From a virus (Duplodnaviria > Caudoviricetes), in the IMG/VR virus record IMGVR_UViG_2887198475_000002: a DNA stretch of 64,000 nucleotides. One strand, written 5' to 3'. Under the pieces are notes generated by a model. That model saw only the letters and a program-made list of their open reading frames with translations, was not told where the DNA came from and did no database searches. Of this stretch, positions 1 to 64,000 are shown piece by piece. Position numbers and translations under genes: made by a program. How positions within the stretch are numbered: the stretch's first letter is position 1; the number at the start of each line of letters is the position of its first letter.

Positions 1-828
1 GCCGGTGGCGCGCTCGCCAATCGCAAGGCCGGAGGCCGGGCTGTTCAGCCAGTCCACCACGGCCTGCAAGTCCCCCTTGACGGTGAACGAGGCGGTTTTC
101 ACGTCCTGGGCGGTCACGAAGTCCAGGGCGGACGCCGCGCGAAGCAGCTCGGAGCCGGAAGCAGGCGTTGCGGAGAAGCCGGCGACGGCGTTGATGCGGT
201 CGCAGACCTCCTGAATGGTCGGGAAGTCCTCGAAGGCGATCGTCGCGCGGACCGCGGCCGTGCCGGCGTCGGCGCCCGACTTGAGGACAACGTTCGCGCC
301 CGCCACAGTGATGTTCGCCACCGCATCAGCGCCGGTGTAGTGGACGCTGAAGGCGTTCCGCGCGAGGTTGTCGCCAACGCTGTATTCGTTGCCGGCCTGC
401 ACGGTGATCTTCTTGCCGCGCAGGGTGCCGGCCTCGACCTTCGCGCGAATGGTGTTGGCCGGGATGCCATAGAGCTTCGAGCGCAGCACGATGGAATCGG
501 CCGCCGAGCCATCCTTGAGGGTCAGGCTGGAACGGGTCGCCTGACCGACGCGGATCAGCGTCAGGGTGCGCGGCCCGCCCGTGGCAGAGCTGGGGCCGAA
601 CGCCTTGCGGGCGGCAACCAGCAATTCGCCACCGCGCACCTTGCGCTTGGCGTCCTCGGGGGACTGGACCCGGATGGGCACGTTCGGCTGGCCGCCATCG
701 GCGCGGCCGACAATGACCATGTCATTGCCAACCGCGGGGTTCCGCGGCGACATGTCCTCGTCATTGACCTGGGAGAACGTGCCCGGCGTATAGTGCAGAA
801 TGCCGTTGAAAAAGACACTGGAAGCCAC
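1..828 (-). CDS. Tail sheath protein, N-terminal part (runs off window start)
   Basis: Own translation from GTG at 828 after an AGGAG SD: MASSVFFNGILHYTPG...IVGRADGGQPN...AKRKVRGGELL, resembling SPO1/Twort-like sheath N-termini; follows neck genes. Confidence 0.8.
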   Translation of the reverse strand, partial: MASSVFFNGILHYTPGTFSQVNDEDMSPRNPAVGNDMVIVGRADGGQPNVPIRVQSPEDAKRKVRGGELLVAARKAFGPSSATGGPRTLTLIRVGQATRSSLTLKDGSAADSIVLRSKLYGIPANTIRAKVEAGTLRGKKITVQAGNEYSVGDNLARNAFSVHYTGADAVANITVAGANVVLKSGADAGTAAVRATIAFEDFPTIQEVCDRINAVAGFSATPASGSELLRAASALDFVTAQDVKTASFTVKGDLQAVVDWLNSPASGLAIGERATG

Positions 829-866
829 GGAGTTGCGCTCCTGCGTTCAGAGTTGCGATCAGGCGA

Positions 867-1160
867 TCAGGCGGTCGGGCGACGCCGGAAGCCGACGAAC
901 CGGGCGCGATAGGCGGCTTCCGTGTCGCGGAGGCGTCCCGCGGCCTTCTCTTCGGCGTGGAAGGCAGAGACGAGCGTTGCAGAGCGGATGCCCTGCGAGA
1001 TCGCTGCTGCGGCTTCCTCAAGGGAGACAAGCGGCGCTTCATCGGCTACGGGAGCCGGCGCCGGACCGGCCGTGGTCGGCTTCGCCTTGGGCGCCGGGGC
1101 ATCGGACGCTGCGGCGGTTTCTTCCGCCGCAGCCGCGGCAGGAGTTGGGTTCTTAGCCAT
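867..1160 (-). CDS. Small Ala-rich virion-module protein
   Basis: ATG 1160 with GGAGAG SD; between neck gene and sheath. Confidence 0.65.
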   Translation of the reverse strand: MAKNPTPAAAAAEETAAASDAPAPKAKPTTAGPAPAPVADEAPLVSLEEAAAAISQGIRSATLVSAFHAEEKAAGRLRDTEAAYRARFVGFRRRPTA

Positions 1161-2028
1161 TGCCTTCGTTGCTCTCCTGAGAAGGGAAGAAAGCGGACGC
1201 GGACACTTCCACGTCCCTGATCGGCCCCACGCGATGCGACGCATAGGACGGCGCGATGCACGAGAACTGCCCCACCGACATGAACAGAATCGCGTTGCTG
1301 TTCTTCGGCCCTTCGTCCTCGTGGTCGGACAGCGAGAACTCGACTTGATCCAGGCCCGCGGCCTTGAAAACAGGCAGGTTCGCGATGACGATGCGCTTGA
1401 TGGCGCGGCGCAACGCGATGCGCTCGTCCCCGTTCAAGGAGACGGCGACGACGCGCAGCACCACGCGCGAGAGCCAGCCTTCGCCATCGTCCCAGCCCAC
1501 GCCCTCGATCACCTCGCCGTCGCCGAACGACTCCCCGATGCCGCGGTAGGCGGGCAGGTCGCTTTCGAGGTGGACGGACACGCAGGGAAAGGTGACGTGC
1601 TCGACCATCGCGAAGGGCGCGGTCACGACCTGAATCTTGCCGGACTGCGGCAGCAGCGCCCCGCGCTGCACTTCGGTCTTGAGCCCCGCTTCGAGCCGGT
1701 CGCGAAGGACCGTCTGCGGGTCCGCATCGTCGCCGGCATAGGACGCCTGGGGCACCCCCTGGCCTTCGTCATGGCCGATCCAGGCGCCGGTGCGGCCCCG
1801 GTAATAGACGCGGTAGTGGTAGGTCGCCCCGTTGGACAGCCCCTTGGCGTCCATCACCACGTTCGCGTCGGTCCGGTCCACGACCATGGCCGCCCCGGGA
1901 TCGTCCGGCCCGGTGAAGGCCGCCGGGTTCGTGCGACGAAGCACGCGCCAGCTCGTCGCCTCGTTCGGAGGCGTGAGATAGAGGCGCAGCGCGCCGCCGG
2001 CCATGAGTGTTTCGATGTACGAAATCAT
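1153..2028 (-). CDS. Putative tail completion/terminator (neck) protein
   Basis: 291 aa; FPCVSVHLESD segment; position upstream of sheath; preceded by late motif. Confidence 0.6.
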   Translation of the reverse strand: MISYIETLMAGGALRLYLTPPNEATSWRVLRRTNPAAFTGPDDPGAAMVVDRTDANVVMDAKGLSNGATYHYRVYYRGRTGAWIGHDEGQGVPQASYAGDDADPQTVLRDRLEAGLKTEVQRGALLPQSGKIQVVTAPFAMVEHVTFPCVSVHLESDLPAYRGIGESFGDGEVIEGVGWDDGEGWLSRVVLRVVAVSLNGDERIALRRAIKRIVIANLPVFKAAGLDQVEFSLSDHEDEGPKNSNAILFMSVGQFSCIAPSYASHRVGPIRDVEVSASAFFPSQESNEGNG

Positions 2029-2042
2029 CGTCCGCAGCTTTC

Positions 2043-2051
2043 CGTCACGAC
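2043..2051 (-). promoter_or_regulatory. Late-promoter motif GTCGTGACG (one of 10 copies: 2043, 4897, 9860, 10195, 19305, 43338, 49183, 49378, 62269, 63874)
   Basis: Always on the coding strand, upstream of the adjacent gene. Confidence 0.8.
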
Positions 2052-2067
2052 CTGCCCCGCGGAGGCC

Positions 2068-2964
2068 CTATTCGGAGCCAGATCCCAGGTGGCGCCGCAT
2101 GTCGCGCGCGACGGCGGCCGCGAATGCCTTCTCGGCGTCGGGCTGGATCTCCTGGGCCGTGGTCCGCGCCGGGTGCAGCCCCGGCCGGGCGGGCGCCTGC
2201 CAGCCAGAACTCCACTCGCCCATGACCCTGAACGTCAGGCTCTTGCTGTGCGAGCTGCCGCCGCGGCCGCCGGGCTTCCTGAACTGGACCATCCCCTCCA
2301 TGCGGCGGGCCGCCTGCCCGGTCACGCCCAGGGACGCCAGCGTGTCCTTGTCCAGCCGCGTGCCCCATTGGTAATCGCGCTGGCGGACCTGCACGACCTG
2401 CCCGCGCTCCGTGCGCCAGCTCTGCCCGCCGCCGCTGCGCCAGCCGATCGCCCCGGTGCCTGAATCGCGCCAGCCCAGCCCCGTGACCTGGGACGGCTTC
2501 TGGCTATGCCACCAGTTCTGTACCGCCTCCGGCATCTCGTGCCGGCCGGCTGCCGCGACCGTCCCCTCTCCGAACCACCGGAACGGGATGATCAGATACC
2601 GCTGCCCCTTGTGCGCCCCGTTCTGCACCACCCGGGTCTTGAGCGAGCTGCCCAGGATGCGCTTCATGTCCCGGGCCGGGGCGCCCTCCTCGATCGCCCA
2701 GGCGTAGGCTAAATCGCTGTAGACCTCGGCGCCGAAAGGCCCCGTCTGCTGCAACTGGATGCTGCGCAGGTAGGTGCCAGAGCGCGGCTCGATCGTGCCG
2801 CCGCCGGGCAGCGGCGCCCCGGAGGCATAGTCCTGCCACTTCGCATGCGCCGCTTCCGAGACGGCCCGCACCGCCTGGGCCAGCGACGGGAACAGCTCCG
2901 CGGTCAGGGGCGACCTGTCCGAGATCAGGTGCCCCATGTCCACGCTGATCCGAAAGCCGGTCAT
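2068..2964 (-). CDS. Putative neck/tail-completion protein (HK97 gp10-like)
   Basis: RSGTYLRSI...YAWAIEEG and YLIIPFR motifs; synteny. Confidence 0.55.
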   Translation of the reverse strand: MTGFRISVDMGHLISDRSPLTAELFPSLAQAVRAVSEAAHAKWQDYASGAPLPGGGTIEPRSGTYLRSIQLQQTGPFGAEVYSDLAYAWAIEEGAPARDMKRILGSSLKTRVVQNGAHKGQRYLIIPFRWFGEGTVAAAGRHEMPEAVQNWWHSQKPSQVTGLGWRDSGTGAIGWRSGGGQSWRTERGQVVQVRQRDYQWGTRLDKDTLASLGVTGQAARRMEGMVQFRKPGGRGGSSHSKSLTFRVMGEWSSGWQAPARPGLHPARTTAQEIQPDAEKAFAAAVARDMRRHLGSGSE

Positions 2965-3623
2965 GTGCGCGGACCGATGTTGCCGAACAACTGGAAGCGC
3001 CGGGCCGCCACGCGCCGGGGCAGCGGCAGGCCGCCATGGTGCGCTCTGTCCTGCGGCAGCTCGATCAGCAGAAAATACTCAGGGCGGCGCCGGCCGACGA
3101 TGCTGAACTGCTGTCCCGGCTCCGGCGCGTTGGCGCCGGCGGCCCAGGAGAGCGTGCCATCCGGAGCTGCGACGGGGGCGTCCCCCTCCACGATCGCATC
3201 CCCGGCCCCGAGCCAGAAGCAGCGGTCAATCTGCACTACCAGCCCGTCGCGCACGCATGCCGGCGCGTCCGTGCCATCGTGCGTCAGCACGAGCTGGAAC
3301 GGCTCAGACGAGTCCATCATCAGGATTCGATCATGCTCGCCGGCGGCGAACAGAGGCGAGGCCCCGGGGATCGTCAGCACCACATCGCCAGATTCCCAGC
3401 GCCCGAACGCCGCATACTCCCGGGCCAGCTTCATGCCGGAGAGGCCGGTCCATGCGGGGATGGGATCGCCCCATATCGTGCCAAGGCCGCGGCAGCGCAG
3501 GCAGCCGTAGCGCCCCTGCCCCGTGTTCGGGTCGCGGCAGGGGCACGGCGCGGCGCGGCGCCAGGACACACGCTGCCCCAGATCGCGGAGCATCCGGTCG
3601 AATCTGGCCGGAGACAGCCGCAT
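2961..3623 (-). CDS. Putative head-closure protein
   Basis: CPC...CxxCxGxG motif typical of SPO1-like neck proteins; ATGA-coupled to the next gene. Confidence 0.6.
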   Translation of the reverse strand: MRLSPARFDRMLRDLGQRVSWRRAAPCPCRDPNTGQGRYGCLRCRGLGTIWGDPIPAWTGLSGMKLAREYAAFGRWESGDVVLTIPGASPLFAAGEHDRILMMDSSEPFQLVLTHDGTDAPACVRDGLVVQIDRCFWLGAGDAIVEGDAPVAAPDGTLSWAAGANAPEPGQQFSIVGRRRPEYFLLIELPQDRAHHGGLPLPRRVAARRFQLFGNIGPRT

Positions 3624-3624
3624 G

Positions 3625-4401
3625 CTACAGCCTGCCCATCACAACGCCGCCGATCAACTGCCGGAGGCGGGCCAGCTTCTTCTCGATGATGTCCTCGTAT
3701 TTCGAGGTGTCCATCGACAGGGACTGTGAAAGGCCGTCCGCGGAGACGGAACCGGAAGCCGGGAAGAACTGATCCTCGACCACGCCCAACACCGCCATCT
3801 TCTTGACCACGTCCAGCAGGTCGGGATGCTCCTCCGCCGCATTCTTCAAGCCGGCTCGGTAGCGGACCTGAATGGAGAGGGGCATGGCGGAGGCAAAGCC
3901 GATCGCGGACAACACGAACCCGCCGAGCTGACCCTGCATGTAGGTCCCGACCGGCACGAACTGCGCCACACCGTATTTTCGATCGAGCCGTAGCCATTGC
4001 ACCGGCACGTCGAAAATCGGGTTTTCGGTGCCCGGGTAGACGAACTTGAGGCCATGGACCTTGATGACTGGCCGATGGCGGAGCCGCAGAGCACCCCAGG
4101 TCCCGGCGGAAAACAGGGCCGGGTCGAAGTCATAGCCGGGCTCCGGGACAACCGCTTCCCCGGCGTCGCGGAGCGCCTGGATCTCGGCCTCCGGCGTGTC
4201 CTGCGGCACCACTTCCCGCGGTGTCAGAAAGGTGCGCAGCGCCTTAGACGCCTGGGCTTCGGCCGACAGGAGCTTGCCCCACAGGTAGTCATCGCTGGTT
4301 TCCACGTCGGGGAACAGGTTCTGCGAGACAGCCAGCAGACGGTCCCGCCGCATCTCGGCGAGGACCACAGCCCGGTCCGCAAAGAGCGTTAGGACCGGCA
4401 T
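3625..4401 (-). CDS. Putative head-tail adaptor
   Basis: YRAGL...SVSADGLSQSLS C-terminal motif of myovirus adaptors. Confidence 0.65.
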   Translation of the reverse strand: MPVLTLFADRAVVLAEMRRDRLLAVSQNLFPDVETSDDYLWGKLLSAEAQASKALRTFLTPREVVPQDTPEAEIQALRDAGEAVVPEPGYDFDPALFSAGTWGALRLRHRPVIKVHGLKFVYPGTENPIFDVPVQWLRLDRKYGVAQFVPVGTYMQGQLGGFVLSAIGFASAMPLSIQVRYRAGLKNAAEEHPDLLDVVKKMAVLGVVEDQFFPASGSVSADGLSQSLSMDTSKYEDIIEKKLARLRQLIGGVVMGRL

Positions 4402-4839
4402 TTAGTTGTCGATCTGGATGCTGATCTGTCCGGCCAGGAACTGCGGCGCGGCATCGCCGGAGTTGACCGTTTTCGAGGTGGTGAGCGCGCCATACCAATG
4501 CAGATTGCCGCCGGTCGCCGCGTCCCAGACGCCCCAATGCGTGATGTTGCCCCAATTGGCCGTGGGGACGGCGAAGTTCACAGCGATGGCGTTGGTGGTG
4601 GTGCCGTTGGTGCCGGAGCTGTTGCCGGAGGTCGAGCCGTGGGTGCCGTTCCAGCTCGCCGTGGCGCGGGAGACGGACACGCGGGCATATCCGGCGCCCG
4701 TGACCTCGGTGCCGGGGCCAGTATCGGAGGGAGCCGCCGTCATGAGGCCGATGTAGAGATTCGTCGGCAACGTCGGCGCGACGCCGCGGAAATAGTAGTC
4801 GATGAGGATGTTTTCGAGGGTATCGGTCATGGCCGTCAT
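4402..4839 (-). CDS. Virion structural (fibre-like) protein
   Basis: LYIGLMTAAP..EVTGAGYARV..WGNITHWGVWDAATGGN, a common phage structural domain. Confidence 0.75.
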   Translation of the reverse strand: MTAMTDTLENILIDYYFRGVAPTLPTNLYIGLMTAAPSDTGPGTEVTGAGYARVSVSRATASWNGTHGSTSGNSSGTNGTTTNAIAVNFAVPTANWGNITHWGVWDAATGGNLHWYGALTTSKTVNSGDAAPQFLAGQISIQIDN

Positions 4840-5190
4840 AGGCGGAATCCCCTGATTGCGCCGGGACTTCCCCGCCGCGCTGCCGGTTCAGGATTCCGTC
4901 ACGACCAACAGAAAGGTCGCGCCATAGCCACGGAAGCTGGGCTCACGTTAAGTGAAACAAAATAGGAATAAATGCTGGTTTGCTGTTGGTCATCGTGAAC
5001 CACGCATACTTTATAACGTTAATTATCGATGTATGTGGATGTCCTACTCGCAATGTTTCAATCCAAAATTTTGACTTCGATATAGAAAATAATTTTGTTG
5101 GCGACACAAGCGCTGCGCATGGCTATAATTTTAATCTGCAATGTTGCAAAAATACTAGTAATACAGCATACAAATCTACAAGGCATAACA

Positions 5191-5628
5191 ATGCGAGATA
5201 AATATATATTAATAAGTGATACAGAATTTGGTTTAAACCCTGCACGTAAATGCAAAACAACTTTTGTTGCTTTTAGCATTTACATTATTTCGTGTTTTTT
5301 AAGTTTAAATGGCATGGCTCAAACGGCGGATGAACGCTGGTTTGCTATAGGAATTTTGAGAGGTGCATCAAAAGTTCTAGGACCATTCAAGGCTTTGGAC
5401 GATTGTGAGACGTCACGAAAAGCTGAGGCGGCAAAATTTTACAATCTTTATAAATCTTCTGCTCAGAAGATCCCCGCGATGGAAAAGCGGACTGTGAAAG
5501 CTGCGGGCGATGGACGAGCAGCGCTTCTAACTGCACGCGCTGAACTAGAAGATCTCATGGCCACTACGTCTGCCTATCAGGCCATTGCAACTCTTTGGGA
5601 TACAGGTGCAATCTGTGAGCGGCGCTGA
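5191..5628 (+). CDS. Low-GC hypothetical (moron), possibly exported
   Basis: AT-rich ORF opposite to structural genes; hydrophobic segment; start uncertain. Confidence 0.5.
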   Translation: MRDKYILISDTEFGLNPARKCKTTFVAFSIYIISCFLSLNGMAQTADERWFAIGILRGASKVLGPFKALDDCETSRKAEAAKFYNLYKSSAQKIPAMEKRTVKAAGDGRAALLTARAELEDLMATTSAYQAIATLWDTGAICERR

Positions 5629-5661
5629 TCCTAGCATGAGGAAGCGCCAGGGTTCGGCTTC

Positions 5662-6027
5662 ATGAAACCGTTGCATTGGATCATCATCGTTGGGGTGAGC
5701 GCTTTCTTGCCGACTAACGTTCAGGCGGCGAAAGAAGTAAATAATCACAAAATTATAGGCATGGGCAGCGTCAGTTGCATAAATTGGTTAATGTCAAGAA
5801 CAAAGAAAACCGAAATTATAGCTCAATGGTCCGATCTTTCTGAGCAATGGGTGTTAGGCTATATTTCTGGAATAGGATGGACAGAAAAATTTGGTGATCC
5901 TTTAGCTAAAGTAAATGCTAACGATGTTTGGAATTGGATCGACCATTACTGCACAAATCATTTTGATAGCAAATTAAGTGATGCAGCAAACGAGTTCATT
6001 TTTAAGCACGCAACACAGAATCGATAA
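5662..6027 (+). CDS. Low-GC secreted small protein (two Cys)
   Basis: Signal peptide; GxxSC..WVLGY..YC pattern. Confidence 0.65.
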   Translation: MKPLHWIIIVGVSAFLPTNVQAAKEVNNHKIIGMGSVSCINWLMSRTKKTEIIAQWSDLSEQWVLGYISGIGWTEKFGDPLAKVNANDVWNWIDHYCTNHFDSKLSDAANEFIFKHATQNR

Positions 6028-6145
6028 CATTTCCTTCTCCGTGATGGATGCTGTCAGTTCGTCGGCTTATGGTGGGACCAGCATCCGTTTTATGGCGAGA
6101 TCCCAAAGGGGCCTGGGGAAGGGCGCCCCAGGCCAAGCAACCAAA

Positions 6146-6433
6146 TCAGGCTGTTGGGACCTCTTTGGCGTGGGCCTTGCCTCCGCGCCGAGCCTTGCCA
6201 TCCGCCACGGCCTCGCTGTCGCTGGCCGGGGCCGGGGCCGGTGGCGGGGCAGGCTCCGGCTCGGGTTCGTCCAGGGAGACGATCTGAAAGCCAGGGATGC
6301 CACCGAACAACAGCTCCGCGCGCTCCTGCGGAAGCTCCTCGGAAATCATCGCGCCCCGATCGCGGACGAACTTTACGTCGCTGATCGTCTCGGCCGCGTG
6401 CGGCAGAGTGCAGATCACTCGCGCCGCGGTCAT
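6146..6433 (-). CDS. Small capsid-module protein
   Basis: Coupled to 6430-6666; downstream of MCP. Confidence 0.6.
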   Translation of the reverse strand: MTAARVICTLPHAAETISDVKFVRDRGAMISEELPQERAELLFGGIPGFQIVSLDEPEPEPAPPPAPAPASDSEAVADGKARRGGKAHAKEVPTA

Positions 6434-6666
6434 GCGTTCTTCCGATCCTCCGGCAGCTTCACGGCGGCCGGCAGCGCCAGGGTCGAGACATAGTCGGTTG
6501 CCCCAACACCGGAATCTCCGTCCAGCTTCGCCAGCAGGGCCGCGATCACGGCGCGCTGGGCGTTGACGGTGGTGATCAGGTCATAGACCACATCGCCCAG
6601 GGAGGCGGCATGAGCCGCCGGGTGGGAGTTGTTCAGCTCCGCGCGCAAGCTGCGTCGGCGTGGCAT
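6430..6666 (-). CDS. Small capsid-associated (decoration-like) protein
   Basis: ALLAKLDGDSGV motif; directly after MCP. Confidence 0.6.
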   Translation of the reverse strand: MPRRRSLRAELNNSHPAAHAASLGDVVYDLITTVNAQRAVIAALLAKLDGDSGVGATDYVSTLALPAAVKLPEDRKNA

Positions 6667-6728
6667 CGTTCGTTCATCCTTTCAGCGTGAGGGGGAGGCC
6701 GGCGACCTCCCCCTTACCGATCCGCAGC

Positions 6729-8189
6729 TCACTCGTCCGCGAACGGACGCCACACCTGATTGCGGGTCACGATGTTCCGCACCATCACATGCTGCTTGCG
6801 CTTCGACATCCGGAGGAAGCCGAAATACATCTGCGCCCAGGGGATGATCGGGCTGTCGGTGGGGTAGAGCTGCCACTTCAGCATCGGCATGAGCTGACGG
6901 AACGTGATCGCCGTGTCGCCGGGCGACAGGTTCAGCACGTAGGCTTCCTGGCTCCCCGGGACGATCCGGTTCACGTCCTCGAACGTGGTGGTCGCACCCA
7001 CGCGCGGGATGCGGCAGACCTCGCGCAGATCGGCGACGGCAGCCGGGCCATTCTGGCGGCCGCGGTAGATCACGTAGCCGGTTTCCTGGCCGGCCGCAGA
7101 TGCGGCGATGGTCAGGACCACCTTCTTGCCGGCGGCGACAGCAATCTGCCCCGTCAGGCTGACGGTCGAAGCCCCCTTCTCGCTCACGCCGGCCACCCCG
7201 TAGACGTAGGTGCCGGCGCGGGCGGTGGTGAACTTAGAGTCCGCGGCGTTGCCCGTGGCGTCCGTGGTCACGCTGGTCGGGGTCATGCCGGCATTGGCGG
7301 CAGCGATGGCCGGCTTGATGAGCTGGAAGGCCCGCTTCATGCCCTCGTGGCGGATGAACACGTCCTGATTGGTCGCGATGTTGCCGTTGGACGTGCGGAT
7401 GCCCACCACCGGCGCGCCGATCTTCGCGCCCGTATCACCAACGTTCGAGAGCGGCACGCGATAGGCCGGATCCAACCTGTTGTCGAAATCCTGCTGTGTC
7501 GCCTGATTCATGAACAGATCGGTCGCGGTGCCGAACTGGCCGTAGCCGGCGATGTGCGCGGCGGCGGCATTCAGCTCGTGCTGGCTTTCCAGCGGCTTGC
7601 CGTCCATGTCGATGATGTTCTCGGGCGGCACGCGGCCGCTCGCGACCCCAGCGAGGAGCTGGGCCTTGATGCCAGAAAACTCAGTTGGGACAACCCCATC
7701 GTCCCCCTCGAACAGCAGGTATTCGAGATCGGAGAGGAGCTGCTTCGCGCCGTTGCTGTATTCGGTCGCCTCCGCGTCCGCGATGGCCTTCTGCAAGGTC
7801 ACGACCAGCGAAACCTGCCGGCGGGCCATGAGAAACTTGACCATCCCGACCATGCGCTGATAGGCGCCGGTCGCGTCACGGATCACGCCCGTTTCCGTGT
7901 TGGTCGAGCCGCCCAGGAAGCCGCCGATGTCGTCCTGCTCGGTCCATTCGTCCACGGTGCCCAAGGGCTTGGTCTTGGGCAGGCGGTTGAACAGCACGAA
8001 ATGCTTGTTGGTTTGCAGGGCGACCTGCATGACGGGGTCCAGCGACTGCACTCGGAGCGCAGCGCCGCCGGTCAACTCCGGCGCATTGGTTCCGTAGCCA
8101 GCGGTCAGGGCTTTCTGTAGCGCCTCAACATCAGCCTGCGCCATTGCGCCGGTGATGGCGCCCGACGCGAAGATTGCGGGATCGAGCAT
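6729..8189 (-). CDS. Major capsid protein (SPO1/Twort-like)
   Basis: 486 aa; LQKALTAGYGT..GGAALRVQSLD N-terminus; LFEGD..EFSGI. Confidence 0.9.
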   Translation of the reverse strand: MLDPAIFASGAITGAMAQADVEALQKALTAGYGTNAPELTGGAALRVQSLDPVMQVALQTNKHFVLFNRLPKTKPLGTVDEWTEQDDIGGFLGGSTNTETGVIRDATGAYQRMVGMVKFLMARRQVSLVVTLQKAIADAEATEYSNGAKQLLSDLEYLLFEGDDGVVPTEFSGIKAQLLAGVASGRVPPENIIDMDGKPLESQHELNAAAAHIAGYGQFGTATDLFMNQATQQDFDNRLDPAYRVPLSNVGDTGAKIGAPVVGIRTSNGNIATNQDVFIRHEGMKRAFQLIKPAIAAANAGMTPTSVTTDATGNAADSKFTTARAGTYVYGVAGVSEKGASTVSLTGQIAVAAGKKVVLTIAASAAGQETGYVIYRGRQNGPAAVADLREVCRIPRVGATTTFEDVNRIVPGSQEAYVLNLSPGDTAITFRQLMPMLKWQLYPTDSPIIPWAQMYFGFLRMSKRKQHVMVRNIVTRNQVWRPFADE

Positions 8190-8236
8190 CTGTCAGCCTG
8201 CTTTTGTGAGAGGTTGCGTTGCGCGGCGCCGGGCGG

Positions 8237-8911
8237 CTACGCGAACAGGTGCCGCAGCTCGTCGGGGATGCCGAGGCCGCGGGATTGATAGGTGAACACG
8301 CGATTGGCCGCGGTTGCGTCGATCTTGCCTTCGCTCAGGAGCGAGTGCGCCTTCGCCAGAATCGCCTCGCCGGAGGGGGCTTCCGTGCCAGTTGGCGTCG
8401 CCGGGCCGCGCTTCTCGTGGACCGTCAGCACCGCCTTGCGGCCGGAACCAGAGCCGGACAGCTTTGCGATGTCCGCTCGCATGGCCTTGATGAGCTTGCC
8501 CTGCTCCTGAATCGTGGTGAGCATCGGCTTCATCAGCCCGCCCAGGGTTTCGAGCGACTTCGCGAGCTGGGCGCCCTCACCTTCGCGGGCATCCATGCGG
8601 GTCATCAGCGCCTTGAGCATGGCGGTGCCGTCGAAGGCTTCCGCCTTCTCGCCATTGGCAAGCGTGACCTCGAAGGACTTGCCGAACGCTTCCCCGCCTT
8701 CGCCTTCGCCCTCGCCTTCACCCTCGCCCTCGCCGCCACCATCGGCAGCTCCGGCGCCGTCCCGGGCGGCGGCCTCGATCTTTTCGTCGGTCGCGGCATC
8801 GTCGCTGCCCGAATCCGGCAGGGCCTTGGCCAAGGTTTCGAGATCGGCCAGTAGCGCGGCAAAGCCGCCCTCGGCCTCCGCCGGAGCGCCGGCGGCGGTC
8901 TTTTCAGTCAT
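8237..8911 (-). CDS. Putative capsid scaffold
   Basis: Acidic/coiled-coil protein between protease and MCP; several LxK(A/S) sites; GE repeat. Confidence 0.7.
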   Translation of the reverse strand: MTEKTAAGAPAEAEGGFAALLADLETLAKALPDSGSDDAATDEKIEAAARDGAGAADGGGEGEGEGEGEGEGGEAFGKSFEVTLANGEKAEAFDGTAMLKALMTRMDAREGEGAQLAKSLETLGGLMKPMLTTIQEQGKLIKAMRADIAKLSGSGSGRKAVLTVHEKRGPATPTGTEAPSGEAILAKAHSLLSEGKIDATAANRVFTYQSRGLGIPDELRHLFA

Positions 8912-9825
8912 CGAGCTTTCCTCTTGCTGAGAGCGGTCCGCAGATCGCCCAAGAACCGCTCCGTCCAATCCGCGGCCTCGTCATAGGCGAGGCCGTACGC
9001 GGAGATGGCGTGGTCGGTCAGGGCTTCGACGGAAGGGGGGACGCGCTTGGCGCGCACGTCCGATGCGATGCGGTCCCGGAAATCCCAATAGGATTGCACA
9101 CGCGGTTCCAGGCTTTGGTGCCGCAGCGCGGCTCCGCCTGTCAGGCTGGCGGAATCGGTCCCGTAGCCGGCCACGAGGCCCGCCGGCGCGCCGCCGTCTG
9201 ATTTGGTGAAAATGAAGCCGCCGAGCGACTTGGCGAACGTGCCGACCGGCGCGACGCTGACCTCTGGCACCGATTTGTTGACGGGACAGCGATCCAGCGC
9301 CGTGTTGTTCCAGCGCACGCGCTCGACCACCGCCACGCGGTTCTGCGACTTCGGGTCGAATCGCACGGACTTCGCCAGCACCGCGCCGCCCACGCTGGCG
9401 AACCACTTCGCGGGAGGCTGCTGCTTGGTCAGGCTGTCCCAGACCATGTTCGCGTTGCGCGCCATGGGAGACGAGCCGGTATAGAGCTGGGCCTTAACGA
9501 ACGTCCGGTTGCCGTCTATGCGGACCGCAACCGGGCGCCCAACCTCATAATCGTAATGGTTGGGGATGCCAGCCTTTGGGCCAAGTATAGTGTAGTGCGA
9601 TAAATCTACATTGCCGTGGCGTATGTAATAATCTGAGCTATCCGCCAGGGCCTTTTGTAATACAATTTCGCCCTGGTGGTCGGGATCCTCGTTCGACGCC
9701 TCGAAATAGAGGAAACGATTGCCGCCGTCCTCAGACGGGGACGCCTTGAGGACGACGCCAAGCGCCACCCATTCGGGCACCCCAGACAACAGCTCCTCGT
9801 CCCTGCGCGCCGCGCGCTCGTCCAC
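8908..9825 (-). CDS. Prohead protease
   Basis: ASNEDPDHQGEIV..GNVDLSH..SVGG..PVN motifs of HK97-type prohead proteases. Confidence 0.8.
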   Translation of the reverse strand: MDERAARRDEELLSGVPEWVALGVVLKASPSEDGGNRFLYFEASNEDPDHQGEIVLQKALADSSDYYIRHGNVDLSHYTILGPKAGIPNHYDYEVGRPVAVRIDGNRTFVKAQLYTGSSPMARNANMVWDSLTKQQPPAKWFASVGGAVLAKSVRFDPKSQNRVAVVERVRWNNTALDRCPVNKSVPEVSVAPVGTFAKSLGGFIFTKSDGGAPAGLVAGYGTDSASLTGGAALRHQSLEPRVQSYWDFRDRIASDVRAKRVPPSVEALTDHAISAYGLAYDEAADWTERFLGDLRTALSKRKAR

Positions 9826-9887
9826 AGTGGCAACCCCTTGCTCGTGGGGTCCACGATTGCGTCACGACCTGCGCAGGGAGGAGGAAA

Positions 9888-10181
9888 TCAGCCGCCGATG
9901 ATAGGCGGCTGTGGGTCAAGGATGGACTTTGCCCGGGCGATGACGACGGCGAGCTGGCCCTTTTCGAGCGTCAGATCCCGGTAGCGGTCGCCGGCGACGG
10001 GGTCGAGGAGCGCCCGGGGGGCGAGCCGGACAAGATCGGATTGGACCTCGCCCAGCCGCGCCTCCGCCGCGGCGAGGATTTGCCTCTCGGCCGCGGCGGT
10101 CTGCTGGGCGAGCCAAGCTAGGTGAACGAGCCGACGACGCGCGCCGGCCATGTGCTGGTCAGGGGATGGAGCTGCGGCCAT
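9888..10181 (-). CDS. Hypothetical late protein
   Basis: ORF with late motif 13 nt upstream. Confidence 0.65.
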   Translation of the reverse strand: MAAAPSPDQHMAGARRRLVHLAWLAQQTAAAERQILAAAEARLGEVQSDLVRLAPRALLDPVAGDRYRDLTLEKGQLAVVIARAKSILDPQPPIIGG

Positions 10182-10196
10182 GGTGGCAGGCTGCCG

Positions 10197-10499
10197 TCAC
10201 GACCCGGGCTCGCCGGGCTCACCACCGCCTTTCGGCTTCGGCGGCGCCACCAGATCCAGCTCCGCCATCAGCTCCGCCTGCTTCTTGCGGGACAGCTTCC
10301 GGAACGCCAGCACTACCGCCCATGCGTCGCGGGGGACATCCCGGTGGTCCTTTTCCCGTTGGCGGCACCAGCGGTTCACGGTTGGGATGGCCCAGCCGCC
10401 CAACTGCGCCACCCCCTTCTGCCCCAAGCCGGTCTCATCCACAGCGGCGTCGAAGTCACGGGGCAGATCCATGGCCTCCCCGTCCGCAGTCTCGTTCAT
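10197..10499 (-). CDS. HTH transcriptional regulator
   Basis: GLGQKGVAQLGGWAIPTVNRW is an XRE-like HTH. Confidence 0.6.
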   Translation of the reverse strand: MNETADGEAMDLPRDFDAAVDETGLGQKGVAQLGGWAIPTVNRWCRQREKDHRDVPRDAWAVVLAFRKLSRKKQAELMAELDLVAPPKPKGGGEPGEPGS

Positions 10500-10984
10500 G
10501 CCTCGCCCTCGTGCTTGAGCACGAATTGCCCGCGCTCCGTGACCTCCAGCCGCGCCTCCGGGTCGAATGCGCCGCCCGCCCAGGCCCCCAGTTCGCGCGC
10601 GGCGAGGTTCCGGATCGTGGCGAGGCGGATTGGCGGCGAGGCCGCCGGCCCCGCGCTGCCGGATCGGTAGGCTTTCCCGTCCCGCACCAGGGCGCCGGCG
10701 CGCACCAGCTCCGCCAGGGCCGCCCGCTGCGGCGCAGAGAGCGCCGCCCAGGTCGCCCTGGCCGCGGTCAGGCCCAGGCGGTTGTCCCGCATGGCCGCGT
10801 CGAAGTCGGCGAGCACGTCAGCCCGCCCAACGTCGCGCAGGAGGGCGCGCACGCCCTCCCTCTCCCGCTCCGCCCTGGCGTCGAGCAGGGACGCCACATC
10901 ATCGTTTCCCTCGAACCAGCACGGCGGCGTGCCGCCCGGCTTGCATCGGACGGCGCATCCGATCGGGCAGCGCCGATTACTCAT
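10496..10984 (-). CDS. Hypothetical, possible winged-helix protein
   Basis: ATGA coupling; LSAPQRAAL..VTERGQ pattern. Confidence 0.5.
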   Translation of the reverse strand: MSNRRCPIGCAVRCKPGGTPPCWFEGNDDVASLLDARAEREREGVRALLRDVGRADVLADFDAAMRDNRLGLTAARATWAALSAPQRAALAELVRAGALVRDGKAYRSGSAGPAASPPIRLATIRNLAARELGAWAGGAFDPEARLEVTERGQFVLKHEGEA

Positions 10985-11201
10985 AGTGGGGCTTTTCCGC
11001 GGGACGCGCCGGCGAGTTCTCCATCTCATCGGCCTCCTCCTGCATCGCCTGGATGCAAGATTCGCAGTAGGCGGGCGCATCGGCGCTCGTTCCGGTATCG
11101 GCGTCGCAGCGCAGGCAGCGAGTGGCGATGATGCGGATGGTGCTAATTTCGGACACGGCAGCCTCTAGGAACGAGGGCTTGAAAGTGTCTTGGGCACGCA
11201 T
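10977..11201 (-). CDS. Small Zn-finger hypothetical
   Basis: CxxC...CxxC. Confidence 0.45.
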   Translation of the reverse strand: MRAQDTFKPSFLEAAVSEISTIRIIATRCLRCDADTGTSADAPAYCESCIQAMQEEADEMENSPARPAEKPHYE

Positions 11202-11259
11202 AAGCAGCGTCGTTTAAGCAGCCCGGCGTTGAAAGGAATACCCCAAGGCTCTAGGGACC

Positions 11260-11499
11260 TTAATCTTCTTCGGGATCAGCCTCACCGATCAGCCCATTGT
11301 ACCCAAACTCCGCTTCAAGATATTCAAGCGCGGACCAGTCCTGGTCAGTCGGCTTATAACCTGGGCTGGGTTCTTCCCAGTAATCATCATCGTTCAGCTT
11401 GTACCCGGCACCTTCCAAATGCTGGCGCGCCTGCTTCTCGCCACCGGGCCACTCCGCGCGAAGTTTGTCAGATTCTTTAGACATGTTTGTTCCTTTCAT
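11260..11499 (-). CDS. Small acidic hypothetical
   Basis: ORF with AAAGGA SD before an internal ATG. Confidence 0.55.
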   Translation of the reverse strand: MKGTNMSKESDKLRAEWPGGEKQARQHLEGAGYKLNDDDYWEEPSPGYKPTDQDWSALEYLEAEFGYNGLIGEADPEED

Positions 11500-11502
11500 G
11501 GA

Positions 11503-11769
11503 TTAGCTGGAAGGGTTGGCCTTGAACGCGACGGCGTATGATCCATCCCGCTTCCGCAGCAGGACGAGAGAGCCATCTGCTGTCTCCGTGAAGGCGCGAG
11601 CCGACCACAGCTCGCCGAGTGGCGACGTGGCCCAATCATCGAGCGGCGGATCGACACGAACCACACCCAGCATCGGCGCCGCGCGGAATGCTAGCGTTTT
11701 GGCATAGCGCAGGGATCGCGCCTGAAGCGGTGTCCACGTCAGACCGGCGCCAGGGTAGCCCAACGTCAT
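11503..11769 (-). CDS. Hypothetical early protein
   Basis: ATG 11769 after GGAGG SD; upstream extension overlaps promoters. Confidence 0.55.
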   Translation of the reverse strand: MTLGYPGAGLTWTPLQARSLRYAKTLAFRAAPMLGVVRVDPPLDDWATSPLGELWSARAFTETADGSLVLLRKRDGSYAVAFKANPSS

Positions 11770-11869
11770 GTTCGACCTCCGGCTTAGCGGGAAGCGTCGG
11801 ATTTGCGCAGCACGGAGATCAGGGCCTGGGCTTCTGCAATGTGGCGCTGCCTTGTTCTTGGTGTCGGAG

Positions 11870-12245
11870 ACACTACACCATAGGCGCATTGATGGCGCAA
11901 GCCATGCCACAAAGAAAAATGCACCAGAGGCGCGTTTTTCTTTTGCCAGACCGCGGCGACGAAGGCCCGCGCCTTGGCCCCCTCGATCGCCTCGACGCTG
12001 AACTCTGACGAATTGGTCCGTGCGCCCTCGTGGGCAGCACGAACTGTCCCGCGGCGATTCTTTCACCGCTGATCGAACGCGAATGAAAGCTGCTGGAACG
12101 GCCCGGCCTCTGTGCGGAACATCGCTGACTCCTCTTTGCAGGCAAACAACACCACAGGCGCATTGCGCGTTCAATCCACAACCACAAAAAATGCACCAGA
12201 GGCGCATTTTTATTTTGCAACATTGATGCGCCTGTGGTGTTGTTG
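11870..12245. promoter_or_regulatory. Divergent early promoter/operator region
   Basis: Five CACCANAGGCGC boxes (11876, 11922, 12150, 12194, inverted 12227); three lie in TTGnnn-17-TGT(T/A)GT promoter spacers. Confidence 0.75.
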
Positions 12246-12264
12246 GTGCCGAAGGAGAACGGCG

Positions 12265-12897
12265 ATGTCGAACCGCAAACTTGAAGCTGCGATCAGCCAA
12301 GGTAGCTTGTTTGACCTGCTGGCTGCCCAGGCCCCCCAAGCCTCGCGTCGCCTTCTGATCCTGCAATGCGGGAAGTCGAAGAACCCGGCCGAAGGCAAGA
12401 TACCGGCCCGGGACCGCTACACCGGCCCGCTGTGGACGACGCTCCGCAACGCCGATCCCAACGGAGAGCGCACCCAGGTTGCGGCGCTCTCGGCCAAATA
12501 CGGCCTGATCCGCGGCAGCCGCGAAATCGATAACTACGATCTAGAAATGACAGACCGGATTGCCGAGCAGATGTTGTTTGGCGGCGGAAGCGCCCTCTAT
12601 CCCGTCGCCGAGCCCTGCAAGGCCAAGACCGAGGCCGGTCGGGACCGCTACCGGGCGAAGCTGGCCGCCATGGGCCGGACCTCCCCGTTCCGCGAGATCG
12701 TCCTGACCGAGCGCGCCGCCGGCGCGCCTCTCACCGAAATCTGCATCGTCGGCGGGCACCGCTATTGCCGCGTCGCCGAAGCCCTGCTGGCCGAGTTTCG
12801 GCTGATGGGCATCCTTTCCCCGTCATGCAAGATCACCATCATCAACGACGAGATCGGCATGATGCGGAAGCGGATGAAGGAGTGGATTGCGGCTTAA
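12265..12897 (+). CDS. DUF6884-like protein
   Basis: LQCGKSK..PARDRYTG..LSAKYGLI..NYD motifs; GAAGGAG SD. Confidence 0.7.
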   Translation: MSNRKLEAAISQGSLFDLLAAQAPQASRRLLILQCGKSKNPAEGKIPARDRYTGPLWTTLRNADPNGERTQVAALSAKYGLIRGSREIDNYDLEMTDRIAEQMLFGGGSALYPVAEPCKAKTEAGRDRYRAKLAAMGRTSPFREIVLTERAAGAPLTEICIVGGHRYCRVAEALLAEFRLMGILSPSCKITIINDEIGMMRKRMKEWIAA

Positions 12898-12922
12898 TCA
12901 GAAAAAACGAAAGGAACTGGCT

Positions 12923-13192
12923 ATGGCCACGAACGCACCGTTCCCCCTGGCGGCTTCCGACAAAGCCCTGATCCTGGCAGCCCTCCGGGCCTACACCCCG
13001 CCGGCGCTCCTCGATCTTGAGGACTTGGGCGGGCTGATCGACAGCATCGAACAGGCCGGCAACGTCTACCTCGACTACGCGGACGCCCCGCCCGCCTGCG
13101 AGATCGACATTGAAAAATTCGATGACATGGACTGCCGGCCGCTGCGGGACCGCGGCGAGGAGCAGTTCATGCACAACGCCTGCGACTGGTGA
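12923..13192 (+). CDS. Hypothetical
   Basis: AAGGA SD; part of operon. Confidence 0.55.
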   Translation: MATNAPFPLAASDKALILAALRAYTPPALLDLEDLGGLIDSIEQAGNVYLDYADAPPACEIDIEKFDDMDCRPLRDRGEEQFMHNACDW

Positions 13193-13206
13193 GAAGGGAA
13201 GCAGAC

Positions 13207-13656
13207 ATGACAATCGCACGCGAATCCTATCGCGCCACCTACCGCATCACCCGCGTCATGTGGAAAGGCCAACGCCAGCAGAATGACATGAGAGGTGCCC
13301 TTCGCGAGCGCCTGGGACTGTCCTTGGAGGAGGCCATCGCCTCCGCCGCCGGCGCGCACCCGCGGGCCTGGGATGCGGCCTGGAATGCCACGTTCCGCCC
13401 CCTGCCGTCCCAGCAGTGGAACCGGGTTGAGGCCGCCTGGGGCAACGTTCACGGGGATTGGGACATCTCGTTCCGCATGGCGGTTCGCCGCCAGCTCAAG
13501 ATAGCGCGCCAGATCCGCCATGAGCGCCAGATGTTCGTGCGTGGGCTGCCGGAGCGTGAGCAGCGGTTCTGGGAGTTCGACCGGCACGCCAAGGCTATCG
13601 CCCAGGGGAAGCCGGCGCGTAGCGGCATCGCCTCCGGCACAGAGCTGGCGGCATGA
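13207..13656 (+). CDS. Hypothetical
   Basis: ATGA-coupled to the next gene. Confidence 0.6.
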   Translation: MTIARESYRATYRITRVMWKGQRQQNDMRGALRERLGLSLEEAIASAAGAHPRAWDAAWNATFRPLPSQQWNRVEAAWGNVHGDWDISFRMAVRRQLKIARQIRHERQMFVRGLPEREQRFWEFDRHAKAIAQGKPARSGIASGTELAA

Positions 13657-14057
13657 CCACCAGCACCGTGCAGCTCACGCTCGCGGAGGCCGAGCTGCTG
13701 GAACACCGCCTGTCGATCCCTGACTGCATCGCCGACGCGATCGGCGATTACCGCGAGGACGAGGACGGGAACGAAGTCCCCTGCCCGTGGACGCGGGATC
13801 AGATCGAGGCAAGTACCCGCGGCTTGCTCGCCCAGGTCGAGAGCCGGCGCTGCATCGACCTGACGGACGATCTGGCGGTTGAGATCGCCGAGGATTGCAT
13901 GAGCGGTTCGACGTTCTTTGCTGACATTGACGATGCGGTGGCGACGGGAGAGCTGACGAAGGAGCAGGCCGCCGCCTACCGGAGTGCCGCGAAAAGCCTC
14001 TGCCGCAAACTCAGCAAAGCCGCCGGCCGCAAGCTGGATGGCTTCCCGCCGGCCTGA
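13653..14057 (+). CDS. Hypothetical
   Basis: Coupled ORF with high GC3. Confidence 0.6.
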   Translation: MTTSTVQLTLAEAELLEHRLSIPDCIADAIGDYREDEDGNEVPCPWTRDQIEASTRGLLAQVESRRCIDLTDDLAVEIAEDCMSGSTFFADIDDAVATGELTKEQAAAYRSAAKSLCRKLSKAAGRKLDGFPPA

Positions 14058-14058
14058 A

Positions 14059-14589
14059 ATGCCCCGCATCCCGGGCATGAACGACCTGTTTGCTGGGACC
14101 GCATACAGCGGCCCCGGCGCAGTCTGCGGCATCTGCGGCCGCGCCCTGAAAAATCCCGCCAGCATCGAGCGGAGCATCGGCCCCGTCTGCGCTGGCAGCG
14201 CCCATCCAAAGACCACCAGCAAGGAGGCTGAGGAAATGCGCGCTCGATACACGACGGAGGTGGAAACGGTGCTCGGCATAGCCGCCATCACCATCCGCGA
14301 TACCGGGCACGACAGCACCAAGAGCGTGACCAATGATGCCGAACGTGTGGTCCTCGATCTGCGGGAGCGTGGCTTCAAGCTGAACATGCCCGTCATCTAC
14401 TGCGACAGTATGGGCCGCTGGGACGGTCTGACGATCCGCAACGGCGTGTTCGCCGGCTTCTACCCGCTCAATTCCCCCGGCAGCACCGACTACAAGGAAG
14501 CCAGGGTGATGCTCGCCACCATGATGGCGTTGCGCGATCAGCGCCTGGGCGACGCCACGCCCCGCGGTCCGGTGTCGGTGGAGGATTGA
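14059..14589 (+). CDS. DUF6011-like Zn-finger fusion protein
   Basis: CGICGRAL.NPASIERSIGPVC. Confidence 0.7.
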   Translation: MPRIPGMNDLFAGTAYSGPGAVCGICGRALKNPASIERSIGPVCAGSAHPKTTSKEAEEMRARYTTEVETVLGIAAITIRDTGHDSTKSVTNDAERVVLDLRERGFKLNMPVIYCDSMGRWDGLTIRNGVFAGFYPLNSPGSTDYKEARVMLATMMALRDQRLGDATPRGPVSVED

Positions 14590-14774
14590 CCGTGAGCGAC
14601 CCTCTTTTTCTCATGTTTCTGGCGTGCGCTGCCAGCCTCGCCGGGGGGCCGTTCATGATCCACGGCACACGCTCCCTCAAGGTGGGCGCGCCGGATTGGG
14701 GCGCCATGAGCATCGGCATAGCCTTCCAGGCCGTGGCTTTCCTCCTCGTCATCGTATCCATTCGGAACACTTGA
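14586..14774 (+). CDS. Small two-TM membrane protein
   Basis: Two hydrophobic stretches. Confidence 0.5.
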   Translation: MTVSDPLFLMFLACAASLAGGPFMIHGTRSLKVGAPDWGAMSIGIAFQAVAFLLVIVSIRNT

Positions 14775-14776
14775 CC

Positions 14777-15217
14777 GTGCAACGCGAAGAAAGCCCCAGC
14801 TCTGATCCGGCGCCCAATGCGCCGGAGGAGCCTGTCCTGATCTTCAAACACAACCGCGGCTACTACCGGCCGAACGAGTGCGGCTACACCAACTGCACCC
14901 GCTACGCCGGGCACTACCCGCGGCCCCAGGCGGAGGAAATCGCGGCGATCGAGCCGGAGAATTTCACCCTCTACCCGGTGCCACAGGACCCGCCGGAGCT
15001 GGAAGCCCTGGCGGAGTCCATGTTCCTCGCCGACTGCGAGGAGCCTGATGCGCACAAGCGGAAGATCGGAGGCGTTCCGGCCGAGTATGCCCGCTGGGGC
15101 GAGGGGTGCGGGACGCAGATCGGCATGACAGCGTGCGAGAGCTACCGCCGCCGCGCGCGCATGGTCCTGTCGCTGCTGGCCCAGCAGCGCATCAGCATAA
15201 TCCGGGGAGACGGCTAA
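14777..15217 (+). CDS. Hypothetical
   Basis: YYRPNECGYT..AGHY, a motif common in phage proteins. Confidence 0.55.
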   Translation: MQREESPSSDPAPNAPEEPVLIFKHNRGYYRPNECGYTNCTRYAGHYPRPQAEEIAAIEPENFTLYPVPQDPPELEALAESMFLADCEEPDAHKRKIGGVPAEYARWGEGCGTQIGMTACESYRRRARMVLSLLAQQRISIIRGDG

Positions 15218-15219
15218 CC

Positions 15220-15504
15220 ATGCGATCCCGCTACACGACCGAGATCGTCAACAACGTGATCTGCATTGAGGACACGGGCGACGAACATTGGGACGAGACG
15301 CGCAGTGTCACCGATGACTTGGACAACGTCATCGCCGACCTGAAAGAGCGCGGCTTCGATCTGACCCTTCCCATCATCTACAAAGATACAGAGACGGGAC
15401 TCTGGGATGCCGTGATGGTCCGCGACGATCGCTTCGATGGCTTCCAGCGACTCTGCGTGGAATCGCGGTCTGCCGCCATCTTTGAAGTCACGCGCGAGGA
15501 CTGA
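15220..15504 (+). CDS. Hypothetical, paralog of the C-terminal domain of 14059-14589
   Basis: MRxRYTTE..DTG..SVT.D..DL.ERGF.L..P.IY.D..WD shared. Confidence 0.65.
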   Translation: MRSRYTTEIVNNVICIEDTGDEHWDETRSVTDDLDNVIADLKERGFDLTLPIIYKDTETGLWDAVMVRDDRFDGFQRLCVESRSAAIFEVTRED

Positions 15505-15505
15505 G

Positions 15506-16198
15506 ATGTCAGGCGCCCCACGAGAGCAGTACCGCGGCGCCGCCCTCGTGGGGCGGGTGTCTGGGGGAGCACCCCTGCCCGTCTGGATGGATCTCGTGAC
15601 GATCGAGTGGCCCGAAGTGCCGGAGCTGCACCGGAAGGAACTGCCGAGGCAAAAGGCGAAGCTCCTCGTGGATTGGGCCGTGGACTGCGGGCGGGACCAG
15701 ACGAAGCTGCCTCCCCCCTACACGGCCATTCACCCCAACCCGGGGCCGGGCGCTGTGGCCACCGCGCCACCACCGCCTCCGGATCCGCCGCGCCTCGCGC
15801 TCGACCCGCCGAATCCAGGCGCGGCAGAAGCTGCGGCGCAGCTCCGCGCCGCGCTGGACAGCGGCCAGCCGCTGAAAGCCGGGGCGGCCATGCACATCAA
15901 GGCCGGGCGCAACAGCGGGTGGTTCCTCACCTTCCCAGCCGTCTCCGGCCTGCGCCGATTCCATGGGCAGAATGGAGCAGCCTACACCCACGCCCTCCTG
16001 CCAGCCTGGGAATACCAGCCGGCCGAGCTGCGGGAGATGCTTGGCGACTTGGAGGACTTGGCTGCCGGCAAGGGGCAGCCGACGAAGGAGACGACACCGG
16101 TGAAACCGCCGCCGGTGAAGCCACCGCCAGCGAAGCCCGCCGCAGCCGGCGGGAACCGCAAATACCAACGCGACGAAAATGGAAGGCTCGTGTTCTGA
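15506..16198 (+). CDS. Pro-rich hypothetical
   Basis: ORF in operon. Confidence 0.55.
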   Translation: MSGAPREQYRGAALVGRVSGGAPLPVWMDLVTIEWPEVPELHRKELPRQKAKLLVDWAVDCGRDQTKLPPPYTAIHPNPGPGAVATAPPPPPDPPRLALDPPNPGAAEAAAQLRAALDSGQPLKAGAAMHIKAGRNSGWFLTFPAVSGLRRFHGQNGAAYTHALLPAWEYQPAELREMLGDLEDLAAGKGQPTKETTPVKPPPVKPPPAKPAAAGGNRKYQRDENGRLVF

Positions 16199-16527
16199 TG
16201 AACATGCGACGCATCATTCTGGCCGCCGTCTTGTTCTGCGCCACGTCAGGCCCCGTGCTGGCGAAGGCCGCACCGCAGGCCGTCTGCGCCGACTATGCGG
16301 CGATGGCTCAACAATTCGCGCAGGATCGCGACGAAGGCATAGCCGAGGACGAACAGCGCAAGACCGTCCGACTGCTGTACCAATACAGCCCGACCCCAGG
16401 CGCCCAGGAACGCCTCGCCCTCGCGGAACAAATCATCACTGCGGTCTACAGCACCGCGGTTGATGTGCCGCCCAACGCTATGAAAGGCATGATCTATAAC
16501 CAGTGCATCAACGGCGGCCGCAGGTAG
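16198..16527 (+). CDS. Small secreted protein
   Basis: Signal peptide MNMRRIILAAVLF..; Cys pair. Confidence 0.6.
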   Translation: MNMRRIILAAVLFCATSGPVLAKAAPQAVCADYAAMAQQFAQDRDEGIAEDEQRKTVRLLYQYSPTPGAQERLALAEQIITAVYSTAVDVPPNAMKGMIYNQCINGGRR

Positions 16528-16528
16528 C

Positions 16529-16633
16529 ATTACCGCAAAGCAGGCGCGCAAGCTGGTGCTCCTGCGCGATGCGGACGGGTGGCTCCTCTGCCCATATTGC
16601 GACGGCCGTGCGAAGCTAGTGACCCTTCTCTGA
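16529..16633 (+). pseudogene. DUF3268-like Zn-finger gene, 5' fragment
   Basis: Own translation ..WLLCPYCDGRAKLV then stop; no start codon. Confidence 0.55.
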
Positions 16634-16869
16634 CATTTTGTCGACGAGACCGAATGGCCGGTCTTAGCCGGAAGCGGAATGGCGGTTTTGCGGGGGGTTC
16701 GTCAAAGAGCGGACTTCATGGATCGTCACTCTGGACGACGGGTGTTTCAACGAACCCCAATATGTTATGCTCTGTTCGGGGTAGGCTCCTGATCGCTTTC
16801 CCGCCGCAGTAGGGGTAAGCTCTGCCTCCTACGCGCGACATTCAGGCGCAAAGGAGAGGAAGAGGCAAC

Positions 16870-17553
16870 TTGGCGACCTACAGCAAGACGATCATCTGTC
16901 TGGCGAACTCGTGGAAACTCGGCGCGCGATGCATCGCCGGAAAAGTCGTAACCCCGCAAGGTTTTGGCGAGTGGATACGACCTATAGGTACAGCAGACCA
17001 CGGCGCGGTCTCGTATCAAGACCGCCATTATGACGGAGGCGCTGACCCCGCCTTGCTCGACGTCATTGAAATCCAGATGTCGTCGAAGTCTCAGCATGCA
17101 TTTCAAGTTGAAAACCATAATATCGACAATCAATGGTATTGGAGGCTGGTCCGAAGAGCCGCACCTGCGGAACTCGACAAAGCCCTAGACCCGCTTCAAC
17201 GCGACCTATGGGGCACTTCTCTCTTTTCCAGCGGCAGCGGCGCCAACGACCGTGTTGCGGAACATATCGCGCCGAACTTCGGTTATTCCTTGCGGCTCAT
17301 ACATGTAGCTGACCTAGAAATTCGAGTTTCTGTAGAAAATCCGAGTTTTACTAATAAAAAGACAGTGCGAGGTTATTTTACGTACTCCGGAGCCAGGTAT
17401 GGATTGGCTGTCACTGACCCAGAGACTAGATCGCTCTATATTTCTAGACCAGAAGCAACTTACCCTGTTGGGGCAGCGATTTTATGTGTTAGTCTTGGTG
17501 AGCCATTAAATGGGTATGTCTATAAGCTGATTGCAGGGGTGTTCCTGCCTTGA
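16870..17553 (+). CDS. Dual OB-fold domain protein
   Basis: ICLANSWKLGARCIAG..WIRPI..SL.LI..Y.LAVTDP..VSLGE..YKLIAGV. Confidence 0.75.
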   Translation: MATYSKTIICLANSWKLGARCIAGKVVTPQGFGEWIRPIGTADHGAVSYQDRHYDGGADPALLDVIEIQMSSKSQHAFQVENHNIDNQWYWRLVRRAAPAELDKALDPLQRDLWGTSLFSSGSGANDRVAEHIAPNFGYSLRLIHVADLEIRVSVENPSFTNKKTVRGYFTYSGARYGLAVTDPETRSLYISRPEATYPVGAAILCVSLGEPLNGYVYKLIAGVFLP

Positions 17554-18233
17554 GCGCGTCGTTTACCAGAGTAAGCGAGGAGGAAGCCGTGGAGCCAAGA
17601 GAGGGTACCAAGGTGCTCACAATTGGGCACTCCACGCTTGCCCTCGATTCATTTCTCAATCTGCTTAAAAAGGCAGGAGTAACAGCCGTTGCTGACGTGC
17701 GAAGCACGCCATTTTCACGGCGCTCCCCACACTTCAGCCGTGACGAATTTCGTGCCGCGCTCAGGGAAATCGGAATTAAATATGTGTTCCTCGGCAAAGA
17801 GCTGGGTGGTCGCCCTCGCGCCAGCAACCTCTATTGCGACGGAGTTGCGGACTATGAAAAAATGGCTGTGGAGCCTGCCTTTCTGAAAGGCATTGAGCGG
17901 ATTGTCAAAGGCTCCAATGAGCATACGATTGCGCTCATGTGCTCGGAACATAACCCGCTAGATTGTCACCGCTGCCTTTTAGTCGGGAGAGCGCTAGCAG
18001 CGCGTAAAATTTTACTCGGGCACATATTGAGTGATGGAAAGACCGTTACCCAATACCAGATAGAAGAAAAGCTTTTAGCTTTATCTGGTTCTGAAAATAA
18101 AGACATGTTTGCAACTCGCGAAGAACTACTGGCTGCTGCCTATCGGTCAAGGGCGAGATCCGTCGCCTACCGGGAACCCGCGCGAGAACTGATGGCGCCG
18201 GCCGCACCGCATTGGTCTGATCATGCCTTTTGA
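17550..18233 (+). CDS. DUF488 family protein
   Basis: TIGHS..DVRSTPFS..ELGGR..LMCSEHNPLDCHR. Confidence 0.9.
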   Translation: MSASFTRVSEEEAVEPREGTKVLTIGHSTLALDSFLNLLKKAGVTAVADVRSTPFSRRSPHFSRDEFRAALREIGIKYVFLGKELGGRPRASNLYCDGVADYEKMAVEPAFLKGIERIVKGSNEHTIALMCSEHNPLDCHRCLLVGRALAARKILLGHILSDGKTVTQYQIEEKLLALSGSENKDMFATREELLAAAYRSRARSVAYREPARELMAPAAPHWSDHAF

Positions 18234-18666
18234 CGTTACAACTATCGGCTTCACTAAAACCAATGCGAAGGGATTCTTTGACCGCCTCGTTTCGGCTGGC
18301 GTCAAAGTTCTCTACGATGTTCGGCTGCACAATACGTCGCAGCTTTCGGGTTTTGCTAAGGCCGATGATCTTGCTTTTTTTCTCCAAAAAATTGGCAACA
18401 TAAAATACCAGCATCAACCGCTACTTGCTCCTACAGATACTATGCTGAAATCATTCAAACGCGATAAAGGGGATTGGGATGAGTATCAGAAAAAATTTCT
18501 TGACTTGATGATAGAGCGCAGAATTGAAGACCGTTTCAATCCATCTTTATTTGACGGTGCCTGCCTTCTTTGTTCCGAAGCCACCCCACACCACTGCCAC
18601 AGGCGACTGGTCTGTGAGTATCTTAATTCCAAATGGGGCGGCGCCCTAAAAATAAGGCACCTATAG
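18223..18666 (+). CDS. DUF488 family protein (second)
   Basis: TIGFT..DVRL.NTSQLSGFAK..LLCSEATPHHCHRRL. Confidence 0.9.
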   Translation: MPFDVTTIGFTKTNAKGFFDRLVSAGVKVLYDVRLHNTSQLSGFAKADDLAFFLQKIGNIKYQHQPLLAPTDTMLKSFKRDKGDWDEYQKKFLDLMIERRIEDRFNPSLFDGACLLCSEATPHHCHRRLVCEYLNSKWGGALKIRHL

Positions 18667-18895
18667 CGGTTGAAGTCGCGACGCGCGAGGCCCGCATCGC
18701 TGCCCACGCGGCATTCGATCGGCTGTGGCAGGCGAAGATGCGCCGCGACGGCTGCACGAAAGGCGTTGCGCGCAGAGCCGGGTATCGTTGGTTGGCCAGC
18801 CAGCTCTACATGGACCCGGCGTACTGCCACATCTCGTGAATGGACGCCGATCTGTGCCACGAGGTGGAGCGGATCTGCATGGCCGTTGGCCGATG
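18667..18895 (+). pseudogene. DUF3268-like gene, 3' fragment
   Basis: REARIAAHAAFDRLW..YRWLASQL..CHI, then an in-frame stop, then D.DLC. Confidence 0.65.
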
Positions 18896-18939
18896 AAGCG
18901 CCGTCGCCAGAACCGAGCAAGCGGCGTGGCGACGGCGCT

Positions 18940-19146
18940 TTATTCATTTGAGAGAACGTATCGTGCGGCCTTGCCGGCTAACCAGCAAGCGACGGCAATA
19001 AAAAGGCACAATGCCGTGAAATAAGAGACTTCATCCAGCGGGTATCCAAACAGCACCATGGCTGCGTTACGGAAGGCACATACAACGAATATCGCGGCCA
19101 AGCAGACCCCGAGCCAGTAAAGGACCCTGCCCAAGCGAACAATCAT
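18940..19146 (-). CDS. Small two-TM membrane protein
   Basis: RLGRVLYW..; two hydrophobic helices. Confidence 0.55.
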   Translation of the reverse strand: MIVRLGRVLYWLGVCLAAIFVVCAFRNAAMVLFGYPLDEVSYFTALCLFIAVACWLAGKAARYVLSNE

Positions 19147-19330
19147 AGATCAGCCCCACTAACCGCCCGCACCCATGCGCGAGGCGTAACGTAATCGTAA
19201 CGGAACCGGACATCCGCCTCAAGCAAAGGTAAACGTTCCCTGGTGGCGATGGCGGAGCCGAAAGCCTGAGCGCGCGGCCCGTGCCGCGGCTGAGACGGTC
19301 GGCGGTCGTGACGGCAGCCTTCGCCGCATC

Positions 19331-22300
19331 ATGCAGACCGACACGCCGCCACCCGTCCTCCTGTTCTTCGCCAAGGCGGTAATCCGCGGCGGCGCCAGCT
19401 CTGACCTGTTCGCGGATAAGGTCGAAGTCGCAGGCTACACGAACACCCACGGGACGTTCGTGGCCCCGCACAAGGCCACCCGGCACAAGCGCCGGGTGGT
19501 CCGCGCCGTGCCGGAGGCCGCCAGGGTGCATGTGCAGCCGGATCTGTTCGGCGCCCGGCTGGCGGCCGAGGCCCCAGCGAAGCGCACCCCCAAGACGGAC
19601 GATCGGCAGACCATGCTGTTCGGCGCGCCAGCTCCGGCGCCAGAGCAGCCTGCCGCGACACCGGAGGCCAAGCCGCAGGACATTGACCGCCGGCTGGCCG
19701 CGCTGAAGGAGCGCCGCGCGCCGCATCCGGAGGAGGTGGCGCCGGAACCGGCCGCAGCTCCGCAGCCGGCGCCGAAGGCGCAGGAGGCTCCGCAGGCCGC
19801 GCCCGCGCCCCAATCCATCGCTGACCGGATCGTCCAGACTTACCTCAAGCTGACCGGCGGGCAGGTCAACCGCCGCGCCCGGCTGGCCGACATCCGCGCC
19901 GCAATGCCCGACGTGCCGCGCGAGGATCTGGACCGGGCGCTGTTCGCCCTGGCCCACGGCGGCGATGCCGGGCTGCTGCGGAACGACGATCAGGCGATGC
20001 TGCGGCCGGAAGATCGGACTGCGGCCGTTCAGATCGGCGATCAGGAACGGCATCTGCTGTGGCTCGACCGGCCGGACCCGAAAGTGGCCGGGCAAGAGTC
20101 CCCGGAGCCTCCCGCGCCAGCCCAGGAGGCACCGAAGGCGACGGAGCCGGCGGCGAAGGTGCCGGACGCCATCAAGGGGCGGCTGAAACGCGCGCTGGCC
20201 GCCCTGGCGGACGTGGAAGCCGCGATGGAGGGCGCCCGCCGCACCGACGAGAAATTCCAGGGCGACGGGCGCTACGAGTACGACGCCTACCAGAACCGCG
20301 CCACCCAGCGCGAGGCGGCGCAGGCCATGCTCGCCAAATTCCGCGAGCAGGCCCGCAAGCTGGGCATCGACCCCGAGGCGACGATCCGCGAGCTGGGCGG
20401 CGAGCCGAACGTGTCCATGTCCCAGGCGGGGCAGGCATACGCCGCCGGGACCGGACAGGAGCCGGACGTATCCAAGACGGAAGTCGGACAAATGCCGGCA
20501 GCACCGGCCGAGCAGAAGCCGTCCGCTGACCCGCTGCATGCCAGCGACGAGGAGTGGCGCCGGGCGATCTACGACGCGATGCAGGCTCGGTGGGACGCCG
20601 GCAAGGACGTGACGGTCCGCACCGCCCTGCGCGTGACGAAGATCGGCCCGAAGCACCGCGATTCCGTCCGGTTCCGCGACGAGCAAATCCAGATCGCCCG
20701 CGGCAAGGGGTGGGACACCCTGCTGGGGATCGGGCGCGAGATCGACCAGCTCGCGCACGAGCTTGGCCTCCCCACCGGCCAGCAGCGGGCGGATGCGCAG
20801 CAGGCGGCGCGCACCCCGGAGGACGACGCCCGCGACGAGGCCCAGCTCGACGCGGCGGCGCGGGAGCTGCGCCCCCTGGTGGACGCCCAGGACCGTGCCC
20901 GGGAGAAATGGGCCACAAGCCGCAGCTTGGAGGACGAGAAGGCGCTCGATGCCGCCGGCGCCCCTGTGCAGGAGGCCGGCAAGCGGCTCGGCCTGACCGA
21001 GCTCCGCCTGCATGACGCCATCGAGCTGGCGTCCAACATGGACCCAGCGCCGGCCGGAGCCGGACAGGAGCCGGACGAACCCAAGGCGGAAGCCGGTCAG
21101 AAGCCGGACACACCACCGGCGGCTGCCGAGCCGGCCCCGGGGGCAAAGTCGGAGCCGATCAAGCTGCGCCAGGGCGATGGCGAGGCTGCCTCCGTCCTCC
21201 TCCATGCCGCCGCCAGGGGCGACAAGGAAGCCGCCGGGCGGATGACCGCCAAGGAAATGCTCGAAGCCGCCAACCGGCGGAAGTTCGACATTGCGCAGCG
21301 GAACCAGCGCGATCCGAGCCTGCAAACCTATGCCGACGCGCTGATGAACCTCGTGGTGGAGCATGCGAACGCGGACGGGAAGCATGACGCGTTCCTGTCT
21401 AGCCTGAAGGGGCAAGCCGCCTTCAACTTCCTGACCGACGCCATCGGCGAGACGCTCGCCCAGGCGATCGAGGAGGCCCAGCCGCAGAAAAAAGGGCGGA
21501 AGAAGGCCGGGAAGGAGCCGGCGCAGGCCGGACAGCAGGCGGCGGACAAGCCGGACGAAACGCGGGCAAAAGCCGGACAAACGCCGGCCGAGCGCCCCAA
21601 GAAGGGGGCGAAGGGCGACCGGGCCGCGGTGGTGGCCGCGGTGCGCGATGCGCTCGACCGCGACGACGCTCCGGCCGCCATCGCCGCCCTCGAATCCCTC
21701 ACCTACCAAGACCTGCAAGCCGCGGCTGACGCCCTCTCCCTCCCCTTCACCGCCAACCCCAAGGGCAAGAAGGAGCTTGTCGGGCGGCTCCACAAAATCA
21801 TCCCGAAGTTGACGCGCAGCGCCGTTGCCGCCTTCCAGCGCGAGAAGCACATCGCCGGAATCCGGTCCGAACTGAAGAAGGACGAGCACGCCCTGGCGGA
21901 CCGCGAGGCGTGGGAAGCCGGGAGCAGTCCCGACGATCCGGCGTGGGCCTATGCCCGTCTGCCCGTGGGATTGACCAAGGATCAGCTCAAAGAGCGGATC
22001 GCGCAGCGCCGCCGCGAGCTGGCGCAGGCCGAGGGGGGCGCCAGCCCAGAGGAGCCCCAGCCGGAAGCGCCGGCAGAGTCCCCGCCCCCGGCCGCTCCGG
22101 CGAAGCTGACCAGTTTCGGCGTCCAGCCCGGCACCACGAAGGGCGAGCGGAAGAAGGCGAACAAGCGCGCCCTCGCCATCCTGGCCGAGAAGCGCGACGA
22201 GGAGATGACGGACGAGGACCGCGAGGCCCTGGCCCGCTACACGGGCAACGGCGGCGTCGGGGATTCGCAGAGCGAGTTCTACACCCCGCCGGCGGTTGCC

Positions 22301-25300
22301 TCCTCGATGTGGGACATGCTGCGGAATGCCGGCTTCTCCGGCGGGAGCGTGTTGGAGCCGAGCTGCGGAACCGGCGTCTACCTGCACACCGCCCCCGAGG
22401 CCGCCCGGGTTACGGGCGTGGAGATGGACCCGACCAGCGCGCGGATCGCCGGCATCCTGCACGGCCCGGCCGGGCACGACATCCACAACGCCAGTCTTGA
22501 GCGGTTCGCGACCCAGGACGGCCGGCAATTCGACGCGGTGATCGGCAACGTGCCGTTCTGCGGCCGCGGCAGCCTCCTGAAAGACGACAAGCCGGAGCTG
22601 CCGCGCGCTGAGCAGTACTTCGTGGATACCGCGCTCGACAAATGCCGGGACGGGGGCCTTGTGGCCGTGATCGTCCCGACCGGCATCATGGACGCCCAGG
22701 GCACCCGCAGCTTCCGCGAGCGCATCATGGCGAAAGCGGAGTTCCTGGGCGGCCGGCGGCTGCCGAATACGTGCTTCCAGGCTGCCCATACCGAGGTGAC
22801 GAGCGACATCCTCGTGTTCCGCAAGCGCCCCCAGGAGATCGCCGGGGCGCTGGGCGCGCTCGATCAGGACCAGCTCAAGGCCGCAGGCGTATGGGACGCC
22901 GAGTTCCTGGCCGGGACCTACTTCCAGGGCCGCGGCGCCCCGAACGTCATGGGCCGCGTGACGACGAAGATGGGGCAATTCGGCGAGGAGGCGACCGTCG
23001 CCGGCAGCATGGAGGGCGTGCCCGAGGCCCTGTCCACCTGGGCGCCGGAGGAGCCGGTAGCCCCCTCCCCGTCCGTGCCTGCCATCCTCGAAAGCCTGGG
23101 CGACGACGCGGCGGCCCGCCGGCGCGTGACCAACGCGGCGCTGCGCACCCCCTATCAGGTCGCGCAGCCCGGGGACGTGCGGGTGGTCAACGGCGTCCGC
23201 TATGTCCTGCAAGGCCAACCGCCACGATGGAACCGGGCCGAGGAGGAGGTTCCAGAGGCGGTCGAGGACGCCCGGCACATCGCGGAGCTGCTGGACGACT
23301 TGGCCGAGGGCCGGGCGCGCGATCCGAAATTCACCCGGGCGGGGCTGATCGAGGCCCTGGACTCCTGGGTGGCGGCCCACGGCACGCCAGCCAGCAACAA
23401 GCAGCTCCGCGCGTGGCTGGCCGCGCCGTTCATGCCCCGGGGCGAGGACGTGCATCCCGAGGACCACGCCCATCAGGTGCAGCAGGCCCAGCGCCACGTC
23501 GCTCGCATCTTGGGCGCGGTCAACGCTGACGGCAGCTATTCCGACCTCGTGACCGGGCGCGTGCGCGAGGCCGAGGCCGCAGACCTTGAGACGGTGGCGA
23601 CGCGGCTGGCGCTGGAATGGGGCGGGTTCACAGCCGACCAGCTCGCCACCGCGGCCAACGCGCACGTCGATACCGTGCTGGATCGGCTGCACGCCTCCTC
23701 CGACTTCGCGGTGGAGGCGGACGGCAAGACGTGGACGACGATCGACGGCTACATGACCGGCGACCTGTGGCCGAAGCTGGATGCAGCCCGGGCCGCCGCA
23801 GCGGAGCCGAGCGTCGCGCCCGAGCTGCGCGCGAAGTATCAGCGGCAGGTCGCCGAGCTGGAAAAGGCCATCGACCCCAAGAGCCTTGAGGACGTGGAAG
23901 TCACGCTTTCCTCCGGCTTCGTCCAGCCGGGCGACATCGAGGCGTGGTTCACGGCGCGGAACGACGCCTACAAGGAGCGCAATCCTGGCCGGGCCTGGGA
24001 GCCGGGCGAATACAGCGTCACCTATGACAGCGGCGCATGGTCGATCCGGAGGGCAGACGACGGCGGCGCCCCCTTCCGCGGCAACGATGCGGAGCTGGTG
24101 GAGCGTTTTCTTAACCGCGATGGCGTGCGCCGGACCGAGACAGAAAAAGTCGAGGCCCTGAACCGCGAGTTCAAGACGTGGCTGCTGGGCAGCGAACGTC
24201 GAGAGGCGATGGAGGACCGATACAACAGGCTGTATCGCGGCTTCCGCGCACGCGAGTTCTCGAACGCCCCCATCCACATCGCCGGCATGAACACGGAGGG
24301 CTTGAAGGCTTTCCAGTACGGCGGCGTTCGCTGGGCACTGGCAGCGGGCAAGGGCATCGTCGCCGCAGATGTCGGCCTTGGCAAGACGGTGAGGGGCCTC
24401 ATGCTGGCGCGCCTCGCCAAGCAGACAGGGCAGGCGAAGCGGCCAACCTTCGTTGTCCCCAAGAGCGTGGTCGCGAATTGGGTTGCAGAGGCCGAGAAGT
24501 GGTTCCCCGGCAGCCGGGTCCTCGTGATCGGCGAGAGCATGGTCAAGGGGCGGGACGGCACGATGAAGGCCGTGTCCGACGACGAGGCCACCCGGAAGCA
24601 AAAGCTCCAATCGCTGACGCAAAACGATTGGGATTTCGTGTTCATCACGCAGCCCGCCTGGAACGAGCTGGATGTCTCCCCCGAGCTGCGCGACCGCTAC
24701 GAAAACGACAACTTCTGGACCCAGCGCGCCGACGCGCTCGACCGGGCCAAGAGCGACAAGAAGCGCGGGAAGATCCGGACCGCGTTCGAGCTGCAGCAGG
24801 CCAAGCAGACCTTCACCAAGCGCGAGGGCTCGATCTTCTTCGATGACCTTGGCGTGGACATGCTCGTCATGGACGAGGCGCACTGCTTCCCGGCGGGGAC
24901 GCTGGTGGACGGGCGCCCCATCGAGAGCTTCCATGCCGGGGATTTGGTGCGGGCCTTCGACCACGCCGCCGGTCGCATCGTCCTTTCCAGAGTTGCCAAC
25001 CTACAGATCCGCGTCCCCCGCGATCTCTATCGGATCGAGATGGACGACGGCACGACGCTGATCTGCACAGGCAAGCACCCGATCTTCACGCCGCACGGCT
25101 ACATCTTTGCCGAAGATATCGCTGTCGGTGACGTGGCGTTCAAAAACAAGCGGGGACCGGCGGATGGTGAAGAAGAAAGGCGACCCATGGAGGCGGAGCG
25201 TTCCTCGCCTGGAAACGGCGACGCTTCCATGCGCGTGGTGCGGCACGCCCTTGAAGCTGACGCCGCAGCAGGATTGGAGGCGCCGCGAGGGGCAGCGGAA

Positions 25301-28300
25301 CTTCTTCTGCAACAAGACCCACTCGGCGCATTCCAGGGAAGCCCGGAAGAGGCCGAATCCCTCCGCCATGGAAGCAGAGATTGCGCAGGCGAAGGCGCGA
25401 TTGCTGGCCGTGCTGGGAGATGGTTGGGTGGCGGAGCACATGGTCAAGGAGCCGTATCCGGAGAACGGCATCCCGTTTTGCTACAAGGTGGACATCGCAC
25501 ACCCCGGGCTGCTGATCGCCATGGACGTGATCGCATTGCACCCATCGTATTCCAAGCAGGGCCGGGACCACAGGAGGGAGGCGATTTTATGGAGGTGCGG
25601 GTGGCGCGTGTTGCGCCTCTCGATAGGGGAGTTGACGAAACGTTTGGAGGAGTGTGCAAGGGCGGCGTCGTCTACAACATCGAAGTAGAGCGCCATCACA
25701 ACTACATCGCCGAAGGCATCCTCGTTCATAACAGCTACAAGAATCTGTTCGCCGCACGCCAGCGGTTCGGCGAAAGCCCGAAGTTCCTGGGCGGATCCGG
25801 GCAGAGCAAGCGCGCGCTGGACACCTTCCACAAAACCAGGGCGCTGCGCGACGCGAACGGCGGGAAGGGCGTGTTCATGCTCACCGCCACGCCCACGAAG
25901 AACAGCCCGCTTGAAGTTTACTCCATGCTTTCGCACATCGCGCCCGAGGCATTCGAGCGCATGGGCATCCGGAACGCCGAGGATTTCCTCGACCGATTCT
26001 GCGTGTTCGAGACACGGAAGATTCTCGGTCTCAACGGCGAGTATGACGACGATCTGTGCGTGACAGGCTTCAAGAACCTGTCCGAGCTGCGCGAGGTAAT
26101 GCGCCGCTACATCGACCACAAGACCGCCGAAGATGTCGGGCTTGAGCTGCCGGAGCGCGACGATCAGCAGCACATGGTCGATATGACGCCGGCCCAGGAA
26201 GCCGTTTACGAGGAGCTTCGCTCGCTCATTGCCGGCAAGGACGATGCCGCTGGCAAGATCGACGCCGAAGGTGAGGCGCACATCTTTTCCGTCATGGACA
26301 AGATGCAGAAGGCGACGCTCGACCTGTCCCTGCTGGGGCCGGAGCATGCAGGCGAAGCAAGCCCGAAGATGGAGCTGTGCGCAAAGAACGTTGCCAGGGG
26401 CGCAGCAGACGGCGGGCAGGTTGTGTTCTGCGAAGCGATCGACACGCACGAGAAGATCGTGGACATGATCGCCAAGCATGGTATCCCGCGCGAGCGCATC
26501 GCCATCATCAACGGCAACACCGCCAAGACCGGCGATGCGCGCCAGAAAATCAGCGACGCCTTCAACTCCGGCCGCATCGACGTGGTGATCGCCAACAAGA
26601 CGGCCGAGGAGGGCGTGAACCTCCAAAAGCGCACTGCCGACATCCATCATCTCGATCTGCCGTGGGAGCCTGCGACCCTACAGCAGCGCAACGGGCGCGG
26701 GCTCCGCCAGGGCAACACCAACAAGGCGGTGCGACTGCACACCTATCTGGCCCGCGGCAGCTTCGACGGCTATCGCTGGCAGACGATCAGCGCAAAGAAG
26801 GATTGGCAAGACCTGCTGTGGAATGGCGGGGACACCGTCGAAAACCTCGTGTTCGAGGGCGGCGGCACGCGCGAGGAGATGATGATCGCGCTGTCCAAAG
26901 ATCCAGACGCCACTGCGAAGAAACTGTCGGAGGACAAGGAGGCGCAGCAGGCGCGCACCGAAGCGGCGGAGCGCGGGAAGGCGACCGATCAGTTCACGCG
27001 CTATCAGGAGATGCGCCGCAGCCTTGCGGAGTTGCGCGCCAAGCACCCGCAGGGAGCCGAGCCGAGCGCGGCAATGCGGCGCCTCGAATACCGGTCCGAC
27101 GTGCTCGCTGACACGCTGCGGCACTCGAAATGGTTCGCACACAAGGAGCTGCTGGACAGCGTCGAGCCGGCATACATCGAGCCGAGCACCAACGTCGCAT
27201 GGACGAAGGGCAGGGGGTTCGAGCTGGCCGGCGGCTCCGGCGGGCCGATCCACTACAGCTCCTCGCCGACGCGCTGGGTGGTCGAGGGCGTGGACCTGGG
27301 CAATGATGCCGGGCCGCAGATCATTGCCCGACAATGGGGGGCCACCCCAGGCGATGACAGCAAGACCGTCCGCATGGACGCGGCGAAGTTCAAGGCGGGC
27401 GTGACGCCGATCGCCTACAGCCAGGAGGAAGAGGAAAAGCACATCGCGGCGGAGAAGGCCGCCCGCGAGGCGAAGGCCAAGAAGGAGGCCGAGGAGAAAG
27501 GCGTTGCCCACCTGGGCGAAGTCGCGGCCATGCCGCCCGTCGTGGTGCAGGCGCGCGCCGCCGAGCTGCAACGCCAGCTCAAGGCATCCGCGGCCGCCTA
27601 CAAGGATTACGGCTGGGATGGCCCGCTGCCGCTGGTGCGGCCGGATGGCAGCGTGTTCGCCGCCGAGAGCTACGATGCGCGCAAGCGCCTCGCCGACAAC
27701 GACTTCCTCCTGCCCACCCCGGAGAACCGGGAGAAGGCCATCGCCGCCTATGCCGACCTCGCATCGCGCCGCCGCATCCGAAACAACTTCGTGTCCGGCC
27801 GCCGCGGCAAGACCACCCATGTCGGCGTGAAGGCCAGCTATCCGGACAGCAACCGGGAATACTCCGGGTTCGAGGCGAACCCGTGGGAGAAGATCATCCG
27901 GCAGCTCTACGGGGACGGCGCGGTGCAGGAGGCGCGCGCCGCCGCCGACAAGCGGATCAGGGAGCGCATCGACGCGGCGCCCGACTTCCGCTCCGCGGTT
28001 GAGGCCGCACAGCCGGCGGTGCAGCTCCCGCAGTATGGCGGCTCGCTGGCCGCCGGGGCGTGGCCGGCCGATGTGGTGGCGAAGCTGTGGGACAAGGCCG
28101 CGGCCGAAGGGCTGCTGCACACCCCGCTGCGGCAGGCGGCGCCGAGCGATTACCAGGGCAGCATCAACCACCACACGTTCAGCATGCCCGTCCCGGGCAG
28201 CTCCTACGACCGCACCAACCCCGGCATGAAGGTGGGCGACTTCCTGAACGCCGTGGGGGCGGGCAGGGAGATGCCGCCCGCGCCGGAGCCGGCGCCCAAC

Positions 28301-28624
28301 CCCAAGCCGCAACCGGCGGCGATGCCAGCCGCAGCGCCCACCCAGCCCCCGGAAGCCGGACAGAAACCGGCGGAAATAGCCGGACAGAAGCCGGATGCGA
28401 TATCCGGACAAAAGCCAGCGTTTCCCGGACAGAAGCCGGCGAAAGCCGGACAATCGGCGAACAGGCCCGATGGCGGGCGCCAGCTCGTGGAGCACGTCAC
28501 GGCGAATGGCAAGACGATCCGGGGCGTCATCCGGCGCGATCTGTCCTACCATGAGGCCAAGAAGATCGACCCCTATACGTTCCGCAAGGACGGGGGGATG
28601 TTCATCAGGGAGAAGCACCTTTGA
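19331..28624 (+). CDS. Giant DarB-like protein: N6-adenine MTase + SNF2 helicase, intein-containing
   Basis: EFYTP, VLEPSCGTG, IGNVPF (MTase); DVGLGKT, DEAH, LTATP.KNSPLE, EGVNLQ, QRNGRG.RQGN (SF2). Confidence 0.9.
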   Translation: MQTDTPPPVLLFFAKAVIRGGASSDLFADKVEVAGYTNTHGTFVAPHKATRHKRRVVRAVPEAARVHVQPDLFGARLAAEAPAKRTPKTDDRQTMLFGAPAPAPEQPAATPEAKPQDIDRRLAALKERRAPHPEEVAPEPAAAPQPAPKAQEAPQAAPAPQSIADRIVQTYLKLTGGQVNRRARLADIRAAMPDVPREDLDRALFALAHGGDAGLLRNDDQAMLRPEDRTAAVQIGDQERHLLWLDRPDPKVAGQESPEPPAPAQEAPKATEPAAKVPDAIKGRLKRALAALADVEAAMEGARRTDEKFQGDGRYEYDAYQNRATQREAAQAMLAKFREQARKLGIDPEATIRELGGEPNVSMSQAGQAYAAGTGQEPDVSKTEVGQMPAAPAEQKPSADPLHASDEEWRRAIYDAMQARWDAGKDVTVRTALRVTKIGPKHRDSVRFRDEQIQIARGKGWDTLLGIGREIDQLAHELGLPTGQQRADAQQAARTPEDDARDEAQLDAAARELRPLVDAQDRAREKWATSRSLEDEKALDAAGAPVQEAGKRLGLTELRLHDAIELASNMDPAPAGAGQEPDEPKAEAGQKPDTPPAAAEPAPGAKSEPIKLRQGDGEAASVLLHAAARGDKEAAGRMTAKEMLEAANRRKFDIAQRNQRDPSLQTYADALMNLVVEHANADGKHDAFLSSLKGQAAFNFLTDAIGETLAQAIEEAQPQKKGRKKAGKEPAQAGQQAADKPDETRAKAGQTPAERPKKGAKGDRAAVVAAVRDALDRDDAPAAIAALESLTYQDLQAAADALSLPFTANPKGKKELVGRLHKIIPKLTRSAVAAFQREKHIAGIRSELKKDEHALADREAWEAGSSPDDPAWAYARLPVGLTKDQLKERIAQRRRELAQAEGGASPEEPQPEAPAESPPPAAPAKLTSFGVQPGTTKGERKKANKRALAILAEKRDEEMTDEDREALARYTGNGGVGDSQSEFYTPPAVASSMWDMLRNAGFSGGSVLEPSCGTGVYLHTAPEAARVTGVEMDPTSARIAGILHGPAGHDIHNASLERFATQDGRQFDAVIGNVPFCGRGSLLKDDKPELPRAEQYFVDTALDKCRDGGLVAVIVPTGIMDAQGTRSFRERIMAKAEFLGGRRLPNTCFQAAHTEVTSDILVFRKRPQEIAGALGALDQDQLKAAGVWDAEFLAGTYFQGRGAPNVMGRVTTKMGQFGEEATVAGSMEGVPEALSTWAPEEPVAPSPSVPAILESLGDDAAARRRVTNAALRTPYQVAQPGDVRVVNGVRYVLQGQPPRWNRAEEEVPEAVEDARHIAELLDDLAEGRARDPKFTRAGLIEALDSWVAAHGTPASNKQLRAWLAAPFMPRGEDVHPEDHAHQVQQAQRHVARILGAVNADGSYSDLVTGRVREAEAADLETVATRLALEWGGFTADQLATAANAHVDTVLDRLHASSDFAVEADGKTWTTIDGYMTGDLWPKLDAARAAAAEPSVAPELRAKYQRQVAELEKAIDPKSLEDVEVTLSSGFVQPGDIEAWFTARNDAYKERNPGRAWEPGEYSVTYDSGAWSIRRADDGGAPFRGNDAELVERFLNRDGVRRTETEKVEALNREFKTWLLGSERREAMEDRYNRLYRGFRAREFSNAPIHIAGMNTEGLKAFQYGGVRWALAAGKGIVAADVGLGKTVRGLMLARLAKQTGQAKRPTFVVPKSVVANWVAEAEKWFPGSRVLVIGESMVKGRDGTMKAVSDDEATRKQKLQSLTQNDWDFVFITQPAWNELDVSPELRDRYENDNFWTQRADALDRAKSDKKRGKIRTAFELQQAKQTFTKREGSIFFDDLGVDMLVMDEAHCFPAGTLVDGRPIESFHAGDLVRAFDHAAGRIVLSRVANLQIRVPRDLYRIEMDDGTTLICTGKHPIFTPHGYIFAEDIAVGDVAFKNKRGPADGEEERRPMEAERSSPGNGDASMRVVRHALEADAAAGLEAPRGAAELLLQQDPLGAFQGSPEEAESLRHGSRDCAGEGAIAGRAGRWLGGGAHGQGAVSGERHPVLLQGGHRTPRAADRHGRDRIAPIVFQAGPGPQEGGDFMEVRVARVAPLDRGVDETFGGVCKGGVVYNIEVERHHNYIAEGILVHNSYKNLFAARQRFGESPKFLGGSGQSKRALDTFHKTRALRDANGGKGVFMLTATPTKNSPLEVYSMLSHIAPEAFERMGIRNAEDFLDRFCVFETRKILGLNGEYDDDLCVTGFKNLSELREVMRRYIDHKTAEDVGLELPERDDQQHMVDMTPAQEAVYEELRSLIAGKDDAAGKIDAEGEAHIFSVMDKMQKATLDLSLLGPEHAGEASPKMELCAKNVARGAADGGQVVFCEAIDTHEKIVDMIAKHGIPRERIAIINGNTAKTGDARQKISDAFNSGRIDVVIANKTAEEGVNLQKRTADIHHLDLPWEPATLQQRNGRGLRQGNTNKAVRLHTYLARGSFDGYRWQTISAKKDWQDLLWNGGDTVENLVFEGGGTREEMMIALSKDPDATAKKLSEDKEAQQARTEAAERGKATDQFTRYQEMRRSLAELRAKHPQGAEPSAAMRRLEYRSDVLADTLRHSKWFAHKELLDSVEPAYIEPSTNVAWTKGRGFELAGGSGGPIHYSSSPTRWVVEGVDLGNDAGPQIIARQWGATPGDDSKTVRMDAAKFKAGVTPIAYSQEEEEKHIAAEKAAREAKAKKEAEEKGVAHLGEVAAMPPVVVQARAAELQRQLKASAAAYKDYGWDGPLPLVRPDGSVFAAESYDARKRLADNDFLLPTPENREKAIAAYADLASRRRIRNNFVSGRRGKTTHVGVKASYPDSNREYSGFEANPWEKIIRQLYGDGAVQEARAAADKRIRERIDAAPDFRSAVEAAQPAVQLPQYGGSLAAGAWPADVVAKLWDKAAAEGLLHTPLRQAAPSDYQGSINHHTFSMPVPGSSYDRTNPGMKVGDFLNAVGAGREMPPAPEPAPNPKPQPAAMPAAAPTQPPEAGQKPAEIAGQKPDAISGQKPAFPGQKPAKAGQSANRPDGGRQLVEHVTANGKTIRGVIRRDLSYHEAKKIDPYTFRKDGGMFIREKHL
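24884..25732 (+). mobile_element. Intein (283 aa) inserted directly after DEAH
   Basis: Starts CFPAGT; block B CTGKHPI; ends VYNIEV..HNYIAEGILVHN followed by Ser; exteins rejoin as DEAH-SYKN. Confidence 0.92.
25164..25688 (+). CDS. DUF559/Vsr-like endonuclease nested in the +1 frame of the intein
   Basis: CAWCG..FC Zn-like N-terminus; YKVDIAHP.LLIA; RD.RRE..L...GWRVLR; GGGGA SD before ATG 25164. Confidence 0.72.
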   Translation: MVKKKGDPWRRSVPRLETATLPCAWCGTPLKLTPQQDWRRREGQRNFFCNKTHSAHSREARKRPNPSAMEAEIAQAKARLLAVLGDGWVAEHMVKEPYPENGIPFCYKVDIAHPGLLIAMDVIALHPSYSKQGRDHRREAILWRCGWRVLRLSIGELTKRLEECARAASSTTSK

Positions 28625-28980
28625 GCGACACCCCAGGCCAGATCGACGTACCGACCGCGCTCCGGAACATCATCGGCGTGTTGCAGGAGAACCCGGCCAA
28701 CTATCGCCTGTTCGGCGTGTGGTGGTGGCCGGTGAAGCTGGCCCTGCACGTCACCGGGCATGGCCAGGAGGTGCCGGGCCTGTCCAACCTGCCGTCCGGC
28801 AAGAAGCCGTACATGGACGAGGAGCAGGCGGCGCTGGTACCGAAGGGCGGGGTGCAGGAGATCCTGGCCGCGGCCTTCGAGGAGTATGGGCACAACGCAC
28901 GTTTCGGGCGCCCCAACGGTCAGGTCGAGACGCCCGATGGCGAGGTGGTGACGATCTACGACCCCGACATCGGGTTTTAG
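28621..28980 (+). CDS. Hypothetical partner of giant helicase
   Basis: TTGA overlap with the helicase stop; high GC3. Confidence 0.65.
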   Translation: MSDTPGQIDVPTALRNIIGVLQENPANYRLFGVWWWPVKLALHVTGHGQEVPGLSNLPSGKKPYMDEEQAALVPKGGVQEILAAAFEEYGHNARFGRPNGQVETPDGEVVTIYDPDIGF

Positions 28981-29148
28981 GATCCGTGCCCGAATACCCC
29001 TTTCGACATGCCGGTCAGCATTCATTCCATAGTTGGCACGACATGGTCCAAGGTGCCAAAGAGAAACGAAACCGCTATGATCGCTTCACCTCTTGTCAGA
29101 GGCTGGATCTGGGACTGCGTCGTCCCGTTGCACGAAAGAGCGTGAGTC

Positions 29149-29613
29149 TTGCAATTAAATATAGCACTTTTACTATTTGCTATCGTGCTGTTTGGCTTGC
29201 TGATCTGGTTAATGGCTCAGATCCTGCCGTCTACAGAGGAGAAGCCAGAATCTGCCCCACCCAAGATATCTCCACGTAGCAACAAACCGATCCGCCCGCG
29301 CTCTGTCGAAGAGCAACTTCGTGATGAGATAGCAGCGGTTCATAATAAGCTGGCATTCCTACAGGGCGAACATGACCGTTGGAAGGAGCGAGCTAAAGCA
29401 CTGGCCACTCGCGTTTGCGAGCTTGAAAGTGCTCATGCGGAAAGCATTAAAACTGATTCCGGGGATCGCTCTCAATACCGGCGCCTGCGCAGCCTAATCG
29501 CAACCGAATTTCATCCTGACCATATCAAGGTTGAAGGTATAGAAAAGATAGTCCGAACGGAGATATTCAAGGCAATCTGGCCAAAAGTGCAGGATATTGA
29601 AAAGACTCATTAA
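29149..29613 (+). CDS. Low-GC membrane-anchored coiled-coil protein with J-like HPD motif
   Basis: N-terminal TM; YRRLRSLIATEFHPDH. Confidence 0.6.
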   Translation: MQLNIALLLFAIVLFGLLIWLMAQILPSTEEKPESAPPKISPRSNKPIRPRSVEEQLRDEIAAVHNKLAFLQGEHDRWKERAKALATRVCELESAHAESIKTDSGDRSQYRRLRSLIATEFHPDHIKVEGIEKIVRTEIFKAIWPKVQDIEKTH

Positions 29614-29798
29614 GTCATATCATGGTTGTACAAAACTGAAAGTGACAGAGAGGACAAGATGCCTATTTCGGCCACGGGTTCACCATTAGGATCCGAGCCA
29701 AAATAAACTTTTTTATGTGCCTGTCAGTATTCTCATGGCGGCAACGTTACTTGCACTCGAAATCCACTGATTTGGATCGTTTGTTCAAACTTGATCCT

Positions 29799-30032
29799 TT
29801 AGCGGAGCGTATCCGGCCGCCGCCGGGCCGCATCGAAGGCCCGGCGATCGCGGTCCGCTTCGCGCTCCCGAGCGGACCGGTCCTGTTCGGCCTGGAACGC
29901 CCGCTCCTGGGCGGCGCGCTTGTCGCGGAGCCACTGATCCGCGCGCCACTCCTCCTCCGCGGTCGGATCGCGAGCAGCGGCCGGGAGCGCCGCCAGCAGG
30001 GCCAGTGCCAGGAAAGCGGCGCGCAGCATCAT
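29799..30032 (-). CDS. Small secreted protein
   Basis: Signal peptide. Confidence 0.5.
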   Translation of the reverse strand: MMLRAAFLALALLAALPAAARDPTAEEEWRADQWLRDKRAAQERAFQAEQDRSAREREADRDRRAFDAARRRPDTLR

Positions 30033-30038
30033 GGCCTC

Positions 30039-30503
30039 CTACCCGGCTGTGAGCCGGAATGCGATTGCAAAGCCGATCAGGCACCCGATGACGAACACGC
30101 CCCCGAGCACCGCGGCCACCACAGCGTACGTCCGCCGGTCGAATGCCTTCTTCCAGCCGGAGGACTCCCGTTCGATTGCCGCGCCGACGCGCGCCTCCAT
30201 CGCGGCGATCACCCGCGCCTGGAACGCCTCCATCGCTGCCGGCGGGAGCGGTTGCCGGGCCTCGAACATGATCCGCGCCAGGGCAGGCATCAGCTCCACG
30301 AAGGCCGCCTGGGCGACGAAGATTTCCCGCCAGTAGGGATCGCCCTTCACGCCCGGCGCGCGCGCCGCGGCGACGATCCGTTCGAGCGTCCGATCCACCC
30401 GCCCCTGGAAATCGGCCATCAGCTTCGCTGCGTCAGGCCCGGGCAGAGCAGACGGGGGAGAAGGAGGCGTTGCCTCCTCCTCCCCACGCGCCACAGCATC
30501 CAT
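30039..30503 (-). CDS. Hypothetical with C-terminal TM (third gene of stability-like operon)
   Basis: C-terminal hydrophobic helix; operon context. Confidence 0.55.
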   Translation of the reverse strand: MDAVARGEEEATPPSPPSALPGPDAAKLMADFQGRVDRTLERIVAAARAPGVKGDPYWREIFVAQAAFVELMPALARIMFEARQPLPPAAMEAFQARVIAAMEARVGAAIERESSGWKKAFDRRTYAVVAAVLGGVFVIGCLIGFAIAFRLTAG

Positions 30504-30529
30504 CAGGGCGCGTATTCCCTCCGGGCCGG

Positions 30530-31492
30530 CTACGCCAGCCACGGTAGGAAGCCTTTGCCTTCCAGCGGCGCTAGCTCCTCGTTCACCGCTTCGAGGTAGC
30601 GGCGCACGACGGGCCGGTAGACGCCGGGGATGGGCGGGTTCTTGTTGCCCTCCGGCACGATGCCGTCCCGGGCCTCGTGGAACAGGAACCGGCGGCTCTC
30701 GATCCACAGGGCAAGATCCTGCGGGGCCAGCCGAGGCCACCACAGCTCGACCGCGCCTTCCTCAAGCGCCCGCTGATATGCCGGGGTGCGGCGAATCGTC
30801 TCGAACGATGCCGGGCTATCCGCGCGCCCCAGGTTCAGGATCAGCAGCGAGGCCGGCCATTTGACGCCGAGGCGCTGATGCTCGGCGAGCTGCGCCACGT
30901 CATCGACCGCGGGCGTGAGCACATAGGCCCCGATCAGCGACACCGCGCCCTGGCGGAGCTGATCCGGCAGCGTCGGGCCGCTGGCGATCAGCTCGCCGAA
31001 AGCGATAGCGTCGGCCCCCAGGTCGAAATACCCGCCCAGGAACTTCCCCTTGCCCCGTGCGGAGGGCAGCGCCCCGAACACCTTCCGCTGCCACTCGACC
31101 ACCTGGGCAATGTTCCGGCCCGGGGGCTGCATAACCTGGGCGAAAAATTCGACCAGCAGCCGCGCCCCGGGATCGGAGGCGAGGAGGATGGTCCGGTCCA
31201 GCGACTCCGGGGCCGATTCGAGCTGCTTGCCGCCCAGGGTCCGGGCGATCGTCGTCTTGCCGCTGTCCCCCGAGCCGATGAGCGCCCAGACGGGCGCGGT
31301 GCCCGACAGGTCAGGGATTGGCTTCGTGCGCTGGGTGCGCTTGGGGCCGGCGTCGGTGGGGAGGCTCGCGGTCGCCGGGACCACTACCTCGTCCATCTCC
31401 TCTGCCAGCAGATCGGCCAGCGACTTCCCCTCGTCCTTTTCGGCATCCGGGGGGTTCTCCTTCACCACGTTCAGCTTTGGCGCTTGCGCCAT
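30530..31492 (-). CDS. P-loop ATPase, ParA/StbB-like
   Basis: IGSGDSGKTT, DP and D.GA motifs; near repA. Confidence 0.65.
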   Translation of the reverse strand: MAQAPKLNVVKENPPDAEKDEGKSLADLLAEEMDEVVVPATASLPTDAGPKRTQRTKPIPDLSGTAPVWALIGSGDSGKTTIARTLGGKQLESAPESLDRTILLASDPGARLLVEFFAQVMQPPGRNIAQVVEWQRKVFGALPSARGKGKFLGGYFDLGADAIAFGELIASGPTLPDQLRQGAVSLIGAYVLTPAVDDVAQLAEHQRLGVKWPASLLILNLGRADSPASFETIRRTPAYQRALEEGAVELWWPRLAPQDLALWIESRRFLFHEARDGIVPEGNKNPPIPGVYRPVVRRYLEAVNEELAPLEGKGFLPWLA

Positions 31493-31509
31493 ACCAGTTC
31501 CCTTTCAGA

Positions 31510-32004
31510 TCAGACTTTTCGGCCGCCTGCGAATTGCAGCACGTCCGTTTCGTCCTCCTCCTCCGCGGCGGCGGCCGCGGGAGGAGGAGCAGTTTTCCGC
31601 CGCGTCTTGGCCACCGGTGCCGCGGCGGCGGCAGCCGGCGCCTCTGGCGCTGGCGTCTCTTTTGCGACCGGGCGCGCCCTCGCGGGCGCCCCATCCCCTG
31701 CCAGCCGGGCCTTGTCGCGGCGGACCTGCCACCACGCCTTGCGGACCCGCTCGCCGGTAGGAGGCTTTCCGTCGCCGTCCGCGATCTGCGCCGCGGTTTC
31801 TCCCGGATGCAGCGCGCGCAACGCGGCCGCAACCCCGTCCCAATACGGGCGCCGTGGCGGGTTCAGCCCTGGCGCCAACTCTTCGTAGTGGTCCCACAGA
31901 TGCTCGTAGAGCGGCGAATGGCCTCCCCGCTTCTCGGGAGGCCGCTGACGAGCCGCTTCGAGGATCGCGTCCACTACCAAGGCACCTCTCTTCCGTCCGG
32001 TCAT
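31510..32004 (-). CDS. Plasmid DNA-binding protein (StbA/mobilisation-accessory-like)
   Basis: SPLY..LW..RP.W...DGKPPT...RKAWWQVRRD; upstream of ATPase. Confidence 0.5.
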   Translation of the reverse strand: MTGRKRGALVVDAILEAARQRPPEKRGGHSPLYEHLWDHYEELAPGLNPPRRPYWDGVAAALRALHPGETAAQIADGDGKPPTGERVRKAWWQVRRDKARLAGDGAPARARPVAKETPAPEAPAAAAAAPVAKTRRKTAPPPAAAAAEEEDETDVLQFAGGRKV

Positions 32005-32069
32005 CGTCCCGCCTCTGTCCAGGCATGCGGGGGGACCATGCCGCGATTCGAGAGTCGAATCATCCCCCA

Positions 32070-32165
32070 ATCCGGGCAAACTGTCCAGCATACATCCGGC
32101 TTCTATCCGTAGGTGTATCCGTCAAAAATCCGGTAAGTGTCCGGCCTTTGTCCTGGTCCGTAGGA
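32070..32165. repeat. Cluster of degenerate (T/G)TCCG(G) repeats, possible centromere-like site
   Basis: About eight short CGGA(C/T)A-type repeats upstream of the StbA-like gene. Confidence 0.45.
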
Positions 32166-32238
32166 TGGAATGGTGGTAGTCAGATCGAGGCGCCGTTTCC
32201 AAACGACGCAGCGGGGAACAGCAGAAAAGGAGTTCGAC

Positions 32239-32457
32239 GTGCCGAGGGACGTTCACAAACTCGCCGCCGCCGCAGTCTTGCAGGGCCAGGAATCCGAGGA
32301 TGCCGCGATGCTGGCGCATTGCAGGGAGCAGGCAATGCGCCCGACGCCGGAGGCCGGCAGCTTCGCCACCGCCTTCGCCCTTCTCCGCCTGACGGACATG
32401 GCGCGCCGGCTGATTGTCTCGGATCTGCGCGACGAGGCAGCGGAGGCCGGCCGATGA
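32239..32457 (+). CDS. Hypothetical
   Basis: AAGGAG SD, GTG start, coupled to dut. Confidence 0.55.
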   Translation: MPRDVHKLAAAAVLQGQESEDAAMLAHCREQAMRPTPEAGSFATAFALLRLTDMARRLIVSDLRDEAAEAGR

Positions 32458-32939
32458 GCGAGCCAGCCGCCGAGACGTTCGGCTTCCGCCGCCTGACCAT
32501 GACGGCCACGGTACCGACCCGGGCGCACCCCAAGGATGCCGGGCTCGACCTGTGCGCCGACCTCTACAAGCGCGACGGGGCGGAGAGGGTGGCCGGTGGC
32601 ATCCTGTGCCTGACCGTCCCACCGGGGCAGCGCCGGCGCATCCCGACCGGGCTCGCCATCACCCCGCCGGAGGGGACCTTTGCCCATCTGCTGGACAAGT
32701 CGGGCCTCGCCGATCGCTACGGCATCACCATCCTGGGCGGCGTCTGCGACGAGGGATACACCGGCGAGTATCAGGTGATCGTCCTCAACACCGGGAACGA
32801 GCCCTGGCACGTCATCCACGGTGTGAAGCTGTGCCAGATCGTGTTCCAGCGCATCTCCTACGCGGTCGGCGAGGAGCGGGAGCTGCCGCAGACCGCCCGT
32901 GGCGCCAAGGGGTTCGGCAGCACGGGGGCGATGGGATGA
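32454..32939 (+). CDS. dut: dUTPase (trimeric)
   Basis: AGLDL, KSGLA, GVCDEGYTGE, RGAKGFGSTG motifs. Confidence 0.93.
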   Translation: MSEPAAETFGFRRLTMTATVPTRAHPKDAGLDLCADLYKRDGAERVAGGILCLTVPPGQRRRIPTGLAITPPEGTFAHLLDKSGLADRYGITILGGVCDEGYTGEYQVIVLNTGNEPWHVIHGVKLCQIVFQRISYAVGEERELPQTARGAKGFGSTGAMG

Positions 32940-33039
32940 CGGCAGTCCTCCTGGCGCCTCCGCGTCAGGCCCCACCGCCGGATGAGAAGGGCGTCATTGG
33001 CTGATCTGTGGCGGGGAGAGCGGCCCGAAGGCGCGCCCG

Positions 33040-33180
33040 ATGGATCCGACCTGGGCGTCCCGTTCTTCTTCAAGCAGACCGGATCCCGCCGCGAGGCGTG
33101 GCCGGGCGTGACCGGGAAGGGCGATAACCCGGCCGAGTGGCCGGACGAGCTGCGCGTCCAGCAATTCCCGGGGGCGCCGT
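33040..33180 (+). pseudogene. DUF5131 (Gp37/Gp68) C-terminal remnant
   Basis: GVPFFFKQ..KGDNPAEWPDELRVQQFP without the N-terminal domain. Confidence 0.6.
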
Positions 33181-33367
33181 CGAAAACGCCGGGCCGGGTG
33201 CGGAGCGTGAGCCAAGACGGGGCCGGCCCAGGCGTCGGCCTGAACCGGCAGAGCCGCCGCAAGGGCGGCCCAATCTGGGACTTCTTGTCGCGCCCCTACC
33301 GGTTCGCCGGCTCGGATCGACAGGCCAGCGGGGCTGGGGACTCTGTGGGCGGCTGGCTCGCGGCGCT

Positions 33368-34288
33368 TCAGGAGCCGGGTGCGAGTTGGCGCGGCGCGAC
33401 CGGAGGCCGTGAAGGGTGCAGGATCATCCCGCCGTCCCCTACTTCTATCTTGGCGTCCGGATAAACCGCCAAAGCGAGTTGCACGTTGGCCAGGAACAGC
33501 CGCCGGAAATCAACCATTCGGCCGATGCCAAGCCCGAATTGCGCCTTCAAAGCCTTCCAGCTCACGGGCTGCGGCTTCGATAGGGCGTGGAGCCTGTAAG
33601 CCAGCCACGCATACACATCCAGGCCCTGGCTATTATTCGACAGGGCCTTCACAGCAGCCTCTTCTATCGGAACGGGATGTTTTTGGAGTTGTTGAAAGAA
33701 CCCATCTGACAGTCTGGCATTCTCAGCAAGCAATTTGCCAGATCCGTCCATAGATGGCTCAAACATAGCCGCTTCAATAATGTTCTGATTTAATAGCCCG
33801 ACTTTGCCCCCGCGACGCATATGGAACGTCAGCCGGCAATAGGCGATGCGTTCAGACTGTTCGCGGACCGCCTTCACTACGCCGCCGCCCCACGGAATCC
33901 CCATCCGCTCAAGCCAGTCCCGCATGCTTGAGCCGAGCCGCACTTCCGGGCTCTGCGTGCGGAGTGCTTCTGACTGAAGGTAGAATAAAATCATCCTTGC
34001 GCGCGCGCCGAATGGGACTCCGACATTAACAGGCTTCCCGTTAAGGCCGGGGCGTGCGCCCGATTCGACAATTAGGCTGATGTTTTCAGCGTCTACTTGC
34101 CAATCCTGGCCGTCTGGAAGGCGCTTGTGAGGCAACGCTGCTTGGCACCAGCCCGAGAAAAGAAAGCCGATACCGGTATCTTCATTGCCTAAATACTCGG
34201 TTGCAGCCTCGATTACCTCTCGGCGCACGTCGAGATTTAGCGTGCCTTGCTTGCCCTTGGCGACGAGAAGATCGTGGATGGTTCCCAT
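33368..34288 (-). CDS. repA: Plasmid replication initiator RepA (RepA_C type)
   Basis: CQAALPH, GVPFG..ARMIL, HPVP, LDVYAWLAYRL, QFG; likely start 34288 because the upstream extension overlaps iterons. Confidence 0.88.
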   Translation of the reverse strand: MGTIHDLLVAKGKQGTLNLDVRREVIEAATEYLGNEDTGIGFLFSGWCQAALPHKRLPDGQDWQVDAENISLIVESGARPGLNGKPVNVGVPFGARARMILFYLQSEALRTQSPEVRLGSSMRDWLERMGIPWGGGVVKAVREQSERIAYCRLTFHMRRGGKVGLLNQNIIEAAMFEPSMDGSGKLLAENARLSDGFFQQLQKHPVPIEEAAVKALSNNSQGLDVYAWLAYRLHALSKPQPVSWKALKAQFGLGIGRMVDFRRLFLANVQLALAVYPDAKIEVGDGGMILHPSRPPVAPRQLAPGS

Positions 34289-34322
34289 GCCGCGAGCATG
34301 CCACATCTGCGGCGGCTCGGAA

Positions 34323-34662
34323 GTGGGACTTCTTGTCACACCCCCCTGGCGGGGAGAGTGGCGGGGAGAGGTGTCCACAGGCGGGGGTGGGACTTCTTGT
34401 CACACGAGCTATTAGCAAGATATTTGATTCTTATATTAGCTTGTGTGACAAGAAGTCCCGGGATAACTCATGTAACCCATTGATATCATTTGGGGCGCTC
34501 TGAGGGGGGTGTGACAAGAAGTCCCACTTGCTGTGACAAGAAGTCCCACCCCGCCTGTGGATAAGTTCTCCGCCGGCCGATGCAGCCCCCCCCGCCCGGC
34601 ATGAAGCCGCAGGGCGGGAAATTGGTTCAGTTCCTTGTTGGCCAGTGTGACAAGAAGTCCCA
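34323..34662. promoter_or_regulatory. Iteron origin of replication
   Basis: Six TGTGACAAGAAGTCCC iterons (34323 and 34387 reversed; 34444, 34510, 34532, 34646), DnaA box TGTGGATAA at 34556-34564, AT-rich core; seventh partial iteron at 33276. Confidence 0.9.
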
Positions 34663-34885
34663 GGCCGTGCGATGAACGTCGGCGCCTGGAACATCCAGAG
34701 TTGAGCATCCCCAGCCGTTCAGGCCGGCGCCCACGGAGTCTCCAGTGGCATCGCCAGCCAGCCACGCACCCGCGAGGCGCGAGAGACGGGCCAGGAAGGC
34801 AGGAGCGGATACTGCCACGGCGCCCGTACGCCGGCATAAACCGGGACTCGCCGGACAGGGAGTCGTCCGCGGTGCCGGCGGATAC

Positions 34886-36580
34886 TCAGGCGGCCCTGAC
34901 CCCGGAGATGAAGCTGCCGACCTGACCAGCGAGCCGCTCAGCGCCCCTGGACAGGCTGTCCGCCACTTCCAGCACCTGCTGCGAGGCCTGCCCGGTCTCC
35001 TCGGCCGCGCGGCTGACGCCGCCGATATTGCGGGTCACCTCACCGGTGCCGGTGGCGGCGTGCTGGACGCTGCGGGCGATCTCGGCGGTGGCCGAGCCCT
35101 GCTCCTTCACCGCGACGGCGATTGTGCCGGTGATGCTGTTGACCTGATCGATGGTGCGCACGATGCTGCCGATCGCGCCGACCGCGTCCTGCGTCGCCGC
35201 CTGGATGCGCGCGATCTGCGCGCCGATCTCGCCGGTGGCGCGCGCGGTCTGGCTGGCGAGATTCTTGACCTCGCCCGCCACCACGGCGAAGCCCTTTCCG
35301 GCGTCGCCCGCCCGCGCCGCCTCGATCGTCGCGTTCAGCGCCAGCAGGTTAGTCTGCCCGGCGATGCTGGTGATCAGCCCGACCACGTCGCCGATCTTCT
35401 GCGCCGCTTCCGCCAGTGCCCGCACGGTCGCGTTAGTGCGCTGCGCCTCCTCCACCGCCTGATGGGCGACGGTGGTGGATTGTTCGACCTGCCGGGTGAT
35501 CTCGCCGATCGAGGCGGAGAGTTCCTCGGTGGCCGAGGCGACGGTCTGGACGCTGCTGGAGGCGTCCTGCGCGGCGGTGGCAACGGCGCTCGCCTGGGTG
35601 CTAGTCTGGTCTGCCGTGCGGGTCATTTGCCCCGCGGTCGCGGTCATCTGGGTGGCGGAGGAGGCAAGGTGCTGCACCAGCTCGGCCACCTGCCGCTCGA
35701 AGTCCTGCACCAGCGCGTCGACCTGCGCCGCACGCCGCTCCTGTGCCGCCCGCGCCGTAGCCTGCTCGGCGGTGAGGCGGTCGGCGGTGAGCATATTGTC
35801 CTTGAACACCTGCAGGGCGGCCGCCATCGCTCCGATCTCGTCGCCGCGCCCGGTGCCGACGATCTCGGTGGTCAGGTCGTGCCCGGCGAGCCGGCGCATC
35901 GCCGCTGTCATGGTCAGGATCGGGGTGGAAATGCCGCGCACCATCAGCCAGCCATTGAGCAGGCAAAGCCCGCTCATTAGGCCGAGCACGACGAAGATCC
36001 AGGTCTGCGCTGATTCGCCAAGGGCGGCGCCGCGCTCGCCGCTGATGCGGGCCTGCTCGGAGTTGTACTCGATCAGGGCATCCAGGCGTGCCTGCAGGTC
36101 ATTGTTGAACCTCTCGCGCATCTCGCTGCGGTAGAAGCTCGTCGCCTGCACGTGCTCGTTCGCCTGGACAAGGGCTTGGAACCGGTCGTTCAGGGCAAAA
36201 TACGCAGTGACCGCCTGGGTGAACATCTCCCCCATCTGCTGCTCCCGGCCCGGATTCATCAGAGGGCGGTATGCCAGCAGAGCCTGCTCGATCTGCTCGC
36301 GCAAGTCGCGCAGTATTCTGGCGTCCTCCGCCTTGGCCGCACCCTCTGGGGCGAGGAGATAGGCCGCCTGGAATGCCCGGAAGCGTGTCACGAGATAATC
36401 GAGGCGACCGAGCGCCTGGATGCTGGGAAGCTGGTCGTCGCGCATCTCGGCCGCCGCGACATTGACCGCCGCCAGCCGTTGCACCGCGAACAAGCCGAGG
36501 CCGATCGTGCAGGCGAGGACGATCGCGAAAGCCGTGACGACTTTGGATCGGATGCTGAGGTGATCGAGAATCTGGTTCAT
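34886..36580 (-). CDS. Methyl-accepting chemotaxis protein
   Basis: TM-4HB-TM-HAMP; IAGQTNLLALNATIEAARAGDAGKGFAVVA. Confidence 0.95.
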   Translation of the reverse strand: MNQILDHLSIRSKVVTAFAIVLACTIGLGLFAVQRLAAVNVAAAEMRDDQLPSIQALGRLDYLVTRFRAFQAAYLLAPEGAAKAEDARILRDLREQIEQALLAYRPLMNPGREQQMGEMFTQAVTAYFALNDRFQALVQANEHVQATSFYRSEMRERFNNDLQARLDALIEYNSEQARISGERGAALGESAQTWIFVVLGLMSGLCLLNGWLMVRGISTPILTMTAAMRRLAGHDLTTEIVGTGRGDEIGAMAAALQVFKDNMLTADRLTAEQATARAAQERRAAQVDALVQDFERQVAELVQHLASSATQMTATAGQMTRTADQTSTQASAVATAAQDASSSVQTVASATEELSASIGEITRQVEQSTTVAHQAVEEAQRTNATVRALAEAAQKIGDVVGLITSIAGQTNLLALNATIEAARAGDAGKGFAVVAGEVKNLASQTARATGEIGAQIARIQAATQDAVGAIGSIVRTIDQVNSITGTIAVAVKEQGSATAEIARSVQHAATGTGEVTRNIGGVSRAAEETGQASQQVLEVADSLSRGAERLAGQVGSFISGVRAA

Positions 36581-36725
36581 CGTGATGTGGCGCCGCTAGG
36601 GGGGATTGCACGGGGAGAGGATCTGGACAGCATGTCCGGATGCGAGTGATGACAGAATTCCCGCATAGATAGATATACTCTGAATGTTATACAACTTTTA
36701 ATGATACAAAATTGCTTTTATATAT

Positions 36726-36887
36726 GGCTCTTATCGGGTTTCGGGGTGATGGGTCGCCGATAGCCGTCAGCCTTGCTGCTCCGCCATGGGTACGCTCGCC
36801 AAGTTACTGATTTATTAAGGCAATTCGAGCCAAGATAAGCAGTCGCATTCCGACTCTGGCTCACCACCCCGGAACCCGATAAGAGCC
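36726..36887. mobile_element. 162-bp MITE
   Basis: TIR GGCTCTTATCGGGTT(T/C)CGGGGTG; 8-bp TSD TTATATAT on both sides. Confidence 0.85.
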
Positions 36888-37206
36888 TTATATATTTCAG
36901 ATCTTATTTTTACCTGATTACATCCTTTCCTCAGCTGGCTTCTGAGCTTGATAAAGGTGCTGGGAATTTGGGATTCCGTGACGAAGGCGGTCAGGCGGCC
37001 ATCGTTGATGGGCGTCGCTCCCTAGTCAGACGCTCTACGTCCTGGCAGCCGCACAGAAGCCCGCTGACGGCTTTTCTCCGGTCTGACGCGCTCCTCCGAT
37101 CGACTTCCCAGCCTTCCAACCTCTGCTTCGTTCCCGATCCGCGCCACGAAGCGTGCTTTTCTGCCCGTTCTATGGCGGCACCGAGATCTGGCCTGATAAC
37201 CTGCCC

Positions 37207-38112
37207 CTATGGCGTCACCCCGGTTCGGCGATCTCGTCGTAGCCCCAGCCGAGGAACTGGATTAGGCAGAAGCGTGGCCGAACGGATTGGCGAGCATTCT
37301 GCCCCACGCGGCGGTCCGGACAGCGGTCTCGACGCGGGCGCCGGCGGTAGGCACGCGGGCACAGGCCAGGAGATCGCCTCGGACGCGACGACGGCCTCGA
37401 AGGCCGGGTGCGCGAAGAAGAAGCCCTGCATGTAACGCACACCCGCCTCCCGCAGCGCCTCGACCTCGCCAATCCGCTCGACACCCTCGACAACGAGCTT
37501 GACCCCGAGTTGGCTGGTGAGCGTGACGAGGCTGGCGACGATGCCGAACCGCGTGCGGTCCTGGTCGCAATCCACGATGAGCTGACGGTCGAGCTTGATG
37601 ATGTCGGGCTTCAGCTCGACGAGGCGGGCGAGACCGGAATACCCGGTCCCGAAATCGTCGAGTGCGACCTTGAAGCCGTGGCGGTGGTACTCTTCGAGGA
37701 TGGCGCGCGTGTGCGCAGCATCGGCGATGCTCTCGTTTTCCGTAAACTCGAAAGTCAGGCGTCCGAGCGAGAAGCCGTTCGCGGCGGCGGCGGCGAGGGT
37801 GCGGCGGATGCAGGCGCGCGGCTCGTAGACGGCGTTGGGCAAGAAGTTGATGTTGAGCCGACCATCAAGGCCGAGCCGGGCCGCCATCTCGATCGCCTTG
37901 ACGCGGCAGGCTTGATCGAAGGCATAGCGGTTCCCGTCGTCGATTTGCGCCAGGATCGATCCCGCGCTCTCGCCGGAGGGGCCGCGCACCAGAGCCTCGT
38001 GCCCATCGATGCGCATCTCTGCAAGATCGACGATGGGCTGGAAAGCCATTGTGAAGGGGAACAGCAGCACCTCGTCGCGACACCGCCCACAGTCCCACCG
38101 TTCGTCCGTCAT
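37207..38112 (-). CDS. EAL-domain c-di-GMP phosphodiesterase
   Basis: FQPI..HEALVR, NF.P, EFTE, DDFGTGYS, KLDR, EGVE, QG. Confidence 0.92.
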   Translation of the reverse strand: MTDERWDCGRCRDEVLLFPFTMAFQPIVDLAEMRIDGHEALVRGPSGESAGSILAQIDDGNRYAFDQACRVKAIEMAARLGLDGRLNINFLPNAVYEPRACIRRTLAAAAANGFSLGRLTFEFTENESIADAAHTRAILEEYHRHGFKVALDDFGTGYSGLARLVELKPDIIKLDRQLIVDCDQDRTRFGIVASLVTLTSQLGVKLVVEGVERIGEVEALREAGVRYMQGFFFAHPAFEAVVASEAISWPVPACLPPAPASRPLSGPPRGAECSPIRSATLLPNPVPRLGLRRDRRTGVTP

Positions 38113-38931
38113 GGTCGGCCTCGTTTACAACCTAAGATAGAATCGATTGCCTGCATAACACGTGCAAGTGCCCGCCTCGAAGCCTTTTCAATGGCGAGGG
38201 GGCGCGCCATAGAGCGGGCAGGATTGCACGGTTCACAGCCTGCACCTGGAATCGACGGATTGGTTGCGCCCCTGTCAGACGCGATAACACCGCGATCCCG
38301 CGGCCGTGCGGTAAGGGGTGGCGATTTATTTACATATGCTATTATATACGTATAATAACTTACATCTGGAAATTGGAGATTATTCGAAATGAACGCCGCC
38401 CGTGCCGTAAATAACACTCCAGACAGTGCTTACGATCTCGCCAGCACGTGCCCAAATGCTGAATACAAATATATCTCTGGAATGGAGGCAGAGTATAGTA
38501 TTACTGGCTTTGACCCTTGTGGATTAGTCGATCAATACGGGCTTGGTGCATGGAGATATTACGTTCATTGTCGTGTTTTTAAGAAAATTTATCGGAGCAT
38601 ACATGCTGACCGCCGAAAATCGGTTGCAGCTATGCTGATGTGGCTAAATAGCGTCAAATGCCCAGGCCATCTGCCGATCCTGCCTCCATGATCCCCTGAG
38701 GCTGCGGCCGAGGCAGACAACACTGCCCCCGGATCGCGCCGCAGCCAAGGTGGACCGCACCCGGCCCACACCTTGGGCGGAAGCTTCAAGCTCATCGGAT
38801 TGATCGAAAGCACGGCAATAGACACGGGGGTTTGTCGTCATCTCGCGTATCTCTTGATAGAAATCCCTTTATTAGCGTGCTCATGATTTGCAGATCAGGG
38901 AAGAAAAATAACAAAATATAAGTAGTACACG

Positions 38932-39126
38932 ATGCACTCAGCCGCAAGTATGTCGAACCCTTCCTTTTTGTCTCAGGAAGCCGACCGTTTTCGGTCCCTT
39001 GCTAATGGTGCCAGGGACGCAGGGACTCGAAATTTGCTGCTTAAATTGGCTCAAGACTACGAAGACACGGCGCGGGAATGCCCGTCTTGCCCAACCTGGG
39101 CGGGCGGCTGCGAGCCGGGCTACTAA
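38932..39126 (+). CDS. Small hypothetical
   Basis: ADRFRSLA..LL.LA.DYE..A, a pattern seen in small alphaproteobacterial proteins. Confidence 0.4.
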   Translation: MHSAASMSNPSFLSQEADRFRSLANGARDAGTRNLLLKLAQDYEDTARECPSCPTWAGGCEPGY

Positions 39127-39241
39127 ACCATCCCCGCGCGCTCGCCTGTCTCACGCAGTTGACTCGATAGCTACCGGTGACGCTAGCCTTGTGACATCTT
39201 TTTACACGTATGTTCAACTTGCGCCTGCCATGCTGCCAAGC

Positions 39242-39466
39242 ATGTTCATGGGAGCCGAAGCCGAAGCTGCCGCCATCCGGGAAGCCTTTGAGCAGTCCGG
39301 CGAGTTGGCCGCCGCCGTTGAGATCCAGCGGCTGTTCCCCGATATTTCCGACATGGAGATCGCGCTGTGCTGCGCCCGCGCCATCGCGATCTGGTCGCTC
39401 CGGGCACTTCCGCCATCCGCGAAAGCAACCCGGGCGCGACGTGGAAAGGATCGATCCGGCAAATAA
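39242..39466 (+). CDS. Small hypothetical
   Basis: EAEAAAIR..GELAAAVE..LFP. Confidence 0.45.
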   Translation: MFMGAEAEAAAIREAFEQSGELAAAVEIQRLFPDISDMEIALCCARAIAIWSLRALPPSAKATRARRGKDRSGK

Positions 39467-39599
39467 TTGCCCGCGGTCCCGGAACGAGGCCTGCGACCAA
39501 GCGTAGGAGCGGAGCTGTCCGGAGTCCCTTCGCAGGACGGACGTCAGGGTTCCGGCAGCGCGGCCGGCGCGGTTCGCACCCTCGCCCGCGCCGGCCGCC

Positions 39600-39760
39600 T
39601 ACTCGGCGACGTCCAGCGTGACCAGCGACGCCAGTGCCCGCTGCACTGGTGGCATGCCAGCCGCTCCCTGCCGCTCAAGGCGACGGCGATGTCAGCGAGC
39701 GAGGTGGTGTCGGATCCCTGGATCCCCGCGATCACGCCGATGGGGCAGAGCTGGGTGGCC
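39600..39760 (-). pseudogene. Decayed serine-recombinase C-terminal fragment (copy 1)
   Basis: VIAGIQGSDTTSLADIA; direct repeat of 40735-40805. Confidence 0.5.
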
Positions 39761-39847
39761 ACCGTCGTTTCCCTGGCACCGCCGGACCCGCTGACGGCGC
39801 TGGAGGACCAGGCTGCCAGCCTGGGCACCGGCACGCGGGGCGACCTG

Positions 39848-39891
39848 TTTGTCCGGAATAACCCGGACATTTGTCCGGAATAACCCGGACA
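39848..39891. repeat. Perfect 22-bp tandem duplication of a palindromic unit
   Basis: TTTGTCCGGAATAACCCGGACA x2. Confidence 0.9.
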
Positions 39892-40024
39892 GAATTACAG
39901 AAAATAACGATTAACAATGTTAAAGAATCTGTTAAAGATTCTTCCTACATTTGTACATTATCAACCTTAAATCCATAAGTATCGACATAGGAAATTAACC
40001 AAAAATAGAATACTGGAGTCGGAA

Positions 40025-40612
40025 ATGCTTGATACAGCGACTGCGCTGATCATCGAACCCAACCCAGCCGTCGCATCTGCGCTCTGCACTGCTCTGAAAT
40101 ATGCTGGTATCCGCGAAATCATTGAAGCGCATGACATTGCCTCCGGCTTTGCCGGCCTGGAGCGCGTGCCCCGCGTCGATTGCGCTGTCATCGATCTCAG
40201 CTTTCCGCGCGAGCATGCCCTCGGCATGGCGCAGCGCGCCGCCGACCTGTCCATTCCGGCCGTGTTCACGACTGCCGATTACCGCAAGGTGGAGTGGTTT
40301 GCATTCGGGGACTCGCTGCCACTCTGCAAGCCGTTCCTCATTCGTGAATTGCTCGAATGCCTTGAGCTCGAGATTGAGCGGTCCAGGCGCCTGCAATTGG
40401 AAGCGGCGGCCAATCGGGAGCATTCCGAACGCGTTCGGTTGGATGCTGCTGCCGAGCGGGAGCGTGCCATCCGCCTTCGCCTGCTGAGCGCAGCCACCAG
40501 AGAACGCTACCAACGCATCCGAGAGGCTAGGGCTGAGAGACAACGGCACGAACATGAAGAGGAATTGCGCCGCCTAGGCATAACGCTTCCTCGCTCATTC
40601 CGCTCCTCCTGA
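40025..40612 (+). CDS. Receiver-domain-like protein with coiled-coil tail
   Basis: ALIIE, DCAVID, VFTTA, KPF. Confidence 0.7.
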   Translation: MLDTATALIIEPNPAVASALCTALKYAGIREIIEAHDIASGFAGLERVPRVDCAVIDLSFPREHALGMAQRAADLSIPAVFTTADYRKVEWFAFGDSLPLCKPFLIRELLECLELEIERSRRLQLEAAANREHSERVRLDAAAERERAIRLRLLSAATRERYQRIREARAERQRHEHEEELRRLGITLPRSFRSS

Positions 40613-40640
40613 CGAAAGCGCTGGCAGAATCCGGCGCCGG

Positions 40641-40805
40641 TCACCCGACCAGCCGCGCCAGGATCCGCTGCACCGTTGCCGCGTGCCACCCACCCCGGCC
40701 GCTTGGCGTCGGGATCGACCGGGCCGCCAGCTCGGCGGCAATGTCGAACAGCAAGGTGGTGTTGGATCCCTGGATTTCCGCGATCACGGCGATGGGCAGA
40801 GCTGG
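40641..40805 (-). pseudogene. Serine-recombinase C-terminal DNA-binding fragment (copy 2)
   Basis: IAAELAARSIPTPSGRGGWHAATVQRILAR. Confidence 0.6.
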
Positions 40806-41034
40806 GGTAAGTTGAACATACGTGTAAAAAGTGGTCACTAGGACACGGTCATCATATTTATCAATAGGTTGTGCAGCCAGCGCTAGGGTCGTCTGAGCTG
40901 ATTAGACGCGATAACTGTTCTTATCGCGTAATAGGACTCCCGGCCACAATCGCCGGCAAGTTGCCGAAATCACGACAGAAAGCCCGGGCCTGGATAGGAC
41001 GGTCGAGCGCGATTCCAGGCGATGCTGCTGCCGG

Positions 41035-41454
41035 TCATGCCGGGAACGCCTGCACTTCGAGGCGCCTTCCCAGCGCCCGCAGCGCGGTTTCCACGCTGCC
41101 GATGTGGCTGCGGTGCAGTGGGTCGCGCAGCCGTCGCACGGCCCTTTCGTCCAGGCCGATCTGGTGCCCCAGCTCGACGTTGGAGATGCCGGCGGCGAGC
41201 ATCGCGCCGTGCAGCGCCAGCTTGGCAGCGACCAAGGACGGCACACCGACGACAGGACGCCCCTTGGCAGCAGGCGGGGCGGGGATCGGCTTGCCCGCCT
41301 CAACGAACGTGCTCAACGCCGTGACCAGCAAGTCTTCCGCCCGGGTCAGGGCCTCGCCCTCAGTCGCGCCCCAGGTCGAGCCCGGCAGGCGATCGAACGA
41401 GACGGCAATGCTGCCGTCATCGGATTCCAGTGTCGCTGGATAGGCGAAGCGCAT
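41035..41454 (-). CDS. hicB: HicB-family antitoxin
   Basis: YPA.L..DDG...VSF..LPG..T.G.T..EAL..A; C-terminal HTH. Confidence 0.85.
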   Translation of the reverse strand: MRFAYPATLESDDGSIAVSFDRLPGSTWGATEGEALTRAEDLLVTALSTFVEAGKPIPAPPAAKGRPVVGVPSLVAAKLALHGAMLAAGISNVELGHQIGLDERAVRRLRDPLHRSHIGSVETALRALGRRLEVQAFPA

Positions 41455-41768
41455 CGGCCCGTCCTCCGGATCAGCTTTGCCGGCTCAGTATCGGACAAAT
41501 TTGTCCGAACGCTCAACTCCCGCCACCATGCCCCATCCGCATCGGCTCGAACGGCGCCGCCTCGCCCGCGCTGGCGCAGCTCGACGGCGACGTGTCGTTC
41601 CCTTCGGGCGAGGAGGCGCGACGACATAGGCCGTGCGGCCGTTCTGGAAGGCGCAGAGGCCGGTATCGGGCGCGGAACGCGGAAACCGGGCACGGGCGCT
41701 TCCTGGGGCCTTCCTGGGCCGCCAGGACGGCCGCCGTGGCAGCGAAGGCCGCGGCCTCTGCCCCATCG

Positions 41769-41972
41769 TCATCGAGCCGTGAAGTTCAGCTCGCACGCGC
41801 GCGCGTCCCACCTCCTCTCCCTTCTTTCTTTCTTCCCTTCTTTTCTTCTTTTGTAGTTGGTCCCTCTTCGGTCCCTCTTCGGTCCTTCTTCGGTCCTGGC
41901 TTCGGTTCCGCTTTGGTCCTGCGTTGCTTCTGATTTGCCTACAAAGCATTGGAATGCATAGCAATTTGCCAT
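41769..41972 (-). pseudogene. Remnant of a phage replication-initiator linker with 11-bp repeats
   Basis: NCY..Q..GT..RD..GTN.K..KEGKK pattern; TCTTCGGTCC(C/T) tandem at 41859-41920. Confidence 0.45.
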
Positions 41973-42080
41973 GCGCGCTATGGTCCTGGCGTGGCGCGAG
42001 CAATGGTCCGAAATTGCCTCGATGGCACCGCCATCGACAGCGTGACGAATCGCGATGAATCGGGCGTCCGATCCGGCGTC

Positions 42081-43314
42081 GTCATGAACTCGGGCCTGAA
42101 GGCCCGAGCTTGTAGGTGCCCAAGATGAGGCTACGCGGCCCTACGTTCGGCAGCATGACGGCTGCCCCGCCGCGAGATGTTCACGGCGGCTGTGGTGTCG
42201 GCGGGGCCAGCGTGCCCGCATTGGATGCACCGGAAGGTGTCGCGATCTGGGCGGTTGCGCTTGTCTATCATCCCGCAGCACGGGCACTCACGGCTCGTGT
42301 TGCGCGGATCTACGCAGACAAGTGGCACGCCTTCCATCGCGGCCTTGTAGGTCAGGAAGGCCCGGAGTTGGTGGAAGCTCCAACTGTGGTGCGCGCGGCG
42401 CTGGGACCGTCTGACCGTTGTCCGCGCGCGGATGCCCTTGAGGTCTTCCAGGGCAATGCCGCGTCCGGTGTCTTTGGCCTTCCGCACGATGGCTTTGCTG
42501 ATCCGGTGGTTCACGTCGCGGGCAAACCGCGACTCCTTGGCCCGGCGCCGCTTCAGCAGGCGCTTGGCCGACTTGGTTCCCTTCTTCTGAAGCTTGCGGC
42601 GGAGGCGTGCATGTCGGTTGCGCAGATTGGCGATGTGCGCGCCGCTGAACGTCTCCCCATCGTTGTCGGCGGCGATGTTCTTCCGGCCGAGATCGACGCC
42701 GAGGTATTCGGTCGGGTCGCCCGGCGGCACATCGCCAACGTCGATGGTCACATAGAGGAAGAACTGCCCGTCGCGGTAGATCAGGTCTGCCTGCCCGCGC
42801 ACTCGATCAAGCCGGGCGTGCTGGTAGGCGCCGGCCACCCACGGCATGATCTCGCGCCCATCCACCGTCAGGACCGAAACCCGGTCCGATCCTTTCCACG
42901 ACAGGATGCGCTCGTCATAGACAATGGCGCCGTGCGGCCGGAACGACGGTTGGATGGATTTGTCTCGCTTGTAGACCTCGACCACCTTGGCGATGGCGCG
43001 AACGGTCATCTGCGCGGACAGACCAAAGTCAGCGCGGATACCGTGGTAGGCGATCTTCTGAAGCTCAACCTTGTTGGCACATTTGTTGCTGAAGGCAATG
43101 GCAGCAAGCGTGTCGCAGGCAGCATTGAACTGCTCCATCGTCTTCAACAGAGACGCCGCCTGTTCGGCGGTAGGCAACAGCTTCACCTGCATCGTCAGCT
43201 TCATAAAAATCTATATAGGAATCGCTCAATGCAAAGTCAACACCGCATAGCCGACTTCGCCGGCTGCGCTATCCCTCCGCCGGCTAAAGCCGGCGGCATC
43301 TCGCGCAAGCCATG
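42081..43314 (-). mobile_element. tnpA-less IS200/IS605-family element
   Basis: LE hairpin CCGCCGGCTTTAGCCGGCGG with guide GATG predicting cleavage site TCAC (43318-43315); RE hairpin CTCGGGCCTTCAGGCCCGAG with guide CAAG and end TGAC at 42081. Confidence 0.85.
42131..43204 (-). CDS. tnpB: RNA-guided endonuclease TnpB
   Basis: GVDLG, IALEDL, TSRECPCCG..CIQCG..ADTTAAVNI; RuvC D-E-D intact. Confidence 0.95.
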   Translation of the reverse strand: MKLTMQVKLLPTAEQAASLLKTMEQFNAACDTLAAIAFSNKCANKVELQKIAYHGIRADFGLSAQMTVRAIAKVVEVYKRDKSIQPSFRPHGAIVYDERILSWKGSDRVSVLTVDGREIMPWVAGAYQHARLDRVRGQADLIYRDGQFFLYVTIDVGDVPPGDPTEYLGVDLGRKNIAADNDGETFSGAHIANLRNRHARLRRKLQKKGTKSAKRLLKRRRAKESRFARDVNHRISKAIVRKAKDTGRGIALEDLKGIRARTTVRRSQRRAHHSWSFHQLRAFLTYKAAMEGVPLVCVDPRNTSRECPCCGMIDKRNRPDRDTFRCIQCGHAGPADTTAAVNISRRGSRHAAERRAA

Positions 43315-43359
43315 GTGAGAATCAGGCCCGGCCCGGCGTCGTGACGCCAGCATGGGGGC

Positions 43360-46300
43360 ATGACCGCACGAGCCCCAATTGTCCTTTTTTTGAAGGCGTT
43401 ACAGCCCGGCGAACGCTGGATAACGGTCCACAGCCACGGGCCGGACGCGCCCGGCCAGCCCGTGCTGATCCGGCAGGAGAGCGACGGCTCCGCAAGGGTG
43501 GTTGGGGGCGCCGGCGGGGCGTTGAACCATCTGCGCCTGACCGCTGTGCGCGACGAGGCCGAATACAAGCAGGAGGCGGCAAAGCGCGCGGAGCTGCACC
43601 GCGACGCCAGGAAGCGGCAGCAGGAGCGCGATCGGCGAGACGGCCTCGCTGACAGCAAGAAGCGGGCGCGGGAGGTATTGCAGGCCAGCCTGGGCGACCA
43701 CCGGGCGAAATTCGTGGAGACGGTCGCGCAGGCCATGGGCTGGGACACCCGGTTCCCGGCCGAGAAATACCAGAACCTCAGCGACGCGGCCCTGCGGCGG
43801 GCGCAGCAGCGGCACGCCAACGGCCTGATGAAGCGGGCGCGCGAAGCTGTGGACATGCAGCAGCAGCGCCTTGTCGCCGACGCCGAGGCGCGGGGCGCTG
43901 CGGGCCTGGGCGAAGTCAAGCTCACCAGCTCGAAGCCGGACGAGATCACGGCGGAGGACTTGGCGCCGGTGGCGCCGCCGAACGGCCGGGGCCTGGGCTT
44001 CGACCCGGAATACGGCAAGCGCGCCGCCGCGGCGGGCCTGACCGCGGAGGAAAAGCGGCAGGAGGCCGAGGCCACCAAGCCGCAGGATCCGGAGCGGCAG
44101 GCGGCCGCGGCAGAGCGCAAGGTGACGGCGCAGAAGATCGCCGGCGAGCTGGCGACGGTCCGCGATCCGCTTCCCCAGGTGGACCCGAAGCGCGTCGTGG
44201 ACGATCGCGCCGCCCTCGCCATGGTCAAGGCGCGGAAGGCGTTGCAGCAGGCCGAGCGCGCCGCCCGGGACGCGAACAAGCAGATCGACGTCGCCCGCAC
44301 CACGGTCGAGCCGCGGGCCTTCGTCATCGAGACGCGGCAGGCGAGCGATGACGAGGCCCTGAAAGACCTCGAAAACGACCTGAAGACGGTCCGGACCCGG
44401 GCTTTCGTGTCGGAAGTCGGGAAGATGATCGGGGAGCGGGAGAGCGTCGGCGGGCACATTGCCGCCGGCGCCTTCAACAGCATCAACGCCCTGGCGCTCG
44501 CCGCCGGCGGTTCGGCCCTCCTCGATCGGTCAACGGTGGATGTGCTGGGCACGGACGGCGCCGCGCGCGTCCTGGCCCGGCGGCTGCAAGCCGACCTCTC
44601 CCCGCAGGAGATGGACGAGCTGCGGGGGGCAATGGAGCGGTACCACATCGACCACTACATGCGGGTGCAGGCGACCGATGGGGCGCTGCGGGACGCGCGG
44701 ACGTGGCACGAGATGGCCCAGGAGATCGAGCTGGGCGCCGCGAGCACCGGGCATGACCTGATGGCCGCCCAGGAGCTGAACGCCCGCCGGCGGGAATACG
44801 TCGGGAAAGCCCAGCAGGTCTTGGGCGTGGCCCTGGGCGAGATGGAGGCGAACGCCGCGCTGGTGGCGGCCCTGGGCCGGAAGAAGCCGGAGGCCAGCCT
44901 GACGGTCAGCATGGGCAAGCTGGCGCCCGAGCAGGCGATCGCCCAGGCGCGCGCGATCGGGTTGCAGCGGGGCGAGTACCGGATCGAGCGCGTGGGGGCC
45001 TCGACCATGCTGACGGTCGAGGCGGCCGGCATGGATCGGCTGGCGAAGCCGGTCAGCCGGTCCGACCTCGCGCGCACCCGGGGCGCGCTGGACATCATCG
45101 AGGGGCGCAGGGACGAGGATGGATGGTTGCCGGAGGGCGTGGCGAAGCGCCTGGACCTGGGGCGTGACGACATGAAGCCGGGCGTGGCCCCCAGCCTCGC
45201 GCAGCCATTCCCCGACAAGCCGGCGGACGTGCGGCAAGCGGTGCGCGACTACATCGGCGCCAGGGCGGCGGACGGGGACACGCCGGCCGACATCCTCGCC
45301 GGCCTGCTGAACGAGGAGACGATCCAGCGCGCCGGCGACCGTGACGCCTATTTCCGCGCGGTCGAGGAGGTGGCCCCGTCGAAGGATGCCGAGGGCAAGC
45401 AGATCCGGGCCGAGGCCCACGCGGACCGCTTCGCGGAGCTGGCGGACGACTACACCTCGCGGGGGCTGGGCGGGAAGCTGCCGCCCCTGCACCGGCAGAA
45501 GTTCGCCGAGGACGATGCCGCGGCCGATGCGCTGCACCGGGCGCTGGCGGCGCACCCCGAAGGCGTGGCGGCATTCAAGCCGGTGGGGGACCTGACGCCG
45601 CAGGAGCAGGGCATGCTCCGCGGCGTGTTCGCTGCCGAGTTCGCCAAGTCGGCCGGGCCGGAGGCGCAGGCCAAGCAGCAGCGGCTTGCCGAGCTGGGCA
45701 CCAACGAGCCGGAGCGCGAGGTTGAGGACATGTTCGGGCGGGGCGAGAACCCGCTCTGGCGCGAATGGAAGGCCGAGCGCGACGGGCTCGCCGAGGAGCT
45801 GAACCGCGACACCATGACCTGGGGGAAATACCTCGCGGTCATGGGCAGTCCGGCGGCCGGCTATGCCGCCATGCAGGACGTGGTCCGGTCGAAGGTGGTC
45901 GGGCGCTTCGCCGAGGAGCTGAATCGGCTCCGCCCGGCCGAGGCCGTGAAGGTGGGCAAGACCACCATCCGCGGGGACATCGACCACCTGGGCGCCCTCA
46001 ATCCGGAGGAGCGCGAGCGCCGGGAAACCGAGCGGAAGAAGCTCGCCGGCGCCATGCAGGCGCGCGTCGGGGGCAAATTCGCGTCGGACGACGTGAAGGG
46101 GAAGATCCTGCGGGAGCGCGAGGCCCAGGCAGCCATCGCGCAGAGCCAGATGGGCCTGTTCGGGTTCGAGGAGCCGGCGCCGAAGGCGGAGGAGGGCGAG
46201 GCCGGGCCGCTCCTGCCGGAGCTGCGCCAGGGCGAGCGGCTGACGATCGGGCATCAGGCCGAGCAGCAGTTGCAGCGCATGATGGGGCGGATCGGCGCGA

Positions 46301-47955
46301 ACTTCCGCCCCGGCACCGCGCCGGTGAACCTGTGGCGGCCCGACATGAGCGGGAAATTCGTCGGCCGGCAGCGGGCGGTGAAGCTGATCGAGCACTCGAA
46401 AAGAGTGGCTCTTGGACTAGGGGTTGGGTCAGGCAAGACGAGTATCGCGCTATCGGCTTTTACGCACCTCAAGGCGAAGGGGAAGGCCAAGCGGGGCCTG
46501 TTCATCGTCCCCTCGATCGCCCAGGGGCAGTTCCACGGCGAGGCCCTGAACGTGCTTGAGCCGGGGCGCTACCGCTGGCACGCGGAGCCGGGTGCGAGCC
46601 GGGAGGAGCGCATCGCAGCCTACAAAGACCCGAGCATCGACTTCAACGTGGTCACGCACGCCGCCTTCAGGGATGACATGCTGCACCTCGCGGCCGCGCG
46701 CGAAGGCAGCACGCCGGACATCGTTGCCGAGAAGCTGGACGGCATGACGCCGGAGGGGCGTGCCGCCTACATGCGCGACCTGCTGGCCGCCGAGGGCATC
46801 GACCACGACTATCTGGCCGTGGACGAGGGGCACCAGCTCTTGAACCGCGAGGGCAAAGAAAACTCGCGGATGGCAAACGTCATAGACGGTATCTCAGACT
46901 CTCGAAGCTATTACGTAAATCTCACCGCGGATAGCGTGAAGAACGACGCTTCCGAGGCGTTCGACGTGCTCGCGAAGATGGACCGCGCTCGCTACTCAGA
47001 TCGGGATGCCTTCATGCGGCGCTACGGTGCGAACACGCCGGCGGCGCGCGAGGAGCTTCGCCGGGAGCTGGCCCGGCACCTCTACGCCGGGCACATCAAG
47101 CCGGAGGTGCAGGTCCGGAAGCAGGACGTGAAGGTGGCGCTGGGCGAGCGCGACCGGGCGCAGCTCGCCGCGATCGACAAGGCCGCGGCGGCGGCGCGCA
47201 TCGCCCGCATGAAGGGCGAGGTGGATCTGCCCGCGCTCCGGACCCTGGCGCCCGGGGCGTTCGAGGACGTGCCCGAGGCCCAGCACGAGGACGTGGCGCG
47301 GGAGCTGAATCAGTCCATCGGCATCCTGCGCGCCACTGCGGCCCGGCACGCGATCGACGGAAGCGCCAAGGTGGACAAGCTGTCCGAGCTGGCGCGGGAG
47401 CGGGCAGGGAAGCCGGGCGTGGTGTTCGCTCACAGCCTCGCCCGCGTGAAGGAGATCGCGGAACGCCTGACACGCGAGGGGCACCGGGTTGTCACCCTGA
47501 CCGGCACGGACACCAGCAAGGAGAAGGACGCCAAGAAGCAGGCTTTCCAGAGCGGCAAGGCGGACATCATCATCTGTTCGGACGCCGGCGCGGTCGGGGC
47601 GAATCTGCAACGCGGGCAATGGCTGGCGCAGTTCGACACGCCGCAGACAGCGATGGTCCATAACCAGCGGCAGGGCCGGATCAACCGCATCGGCCAGAAG
47701 AACGATATCGAGCTGCTGGACCTGATCGCCGACCATCCGGAGGAGGAGAAGGCCCGCAAGCGGCTGGCGGACAAATACGAGCTGCGGGCGATCATGTCCG
47801 ATCCCCTGGAAGGATTGGACGATCGGGGAATCGCCGGATTTCTAAACCGGGCGCGGGCAGGGAAGCAGGAGGAAGCGGCGCCGCTGTTCGAGGCCACGCC
47901 GGACGAAGAAGCCCCTCCGGCGCCGGAGCCGGAGGAGCAGCACTCGCTGTTTTAG
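43360..47955 (+). CDS. Giant SNF2-like helicase (second), probably virion-packaged
   Basis: GVGSGKT, VDEGH, LTA, GANLQ, QRQGRINRIGQ; late motif 13 nt upstream. Confidence 0.85.
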   Translation: MTARAPIVLFLKALQPGERWITVHSHGPDAPGQPVLIRQESDGSARVVGGAGGALNHLRLTAVRDEAEYKQEAAKRAELHRDARKRQQERDRRDGLADSKKRAREVLQASLGDHRAKFVETVAQAMGWDTRFPAEKYQNLSDAALRRAQQRHANGLMKRAREAVDMQQQRLVADAEARGAAGLGEVKLTSSKPDEITAEDLAPVAPPNGRGLGFDPEYGKRAAAAGLTAEEKRQEAEATKPQDPERQAAAAERKVTAQKIAGELATVRDPLPQVDPKRVVDDRAALAMVKARKALQQAERAARDANKQIDVARTTVEPRAFVIETRQASDDEALKDLENDLKTVRTRAFVSEVGKMIGERESVGGHIAAGAFNSINALALAAGGSALLDRSTVDVLGTDGAARVLARRLQADLSPQEMDELRGAMERYHIDHYMRVQATDGALRDARTWHEMAQEIELGAASTGHDLMAAQELNARRREYVGKAQQVLGVALGEMEANAALVAALGRKKPEASLTVSMGKLAPEQAIAQARAIGLQRGEYRIERVGASTMLTVEAAGMDRLAKPVSRSDLARTRGALDIIEGRRDEDGWLPEGVAKRLDLGRDDMKPGVAPSLAQPFPDKPADVRQAVRDYIGARAADGDTPADILAGLLNEETIQRAGDRDAYFRAVEEVAPSKDAEGKQIRAEAHADRFAELADDYTSRGLGGKLPPLHRQKFAEDDAAADALHRALAAHPEGVAAFKPVGDLTPQEQGMLRGVFAAEFAKSAGPEAQAKQQRLAELGTNEPEREVEDMFGRGENPLWREWKAERDGLAEELNRDTMTWGKYLAVMGSPAAGYAAMQDVVRSKVVGRFAEELNRLRPAEAVKVGKTTIRGDIDHLGALNPEERERRETERKKLAGAMQARVGGKFASDDVKGKILREREAQAAIAQSQMGLFGFEEPAPKAEEGEAGPLLPELRQGERLTIGHQAEQQLQRMMGRIGANFRPGTAPVNLWRPDMSGKFVGRQRAVKLIEHSKRVALGLGVGSGKTSIALSAFTHLKAKGKAKRGLFIVPSIAQGQFHGEALNVLEPGRYRWHAEPGASREERIAAYKDPSIDFNVVTHAAFRDDMLHLAAAREGSTPDIVAEKLDGMTPEGRAAYMRDLLAAEGIDHDYLAVDEGHQLLNREGKENSRMANVIDGISDSRSYYVNLTADSVKNDASEAFDVLAKMDRARYSDRDAFMRRYGANTPAAREELRRELARHLYAGHIKPEVQVRKQDVKVALGERDRAQLAAIDKAAAAARIARMKGEVDLPALRTLAPGAFEDVPEAQHEDVARELNQSIGILRATAARHAIDGSAKVDKLSELARERAGKPGVVFAHSLARVKEIAERLTREGHRVVTLTGTDTSKEKDAKKQAFQSGKADIIICSDAGAVGANLQRGQWLAQFDTPQTAMVHNQRQGRINRIGQKNDIELLDLIADHPEEEKARKRLADKYELRAIMSDPLEGLDDRGIAGFLNRARAGKQEEAAPLFEATPDEEAPPAPEPEEQHSLF

Positions 47956-49148
47956 CCGGAGATCAGGCTGCGAGCGTCGAGCCCATACCCCCAGCGCAGG
48001 AAGGCCGAGCCATCACCCCAGGCGACGCGCACTCCCCAGGCTGCGCCCTCCGGCGAGCTGCGGTCCCAATCGGCGAAGATGCGGGCCGCCGACGAGGCCA
48101 CGCCAGGAGGCAAGGCGAGCATGTCCTTCGAGGTGTCGAAGCCGTTGATGAGCGTCACGGCACGGGGCAGCGTCGCGAACACATCGGCGCCGGCCGTGCC
48201 GCGGGCAGTCCCCGTCGCGTCCGGTGTGATGCGGCCAGGAGCTGGGGCAGGGACAGGCGCCGGCGGCGGCGCGGTGCCGGCCCGCACGGCGTTCTTGGCC
48301 GGGTCGAAGCGGCTGCCCCAGCGCAGGAACGCCGATCCGCCGTCCCAGGTCACGCGCATCCCCCACGACGCCCCTTCGGGCGAGGCGAAGTCCCAATCGG
48401 CATAGGCGCGCACCGTGGTCGGGTTGACCGGCACGGCGAGCACGTCCCGGGCCGGGTCGAACCCGTTGATGAGCGTCAGCTTGCCAGTGGCCACGAACAC
48501 GTCGGCGCCGGCCGTGCCGCGCGCCGTGCCGGTGGCATCCGGCACGATGCCGCCCGTCGCCGGGGGAGGCGTTGGAGGTGGGGCAGGGACCGAGGCAAGC
48601 GGCGTGTAGCTCACATCGTAAAGCGTGATGCTGGTGTTCGGGTTGTTGTTGAGCGCCCCGATGGTGACGTTCACTCCGCCGTTCGCGGCATCCGCCCCGA
48701 TGCGGGTGGTGACGCTGCCCATGTCCTTTCCATCGACCGAATAGCTGACGCGTCCGGGCGCCCAGGTCAGGACGAACGTGTGGACCGCGTTCGGGTCGAT
48801 CCCATCGTAGAACGTGGATTGGAACCCGTTGCCGCCGTCGTCCTTGCGCCAATGCACTGTGCCGTAGAGGCGCGAGGAGCCGTCCGCGGCCGTCTCTGCC
48901 ATATCCAGCTCGCCGCCCGGCCACACGTCATCCGCTGGCCACAGGACGATCGCCGCGCCCGGTTCCCCGTTGCTCGTGATCTTCGCCGTGACCGTGTAGG
49001 TGCCGTAGCCGTGGCCCGTCGAGCGACCGAGGGGCCATTCCATCACTCCGGAATCGCCCCGGAGCGTGATCTGCCCAGGCACCGACGAGTCTATGGTTCC
49101 CCAGGTGTGGTTGAGCTGCCCCACGCCAGTCGAGAACGTCTCGAACAT
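47952..49148 (-). CDS. GH16-like glycoside hydrolase with duplicated C-terminal domain
   Basis: WP.GELDMAE (ExDxxE), H.F.L.W.P..V.Y.VDG; Pro linkers; two PDATGTARGTAGADVF..INGFD..ADWD..SPEGA.WG..SAFLRWG repeats. Confidence 0.8.
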   Translation of the reverse strand: MFETFSTGVGQLNHTWGTIDSSVPGQITLRGDSGVMEWPLGRSTGHGYGTYTVTAKITSNGEPGAAIVLWPADDVWPGGELDMAETAADGSSRLYGTVHWRKDDGGNGFQSTFYDGIDPNAVHTFVLTWAPGRVSYSVDGKDMGSVTTRIGADAANGGVNVTIGALNNNPNTSITLYDVSYTPLASVPAPPPTPPPATGGIVPDATGTARGTAGADVFVATGKLTLINGFDPARDVLAVPVNPTTVRAYADWDFASPEGASWGMRVTWDGGSAFLRWGSRFDPAKNAVRAGTAPPPAPVPAPAPGRITPDATGTARGTAGADVFATLPRAVTLINGFDTSKDMLALPPGVASSAARIFADWDRSSPEGAAWGVRVAWGDGSAFLRWGYGLDARSLISG

Positions 49149-49399
49149 GCCGCCACCATTTGTTTTGATGGACGCATGTTCACGTCACGACTGCTCGTGA
49201 ATGCTGAATCGCTTTCTCTATCTTGTGGATTATGAAAATGCCTGACGAGCCGCCGCCCGACGCACCGGACGCCGACGAGAAAGTCCTGATCCTGGCCTAT
49301 CTCGACCTGTGCAGGCGCATTGGCCTGCGACCGCTGCCTTGGTGGCGAGAGAGCAGGCACCCGGCGGACGATATGGAGTCGTGACGTGACCGTGAGGGG

Positions 49400-49759
49400 A
49401 TGGAATGCTTTCCCCTCGCCAAGACACGCAGCCGCCGGCGCGCGCCGCGCCAGCGTCGCGTCCGGTCCTGCCCCCATCTGGCCTATGTCGCTTCGCTGCC
49501 GTGCGCAGTGCCGTGGTGCCGGTCCTGCGACATCACCGTGCATCACCTCACGCATGCGGAGCCCAAGGCCCGGGGGCTGAAGGCATCGGATGCCGCGACT
49601 GTTCCCCTCTGCGTCGAACACCATCTTGGCCGGACTGGCGTCCACCACCGCGGAGACGAGCGGGCATGGTGGGAGAGCATCGGCGTGGACGCCATCGCCC
49701 TGGCCGCCCGCCTGTGGGCCGCCAGCGTGGCCGCGGGGCGGGTGCGCTTCAATGCCTGA
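49400..49759 (+). CDS. DUF968/HNH-like nuclease
   Basis: HLAYVASLPC..C...HH..KASD..TVPLC.EHH. Confidence 0.7.
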   Translation: MECFPLAKTRSRRRAPRQRRVRSCPHLAYVASLPCAVPWCRSCDITVHHLTHAEPKARGLKASDAATVPLCVEHHLGRTGVHHRGDERAWWESIGVDAIALAARLWAASVAAGRVRFNA

Positions 49760-49986
49760 CAGCAGCACGTCAAGCCCATGCAGGGGTCACCACACGATTT
49801 GTACAAAACTGCCCGCTAACCCGGCGCGGCCCGGTTTGCTCAGGCCCAGGATTGCTCCAAGCACCGTCCAAATCTTCGTTCTGCATTGGCGTTGTCTGGC
49901 TGACATCCGACGCTCTGTCCTCGAAAAGCCAGCACGCCGGAGCCAATGAAGGCAGGAGGCCGTTAGTAATTAGCCGAACTCTCGCT

Positions 49987-50412
49987 TTAGGGGGCAATCG
50001 CCTTCATCTGTTCTGCTTCCTTACGCAGATTGCCCAGCCATTCCCATTCAACATCCCCCGGTCGCTTCGCCTCCCATTTCCACCAGCCGTTCAAAGCTGC
50101 CTTCGTGTCGATAATAGTTCTGGCGGCTGCAGTTGGGCTATTCTGCGGTTTACCATTAAGTATCCAAAGGCCATCGACAATCTCCGCACGATGTTCACGC
50201 CCCTGATGATTAAGCCTCAGTTCCGTTCCGTGCGGCAGACTGATTTTATCATAATTCCAAGGCAGGAGAGGTTTTGGATCTATCGGCTGCTGTTTGGGTG
50301 GCAGCCCCAATTTTTTCCGGAGCACGTCATTGAATGTCATTTCCTCGGTTTCGCGGAGGGCGAATAGCGCCTTCTCGACGTCGAAATCAATCTGAATTGT
50401 TGCCATCATCAA
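49987..50412 (-). CDS. Low-GC RAMA/DUF4357-like DNA-binding protein
   Basis: LP.GT.L..SPTAAA..NGW..W. Confidence 0.6.
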   Translation of the reverse strand: MMMATIQIDFDVEKALFALRETEEMTFNDVLRKKLGLPPKQQPIDPKPLLPWNYDKISLPHGTELRLNHQGREHRAEIVDGLWILNGKPQNSPTAAARTIIDTKAALNGWWKWEAKRPGDVEWEWLGNLRKEAEQMKAIAP

Positions 50413-50512
50413 TTTCCTCGGTTACGTCATCGAAAGATGTTAGACGCGAAATTGAATTCAAGCAAGCAAGAAAGATTCCCGGACGTGCCGGGAGCAAGGC
50501 GTTGGAAATCGT

Positions 50513-50700
50513 GTGGTGGCCCCATCATGCACGAGGGGTTGCGGGCTCGGCCCAGCCGGGCATTGCCTGAGCTGCGGGCGGACCTTGGGCGAGATCGCAG
50601 AGTGGTCGGCTGCCAGCGAGCCGCGCCGCCGCGAGATTGCCGATGCGGCGGCGGCGCGGGCGGGCGCGGTCAGAGCGGCCGGAGGCGAATGCTATAGCTC
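50513..50700 (+). CDS. DUF1289-like Cys-rich protein (possibly degenerate)
   Basis: C...C.L...G.C.SC.RTL.EIAEW; end uncertain. Confidence 0.5.
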
Positions 50701-53097
50701 TCCTGCGGCAGCTCAAGCCAGCACTGCCAGCGCCGGGCTACCGCGCCGTCAGGCCCAAGGATCTCCATCACATAGGCCGGCCGGGTTTCCGCCGCGGCCT
50801 CCGGCGTAGCCGGCGCATCGCCACGGACGATGCTGGCGCTGCGCTCTGCGGCTGCCTGATCCTGTTCCCCGCTCATTGTCCCTCCACCTCGGCAGCGGCG
50901 CGCTCGGCATATTCGGCACGGGCGCTGCGCCAGCCGCGGTGGAAATTCCGGACGGCGGCGGCGCGCGCGTGGTCCGGCGCTTCGCTGGCGATCCGGGCTG
51001 CCGCCACTGAGAGCACCAGCGTCGCCAGCGCGTGCGGCAGGCGCAGCGCAAGATGCTCAAGCTCCGTCGCGATCTCGTTCAGCTCCTCGCCCGCGTCGCT
51101 CATTCGGCCGCCGCCTGGGCTGGCGCCCCGGAATCGCGTTCGAGCGCCCGCGCCTGCCTCGGCGTGGCGATGCGGAAGCGGGGATGCTCTTTGCCATCCG
51201 GCGTCAGCACTTCCAGCTCGTGGATCTTGAATAGCCCCCCGAGCGTCCAGTCGCAGCCGCGGATCCGCCGGCGCGCGCGGGCCTTCGTGCTCCTGTCGCT
51301 GCTGCTGGGCCAGGGGCCGGCATCCGTCAGCCGCCCCTCGCACGCGAAGCCGATCATGTCCTCCGCCCACTCCGGCGTGGCGCCAGCTCGCACCAGCGAC
51401 GCTATGCTCTGGGGCGTGCCGCACATCGGGCACACCAATGCGAAGTGGTTGGAGTTGGACACGCCTTGCGCCTTCAGGCGGGCGAGGAACACTTCGACGG
51501 TCATCTGTTCGGGCATGCTGGCCTCACCCTCCCTACGCGTGCCCTGATCGCTCGCTCTCCGGCCCCGGCATCGGATCGCGCCACGTCGGCCGCACGCCGG
51601 AGATTTCTTCGATGTGCGCCGCGACGGCGCCCTTCATGATTTCCGTGAAGGCGAGCTTGCGCGCTTGGCTGGCGGTCACGATTGCCATCCGGATCGAGCC
51701 GAGCAGGATGGCCCCGTCCATCGTGTTTGGCCTCGCATAGTAGGCGTTCCAGAACTCGCCTTCGACACGGAGGGCGAGGCGCCCGATCTGCTGCTGTGCG
51801 TTTGCCGTCATTTGCTTTCTTTCTTCCGCCAAACCTGACCAGTTCCGGCGCAGTCTGGGCAAGAGCCGGGCCGGTTGTAGAGCGCGGCCAGCTCCTCGTC
51901 GTATTCCTTCCACGGGTCGAAGCACAGCGGCCCTGCCGGATCCTCGCCGTCCCCCTGGCACATCGCGCATCGTTCGAGGCGCCAGGGGCCTTTCTTGTGC
52001 TCGCGCATGCCGCCCGCTCTATGCCCGCCGCGGAAATCCGCTGAAATCTGCGGTAACATGCGGAAATCTGCGGCAATCCGCGAAACCGCGGCTGAAACCG
52101 CGCGCCCCGGCGAGGGGTTCCGCGTCATGTCGTGGAGGCCACGAAGATGCGGCCCCCGCCTTCGACAAGCCGCACCCTGCGGAGCCAGAAGAACAGCCCC
52201 TCGCAGGCGACGATCCACCCCTTGGTTCCTAGTCGCTCCGGGAGGCGTTCGCAGATTTCCTCGACGCCCAGCACAGCGCGGAAGTCCACCGGCACCCGGC
52301 CGTTGGGCAGTTTGCCGACCGCGATTTGCAGGTCGCTCACGGCGACCTCGCCGAAACCCGCGGGAATGCTCATTGCAGGATCCTTGTCGAGTGTTGCGAT
52401 TGCAGCCACGCCTCGGCCGCGATCATGCCGCCGTTGCCCCAGGCGATTTCTTCACCGAGCCCGCGCTCGTCTGTCGCGGACCAGAAAGCCTCGTCTGCCC
52501 ACAATCGGATGCCGCCGACGTAAGCCACCAACGGCACGCCGGCGACATCCGACAGGCCAAGGGCATCGTAATCAATCACCCACTTTACTGGCACCTTTTC
52601 CATCGCTTCACCTTGCATTCAGGGAATCTTGCGAGCGCGCCGCCACGGCCGCTCGTCGTTCGGCCGTTCGAGTTCCAAGACGATGGCGCCGTATATGCGC
52701 AGGCCGGGGGCGCGACGCAGCGGAGCCTCGCCGGTCACGCCGAACCCCGGCACATGCTCGGCCAGCACCGCGGCGGCGGCGCGCACCGCCGTTTCGTCGT
52801 CCCCCATAAGCCTGATCTGCACTGCGGCCGTTCCTGGCTGCTCTTTCCTTGGCGGCATCTGCGCCTCCGCGGTCGGGCGGGGTTGGGGGAGCCAGGGCCG
52901 GAGCCCCGGCCCCGCGGTCAGTCGGTCCATTCGGCGGCGATGGCGAAGCCAGAGTTATCGCGCAGGGCCACGAGGACGCTGTGGCCGGCGCGGCGGAGCG
53001 CGCTGACAAGCTGCCGGAACTCGCGGCACGCGTCGGCCTCGCTGCGGTCAATATTGTATGCGGGGAGAGCGGTGCCGGCCTCTATTCTGTAAGTCAT
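50670..53097 (-). other. Leftward array of small early ORFs (50670-50876, 50873-51103, 51533-51811, 51808-52008, 52125-52373, 52370-52603, 52619-52858, ~52918-53097)
   Basis: ATGA/TGA overlaps; no recognisable functions. Confidence 0.55.
51100..51516 (-). CDS. VVA0879-like Zn-binding phage protein
   Basis: CPMCGTPQS..FACEGR..GCDWTLGGLF. Confidence 0.7.
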   Translation of the reverse strand: MPEQMTVEVFLARLKAQGVSNSNHFALVCPMCGTPQSIASLVRAGATPEWAEDMIGFACEGRLTDAGPWPSSSDRSTKARARRRIRGCDWTLGGLFKIHELEVLTPDGKEHPRFRIATPRQARALERDSGAPAQAAAE

Positions 53098-53175
53098 TGT
53101 CGCCCCATGCTCTATTTCTTGACAGCATAAATCTCAATGTCATAAGATATCAACGGTGAAAACGGACATTATGGC

Positions 53176-53379
53176 ATGCCAAAGAAAGTACAGATAGCCG
53201 CAAGAGTCTTGCCAGATACTGTAAATGTACTCACAAAAGCGGCAGATGACAACAAACGCACTTTATCGTGTGTGGTCGATTCTATCCTGACCGCATGGGC
53301 TTTGGAGAAATGTTATCTGAACGATCAGAAGCCGACCGCCGGCGAGGACGCGGCGCGGGCAGGCGAGAGGGAGGAGTAA
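53176..53379 (+). CDS. Ribbon-helix-helix-like regulator
   Basis: KKVQIAARV..L..AA..KRTLS; first gene after the AT-rich divergent region 53098-53175. Confidence 0.55.
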   Translation: MPKKVQIAARVLPDTVNVLTKAADDNKRTLSCVVDSILTAWALEKCYLNDQKPTAGEDAARAGEREE

Positions 53380-53381
53380 CG

Positions 53382-56300
53382 ATGCCCAGGATAGGCGCCC
53401 GCGCAGTCGAGCCAGGGGACATTGACACCGTTCCGGCCGCACTGCGGCGCATTGGCTGGCCGCACGTAGCGGCCGAGTGGGAGCGGATGCAGAAAGTGCT
53501 GGCGCTCTACGCCTCCGACGAGAGCCGATACCTGTGCGGCCAGGGAGAGCCGTACGGGTCGATCACGACCGAGGCCGGGATCAAGGCCCGGCAGCACCGG
53601 GCGGCGCTCCTGCGCAGGGAGGGCTCCCAGAATGGCTGACTTCGCCGACCTGCCGGGTGCGCTGCGGCGCTTCGCGGACCGCTACGAGGCGCGCACGACG
53701 GCAAGCCTGCGCGCCGCCGGGCTCCCGCCGGACGGGGATGCGCCCAACGGCCCGGCGATGCTCTGCCGGGCGGCAGCCGCGGAGATCGAGGGCAAGGCAA
53801 CCCCGATGCCGGGCTGGGAGGGGTGCGTGCCGAGCGACAACGTCGTCCTGCCGCGGGCGCTGGCGATGCATTGGCGCTGGCGCCTTGAGGCCACGATCTG
53901 CGCCGATTTCTGCGGGGGGGACGGCAAATGCTTCGAGCGCGGCTTGCGGCAGTGCGAGCGCGATCTGCACCGGCGCACCCTGGACGCTGTCCTTGGTGGC
54001 AGCGATGCCTGACGCTCCGCAGGCGACCCGGCCCATCTCCGCGGATGAGCTGGCGATCCTCGCCGGGCGGATGCGCTGCCGGGTGGATTCCTGCCGCGAG
54101 CGATCCGGCAGCGTGGAGGCTGCTGTCACCGGCCCCGGTATCGGCATCGGCCACCTGCTGGCGTCCGACATCGTGCGCGCGCTCGATAATGGAGCGGCCG
54201 AGATCGAGCGGATGCGCGCGGCACTCCAACGCATCGCTTATTCGGATTACGACGAGGGCGAGTGGCCCCAGAAGGTGGCGCGGGAGGCGCTGAATGGATG
54301 ACCACTCCACAGACGACCACCGAGCTGGACCCAAACGAGGGCTATGTGCCTGCCTGTGTCAGCCGTCCGCCGTGGCGCCGGCCACGGCGGATCAGCGCGC
54401 GCGAGGCCGAATTAGAGCGGGCGCAGGACGTTGACGAAAGGCGCGTCGAAACCGGCCTCGGCGGCACACACATACAGGCAGTGCGCTATGAGTGATCCAG
54501 ACACGACGGAGCAGGTCTTTACCGCCCGCCCCGGCAGTGGGGGCGAAGTGCTGGTGACGGCGCCGGACGGGCGCATGGAGTTCATGAGCCTTTGGCGGTT
54601 CTTCAGGTTCTGCATCGCGGCGACGGCGGCGGGGCAGAAGGTGGAGGTGCTGGATGGCTGATCTGCCCGAGCTGCGCCGGGCCATCCGCGAGGCCCGGGC
54701 CGCGAAGAAGGAGGCCCGGCGCCAGAGCACAGAGCGGCGAGTCTACAACCTGCCGAGCGCCACGGTCGCCGGGGTGCTTGGCCACCAGTTGCGGCAAGAC
54801 CTGCCGTCCGAAACGGCCGCGGTGCGCGAGCTGCTGGATGCAGCCCTTTCATCGAGAGGATTCCCACGATGAGCAAGATCCCGCCCATCATCCAGCGCCC
54901 CGCGACGGCGCACGGCTGGCTGCGCCGGCCGGAGCTGGACACGGCGACGTACGACGCCTGGGAAATGCCCAACGGAACTCTATACGCGGCAGAAAAGGGC
55001 GTGGTACCGACCGTCTACCAGCAGGGCAGCATGACCATGCTGGACATCACCCCCATGACGGTGAGGCGGCCGGATGAGCGATGATCCGCACGACAAGGAA
55101 ACTATGGCCCTCTGCGCCATCCGCTACACCATCGGCAGGCGCAGCTACGTCGTCAGCGACGGCGCGCGCTGGGCGCGCAAATGGGGAGCCAAGTCGCCGT
55201 GGGTGCGGCGCGTCATCATCCGCGACCTTGAGAGCGAGGTCGCAGACATCGACGCGGACCGGGCGGAAGGCAGGCGGGCGCGGGCGACGCTCGGCGACGC
55301 GCAGGACGAACGGGAGTGGCGAGCCGTGCTCGCCGATCTCAAGGCCATGGAGGCAGCCAATGTTGGCGCTTAGGGCCGTAGACAACCTGCGCGTCGAGGT
55401 CGAGCGGCTAGAGCGCGATCTGGCGGACGCCTACGCCGTGATCTGGTGCTTGGTGAAGCAGGCCGGTGGTGAAGTCAGGCTGTCGCTCCATGCCATGGAG
55501 CAGGGGCGCCGGGAAAAGATGCTGGCATCGTGGCGCGACGGCGCGTCGAGCGACATCATCATCCAGGCGGGGGACCGGACATGATCGAGCGCCAGTTTGC
55601 CCAGACGGCGATCGCCCTGGCGGATGGCTACCGCGCCGCGCTGGAAGTCGCCTACGCCGCCATGCGTCGGAACGGGTGGCATCTGGCCGCCGCGTCGGAC
55701 CAAGACGGCGCCGCCGAGGCGCAGGCGGCGTACGATGCCGTGGCGGAGGCCCTGGGCCATGCCTGACCAGCGCACAGGCGAGCCGGGGCTGTGGGACCGG
55801 GCCTGCGCCGCGGTGGGACGCAGGATGGCCGGTGTGCCTCCAACGTTGGAGGACGCCATCTTGCTCGGCGCGTACCAGACGATGGTGAAAGCCGGGATGG
55901 CGCGGCCGGCGGATCGGAGCGCCAAGCGGTTGCCATGCGCGCGGCAGCACCGGGGCGAAAGCCGGATTCATTCACGGGGCAAGCCTGCCCGTCTGGGCGC
56001 TGAACTGCACCATGAGGCGCGGGCCTGAAGCTGGATACTGCGGGGGACGCCATGCCGACGCCGCTCGGGACGAATGCAGAGGCCGATAGCGGCAACGTGC
56101 TGGTCAGGGTGGACGCCACGCATTTCTGCGCCGGCCTGATCATCGACCGCCTCGACCAGCGAGCGATCATCGCGGCGCCCATTCTAGCCTGGACCATCGG
56201 CCGGCACCGGACCGAATTGAGCAACTACTTCCGCCGCAAGGGGTGGCGGGCAACCATCGTCAGGGGATCAGTGCCATGACCGAGCAGCCAACAGAGAATG

Positions 56301-57535
56301 CATTGCGCGAGCTGCTGGCCGAAGGCCTGAATCTGTGCGTGCGCGCGCGCAGGCTGGACGAGCTGACGCTCGCCGCCGAGGGACGGAGTCTCGGCAACCA
56401 GACGCCCGACCATGCGCGCTGCCTCACGCCGCACCTGTGGGTCATGGATCAGTATGACCGCGACCTCGCCGATTGGGAGGCGCGCACCAGGAAGGCGCTG
56501 CGATGACGGATCCCAAGCAAGCGAGACTCCCCGAATCCCTACCTGACGAAATTCATATCATCGCGTCCTGCATCGACTTTCCGTTCGTCTACATCGGCGG
56601 CCCGAGCCAGCAATCGCGACGGCTTGCGGAGAGGATTGTCGAAGCGTTGCGCTGGGAAGGCTTTGAAATTGTGGTGGTGCCGCGATGAGAAATCAGAGGC
56701 CAAGAGCCGAGAAGCGCAACCTCGTCTGCGAGCAGTGCCACGACATGGCGCCGGTAGGCACCCCCGGCTGGTATGTGGATCCGGAGGGCATCGAGCTGTG
56801 CCCTGGGTGCGAAGAGGATCTGTGGCTGTCGTGGAAACTTGAGGGGTTTTCAAGATGAGCACGCCAACCGATCCGGCCGAGCAGCAGGCGGAGGACGACG
56901 AAATGGTGCTGGTCGAGATCAGCTCCTCGCCGTGGTTCTCCGGCTTCTGCGCTGCCGCCACGAAAAGCGGCGATGCGAACCCACACCCCGTGGACAGCGA
57001 GGCGTGGCGCGAGTGGCAGCGCGGCCAGGAGGCAGCAGCCAACGCCGATTGGCAAACGATCGTGGTGCCGGATGCCTAATCGTCCAAGATCGCCCAGCGG
57101 GAGCCGGCTGCACGAAGTGCTGGCAATGTCAGATCCGGAACAGGTAAGGCAGGCCCTTACCGGGCGGGATTTGATCGCAGCACTGCGGCACCGCGCGATG
57201 GAGCATCACATGGGAATGGAAGTCGCGGGAGCGATCGGCGATCTCGCCGAGCGAGAGCAGCACAGGCTGGACGCCATGCTGCTGATAAGGGCCGTCGAGG
57301 AACTGGAAGCCGGGCTATGAGAGATTCCCCGCGGGCCGCATACCGGCCGAACCGCATCAACGTCGCGGATCCGGATCGCCTCGTGCGCGCCCTGGCCTGG
57401 GTGGACGAAGTCTATCCCGGCCGAACCGGCGACGGCGCGGCCGTGGTTCACATGACGTGGGATGAATGGAACGAGCTGCGCGCGGCGCTCGGCCTGCCGG
57501 TGCAGCCGGTTCCTCGCCGGAGAACCGCGGCATGA
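53382..57535 (+). other. Rightward array of ~17 small coupled ORFs (53382-53639, 53632-54012, 54005-54301, 54298-54495, 54488-54661, 54654-54872, 54869-55084, 55074-55373, 55360-55584, 55581-55766, 55759-56028, 56052-56279, 56276-56506, 56503-56688, 56855-57079, 57072-57320, 57317-57535)
   Basis: Nearly continuous start/stop overlaps typical of phage early operons. Confidence 0.65.
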
Positions 57536-57807
57536 CCGGCCAGACCCAACCGCCGCACCCGCGCGTGACCGTCACCGTCTCGGGGACCGCAGGCACCGGG
57601 AAGTCCAGGGTGCTGGCCAATATCGAGGTCGCGCTGCGCGCGTGCGGCTACGAGGTGCAGTGGTGGCGCGGGCAGGACCAGCGCGAGGTTCATAAGGAGC
57701 ACTGGACGGAAGCGAATTGTCCCCGCCCGGCCCCGGCGCAGCTCCCGGTGGTCATTCTGGCCGAGCAGAACGAGCGCCCGAAATTTTGGAGAGCGGGCAA
57801 TGAGTGA
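57532..57807 (+). CDS. Small P-loop-like protein (paralog A)
   Basis: VTVSGTAGTGKS. Confidence 0.6.
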   Translation: MTGQTQPPHPRVTVTVSGTAGTGKSRVLANIEVALRACGYEVQWWRGQDQREVHKEHWTEANCPRPAPAQLPVVILAEQNERPKFWRAGNE

Positions 57808-58054
57808 TCCCCGGCCGGAGTTGCCGCCGCGCGTGACCGTCTTGGTATCCGGGGAGGCCGGTAGCGGCCGGGTGCGGGTCATGGCCGACATCGAAGTCGC
57901 CTTGCGCGCATCCGGCTACGTCATCCAGTGGGGCCGCTGGCAGGACGAGCGCGAGGTCCGCAGCGAGCATTGGGCCGCGGCGAACAGCCTGCGCCCGCAT
58001 GTGACGGAGCCGCCCCTGATCGTGCTGACGGGGCTGAACGAGAGGCGGCGCTGA
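57800..58054 (+). CDS. Paralog B with degenerate P-loop
   Basis: VLVSGEAGSGRV; shares IEVALRA.GY..QW..QD.REV..EHW. Confidence 0.6.
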   Translation: MSDPRPELPPRVTVLVSGEAGSGRVRVMADIEVALRASGYVIQWGRWQDEREVRSEHWAAANSLRPHVTEPPLIVLTGLNERRR

Positions 58055-58072
58055 TCCGGCCCGGGGCCGGCC

Positions 58073-59272
58073 TTACGGGGCCTGCCCCGCGTCAGCCTCG
58101 CGAGCTGCGGGCCGCTTGTGCTTCGCCAACAGATCATCGAGCCACGCGCCGAACTCGGCATCCTCGCCGGGCCTGACTTCACCGACATAGGCCCAGGAGC
58201 CGCGGCAATGGGGGTGCTGCGTCCCGCATGCTACCCACCACATCTCCTCCGGCTCGCGGTCCACCAGCTCGCCACCGACGCGCTTCCGCGGCGATGCGCT
58301 CCGACCAACGTTGGTCTTTCCGATCCAGACTTCCTTGTCGCCGTCCTTCGGCTCGTGGTCCGGCGCGACCACGGTGAACACCTTGCCGTTGATGCTGCGG
58401 CAGAAGTCGCAGGCCCCGCGGTATGCCTCGACGCGGCGCACGCGCTGGCCGGGCTTGAGGGCGGCGACGAAGCCGGTGTTGCAGCACTCCCCCGTCTCCG
58501 TAATGGCGATGCGGCGGAAGTCACGGTTCAGGTTGCCGAACGTGTCGAACAGGCGTTGCCGGAGGCGTTCGGTGGTGCCCTCCTTGTGCCCCAGCAGCAT
58601 CGCCTGCGTGTGCTCGACCACAAGGCGTTTCATCCCGGCCCGGGCGTTCTCCGTGACATCCGTGATGTGGATGCCAGCCTGGGCCTTGGCGATGCGCAAG
58701 ACGGCCTGCTCGACCGGCGAGAGGGCGCGGGCGGGCAGCTCCCCGAACTCGTGCGGGATCAGCTCCGCGAGGCTGGACAGGTCGGGGGCTGGCCAGTGCT
58801 CCCCGCGGCGCTCCATCTCGGCCTGCACCTTGCCGGCGAGCTGGGCGCGGAAGGTGAGGTATTGGGCCATGTCCGACACCACGCCATCCGGCAGGTAGCG
58901 TTGCACGAGCCAATCGACCAACATCAACCAATCGTCCAGCGAGTAGTGCGCCGGCTCGATCGCTTCGAGGTGCAGCCGGGCGGCGTTGAACTGCGTCGCG
59001 TCCCACCGCTCCCACGGCTCCGCCTTGGCGAGCGTGCCGATCGGCGCGCCGGTCAGGGCGCGGGCGAAGGCGTCTTGCAGGGCTTCCAGCACGCGCTGGA
59101 ACCGGCGCGTGACTTCCTCGACATGCCCGGCCAGGAGCGGATTCGGGTGCGGCGCCCACATCGACCGCTCGGCGTCGCCGTGCGGGTCGGATGCGAGGCT
59201 TTTGAAAAGCTCCTCGATGCAGTCATCGCAATGGGCGGCGGGAACGTCGCCGAAGTCGATGAGAAGCGCCAC
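58073..59272 (-). CDS. Head morphogenesis protein (SPP1 gp7/Mu F-like)
   Basis: RRIAITE, ACDFC, HPHCRG; downstream of portal. Confidence 0.8.
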   Translation of the reverse strand: MALLIDFGDVPAAHCDDCIEELFKSLASDPHGDAERSMWAPHPNPLLAGHVEEVTRRFQRVLEALQDAFARALTGAPIGTLAKAEPWERWDATQFNAARLHLEAIEPAHYSLDDWLMLVDWLVQRYLPDGVVSDMAQYLTFRAQLAGKVQAEMERRGEHWPAPDLSSLAELIPHEFGELPARALSPVEQAVLRIAKAQAGIHITDVTENARAGMKRLVVEHTQAMLLGHKEGTTERLRQRLFDTFGNLNRDFRRIAITETGECCNTGFVAALKPGQRVRRVEAYRGACDFCRSINGKVFTVVAPDHEPKDGDKEVWIGKTNVGRSASPRKRVGGELVDREPEEMWWVACGTQHPHCRGSWAYVGEVRPGEDAEFGAWLDDLLAKHKRPAAREADAGQAP

Positions 59273-59274
59273 GG

Positions 59275-60213
59275 TTACGGCTGCTGCTGGCGCTGCTGCT
59301 GCGCCTGCTCCGGCTTCAGGAACACGATCAGCGCCCGGGCGAGGGCGGTTGCCCGCGCTTCCATGCTGTCAGCCGGCGGATGCCCCTGCTGGCCGGGCGT
59401 GCTGGCCGGCGGGCCGGCCGCGGGCGCCGCGCCTTCCTTCTCAGGCGCCCCCTGCTGCTGCGCGCCCGGCTTCTCGTCGTCGGGATGGATCAGCGCGTCG
59501 TGGCGGACCTGATGCTCGCGCTCGCCATCGTGGACTGTCACCCCATCCTTGCCGCTGGCGACGATCTTCCCCTGGCCCTCGACATCGCCGTGGCGGAACT
59601 TGACCACGTCACCGTGCCGCAGCGGCTTGCGCGCGGGCTGCGCGTCGTGGGCCTGCTCCTCCTGCCCCGGGCCTTGCGCCGCCCCCTGCTGCCCCTGGCC
59701 CCGCCGCGGCTTCGGCTTGCCCCCGGCCGGCGGCGGCACCGGCTGGGCCTTGAGGATCATCAGCACTGGCGAAACCTCCGCTTTGCCCAGGCGGTCCAGG
59801 CCGCCCAGAATGGGATCATCATGCGCCACGGCGTTGGCGGCCGCGCGCTCCTCCTCTGGCTCCGGCAGTTCCAGGCCGGCGACGAACCGCTGGCGGCCGG
59901 AGCCGTCGCGCACGAGCGCGCCGTCTGCGCCCTGCTCGACCAGCTCGTAGCGGTGCAGCATCCGAGCACGGTGCCCGAGATAGCTGCCCCAGGCGCAGCG
60001 GTGGCGCTCGCCCTTGTCGCATCGCGCCGTGAACCCGTCCTTGCCCACGGCCGAGACGCTGACCGCGATGGCGCCGCGCTTGCTGTGCCGGACGTAGACG
60101 GAATCGCCCACGTCGATCCCCTCGGCCCCCTTGGGGCGCTTGGCGGGCTTGGCCGGAGCGATTGGCTTGCGCGGCGGATTGGCGCCGGGCGGGGGCTTGC
60201 CTGGGGCGGTCAT
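59275..60213 (-). CDS. Putative internal virion protein with two KOW/SH3-like modules
   Basis: GD.V...G....V.A.GKDG.T repeated twice; ILKA and LGKA sites. Confidence 0.65.
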   Translation of the reverse strand: MTAPGKPPPGANPPRKPIAPAKPAKRPKGAEGIDVGDSVYVRHSKRGAIAVSVSAVGKDGFTARCDKGERHRCAWGSYLGHRARMLHRYELVEQGADGALVRDGSGRQRFVAGLELPEPEEERAAANAVAHDDPILGGLDRLGKAEVSPVLMILKAQPVPPPAGGKPKPRRGQGQQGAAQGPGQEEQAHDAQPARKPLRHGDVVKFRHGDVEGQGKIVASGKDGVTVHDGEREHQVRHDALIHPDDEKPGAQQQGAPEKEGAAPAAGPPASTPGQQGHPPADSMEARATALARALIVFLKPEQAQQQRQQQP

Positions 60214-60485
60214 GGTGCTGGCTCATAGGTGGCGGCGAACAAGACCGGCGGAATGACCCACAGCTCGCCCACGGCCCAGCGCACAAGCCAGTCGCCCGGG
60301 TGCGCGCGGACCGGGCCTTTGAGGGTCCAGACCACCAGATCCGCCCCGATGCGCTCGACGCCGCCGAACGCATAGGCGGGCAGCTTCATGGCGTCGGTCA
60401 GCCAGGACGGCGCCGGCTCGCTGAAGCAGAAGCCGTTCCACTGCACGGCCTCGATCTCCGGCCGGCGCTTGACGTAGCGCGCCAT
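60210..60485 (-). CDS. Conserved small phage protein
   Basis: IEAVQWNG..TLKG...A.PGDW....F..TYE. Confidence 0.75.
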   Translation of the reverse strand: MARYVKRRPEIEAVQWNGFCFSEPAPSWLTDAMKLPAYAFGGVERIGADLVVWTLKGPVRAHPGDWLVRWAVGELWVIPPVLFAATYEPAP

Positions 60486-62255
60486 TCATCGCAGCCCATA
60501 GACCGCGCTTGCGGACAGCGCCTTGCCGAAATCGGCGCCGCCGGCCGCCCCGCCGAACTCTCTCTCCTGCGGGGCGCCCTGGGCTTCCGGATCCTGCCCG
60601 TCGTCGCCCTGCCCCTGCCCGAACTGCCCGCCCGCGGACTCTGCCGTGTCCTCGTCGCCGAAGTCCTGGCCGCTGCCCTGGCCGCCGAAATCCTGGCCGG
60701 GCTGCTGCGGCGGCGGGTGGTTGAGCTGCATGGCCGGGCCGATGAGGGCCGGGTTGATCGGCAGCGCGCCAATCTGCGGATCCGGGTGCGGCTGCAAGCC
60801 CTGCTCGGCTCGCAGCTCGTCAACCGTCATGACCAGCTTTTTCGCCTCCCAGGTCTTTTCCTCATCCTCCGGATCGAGGCCAACCCAGCGGAAGCAGTAT
60901 TTTTCGCCGAATGCGCTCACGATGTAGTCTGTGAACGTATTCTCCATGTGGGACAGCAGCGGGCGCAGACCCTTGTCTTTGCTCTCCGCGAGTTTTTCTG
61001 TCGTGTCGCTGCCAGAGAGCGAGCTTTTACCTGCGGTGAAACTTTCGAAATTAATCTCGTCCGGCGACATGCCGTAGATGGCGCAGATGATCGAGGTAAG
61101 GAACGTCATCCACCGAGCGAACATCATCTCGTTCTGCTCGACGTTGAACGGCGTCCACGTCGCCTTGCTGTCCCCGTCCCTGGCGGCCAGGACGGGCAGG
61201 GACCAAGCGTTGTTGATCCCGCGCACCCACGAGTTCCAGATGCGCTTGAAGCCTTCCAAATCCTCTTCGCCATAGTCCCCGACGATTTGCAGCAAGCCCT
61301 TGGGCAAACTGTTCATGTCGAAGTAGCTGTTATTCAGCGTCATGGCGTTGAGGAAGCCCGTCACCACTTTGATGAGCAGCTCGGTTTCCCCCTGCCCATA
61401 CCCGTAGCGGCGGACATCCGTGGTCGGATTGCGCACCTCATAAATCAGCGTGTCGTGCGTGTAGGCGTTGCAGATTCGCCCCTGCACGACCTGCAAGGCG
61501 AAGATTTCATCATCGCCCTGGTATCCGTCCTCCGTGCAAAGGCGGATGGTGCTGCCGTCGATCGCGTAAAAACCGTCGATGCCCAGGTCTTTATTGCGCT
61601 TCATCTCGGTTTCGATGGGCGCGCTGTCCATCGTCAGGCTGTCGGCCACGTACTTGGCGCAGAACGTCGAGAAGTTGTCCCGCTTGAGAACCTTCCTTTT
61701 CCTGGGGTTGAACTCCCAGCCACAGTTCTGGAAGAACTTCCCCAGGAGCGAAGTGGCCTGCTCCTCGTCCGGCGAGAGTTGGTGCTTGCGATCGACATGC
61801 CGGATCTCGAAGCCGATCCCGCCATCTTCGCTCGGCGCGCAGAACCGCTGAACCTGCCGCTGCCGGGTCAGCACCACGGACTTGAGGACGGGCGTTTGCT
61901 CGACCATGGCGCGGAGTTGGTCGAACGTCATCGCCGCGCTGCGCTCGTAATAGTCCCCCTGAAGCTGGATCTGCATGTCGTCCAGCACCATGGACTGCAC
62001 GCCCCGCTTCGGCGGCGCGGTCACGCGGTCAGGGAACCGCAAGATGTTGTCCCGTCGCGCCTGGGCCTTCAGGAGCGCCTGTTCTTGGTAGCTGCGCTCG
62101 ATGAAGTGGATCGCCCGCTGCACATCGGGGGCCGGGATCAGGTCGGAGGCAACAGGCCGATAAGCCTTTTGCAGCTCCGCCTGCGCGTCAAACCGCTCCG
62201 ATGCCGGCGCATCAGGGCTGGCGAGCACAGATCGGGCATCATCGCGTGCGGTCAT
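60486..62255 (-). CDS. Portal protein
   Basis: DGSTIR, RNP..YGYG..E.E, PKGLL, ICAIYGMSPDEIN, SKDKGLRPLL, TVDELR. Confidence 0.92.
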   Translation of the reverse strand: MTARDDARSVLASPDAPASERFDAQAELQKAYRPVASDLIPAPDVQRAIHFIERSYQEQALLKAQARRDNILRFPDRVTAPPKRGVQSMVLDDMQIQLQGDYYERSAAMTFDQLRAMVEQTPVLKSVVLTRQRQVQRFCAPSEDGGIGFEIRHVDRKHQLSPDEEQATSLLGKFFQNCGWEFNPRKRKVLKRDNFSTFCAKYVADSLTMDSAPIETEMKRNKDLGIDGFYAIDGSTIRLCTEDGYQGDDEIFALQVVQGRICNAYTHDTLIYEVRNPTTDVRRYGYGQGETELLIKVVTGFLNAMTLNNSYFDMNSLPKGLLQIVGDYGEEDLEGFKRIWNSWVRGINNAWSLPVLAARDGDSKATWTPFNVEQNEMMFARWMTFLTSIICAIYGMSPDEINFESFTAGKSSLSGSDTTEKLAESKDKGLRPLLSHMENTFTDYIVSAFGEKYCFRWVGLDPEDEEKTWEAKKLVMTVDELRAEQGLQPHPDPQIGALPINPALIGPAMQLNHPPPQQPGQDFGGQGSGQDFGDEDTAESAGGQFGQGQGDDGQDPEAQGAPQEREFGGAAGGADFGKALSASAVYGLR

Positions 62256-62336
62256 GCGCCCAGGATCGCGTCACGACCGCACGCGCAGGCAGGGGGCGTC
62301 AGGCAGGAGGCGGCCGGCGCCCCCGCCTGCGCCGGC

Positions 62337-63026
62337 TCAGTTGTTCCAGAGGATCAGCGGGATAGGCCCGTCCTTCGACGGGGCGCCTTCCCTCGGCGGA
62401 TCGCTCTCCTTGGGCGGGCTGGCGTCAGGGGCGCTGTGGCGGCCCAGCAGGCGGCCAAGGAGGGTCGCGGCTTGGGGCTGGGCACTCCCAGCGGGGGCGG
62501 CCGCGGATGGGCTCGGCGCGTCCCCAGCAGAGGGAGCCTGGGGCAGAGGCGCGGTCAGCTCGGCCACCGATGGAGGCGCCACCTCCGGCGTCTCGGCCGG
62601 GACCGGAGGCGGCGGAGGGACTTCGGCATCGGGCGTTGCGGCGACCGGGGTGGACGGAGGCTGGCGCGGGCCGGCGCCGTGCAGCTCCGCAATCACCTCG
62701 CCGTTCTCGTGCGCACTAGCGATGCGCGCCACCAGCTCGGCCCGGAAGGCTGCTGCGATGTCCAAGTCGGCTTCGCTGAGAGGCGCGGGGTGCCCGTCGC
62801 CGTTGCGCATGATCTCGTCCAGGGCGCGCACGATCACCGACATGGAGCGCAGATCGAGGACGCCGGTGAACGCAAGATGCAGCGCGTTCAGCCGGCGCAG
62901 CAGCACGCCGCGCATGGCGATGGTCAGGTCCATCAGCTCCCGCCTGGGCGGCAGCGGGCGGCCATCTCCGCAAGCCCCGAACGCATCCAGAGCGCGGATC
63001 AGATACACGACAGTCGATAGGTCCAC
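62337..63026 (-). CDS. Pro-rich hypothetical
   Basis: ORF between late units. Confidence 0.45.
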   Translation of the reverse strand: MDLSTVVYLIRALDAFGACGDGRPLPPRRELMDLTIAMRGVLLRRLNALHLAFTGVLDLRSMSVIVRALDEIMRNGDGHPAPLSEADLDIAAAFRAELVARIASAHENGEVIAELHGAGPRQPPSTPVAATPDAEVPPPPPVPAETPEVAPPSVAELTAPLPQAPSAGDAPSPSAAAPAGSAQPQAATLLGRLLGRHSAPDASPPKESDPPREGAPSKDGPIPLILWNN

Positions 63027-63268
63027 GAGGGCAGCTCCGACAAAGGTCAGTCATGGGGTAGCGCGATCGTGAGAGAGCCCAGGGCAGGGATAGGTTGCTG
63101 GCCTTCCCATCGGCATCCTAGCCTCTTCCGACCCGGGGAATCGGCTCTCGGGAGAGGACAGCAAGGAGGCCACTGGCTTTGCTGGAACCCCTATTACGAG
63201 GCAAGGCGGCCTGACAGGCCACAGCGGCGGGGCAAACCCTGAACAGATGCGCCCCGCCGCTTCCCACG

Positions 63269-63477
63269 TCACTTCGGCCGGAATTTCCGCCCGGTGCAGG
63301 GCAAGCATTGCGTGACGCGCCCGCGTCGCAACGTGACGCCGCGAACCTCGCGGATCCCCCCACAGTCGCATCGGCAGCGCCACAGGGTGTCCCCCTTGCA
63401 CGGGTTGAAGCTCCGGCGCTCGACCACGAGCTTGCCAATCCGCCGGCCAGCCATGTTGATGAACGGCTTGGACATGG
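63269..63477 (-). CDS. Truncated HNH/AP2-type N-terminal Zn domain
   Basis: G.R.GKL.V...WRCRCDCG....LR.G...C. Confidence 0.6.
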
Positions 63478-63479
63478 GC

Positions 63480-63860
63480 TCACCGTTCCGCCGCGGCCTT
63501 GCGGATGACGCAGACGGTCACTGTGGCGAGGCCGGCCTGCTCGAAGCCAAGCCGGCGGGCGGTGCCTTGGGACAGGTCGATGATTCGGCCGCGCACGTAG
63601 GGGCCGCGATCGTTGATGCGCACCACTTCAGATCGTCCATTTGCGAGGTTCGTGACGAGGACCATCGTGCCCAAGGGCAGACGGATGGATGCCGCCGTGC
63701 TGGCGTTCATGTCGAAGGGGGCGCCGCTGGCAGTGCGCTTGCCGTGATGCCAGCGGCCATAAAACGAGGCGACGCCTCGCTGACATGAGCCGGCAGCATC
63801 GCCCTTGGCAGAGGCGAGCCAGAAGGCAACGCAGGCGACGGTGATTGCACGGACGATCAT
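63480..63860 (-). CDS. rlpA: RlpA-family (DPBB) lytic transglycosylase
   Basis: GVASFYG..TASG..TAAS..LP.GT..INDRGPY..RIIDLS; signal peptide. Confidence 0.88.
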   Translation of the reverse strand: MIVRAITVACVAFWLASAKGDAAGSCQRGVASFYGRWHHGKRTASGAPFDMNASTAASIRLPLGTMVLVTNLANGRSEVVRINDRGPYVRGRIIDLSQGTARRLGFEQAGLATVTVCVIRKAAAER

Positions 63861-64000
63861 TCGTCCCTTGTGCCGTCACGACTTCCGGTAGAACGGGGAA
63901 TATCTGGGGCGGGGGGCGGGGGAGAGACGCGGCCGCCGAGTCCCGCCCCGGTAGCCGCCACCGCGCCTCCCCCCATGCCCATTCGGAAGGCCGACCACGA

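Follow-up and report, generated by a model that had tools for sequence, protein, structure and literature searches.

In the IS200/IS605 elements ISDra2 and IS608, a tetranucleotide located 5' of a subterminal hairpin reads the tetranucleotide at which the DNA is cleaved, the element inserts 3' of its target, and a guide RNA is derived from the right end (RE) together with the adjoining flank. The peel-and-paste transposition of this family, combined with homing by TnpB, is a mechanism described in 10.1101/2023.11.30.569447. As far as they are described in the same source, the TldR repressors display decayed RuvC sites, an often truncated C-terminus and new gene associations, and some of them use guides of 9-11 nt. 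Concerning TnpB itself, the TAM of AmaTnpB is given as 5'-TCAC (PMC10278001), and wild-type ISDge10 TnpB with a 10-nt guide is reported to engage DNA without double-strand breaks (PMC13507860).

The window analysed here is a stretch of 64,000 nucleotides that corresponds to the minus strand of C6:24038-88037. C6 is a contig of 112,258 bp (66% GC) in a 7.4-Mb genome assembled in 9 contigs, whose host is a GC-rich bacterium. It is phage-like and includes a portal (60486-62255), a Gp80-type fibre (4402-4839) and a lytic transglycosylase domain. Within this window we observe an insertion sequence (IS) that is probably an ordinary selfish homing element of the tnpB-only IS200/IS605 type, landed in one copy of a tandem-duplicated promoter-like region. 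Its features are the following.

42081..43314, minus strand: complete tnpB-only IS200/IS605-type element, with its ends placed where the similarity to relatives stops
43315..43318, minus strand: TCAC (GTGA on the plus strand), target/cleavage motif of the transposase and probable TAM of TnpB, from its position in relatives and from covariation
43205..43314, minus strand: left end (LE), with a subterminal hairpin at 43279-43298 (8-bp stem, 4-nt loop)
43299-43302, element strand: tetranucleotide GATG, directly 5' of the foot of the LE hairpin
42131..43204, minus strand: tnpB coding sequence of 357 aa, with the RuvC residues D171/E253/D336 and the zinc finger C307/C310/C326/C329
42081..42255, minus strand: 3' part of tnpB and RE, putative guide-RNA (omega RNA) scaffold, with the RE hairpin at 42089-42108
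42065..42080, minus strand: flank supplying the putative 16-nt guide GACGCCGGATCGGACG, placed from the RE boundary

The element was delimited by comparison with about 30 related elements originating from genomes, viral contigs and metagenomes, the flanks of which were compared. Its length is 1234 bp, in the range of its relatives (1217-1262 bp). The similarity to the elements L003, L004 and 15 further relatives breaks off exactly at 42081, where the RE terminates in ...TCATGAC (TTCATGAC). In the window and in all relatives with a locatable RE, the hairpin is followed by (T/A/C)TCATGAC and then immediately by divergent sequence, with the variants CATTAC in two elements and GTTGAC in more distant ones. 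On the other side, a script applied to 19 elements detected TCAC in 15, at a distance of 18-19 nt on the 5' side of the LE hairpin. Among the four others, TCAC is visible by eye in L034, the contigs of L037 and L049 end before this point, and the left end of L048 is of another kind. The same tetranucleotide is present at the LE of 8 more distant relatives and of L101, and one subgroup of relatives has TCAT instead; upstream of the TCAC that flanks the LE, the sequences are unrelated from one element to another. An LE boundary at 43340, which would use a second TCAC (43341-43344) and give an empty site with a single motif, was rejected, the similarity to L003, L004 and other elements starting at 43314. 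The earlier note had proposed the ends TCAC|LE (43314) and RE ...TGAC (42081), and the comparison with relatives fixes them at precisely these positions. The element is devoid of terminal inverted repeats, displays subterminal hairpins at both ends and is inserted 3' of a conserved tetranucleotide. There is no classical short target-site duplication, and no empty site was found for comparison; two similar stretches of about 27 nt border the element, one at each end, and we read them, from their sequence, as a tandem repeat that probably existed before the insertion.

The protein contains the Pfam domains OrfB_IS605 (PF01385, 2.8e-08) and Cas12f1-like_TNB (PF07282, 1.8e-20), each past its cut-off, and the best phmmer matches in the PDB are Cas12f and TnpB. 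The multi-alignment of 12 homologues reveals that D171, E253 and D336, together with the cysteines of the CxxC...CxxC zinc finger, are invariant, in agreement with the intact RuvC triad announced beforehand; the three acidic residues also align with the catalytic motifs of a solved Cas12f. The element L101 of Alicyclobacillus macrosporangiidus encodes a protein 69% identical to the window TnpB. Since this element comes from the species of AmaTnpB, the TAM of which is TCAC, the window TnpB would be expected, by analogy, to perform an RNA-guided, TAM-dependent cleavage of DNA. Both the protein and the two ends look like those of an intact mobile element and not of a domesticated repressor. The IS ends leave room for no second ORF, and a profile search of the genome detected no close Y1 transposase, the sole PF01797 match being a chromosomal one at 24.7 bits. 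In the absence of TnpA, the element is thus a tnpB-only, non-autonomous member of its family. We take it to be of the IS1341 type.

The genome contains no other close copy of the window tnpB. A chromosomal paralogue (L027, G000:C1:5032120-5033160) shares 48% identity with it; this element is preceded by TCAT instead of TCAC at its LE and terminates in CATTAC at its RE, and its guide tetranucleotides are changed to match these ends. By eye, the LE of the window element contains a sigma-70-like arrangement TTGACT-17 nt-TATATA, within 43205-43245 on the minus strand, and its relatives have something similar. As the TATATA ends 7 nt before the ATG of tnpB, the mRNA would be nearly leaderless. A scan of 41700-43600 with a stricter sigma-70 pattern flagged no promoter, this site included. 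Contigs of an RNA library cover 41400-43113 at a depth of 143-486, with up to 580 for two 60-nt contigs, and 43176-43929 at 7.5, contig depths that cannot rank expression.

The tetranucleotide 5' of the hairpin foot covaries with the cleavage tetranucleotide across the relatives and the chromosomal paralogue: GAAG (GATG in the window) is associated with TCAC, GAAA with TCAT, CAAG with TGAC at the RE, and AAAG with TTAC at the RE. The IS608-type pairing on which the first reading of this locus was based consequently holds across the TnpB element family. The TAM that had been deduced from it, TCAC, occupies the same position in the relatives, covaries with the LE tetranucleotide and is the TAM given for AmaTnpB (PMC10278001). 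Concerning the scaffold, an alignment of the last 175 nt of 19 elements and its consensus fold display compensatory changes in the RE hairpin and in an upstream stem. The terminal CAUGAC (42081-42086) pairs with an internal GUCAUG, and both elements that end in CAUUAC carry the compensating GUAAUG (a CG-to-AU change). The fold of the single window sequence has a z-score of -2.86; a search in Rfam recovered no match, nothing coming near a gathering score. The similarity between elements stops at 42081, where the scaffold also ends, so the flank encoding the guide would start at 42080 and be read downward, as the earlier note had predicted. A length of 16 nt was assumed for this putative guide from the published TnpB systems.

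The surroundings of the insertion are described by the following features.

42040..42047, plus strand: degenerate third motif-like copy GCGTGACG, read from the sequence only
42048-42057, plus strand: short stub starting with AATC, after GCGTGACG
42058..42080, plus strand: left 23 nt of the promoter-like unit A, the rest of which lies across the IS
43315..43319, plus strand: right 5 nt of unit A (GTGAG)
43320..43346, plus strand: promoter-like unit B, intact, ending in GTCGTGACG (43338-43346) at 13 nt before the helicase ATG
43325..43344, minus strand: near-cognate site, composed of TCAC (43341-43344) and 16 nt of which 12 match the guide, including the first 8
43360..47955, plus strand: gene served by unit B, encoding a 1531-aa protein with a C-terminal SF2 helicase (ResIII/DEAD + Helicase_C)

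When the IS is removed in silico, unit A (28 nt) abuts unit B (27 nt) head to tail. In the pairwise alignment of this reconstructed site, the two units are identical in 23 of 29 aligned columns, a score against B that was reached by 3 of 50,000 random 28-mers of the window. The other 9 copies of the motif have just 4-7 of the 18 upstream bases in common with B; the similarity between A and B is therefore a duplication and not a constraint of the motif. TRF did not report a two-copy 27-nt repeat in the reconstructed site, in a run made with a wrong unit start. The IS splits unit A between GTC and GTGA, leaving unit B and the 13-nt spacing to the helicase untouched. In the reconstructed IS-less site, TCAC is followed by GAC, which reads GTCGTGA on the other strand; this is the core of the motif, as had been stated. 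The exact 34-nt left flank gave no match in the collections of genome contigs and of viral contigs (0 in each), and the IS-less joint was found in none of the contigs of 4 sequencing runs, a result that does not imply the absence of an IS-less form.

The guide, compared with the sequence that follows the neighbouring TCAC (43340 downward), matches at 12 of 16 positions, the mismatches being at positions 9, 10, 14 and 16. The perfect 8-nt seed with 12 of 15 matches reported previously is thereby recovered over the longer guide, and the match is explained by the paralogy of units A and B. The motifs were also said to offer the TAM followed by 3 nt, which is correct: all the other GTCGTGA copies mismatch the guide at position 4. 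In the whole genome, TCAC is followed by the 8-nt seed GACGCCGG at 6 of 46,345 TCAC sites, namely the neighbour and five chromosomal sites that we attribute to chance. Two of these five match the guide at 11 of 16 positions, none has a seed longer than 8 nt, and the neighbour is the best match.

The motif GTCGTGACG is present in 10 copies in the window (starting at 2043, 4897, 9860, 10195, 19305, 43338, 49183, 49378, 62269 and 63874), in agreement with the earlier count, and in 18 copies on C6. This corresponds to 16 per 100 kb, against 0.85 on the chromosome (about 19-fold). All ten window copies fall between genes and have the orientation of the gene that follows, and the genes behind the motif are structural (portal, fibre) as well as of the helicase and methylase types. 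For at least 7 of the 18 C6 copies, the ATG of a long ORF is found 13-17 nt after the motif, at exactly 13 nt in four cases; the motif often stands 13 nt before an ATG without an obvious Shine-Dalgarno sequence. The shorter GTCGTGA has 15 copies in the window for 6.8 expected, a number reached in 1 of 100 shuffles. In related (sister) phages, GTCGTGACG is located 5' of the helicase homologue in L023 (the same locus as L089), L024 and L092, and ATCGTGACG takes its place in L090; the spacing to the helicase ATG is 13 nt in all four distinct loci. On this sequence evidence we regard GTCGTGACG as a real, conserved, phage-specific signal, which could be a promoter with very short leaders or a signal acting at the RNA level. 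Present 13 nt before start codons and kept in sister phages, it would represent an uncharacterised phage expression signal.

The helicases of the sister phages L023 and L024 are 57-58% identical to that of the window, and in both genomes three genes stand side by side or almost so: the one for the giant methylase-helicase, a small one (window 28621-28980) and that of the helicase. Compared with them, the window contains about 14.3 kb, from 28981 to about 43320, inserted between those genes. The corresponding features are listed below.

19331-28624: 3097-aa ORF with N6 DNA methylase and SNF2/helicase parts and a HINT insertion resembling an intein; the motif at 19305 stands before it
28981..42080: accessory island absent from sister phages, defined by synteny, Pfam and composition, with the IS at its right edge
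31854-32939: dUTPase, in the island
33368-34378, minus strand: plasmid RepA_C replication gene, in the island
34886-36580: MCP, in the island
37207-38112: EAL protein, in the island

The GC content of the island is a mosaic with low-GC stretches, and iteron-like repeats are present. The RepA_C gene and the absence of the island content from the sisters suggest a phage that acquired a plasmid replicon. No repeat links the island borders beyond chance matches of 7-8 nt. An iteron-like region at 41796-42038 is composed of repeated GGTCC-containing units and a CT-rich tract, and a copy 78% identical is located outside the window, at C6:9328-9571; this second copy does not extend into the promoter units. 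A 139-aa ORF of the island (41035-41454, minus strand) is matched at the DNA level, with 65-82% identity, in 22 of 300 further genomes from the same family (query positions 845-1278, about 41044-41477 in the window), which makes it a host-type gene of wide distribution rather than one of the phage. A megablast of 41000-45000 against phage and plasmid collections gave no match, and a DNA search of 43315-45000 in 60 relatives gave short matches at chance level only. No relative of the window TnpB is present in the two sister-phage genomes searched whole (L023 and L024), and each of the four distinct helicase loci of the sisters shows one motif, with no IS within 170 nt upstream.

These observations are best accommodated by the following course of events. 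A non-autonomous element would have inserted 3' of TCAC inside the upstream unit A, in front of the helicase gene; since unit B stays intact, the insertion would be tolerated. As in characterised TnpB systems, the RNA derived from the RE would extend by about 16 nt into the left flank to form its guide, and TnpB charged with this RNA would cut the IS-less form of its own site (TCAC + GACGCCGGATCGGACG), which would favour the retention or the homing of the element. The likeness of the guide to the neighbouring promoter would then be a by-product of the A/B paralogy. A chance insertion into a duplicated motif had been kept as a fallback in the earlier note, and it is this explanation that the observations favour.

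The same facts have to be weighed against a regulatory role, in which a nuclease-competent TnpB-guide complex would bind the adjacent helicase promoter through TCAC and the 8-nt seed without cutting, and thereby dampen the helicase. The near-cognate site does overlap the motif itself and is the best overall match of the genome, and binding of the neighbour becomes conceivable from the behaviour reported for ISDge10 TnpB, which with a short guide binds without cutting (PMC13507860), as well as from the 9-11-nt guides described for some TldR repressors (10.1101/2023.11.30.569447). However, the A/B duplication fully accounts for the match, the same TAM and seed occur at five chromosomal sites, the element preserves its RuvC triad, LE, RE and scaffold, in contrast to TldRs, and the sister phages manage with one motif and without the element. 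We consequently judge a dampening of the helicase to be very improbable. The idea of a still-mobile TnpB acting as a cis regulator, which would tune a phage helicase by an 8-base pairing and represent an intermediate toward TldR-type repressors, appears hardly credible; if it were true, the mismatches at guide positions 9, 10, 14 and 16 would prevent the phage from cutting itself. The RNA-guided repression of the helicase promoter evoked in the first reading of the locus is thus not supported, the tandem duplication explaining the match and the seed being found at five other sites.

An insertion directed to promoters, in which this IS lineage would prefer TCAC followed by GAC (the reverse complement of GTCGTGA) and find hot spots in phage promoters, draws on the flanks of the relatives. 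GAC forms the first three bases after the RE in 3 of the 29 other elements (L033, L039 and L045, the first from a viral contig), for about 0.5 expected according to our own rough estimate of about 0.019 per site in a post-hoc test. In these three elements the target, once reconstructed, is GTCGTGA when read on the opposite strand, just like that of the window element. The GAC flanks hint at a weak target preference or at chance, and the insertion site is perhaps not fully random. Yet the number of sites is small, 26 of the 29 elements are without GAC, none of the 12 flanks of related elements that were examined is related to the C6 phage or contains GTCGTGAC, and the motif-bearing sister phages carry no such IS. 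Moreover, 15 of the 314 TCAC sites of the window belong to GTCGTGA, so that chance alone would reach one of them in about 5% of insertions overall and more often among tolerated intergenic sites. A directed insertion therefore seems unlikely to us, and the proposal of an IS exploiting late promoters as targets does not find support: the sister helicase loci have no IS in the 170 nt upstream, the related elements examined stand in unrelated contexts, and the suggested search for related tnpB insertions at motifs in sister phages (two whole genomes and four helicase loci) yielded none. We also doubt a different history, in which a single promoter unit came first and the flanking copies of about 27 nt arose with or after the insertion, for example by restoring a split promoter. 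Similar stretches of 26 nt (42055-42080 and 43315-43340) do border the element directly when the sequence is read in another register, and all sister phages have one motif. Against this, an intact IS stands between copies that differ at 5-6 positions, an uninterrupted unit B could be made from a split unit only with an IS-less template, and the degenerate third copy at 42040-42047 suggests that the array predates the IS; to our knowledge, target duplications are not made by IS200/IS605 elements. An insertion of an ordinary homing element into a pre-existing duplicated unit thus keeps our preference.

The locus is a well-behaved example of a known element, which provides comparison-based ends, TAM and guide for a TnpB lineage with an experimentally characterised relative. 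It also offers, on a promoter-like motif 23 bp away from the IS, a near-cognate, TAM-flanked site as a substrate for determining how much pairing is needed to bind and how much to cut. Finally, a 14-kb plasmid-replicon island sets C6 apart from its relatives, and the IS lies at the border of this island.

When the element is compared with the TldRs, some of which are phage-encoded, the similarity resides in a phage-borne protein of the TnpB family with a guide resembling a promoter next to a TAM. The differences are that the window element has an intact triad, zinc finger and pair of transposon ends and that its guide is the plain flank of the insertion site; neither an inactivated RuvC site or truncated C-terminus, nor a lost transposon context, nor a stable association with one locus in the sister genomes and helicase loci searched is observed. 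With ISDra2 and IS608, the window element shares the subterminal hairpins, the reading of the cleavage tetranucleotide by the tetranucleotide 5' of the hairpin, the insertion 3' of the target and, presumably, the guide RNA formed by the RE and its flank. It differs from them by the lack of tnpA, by the TAM TCAC instead of TTGAT/TTAC and by a shorter protein of 357 aa. The closest likeness is with the AmaTnpB type: L101 has the same layout of LE and RE hairpins, TCAC 5' of its LE and an RE ending in TTCATGAC, although it may not be the copy of AmaTnpB that was assayed, and the window element is hosted by a phage-like replicon of a GC-rich bacterium.
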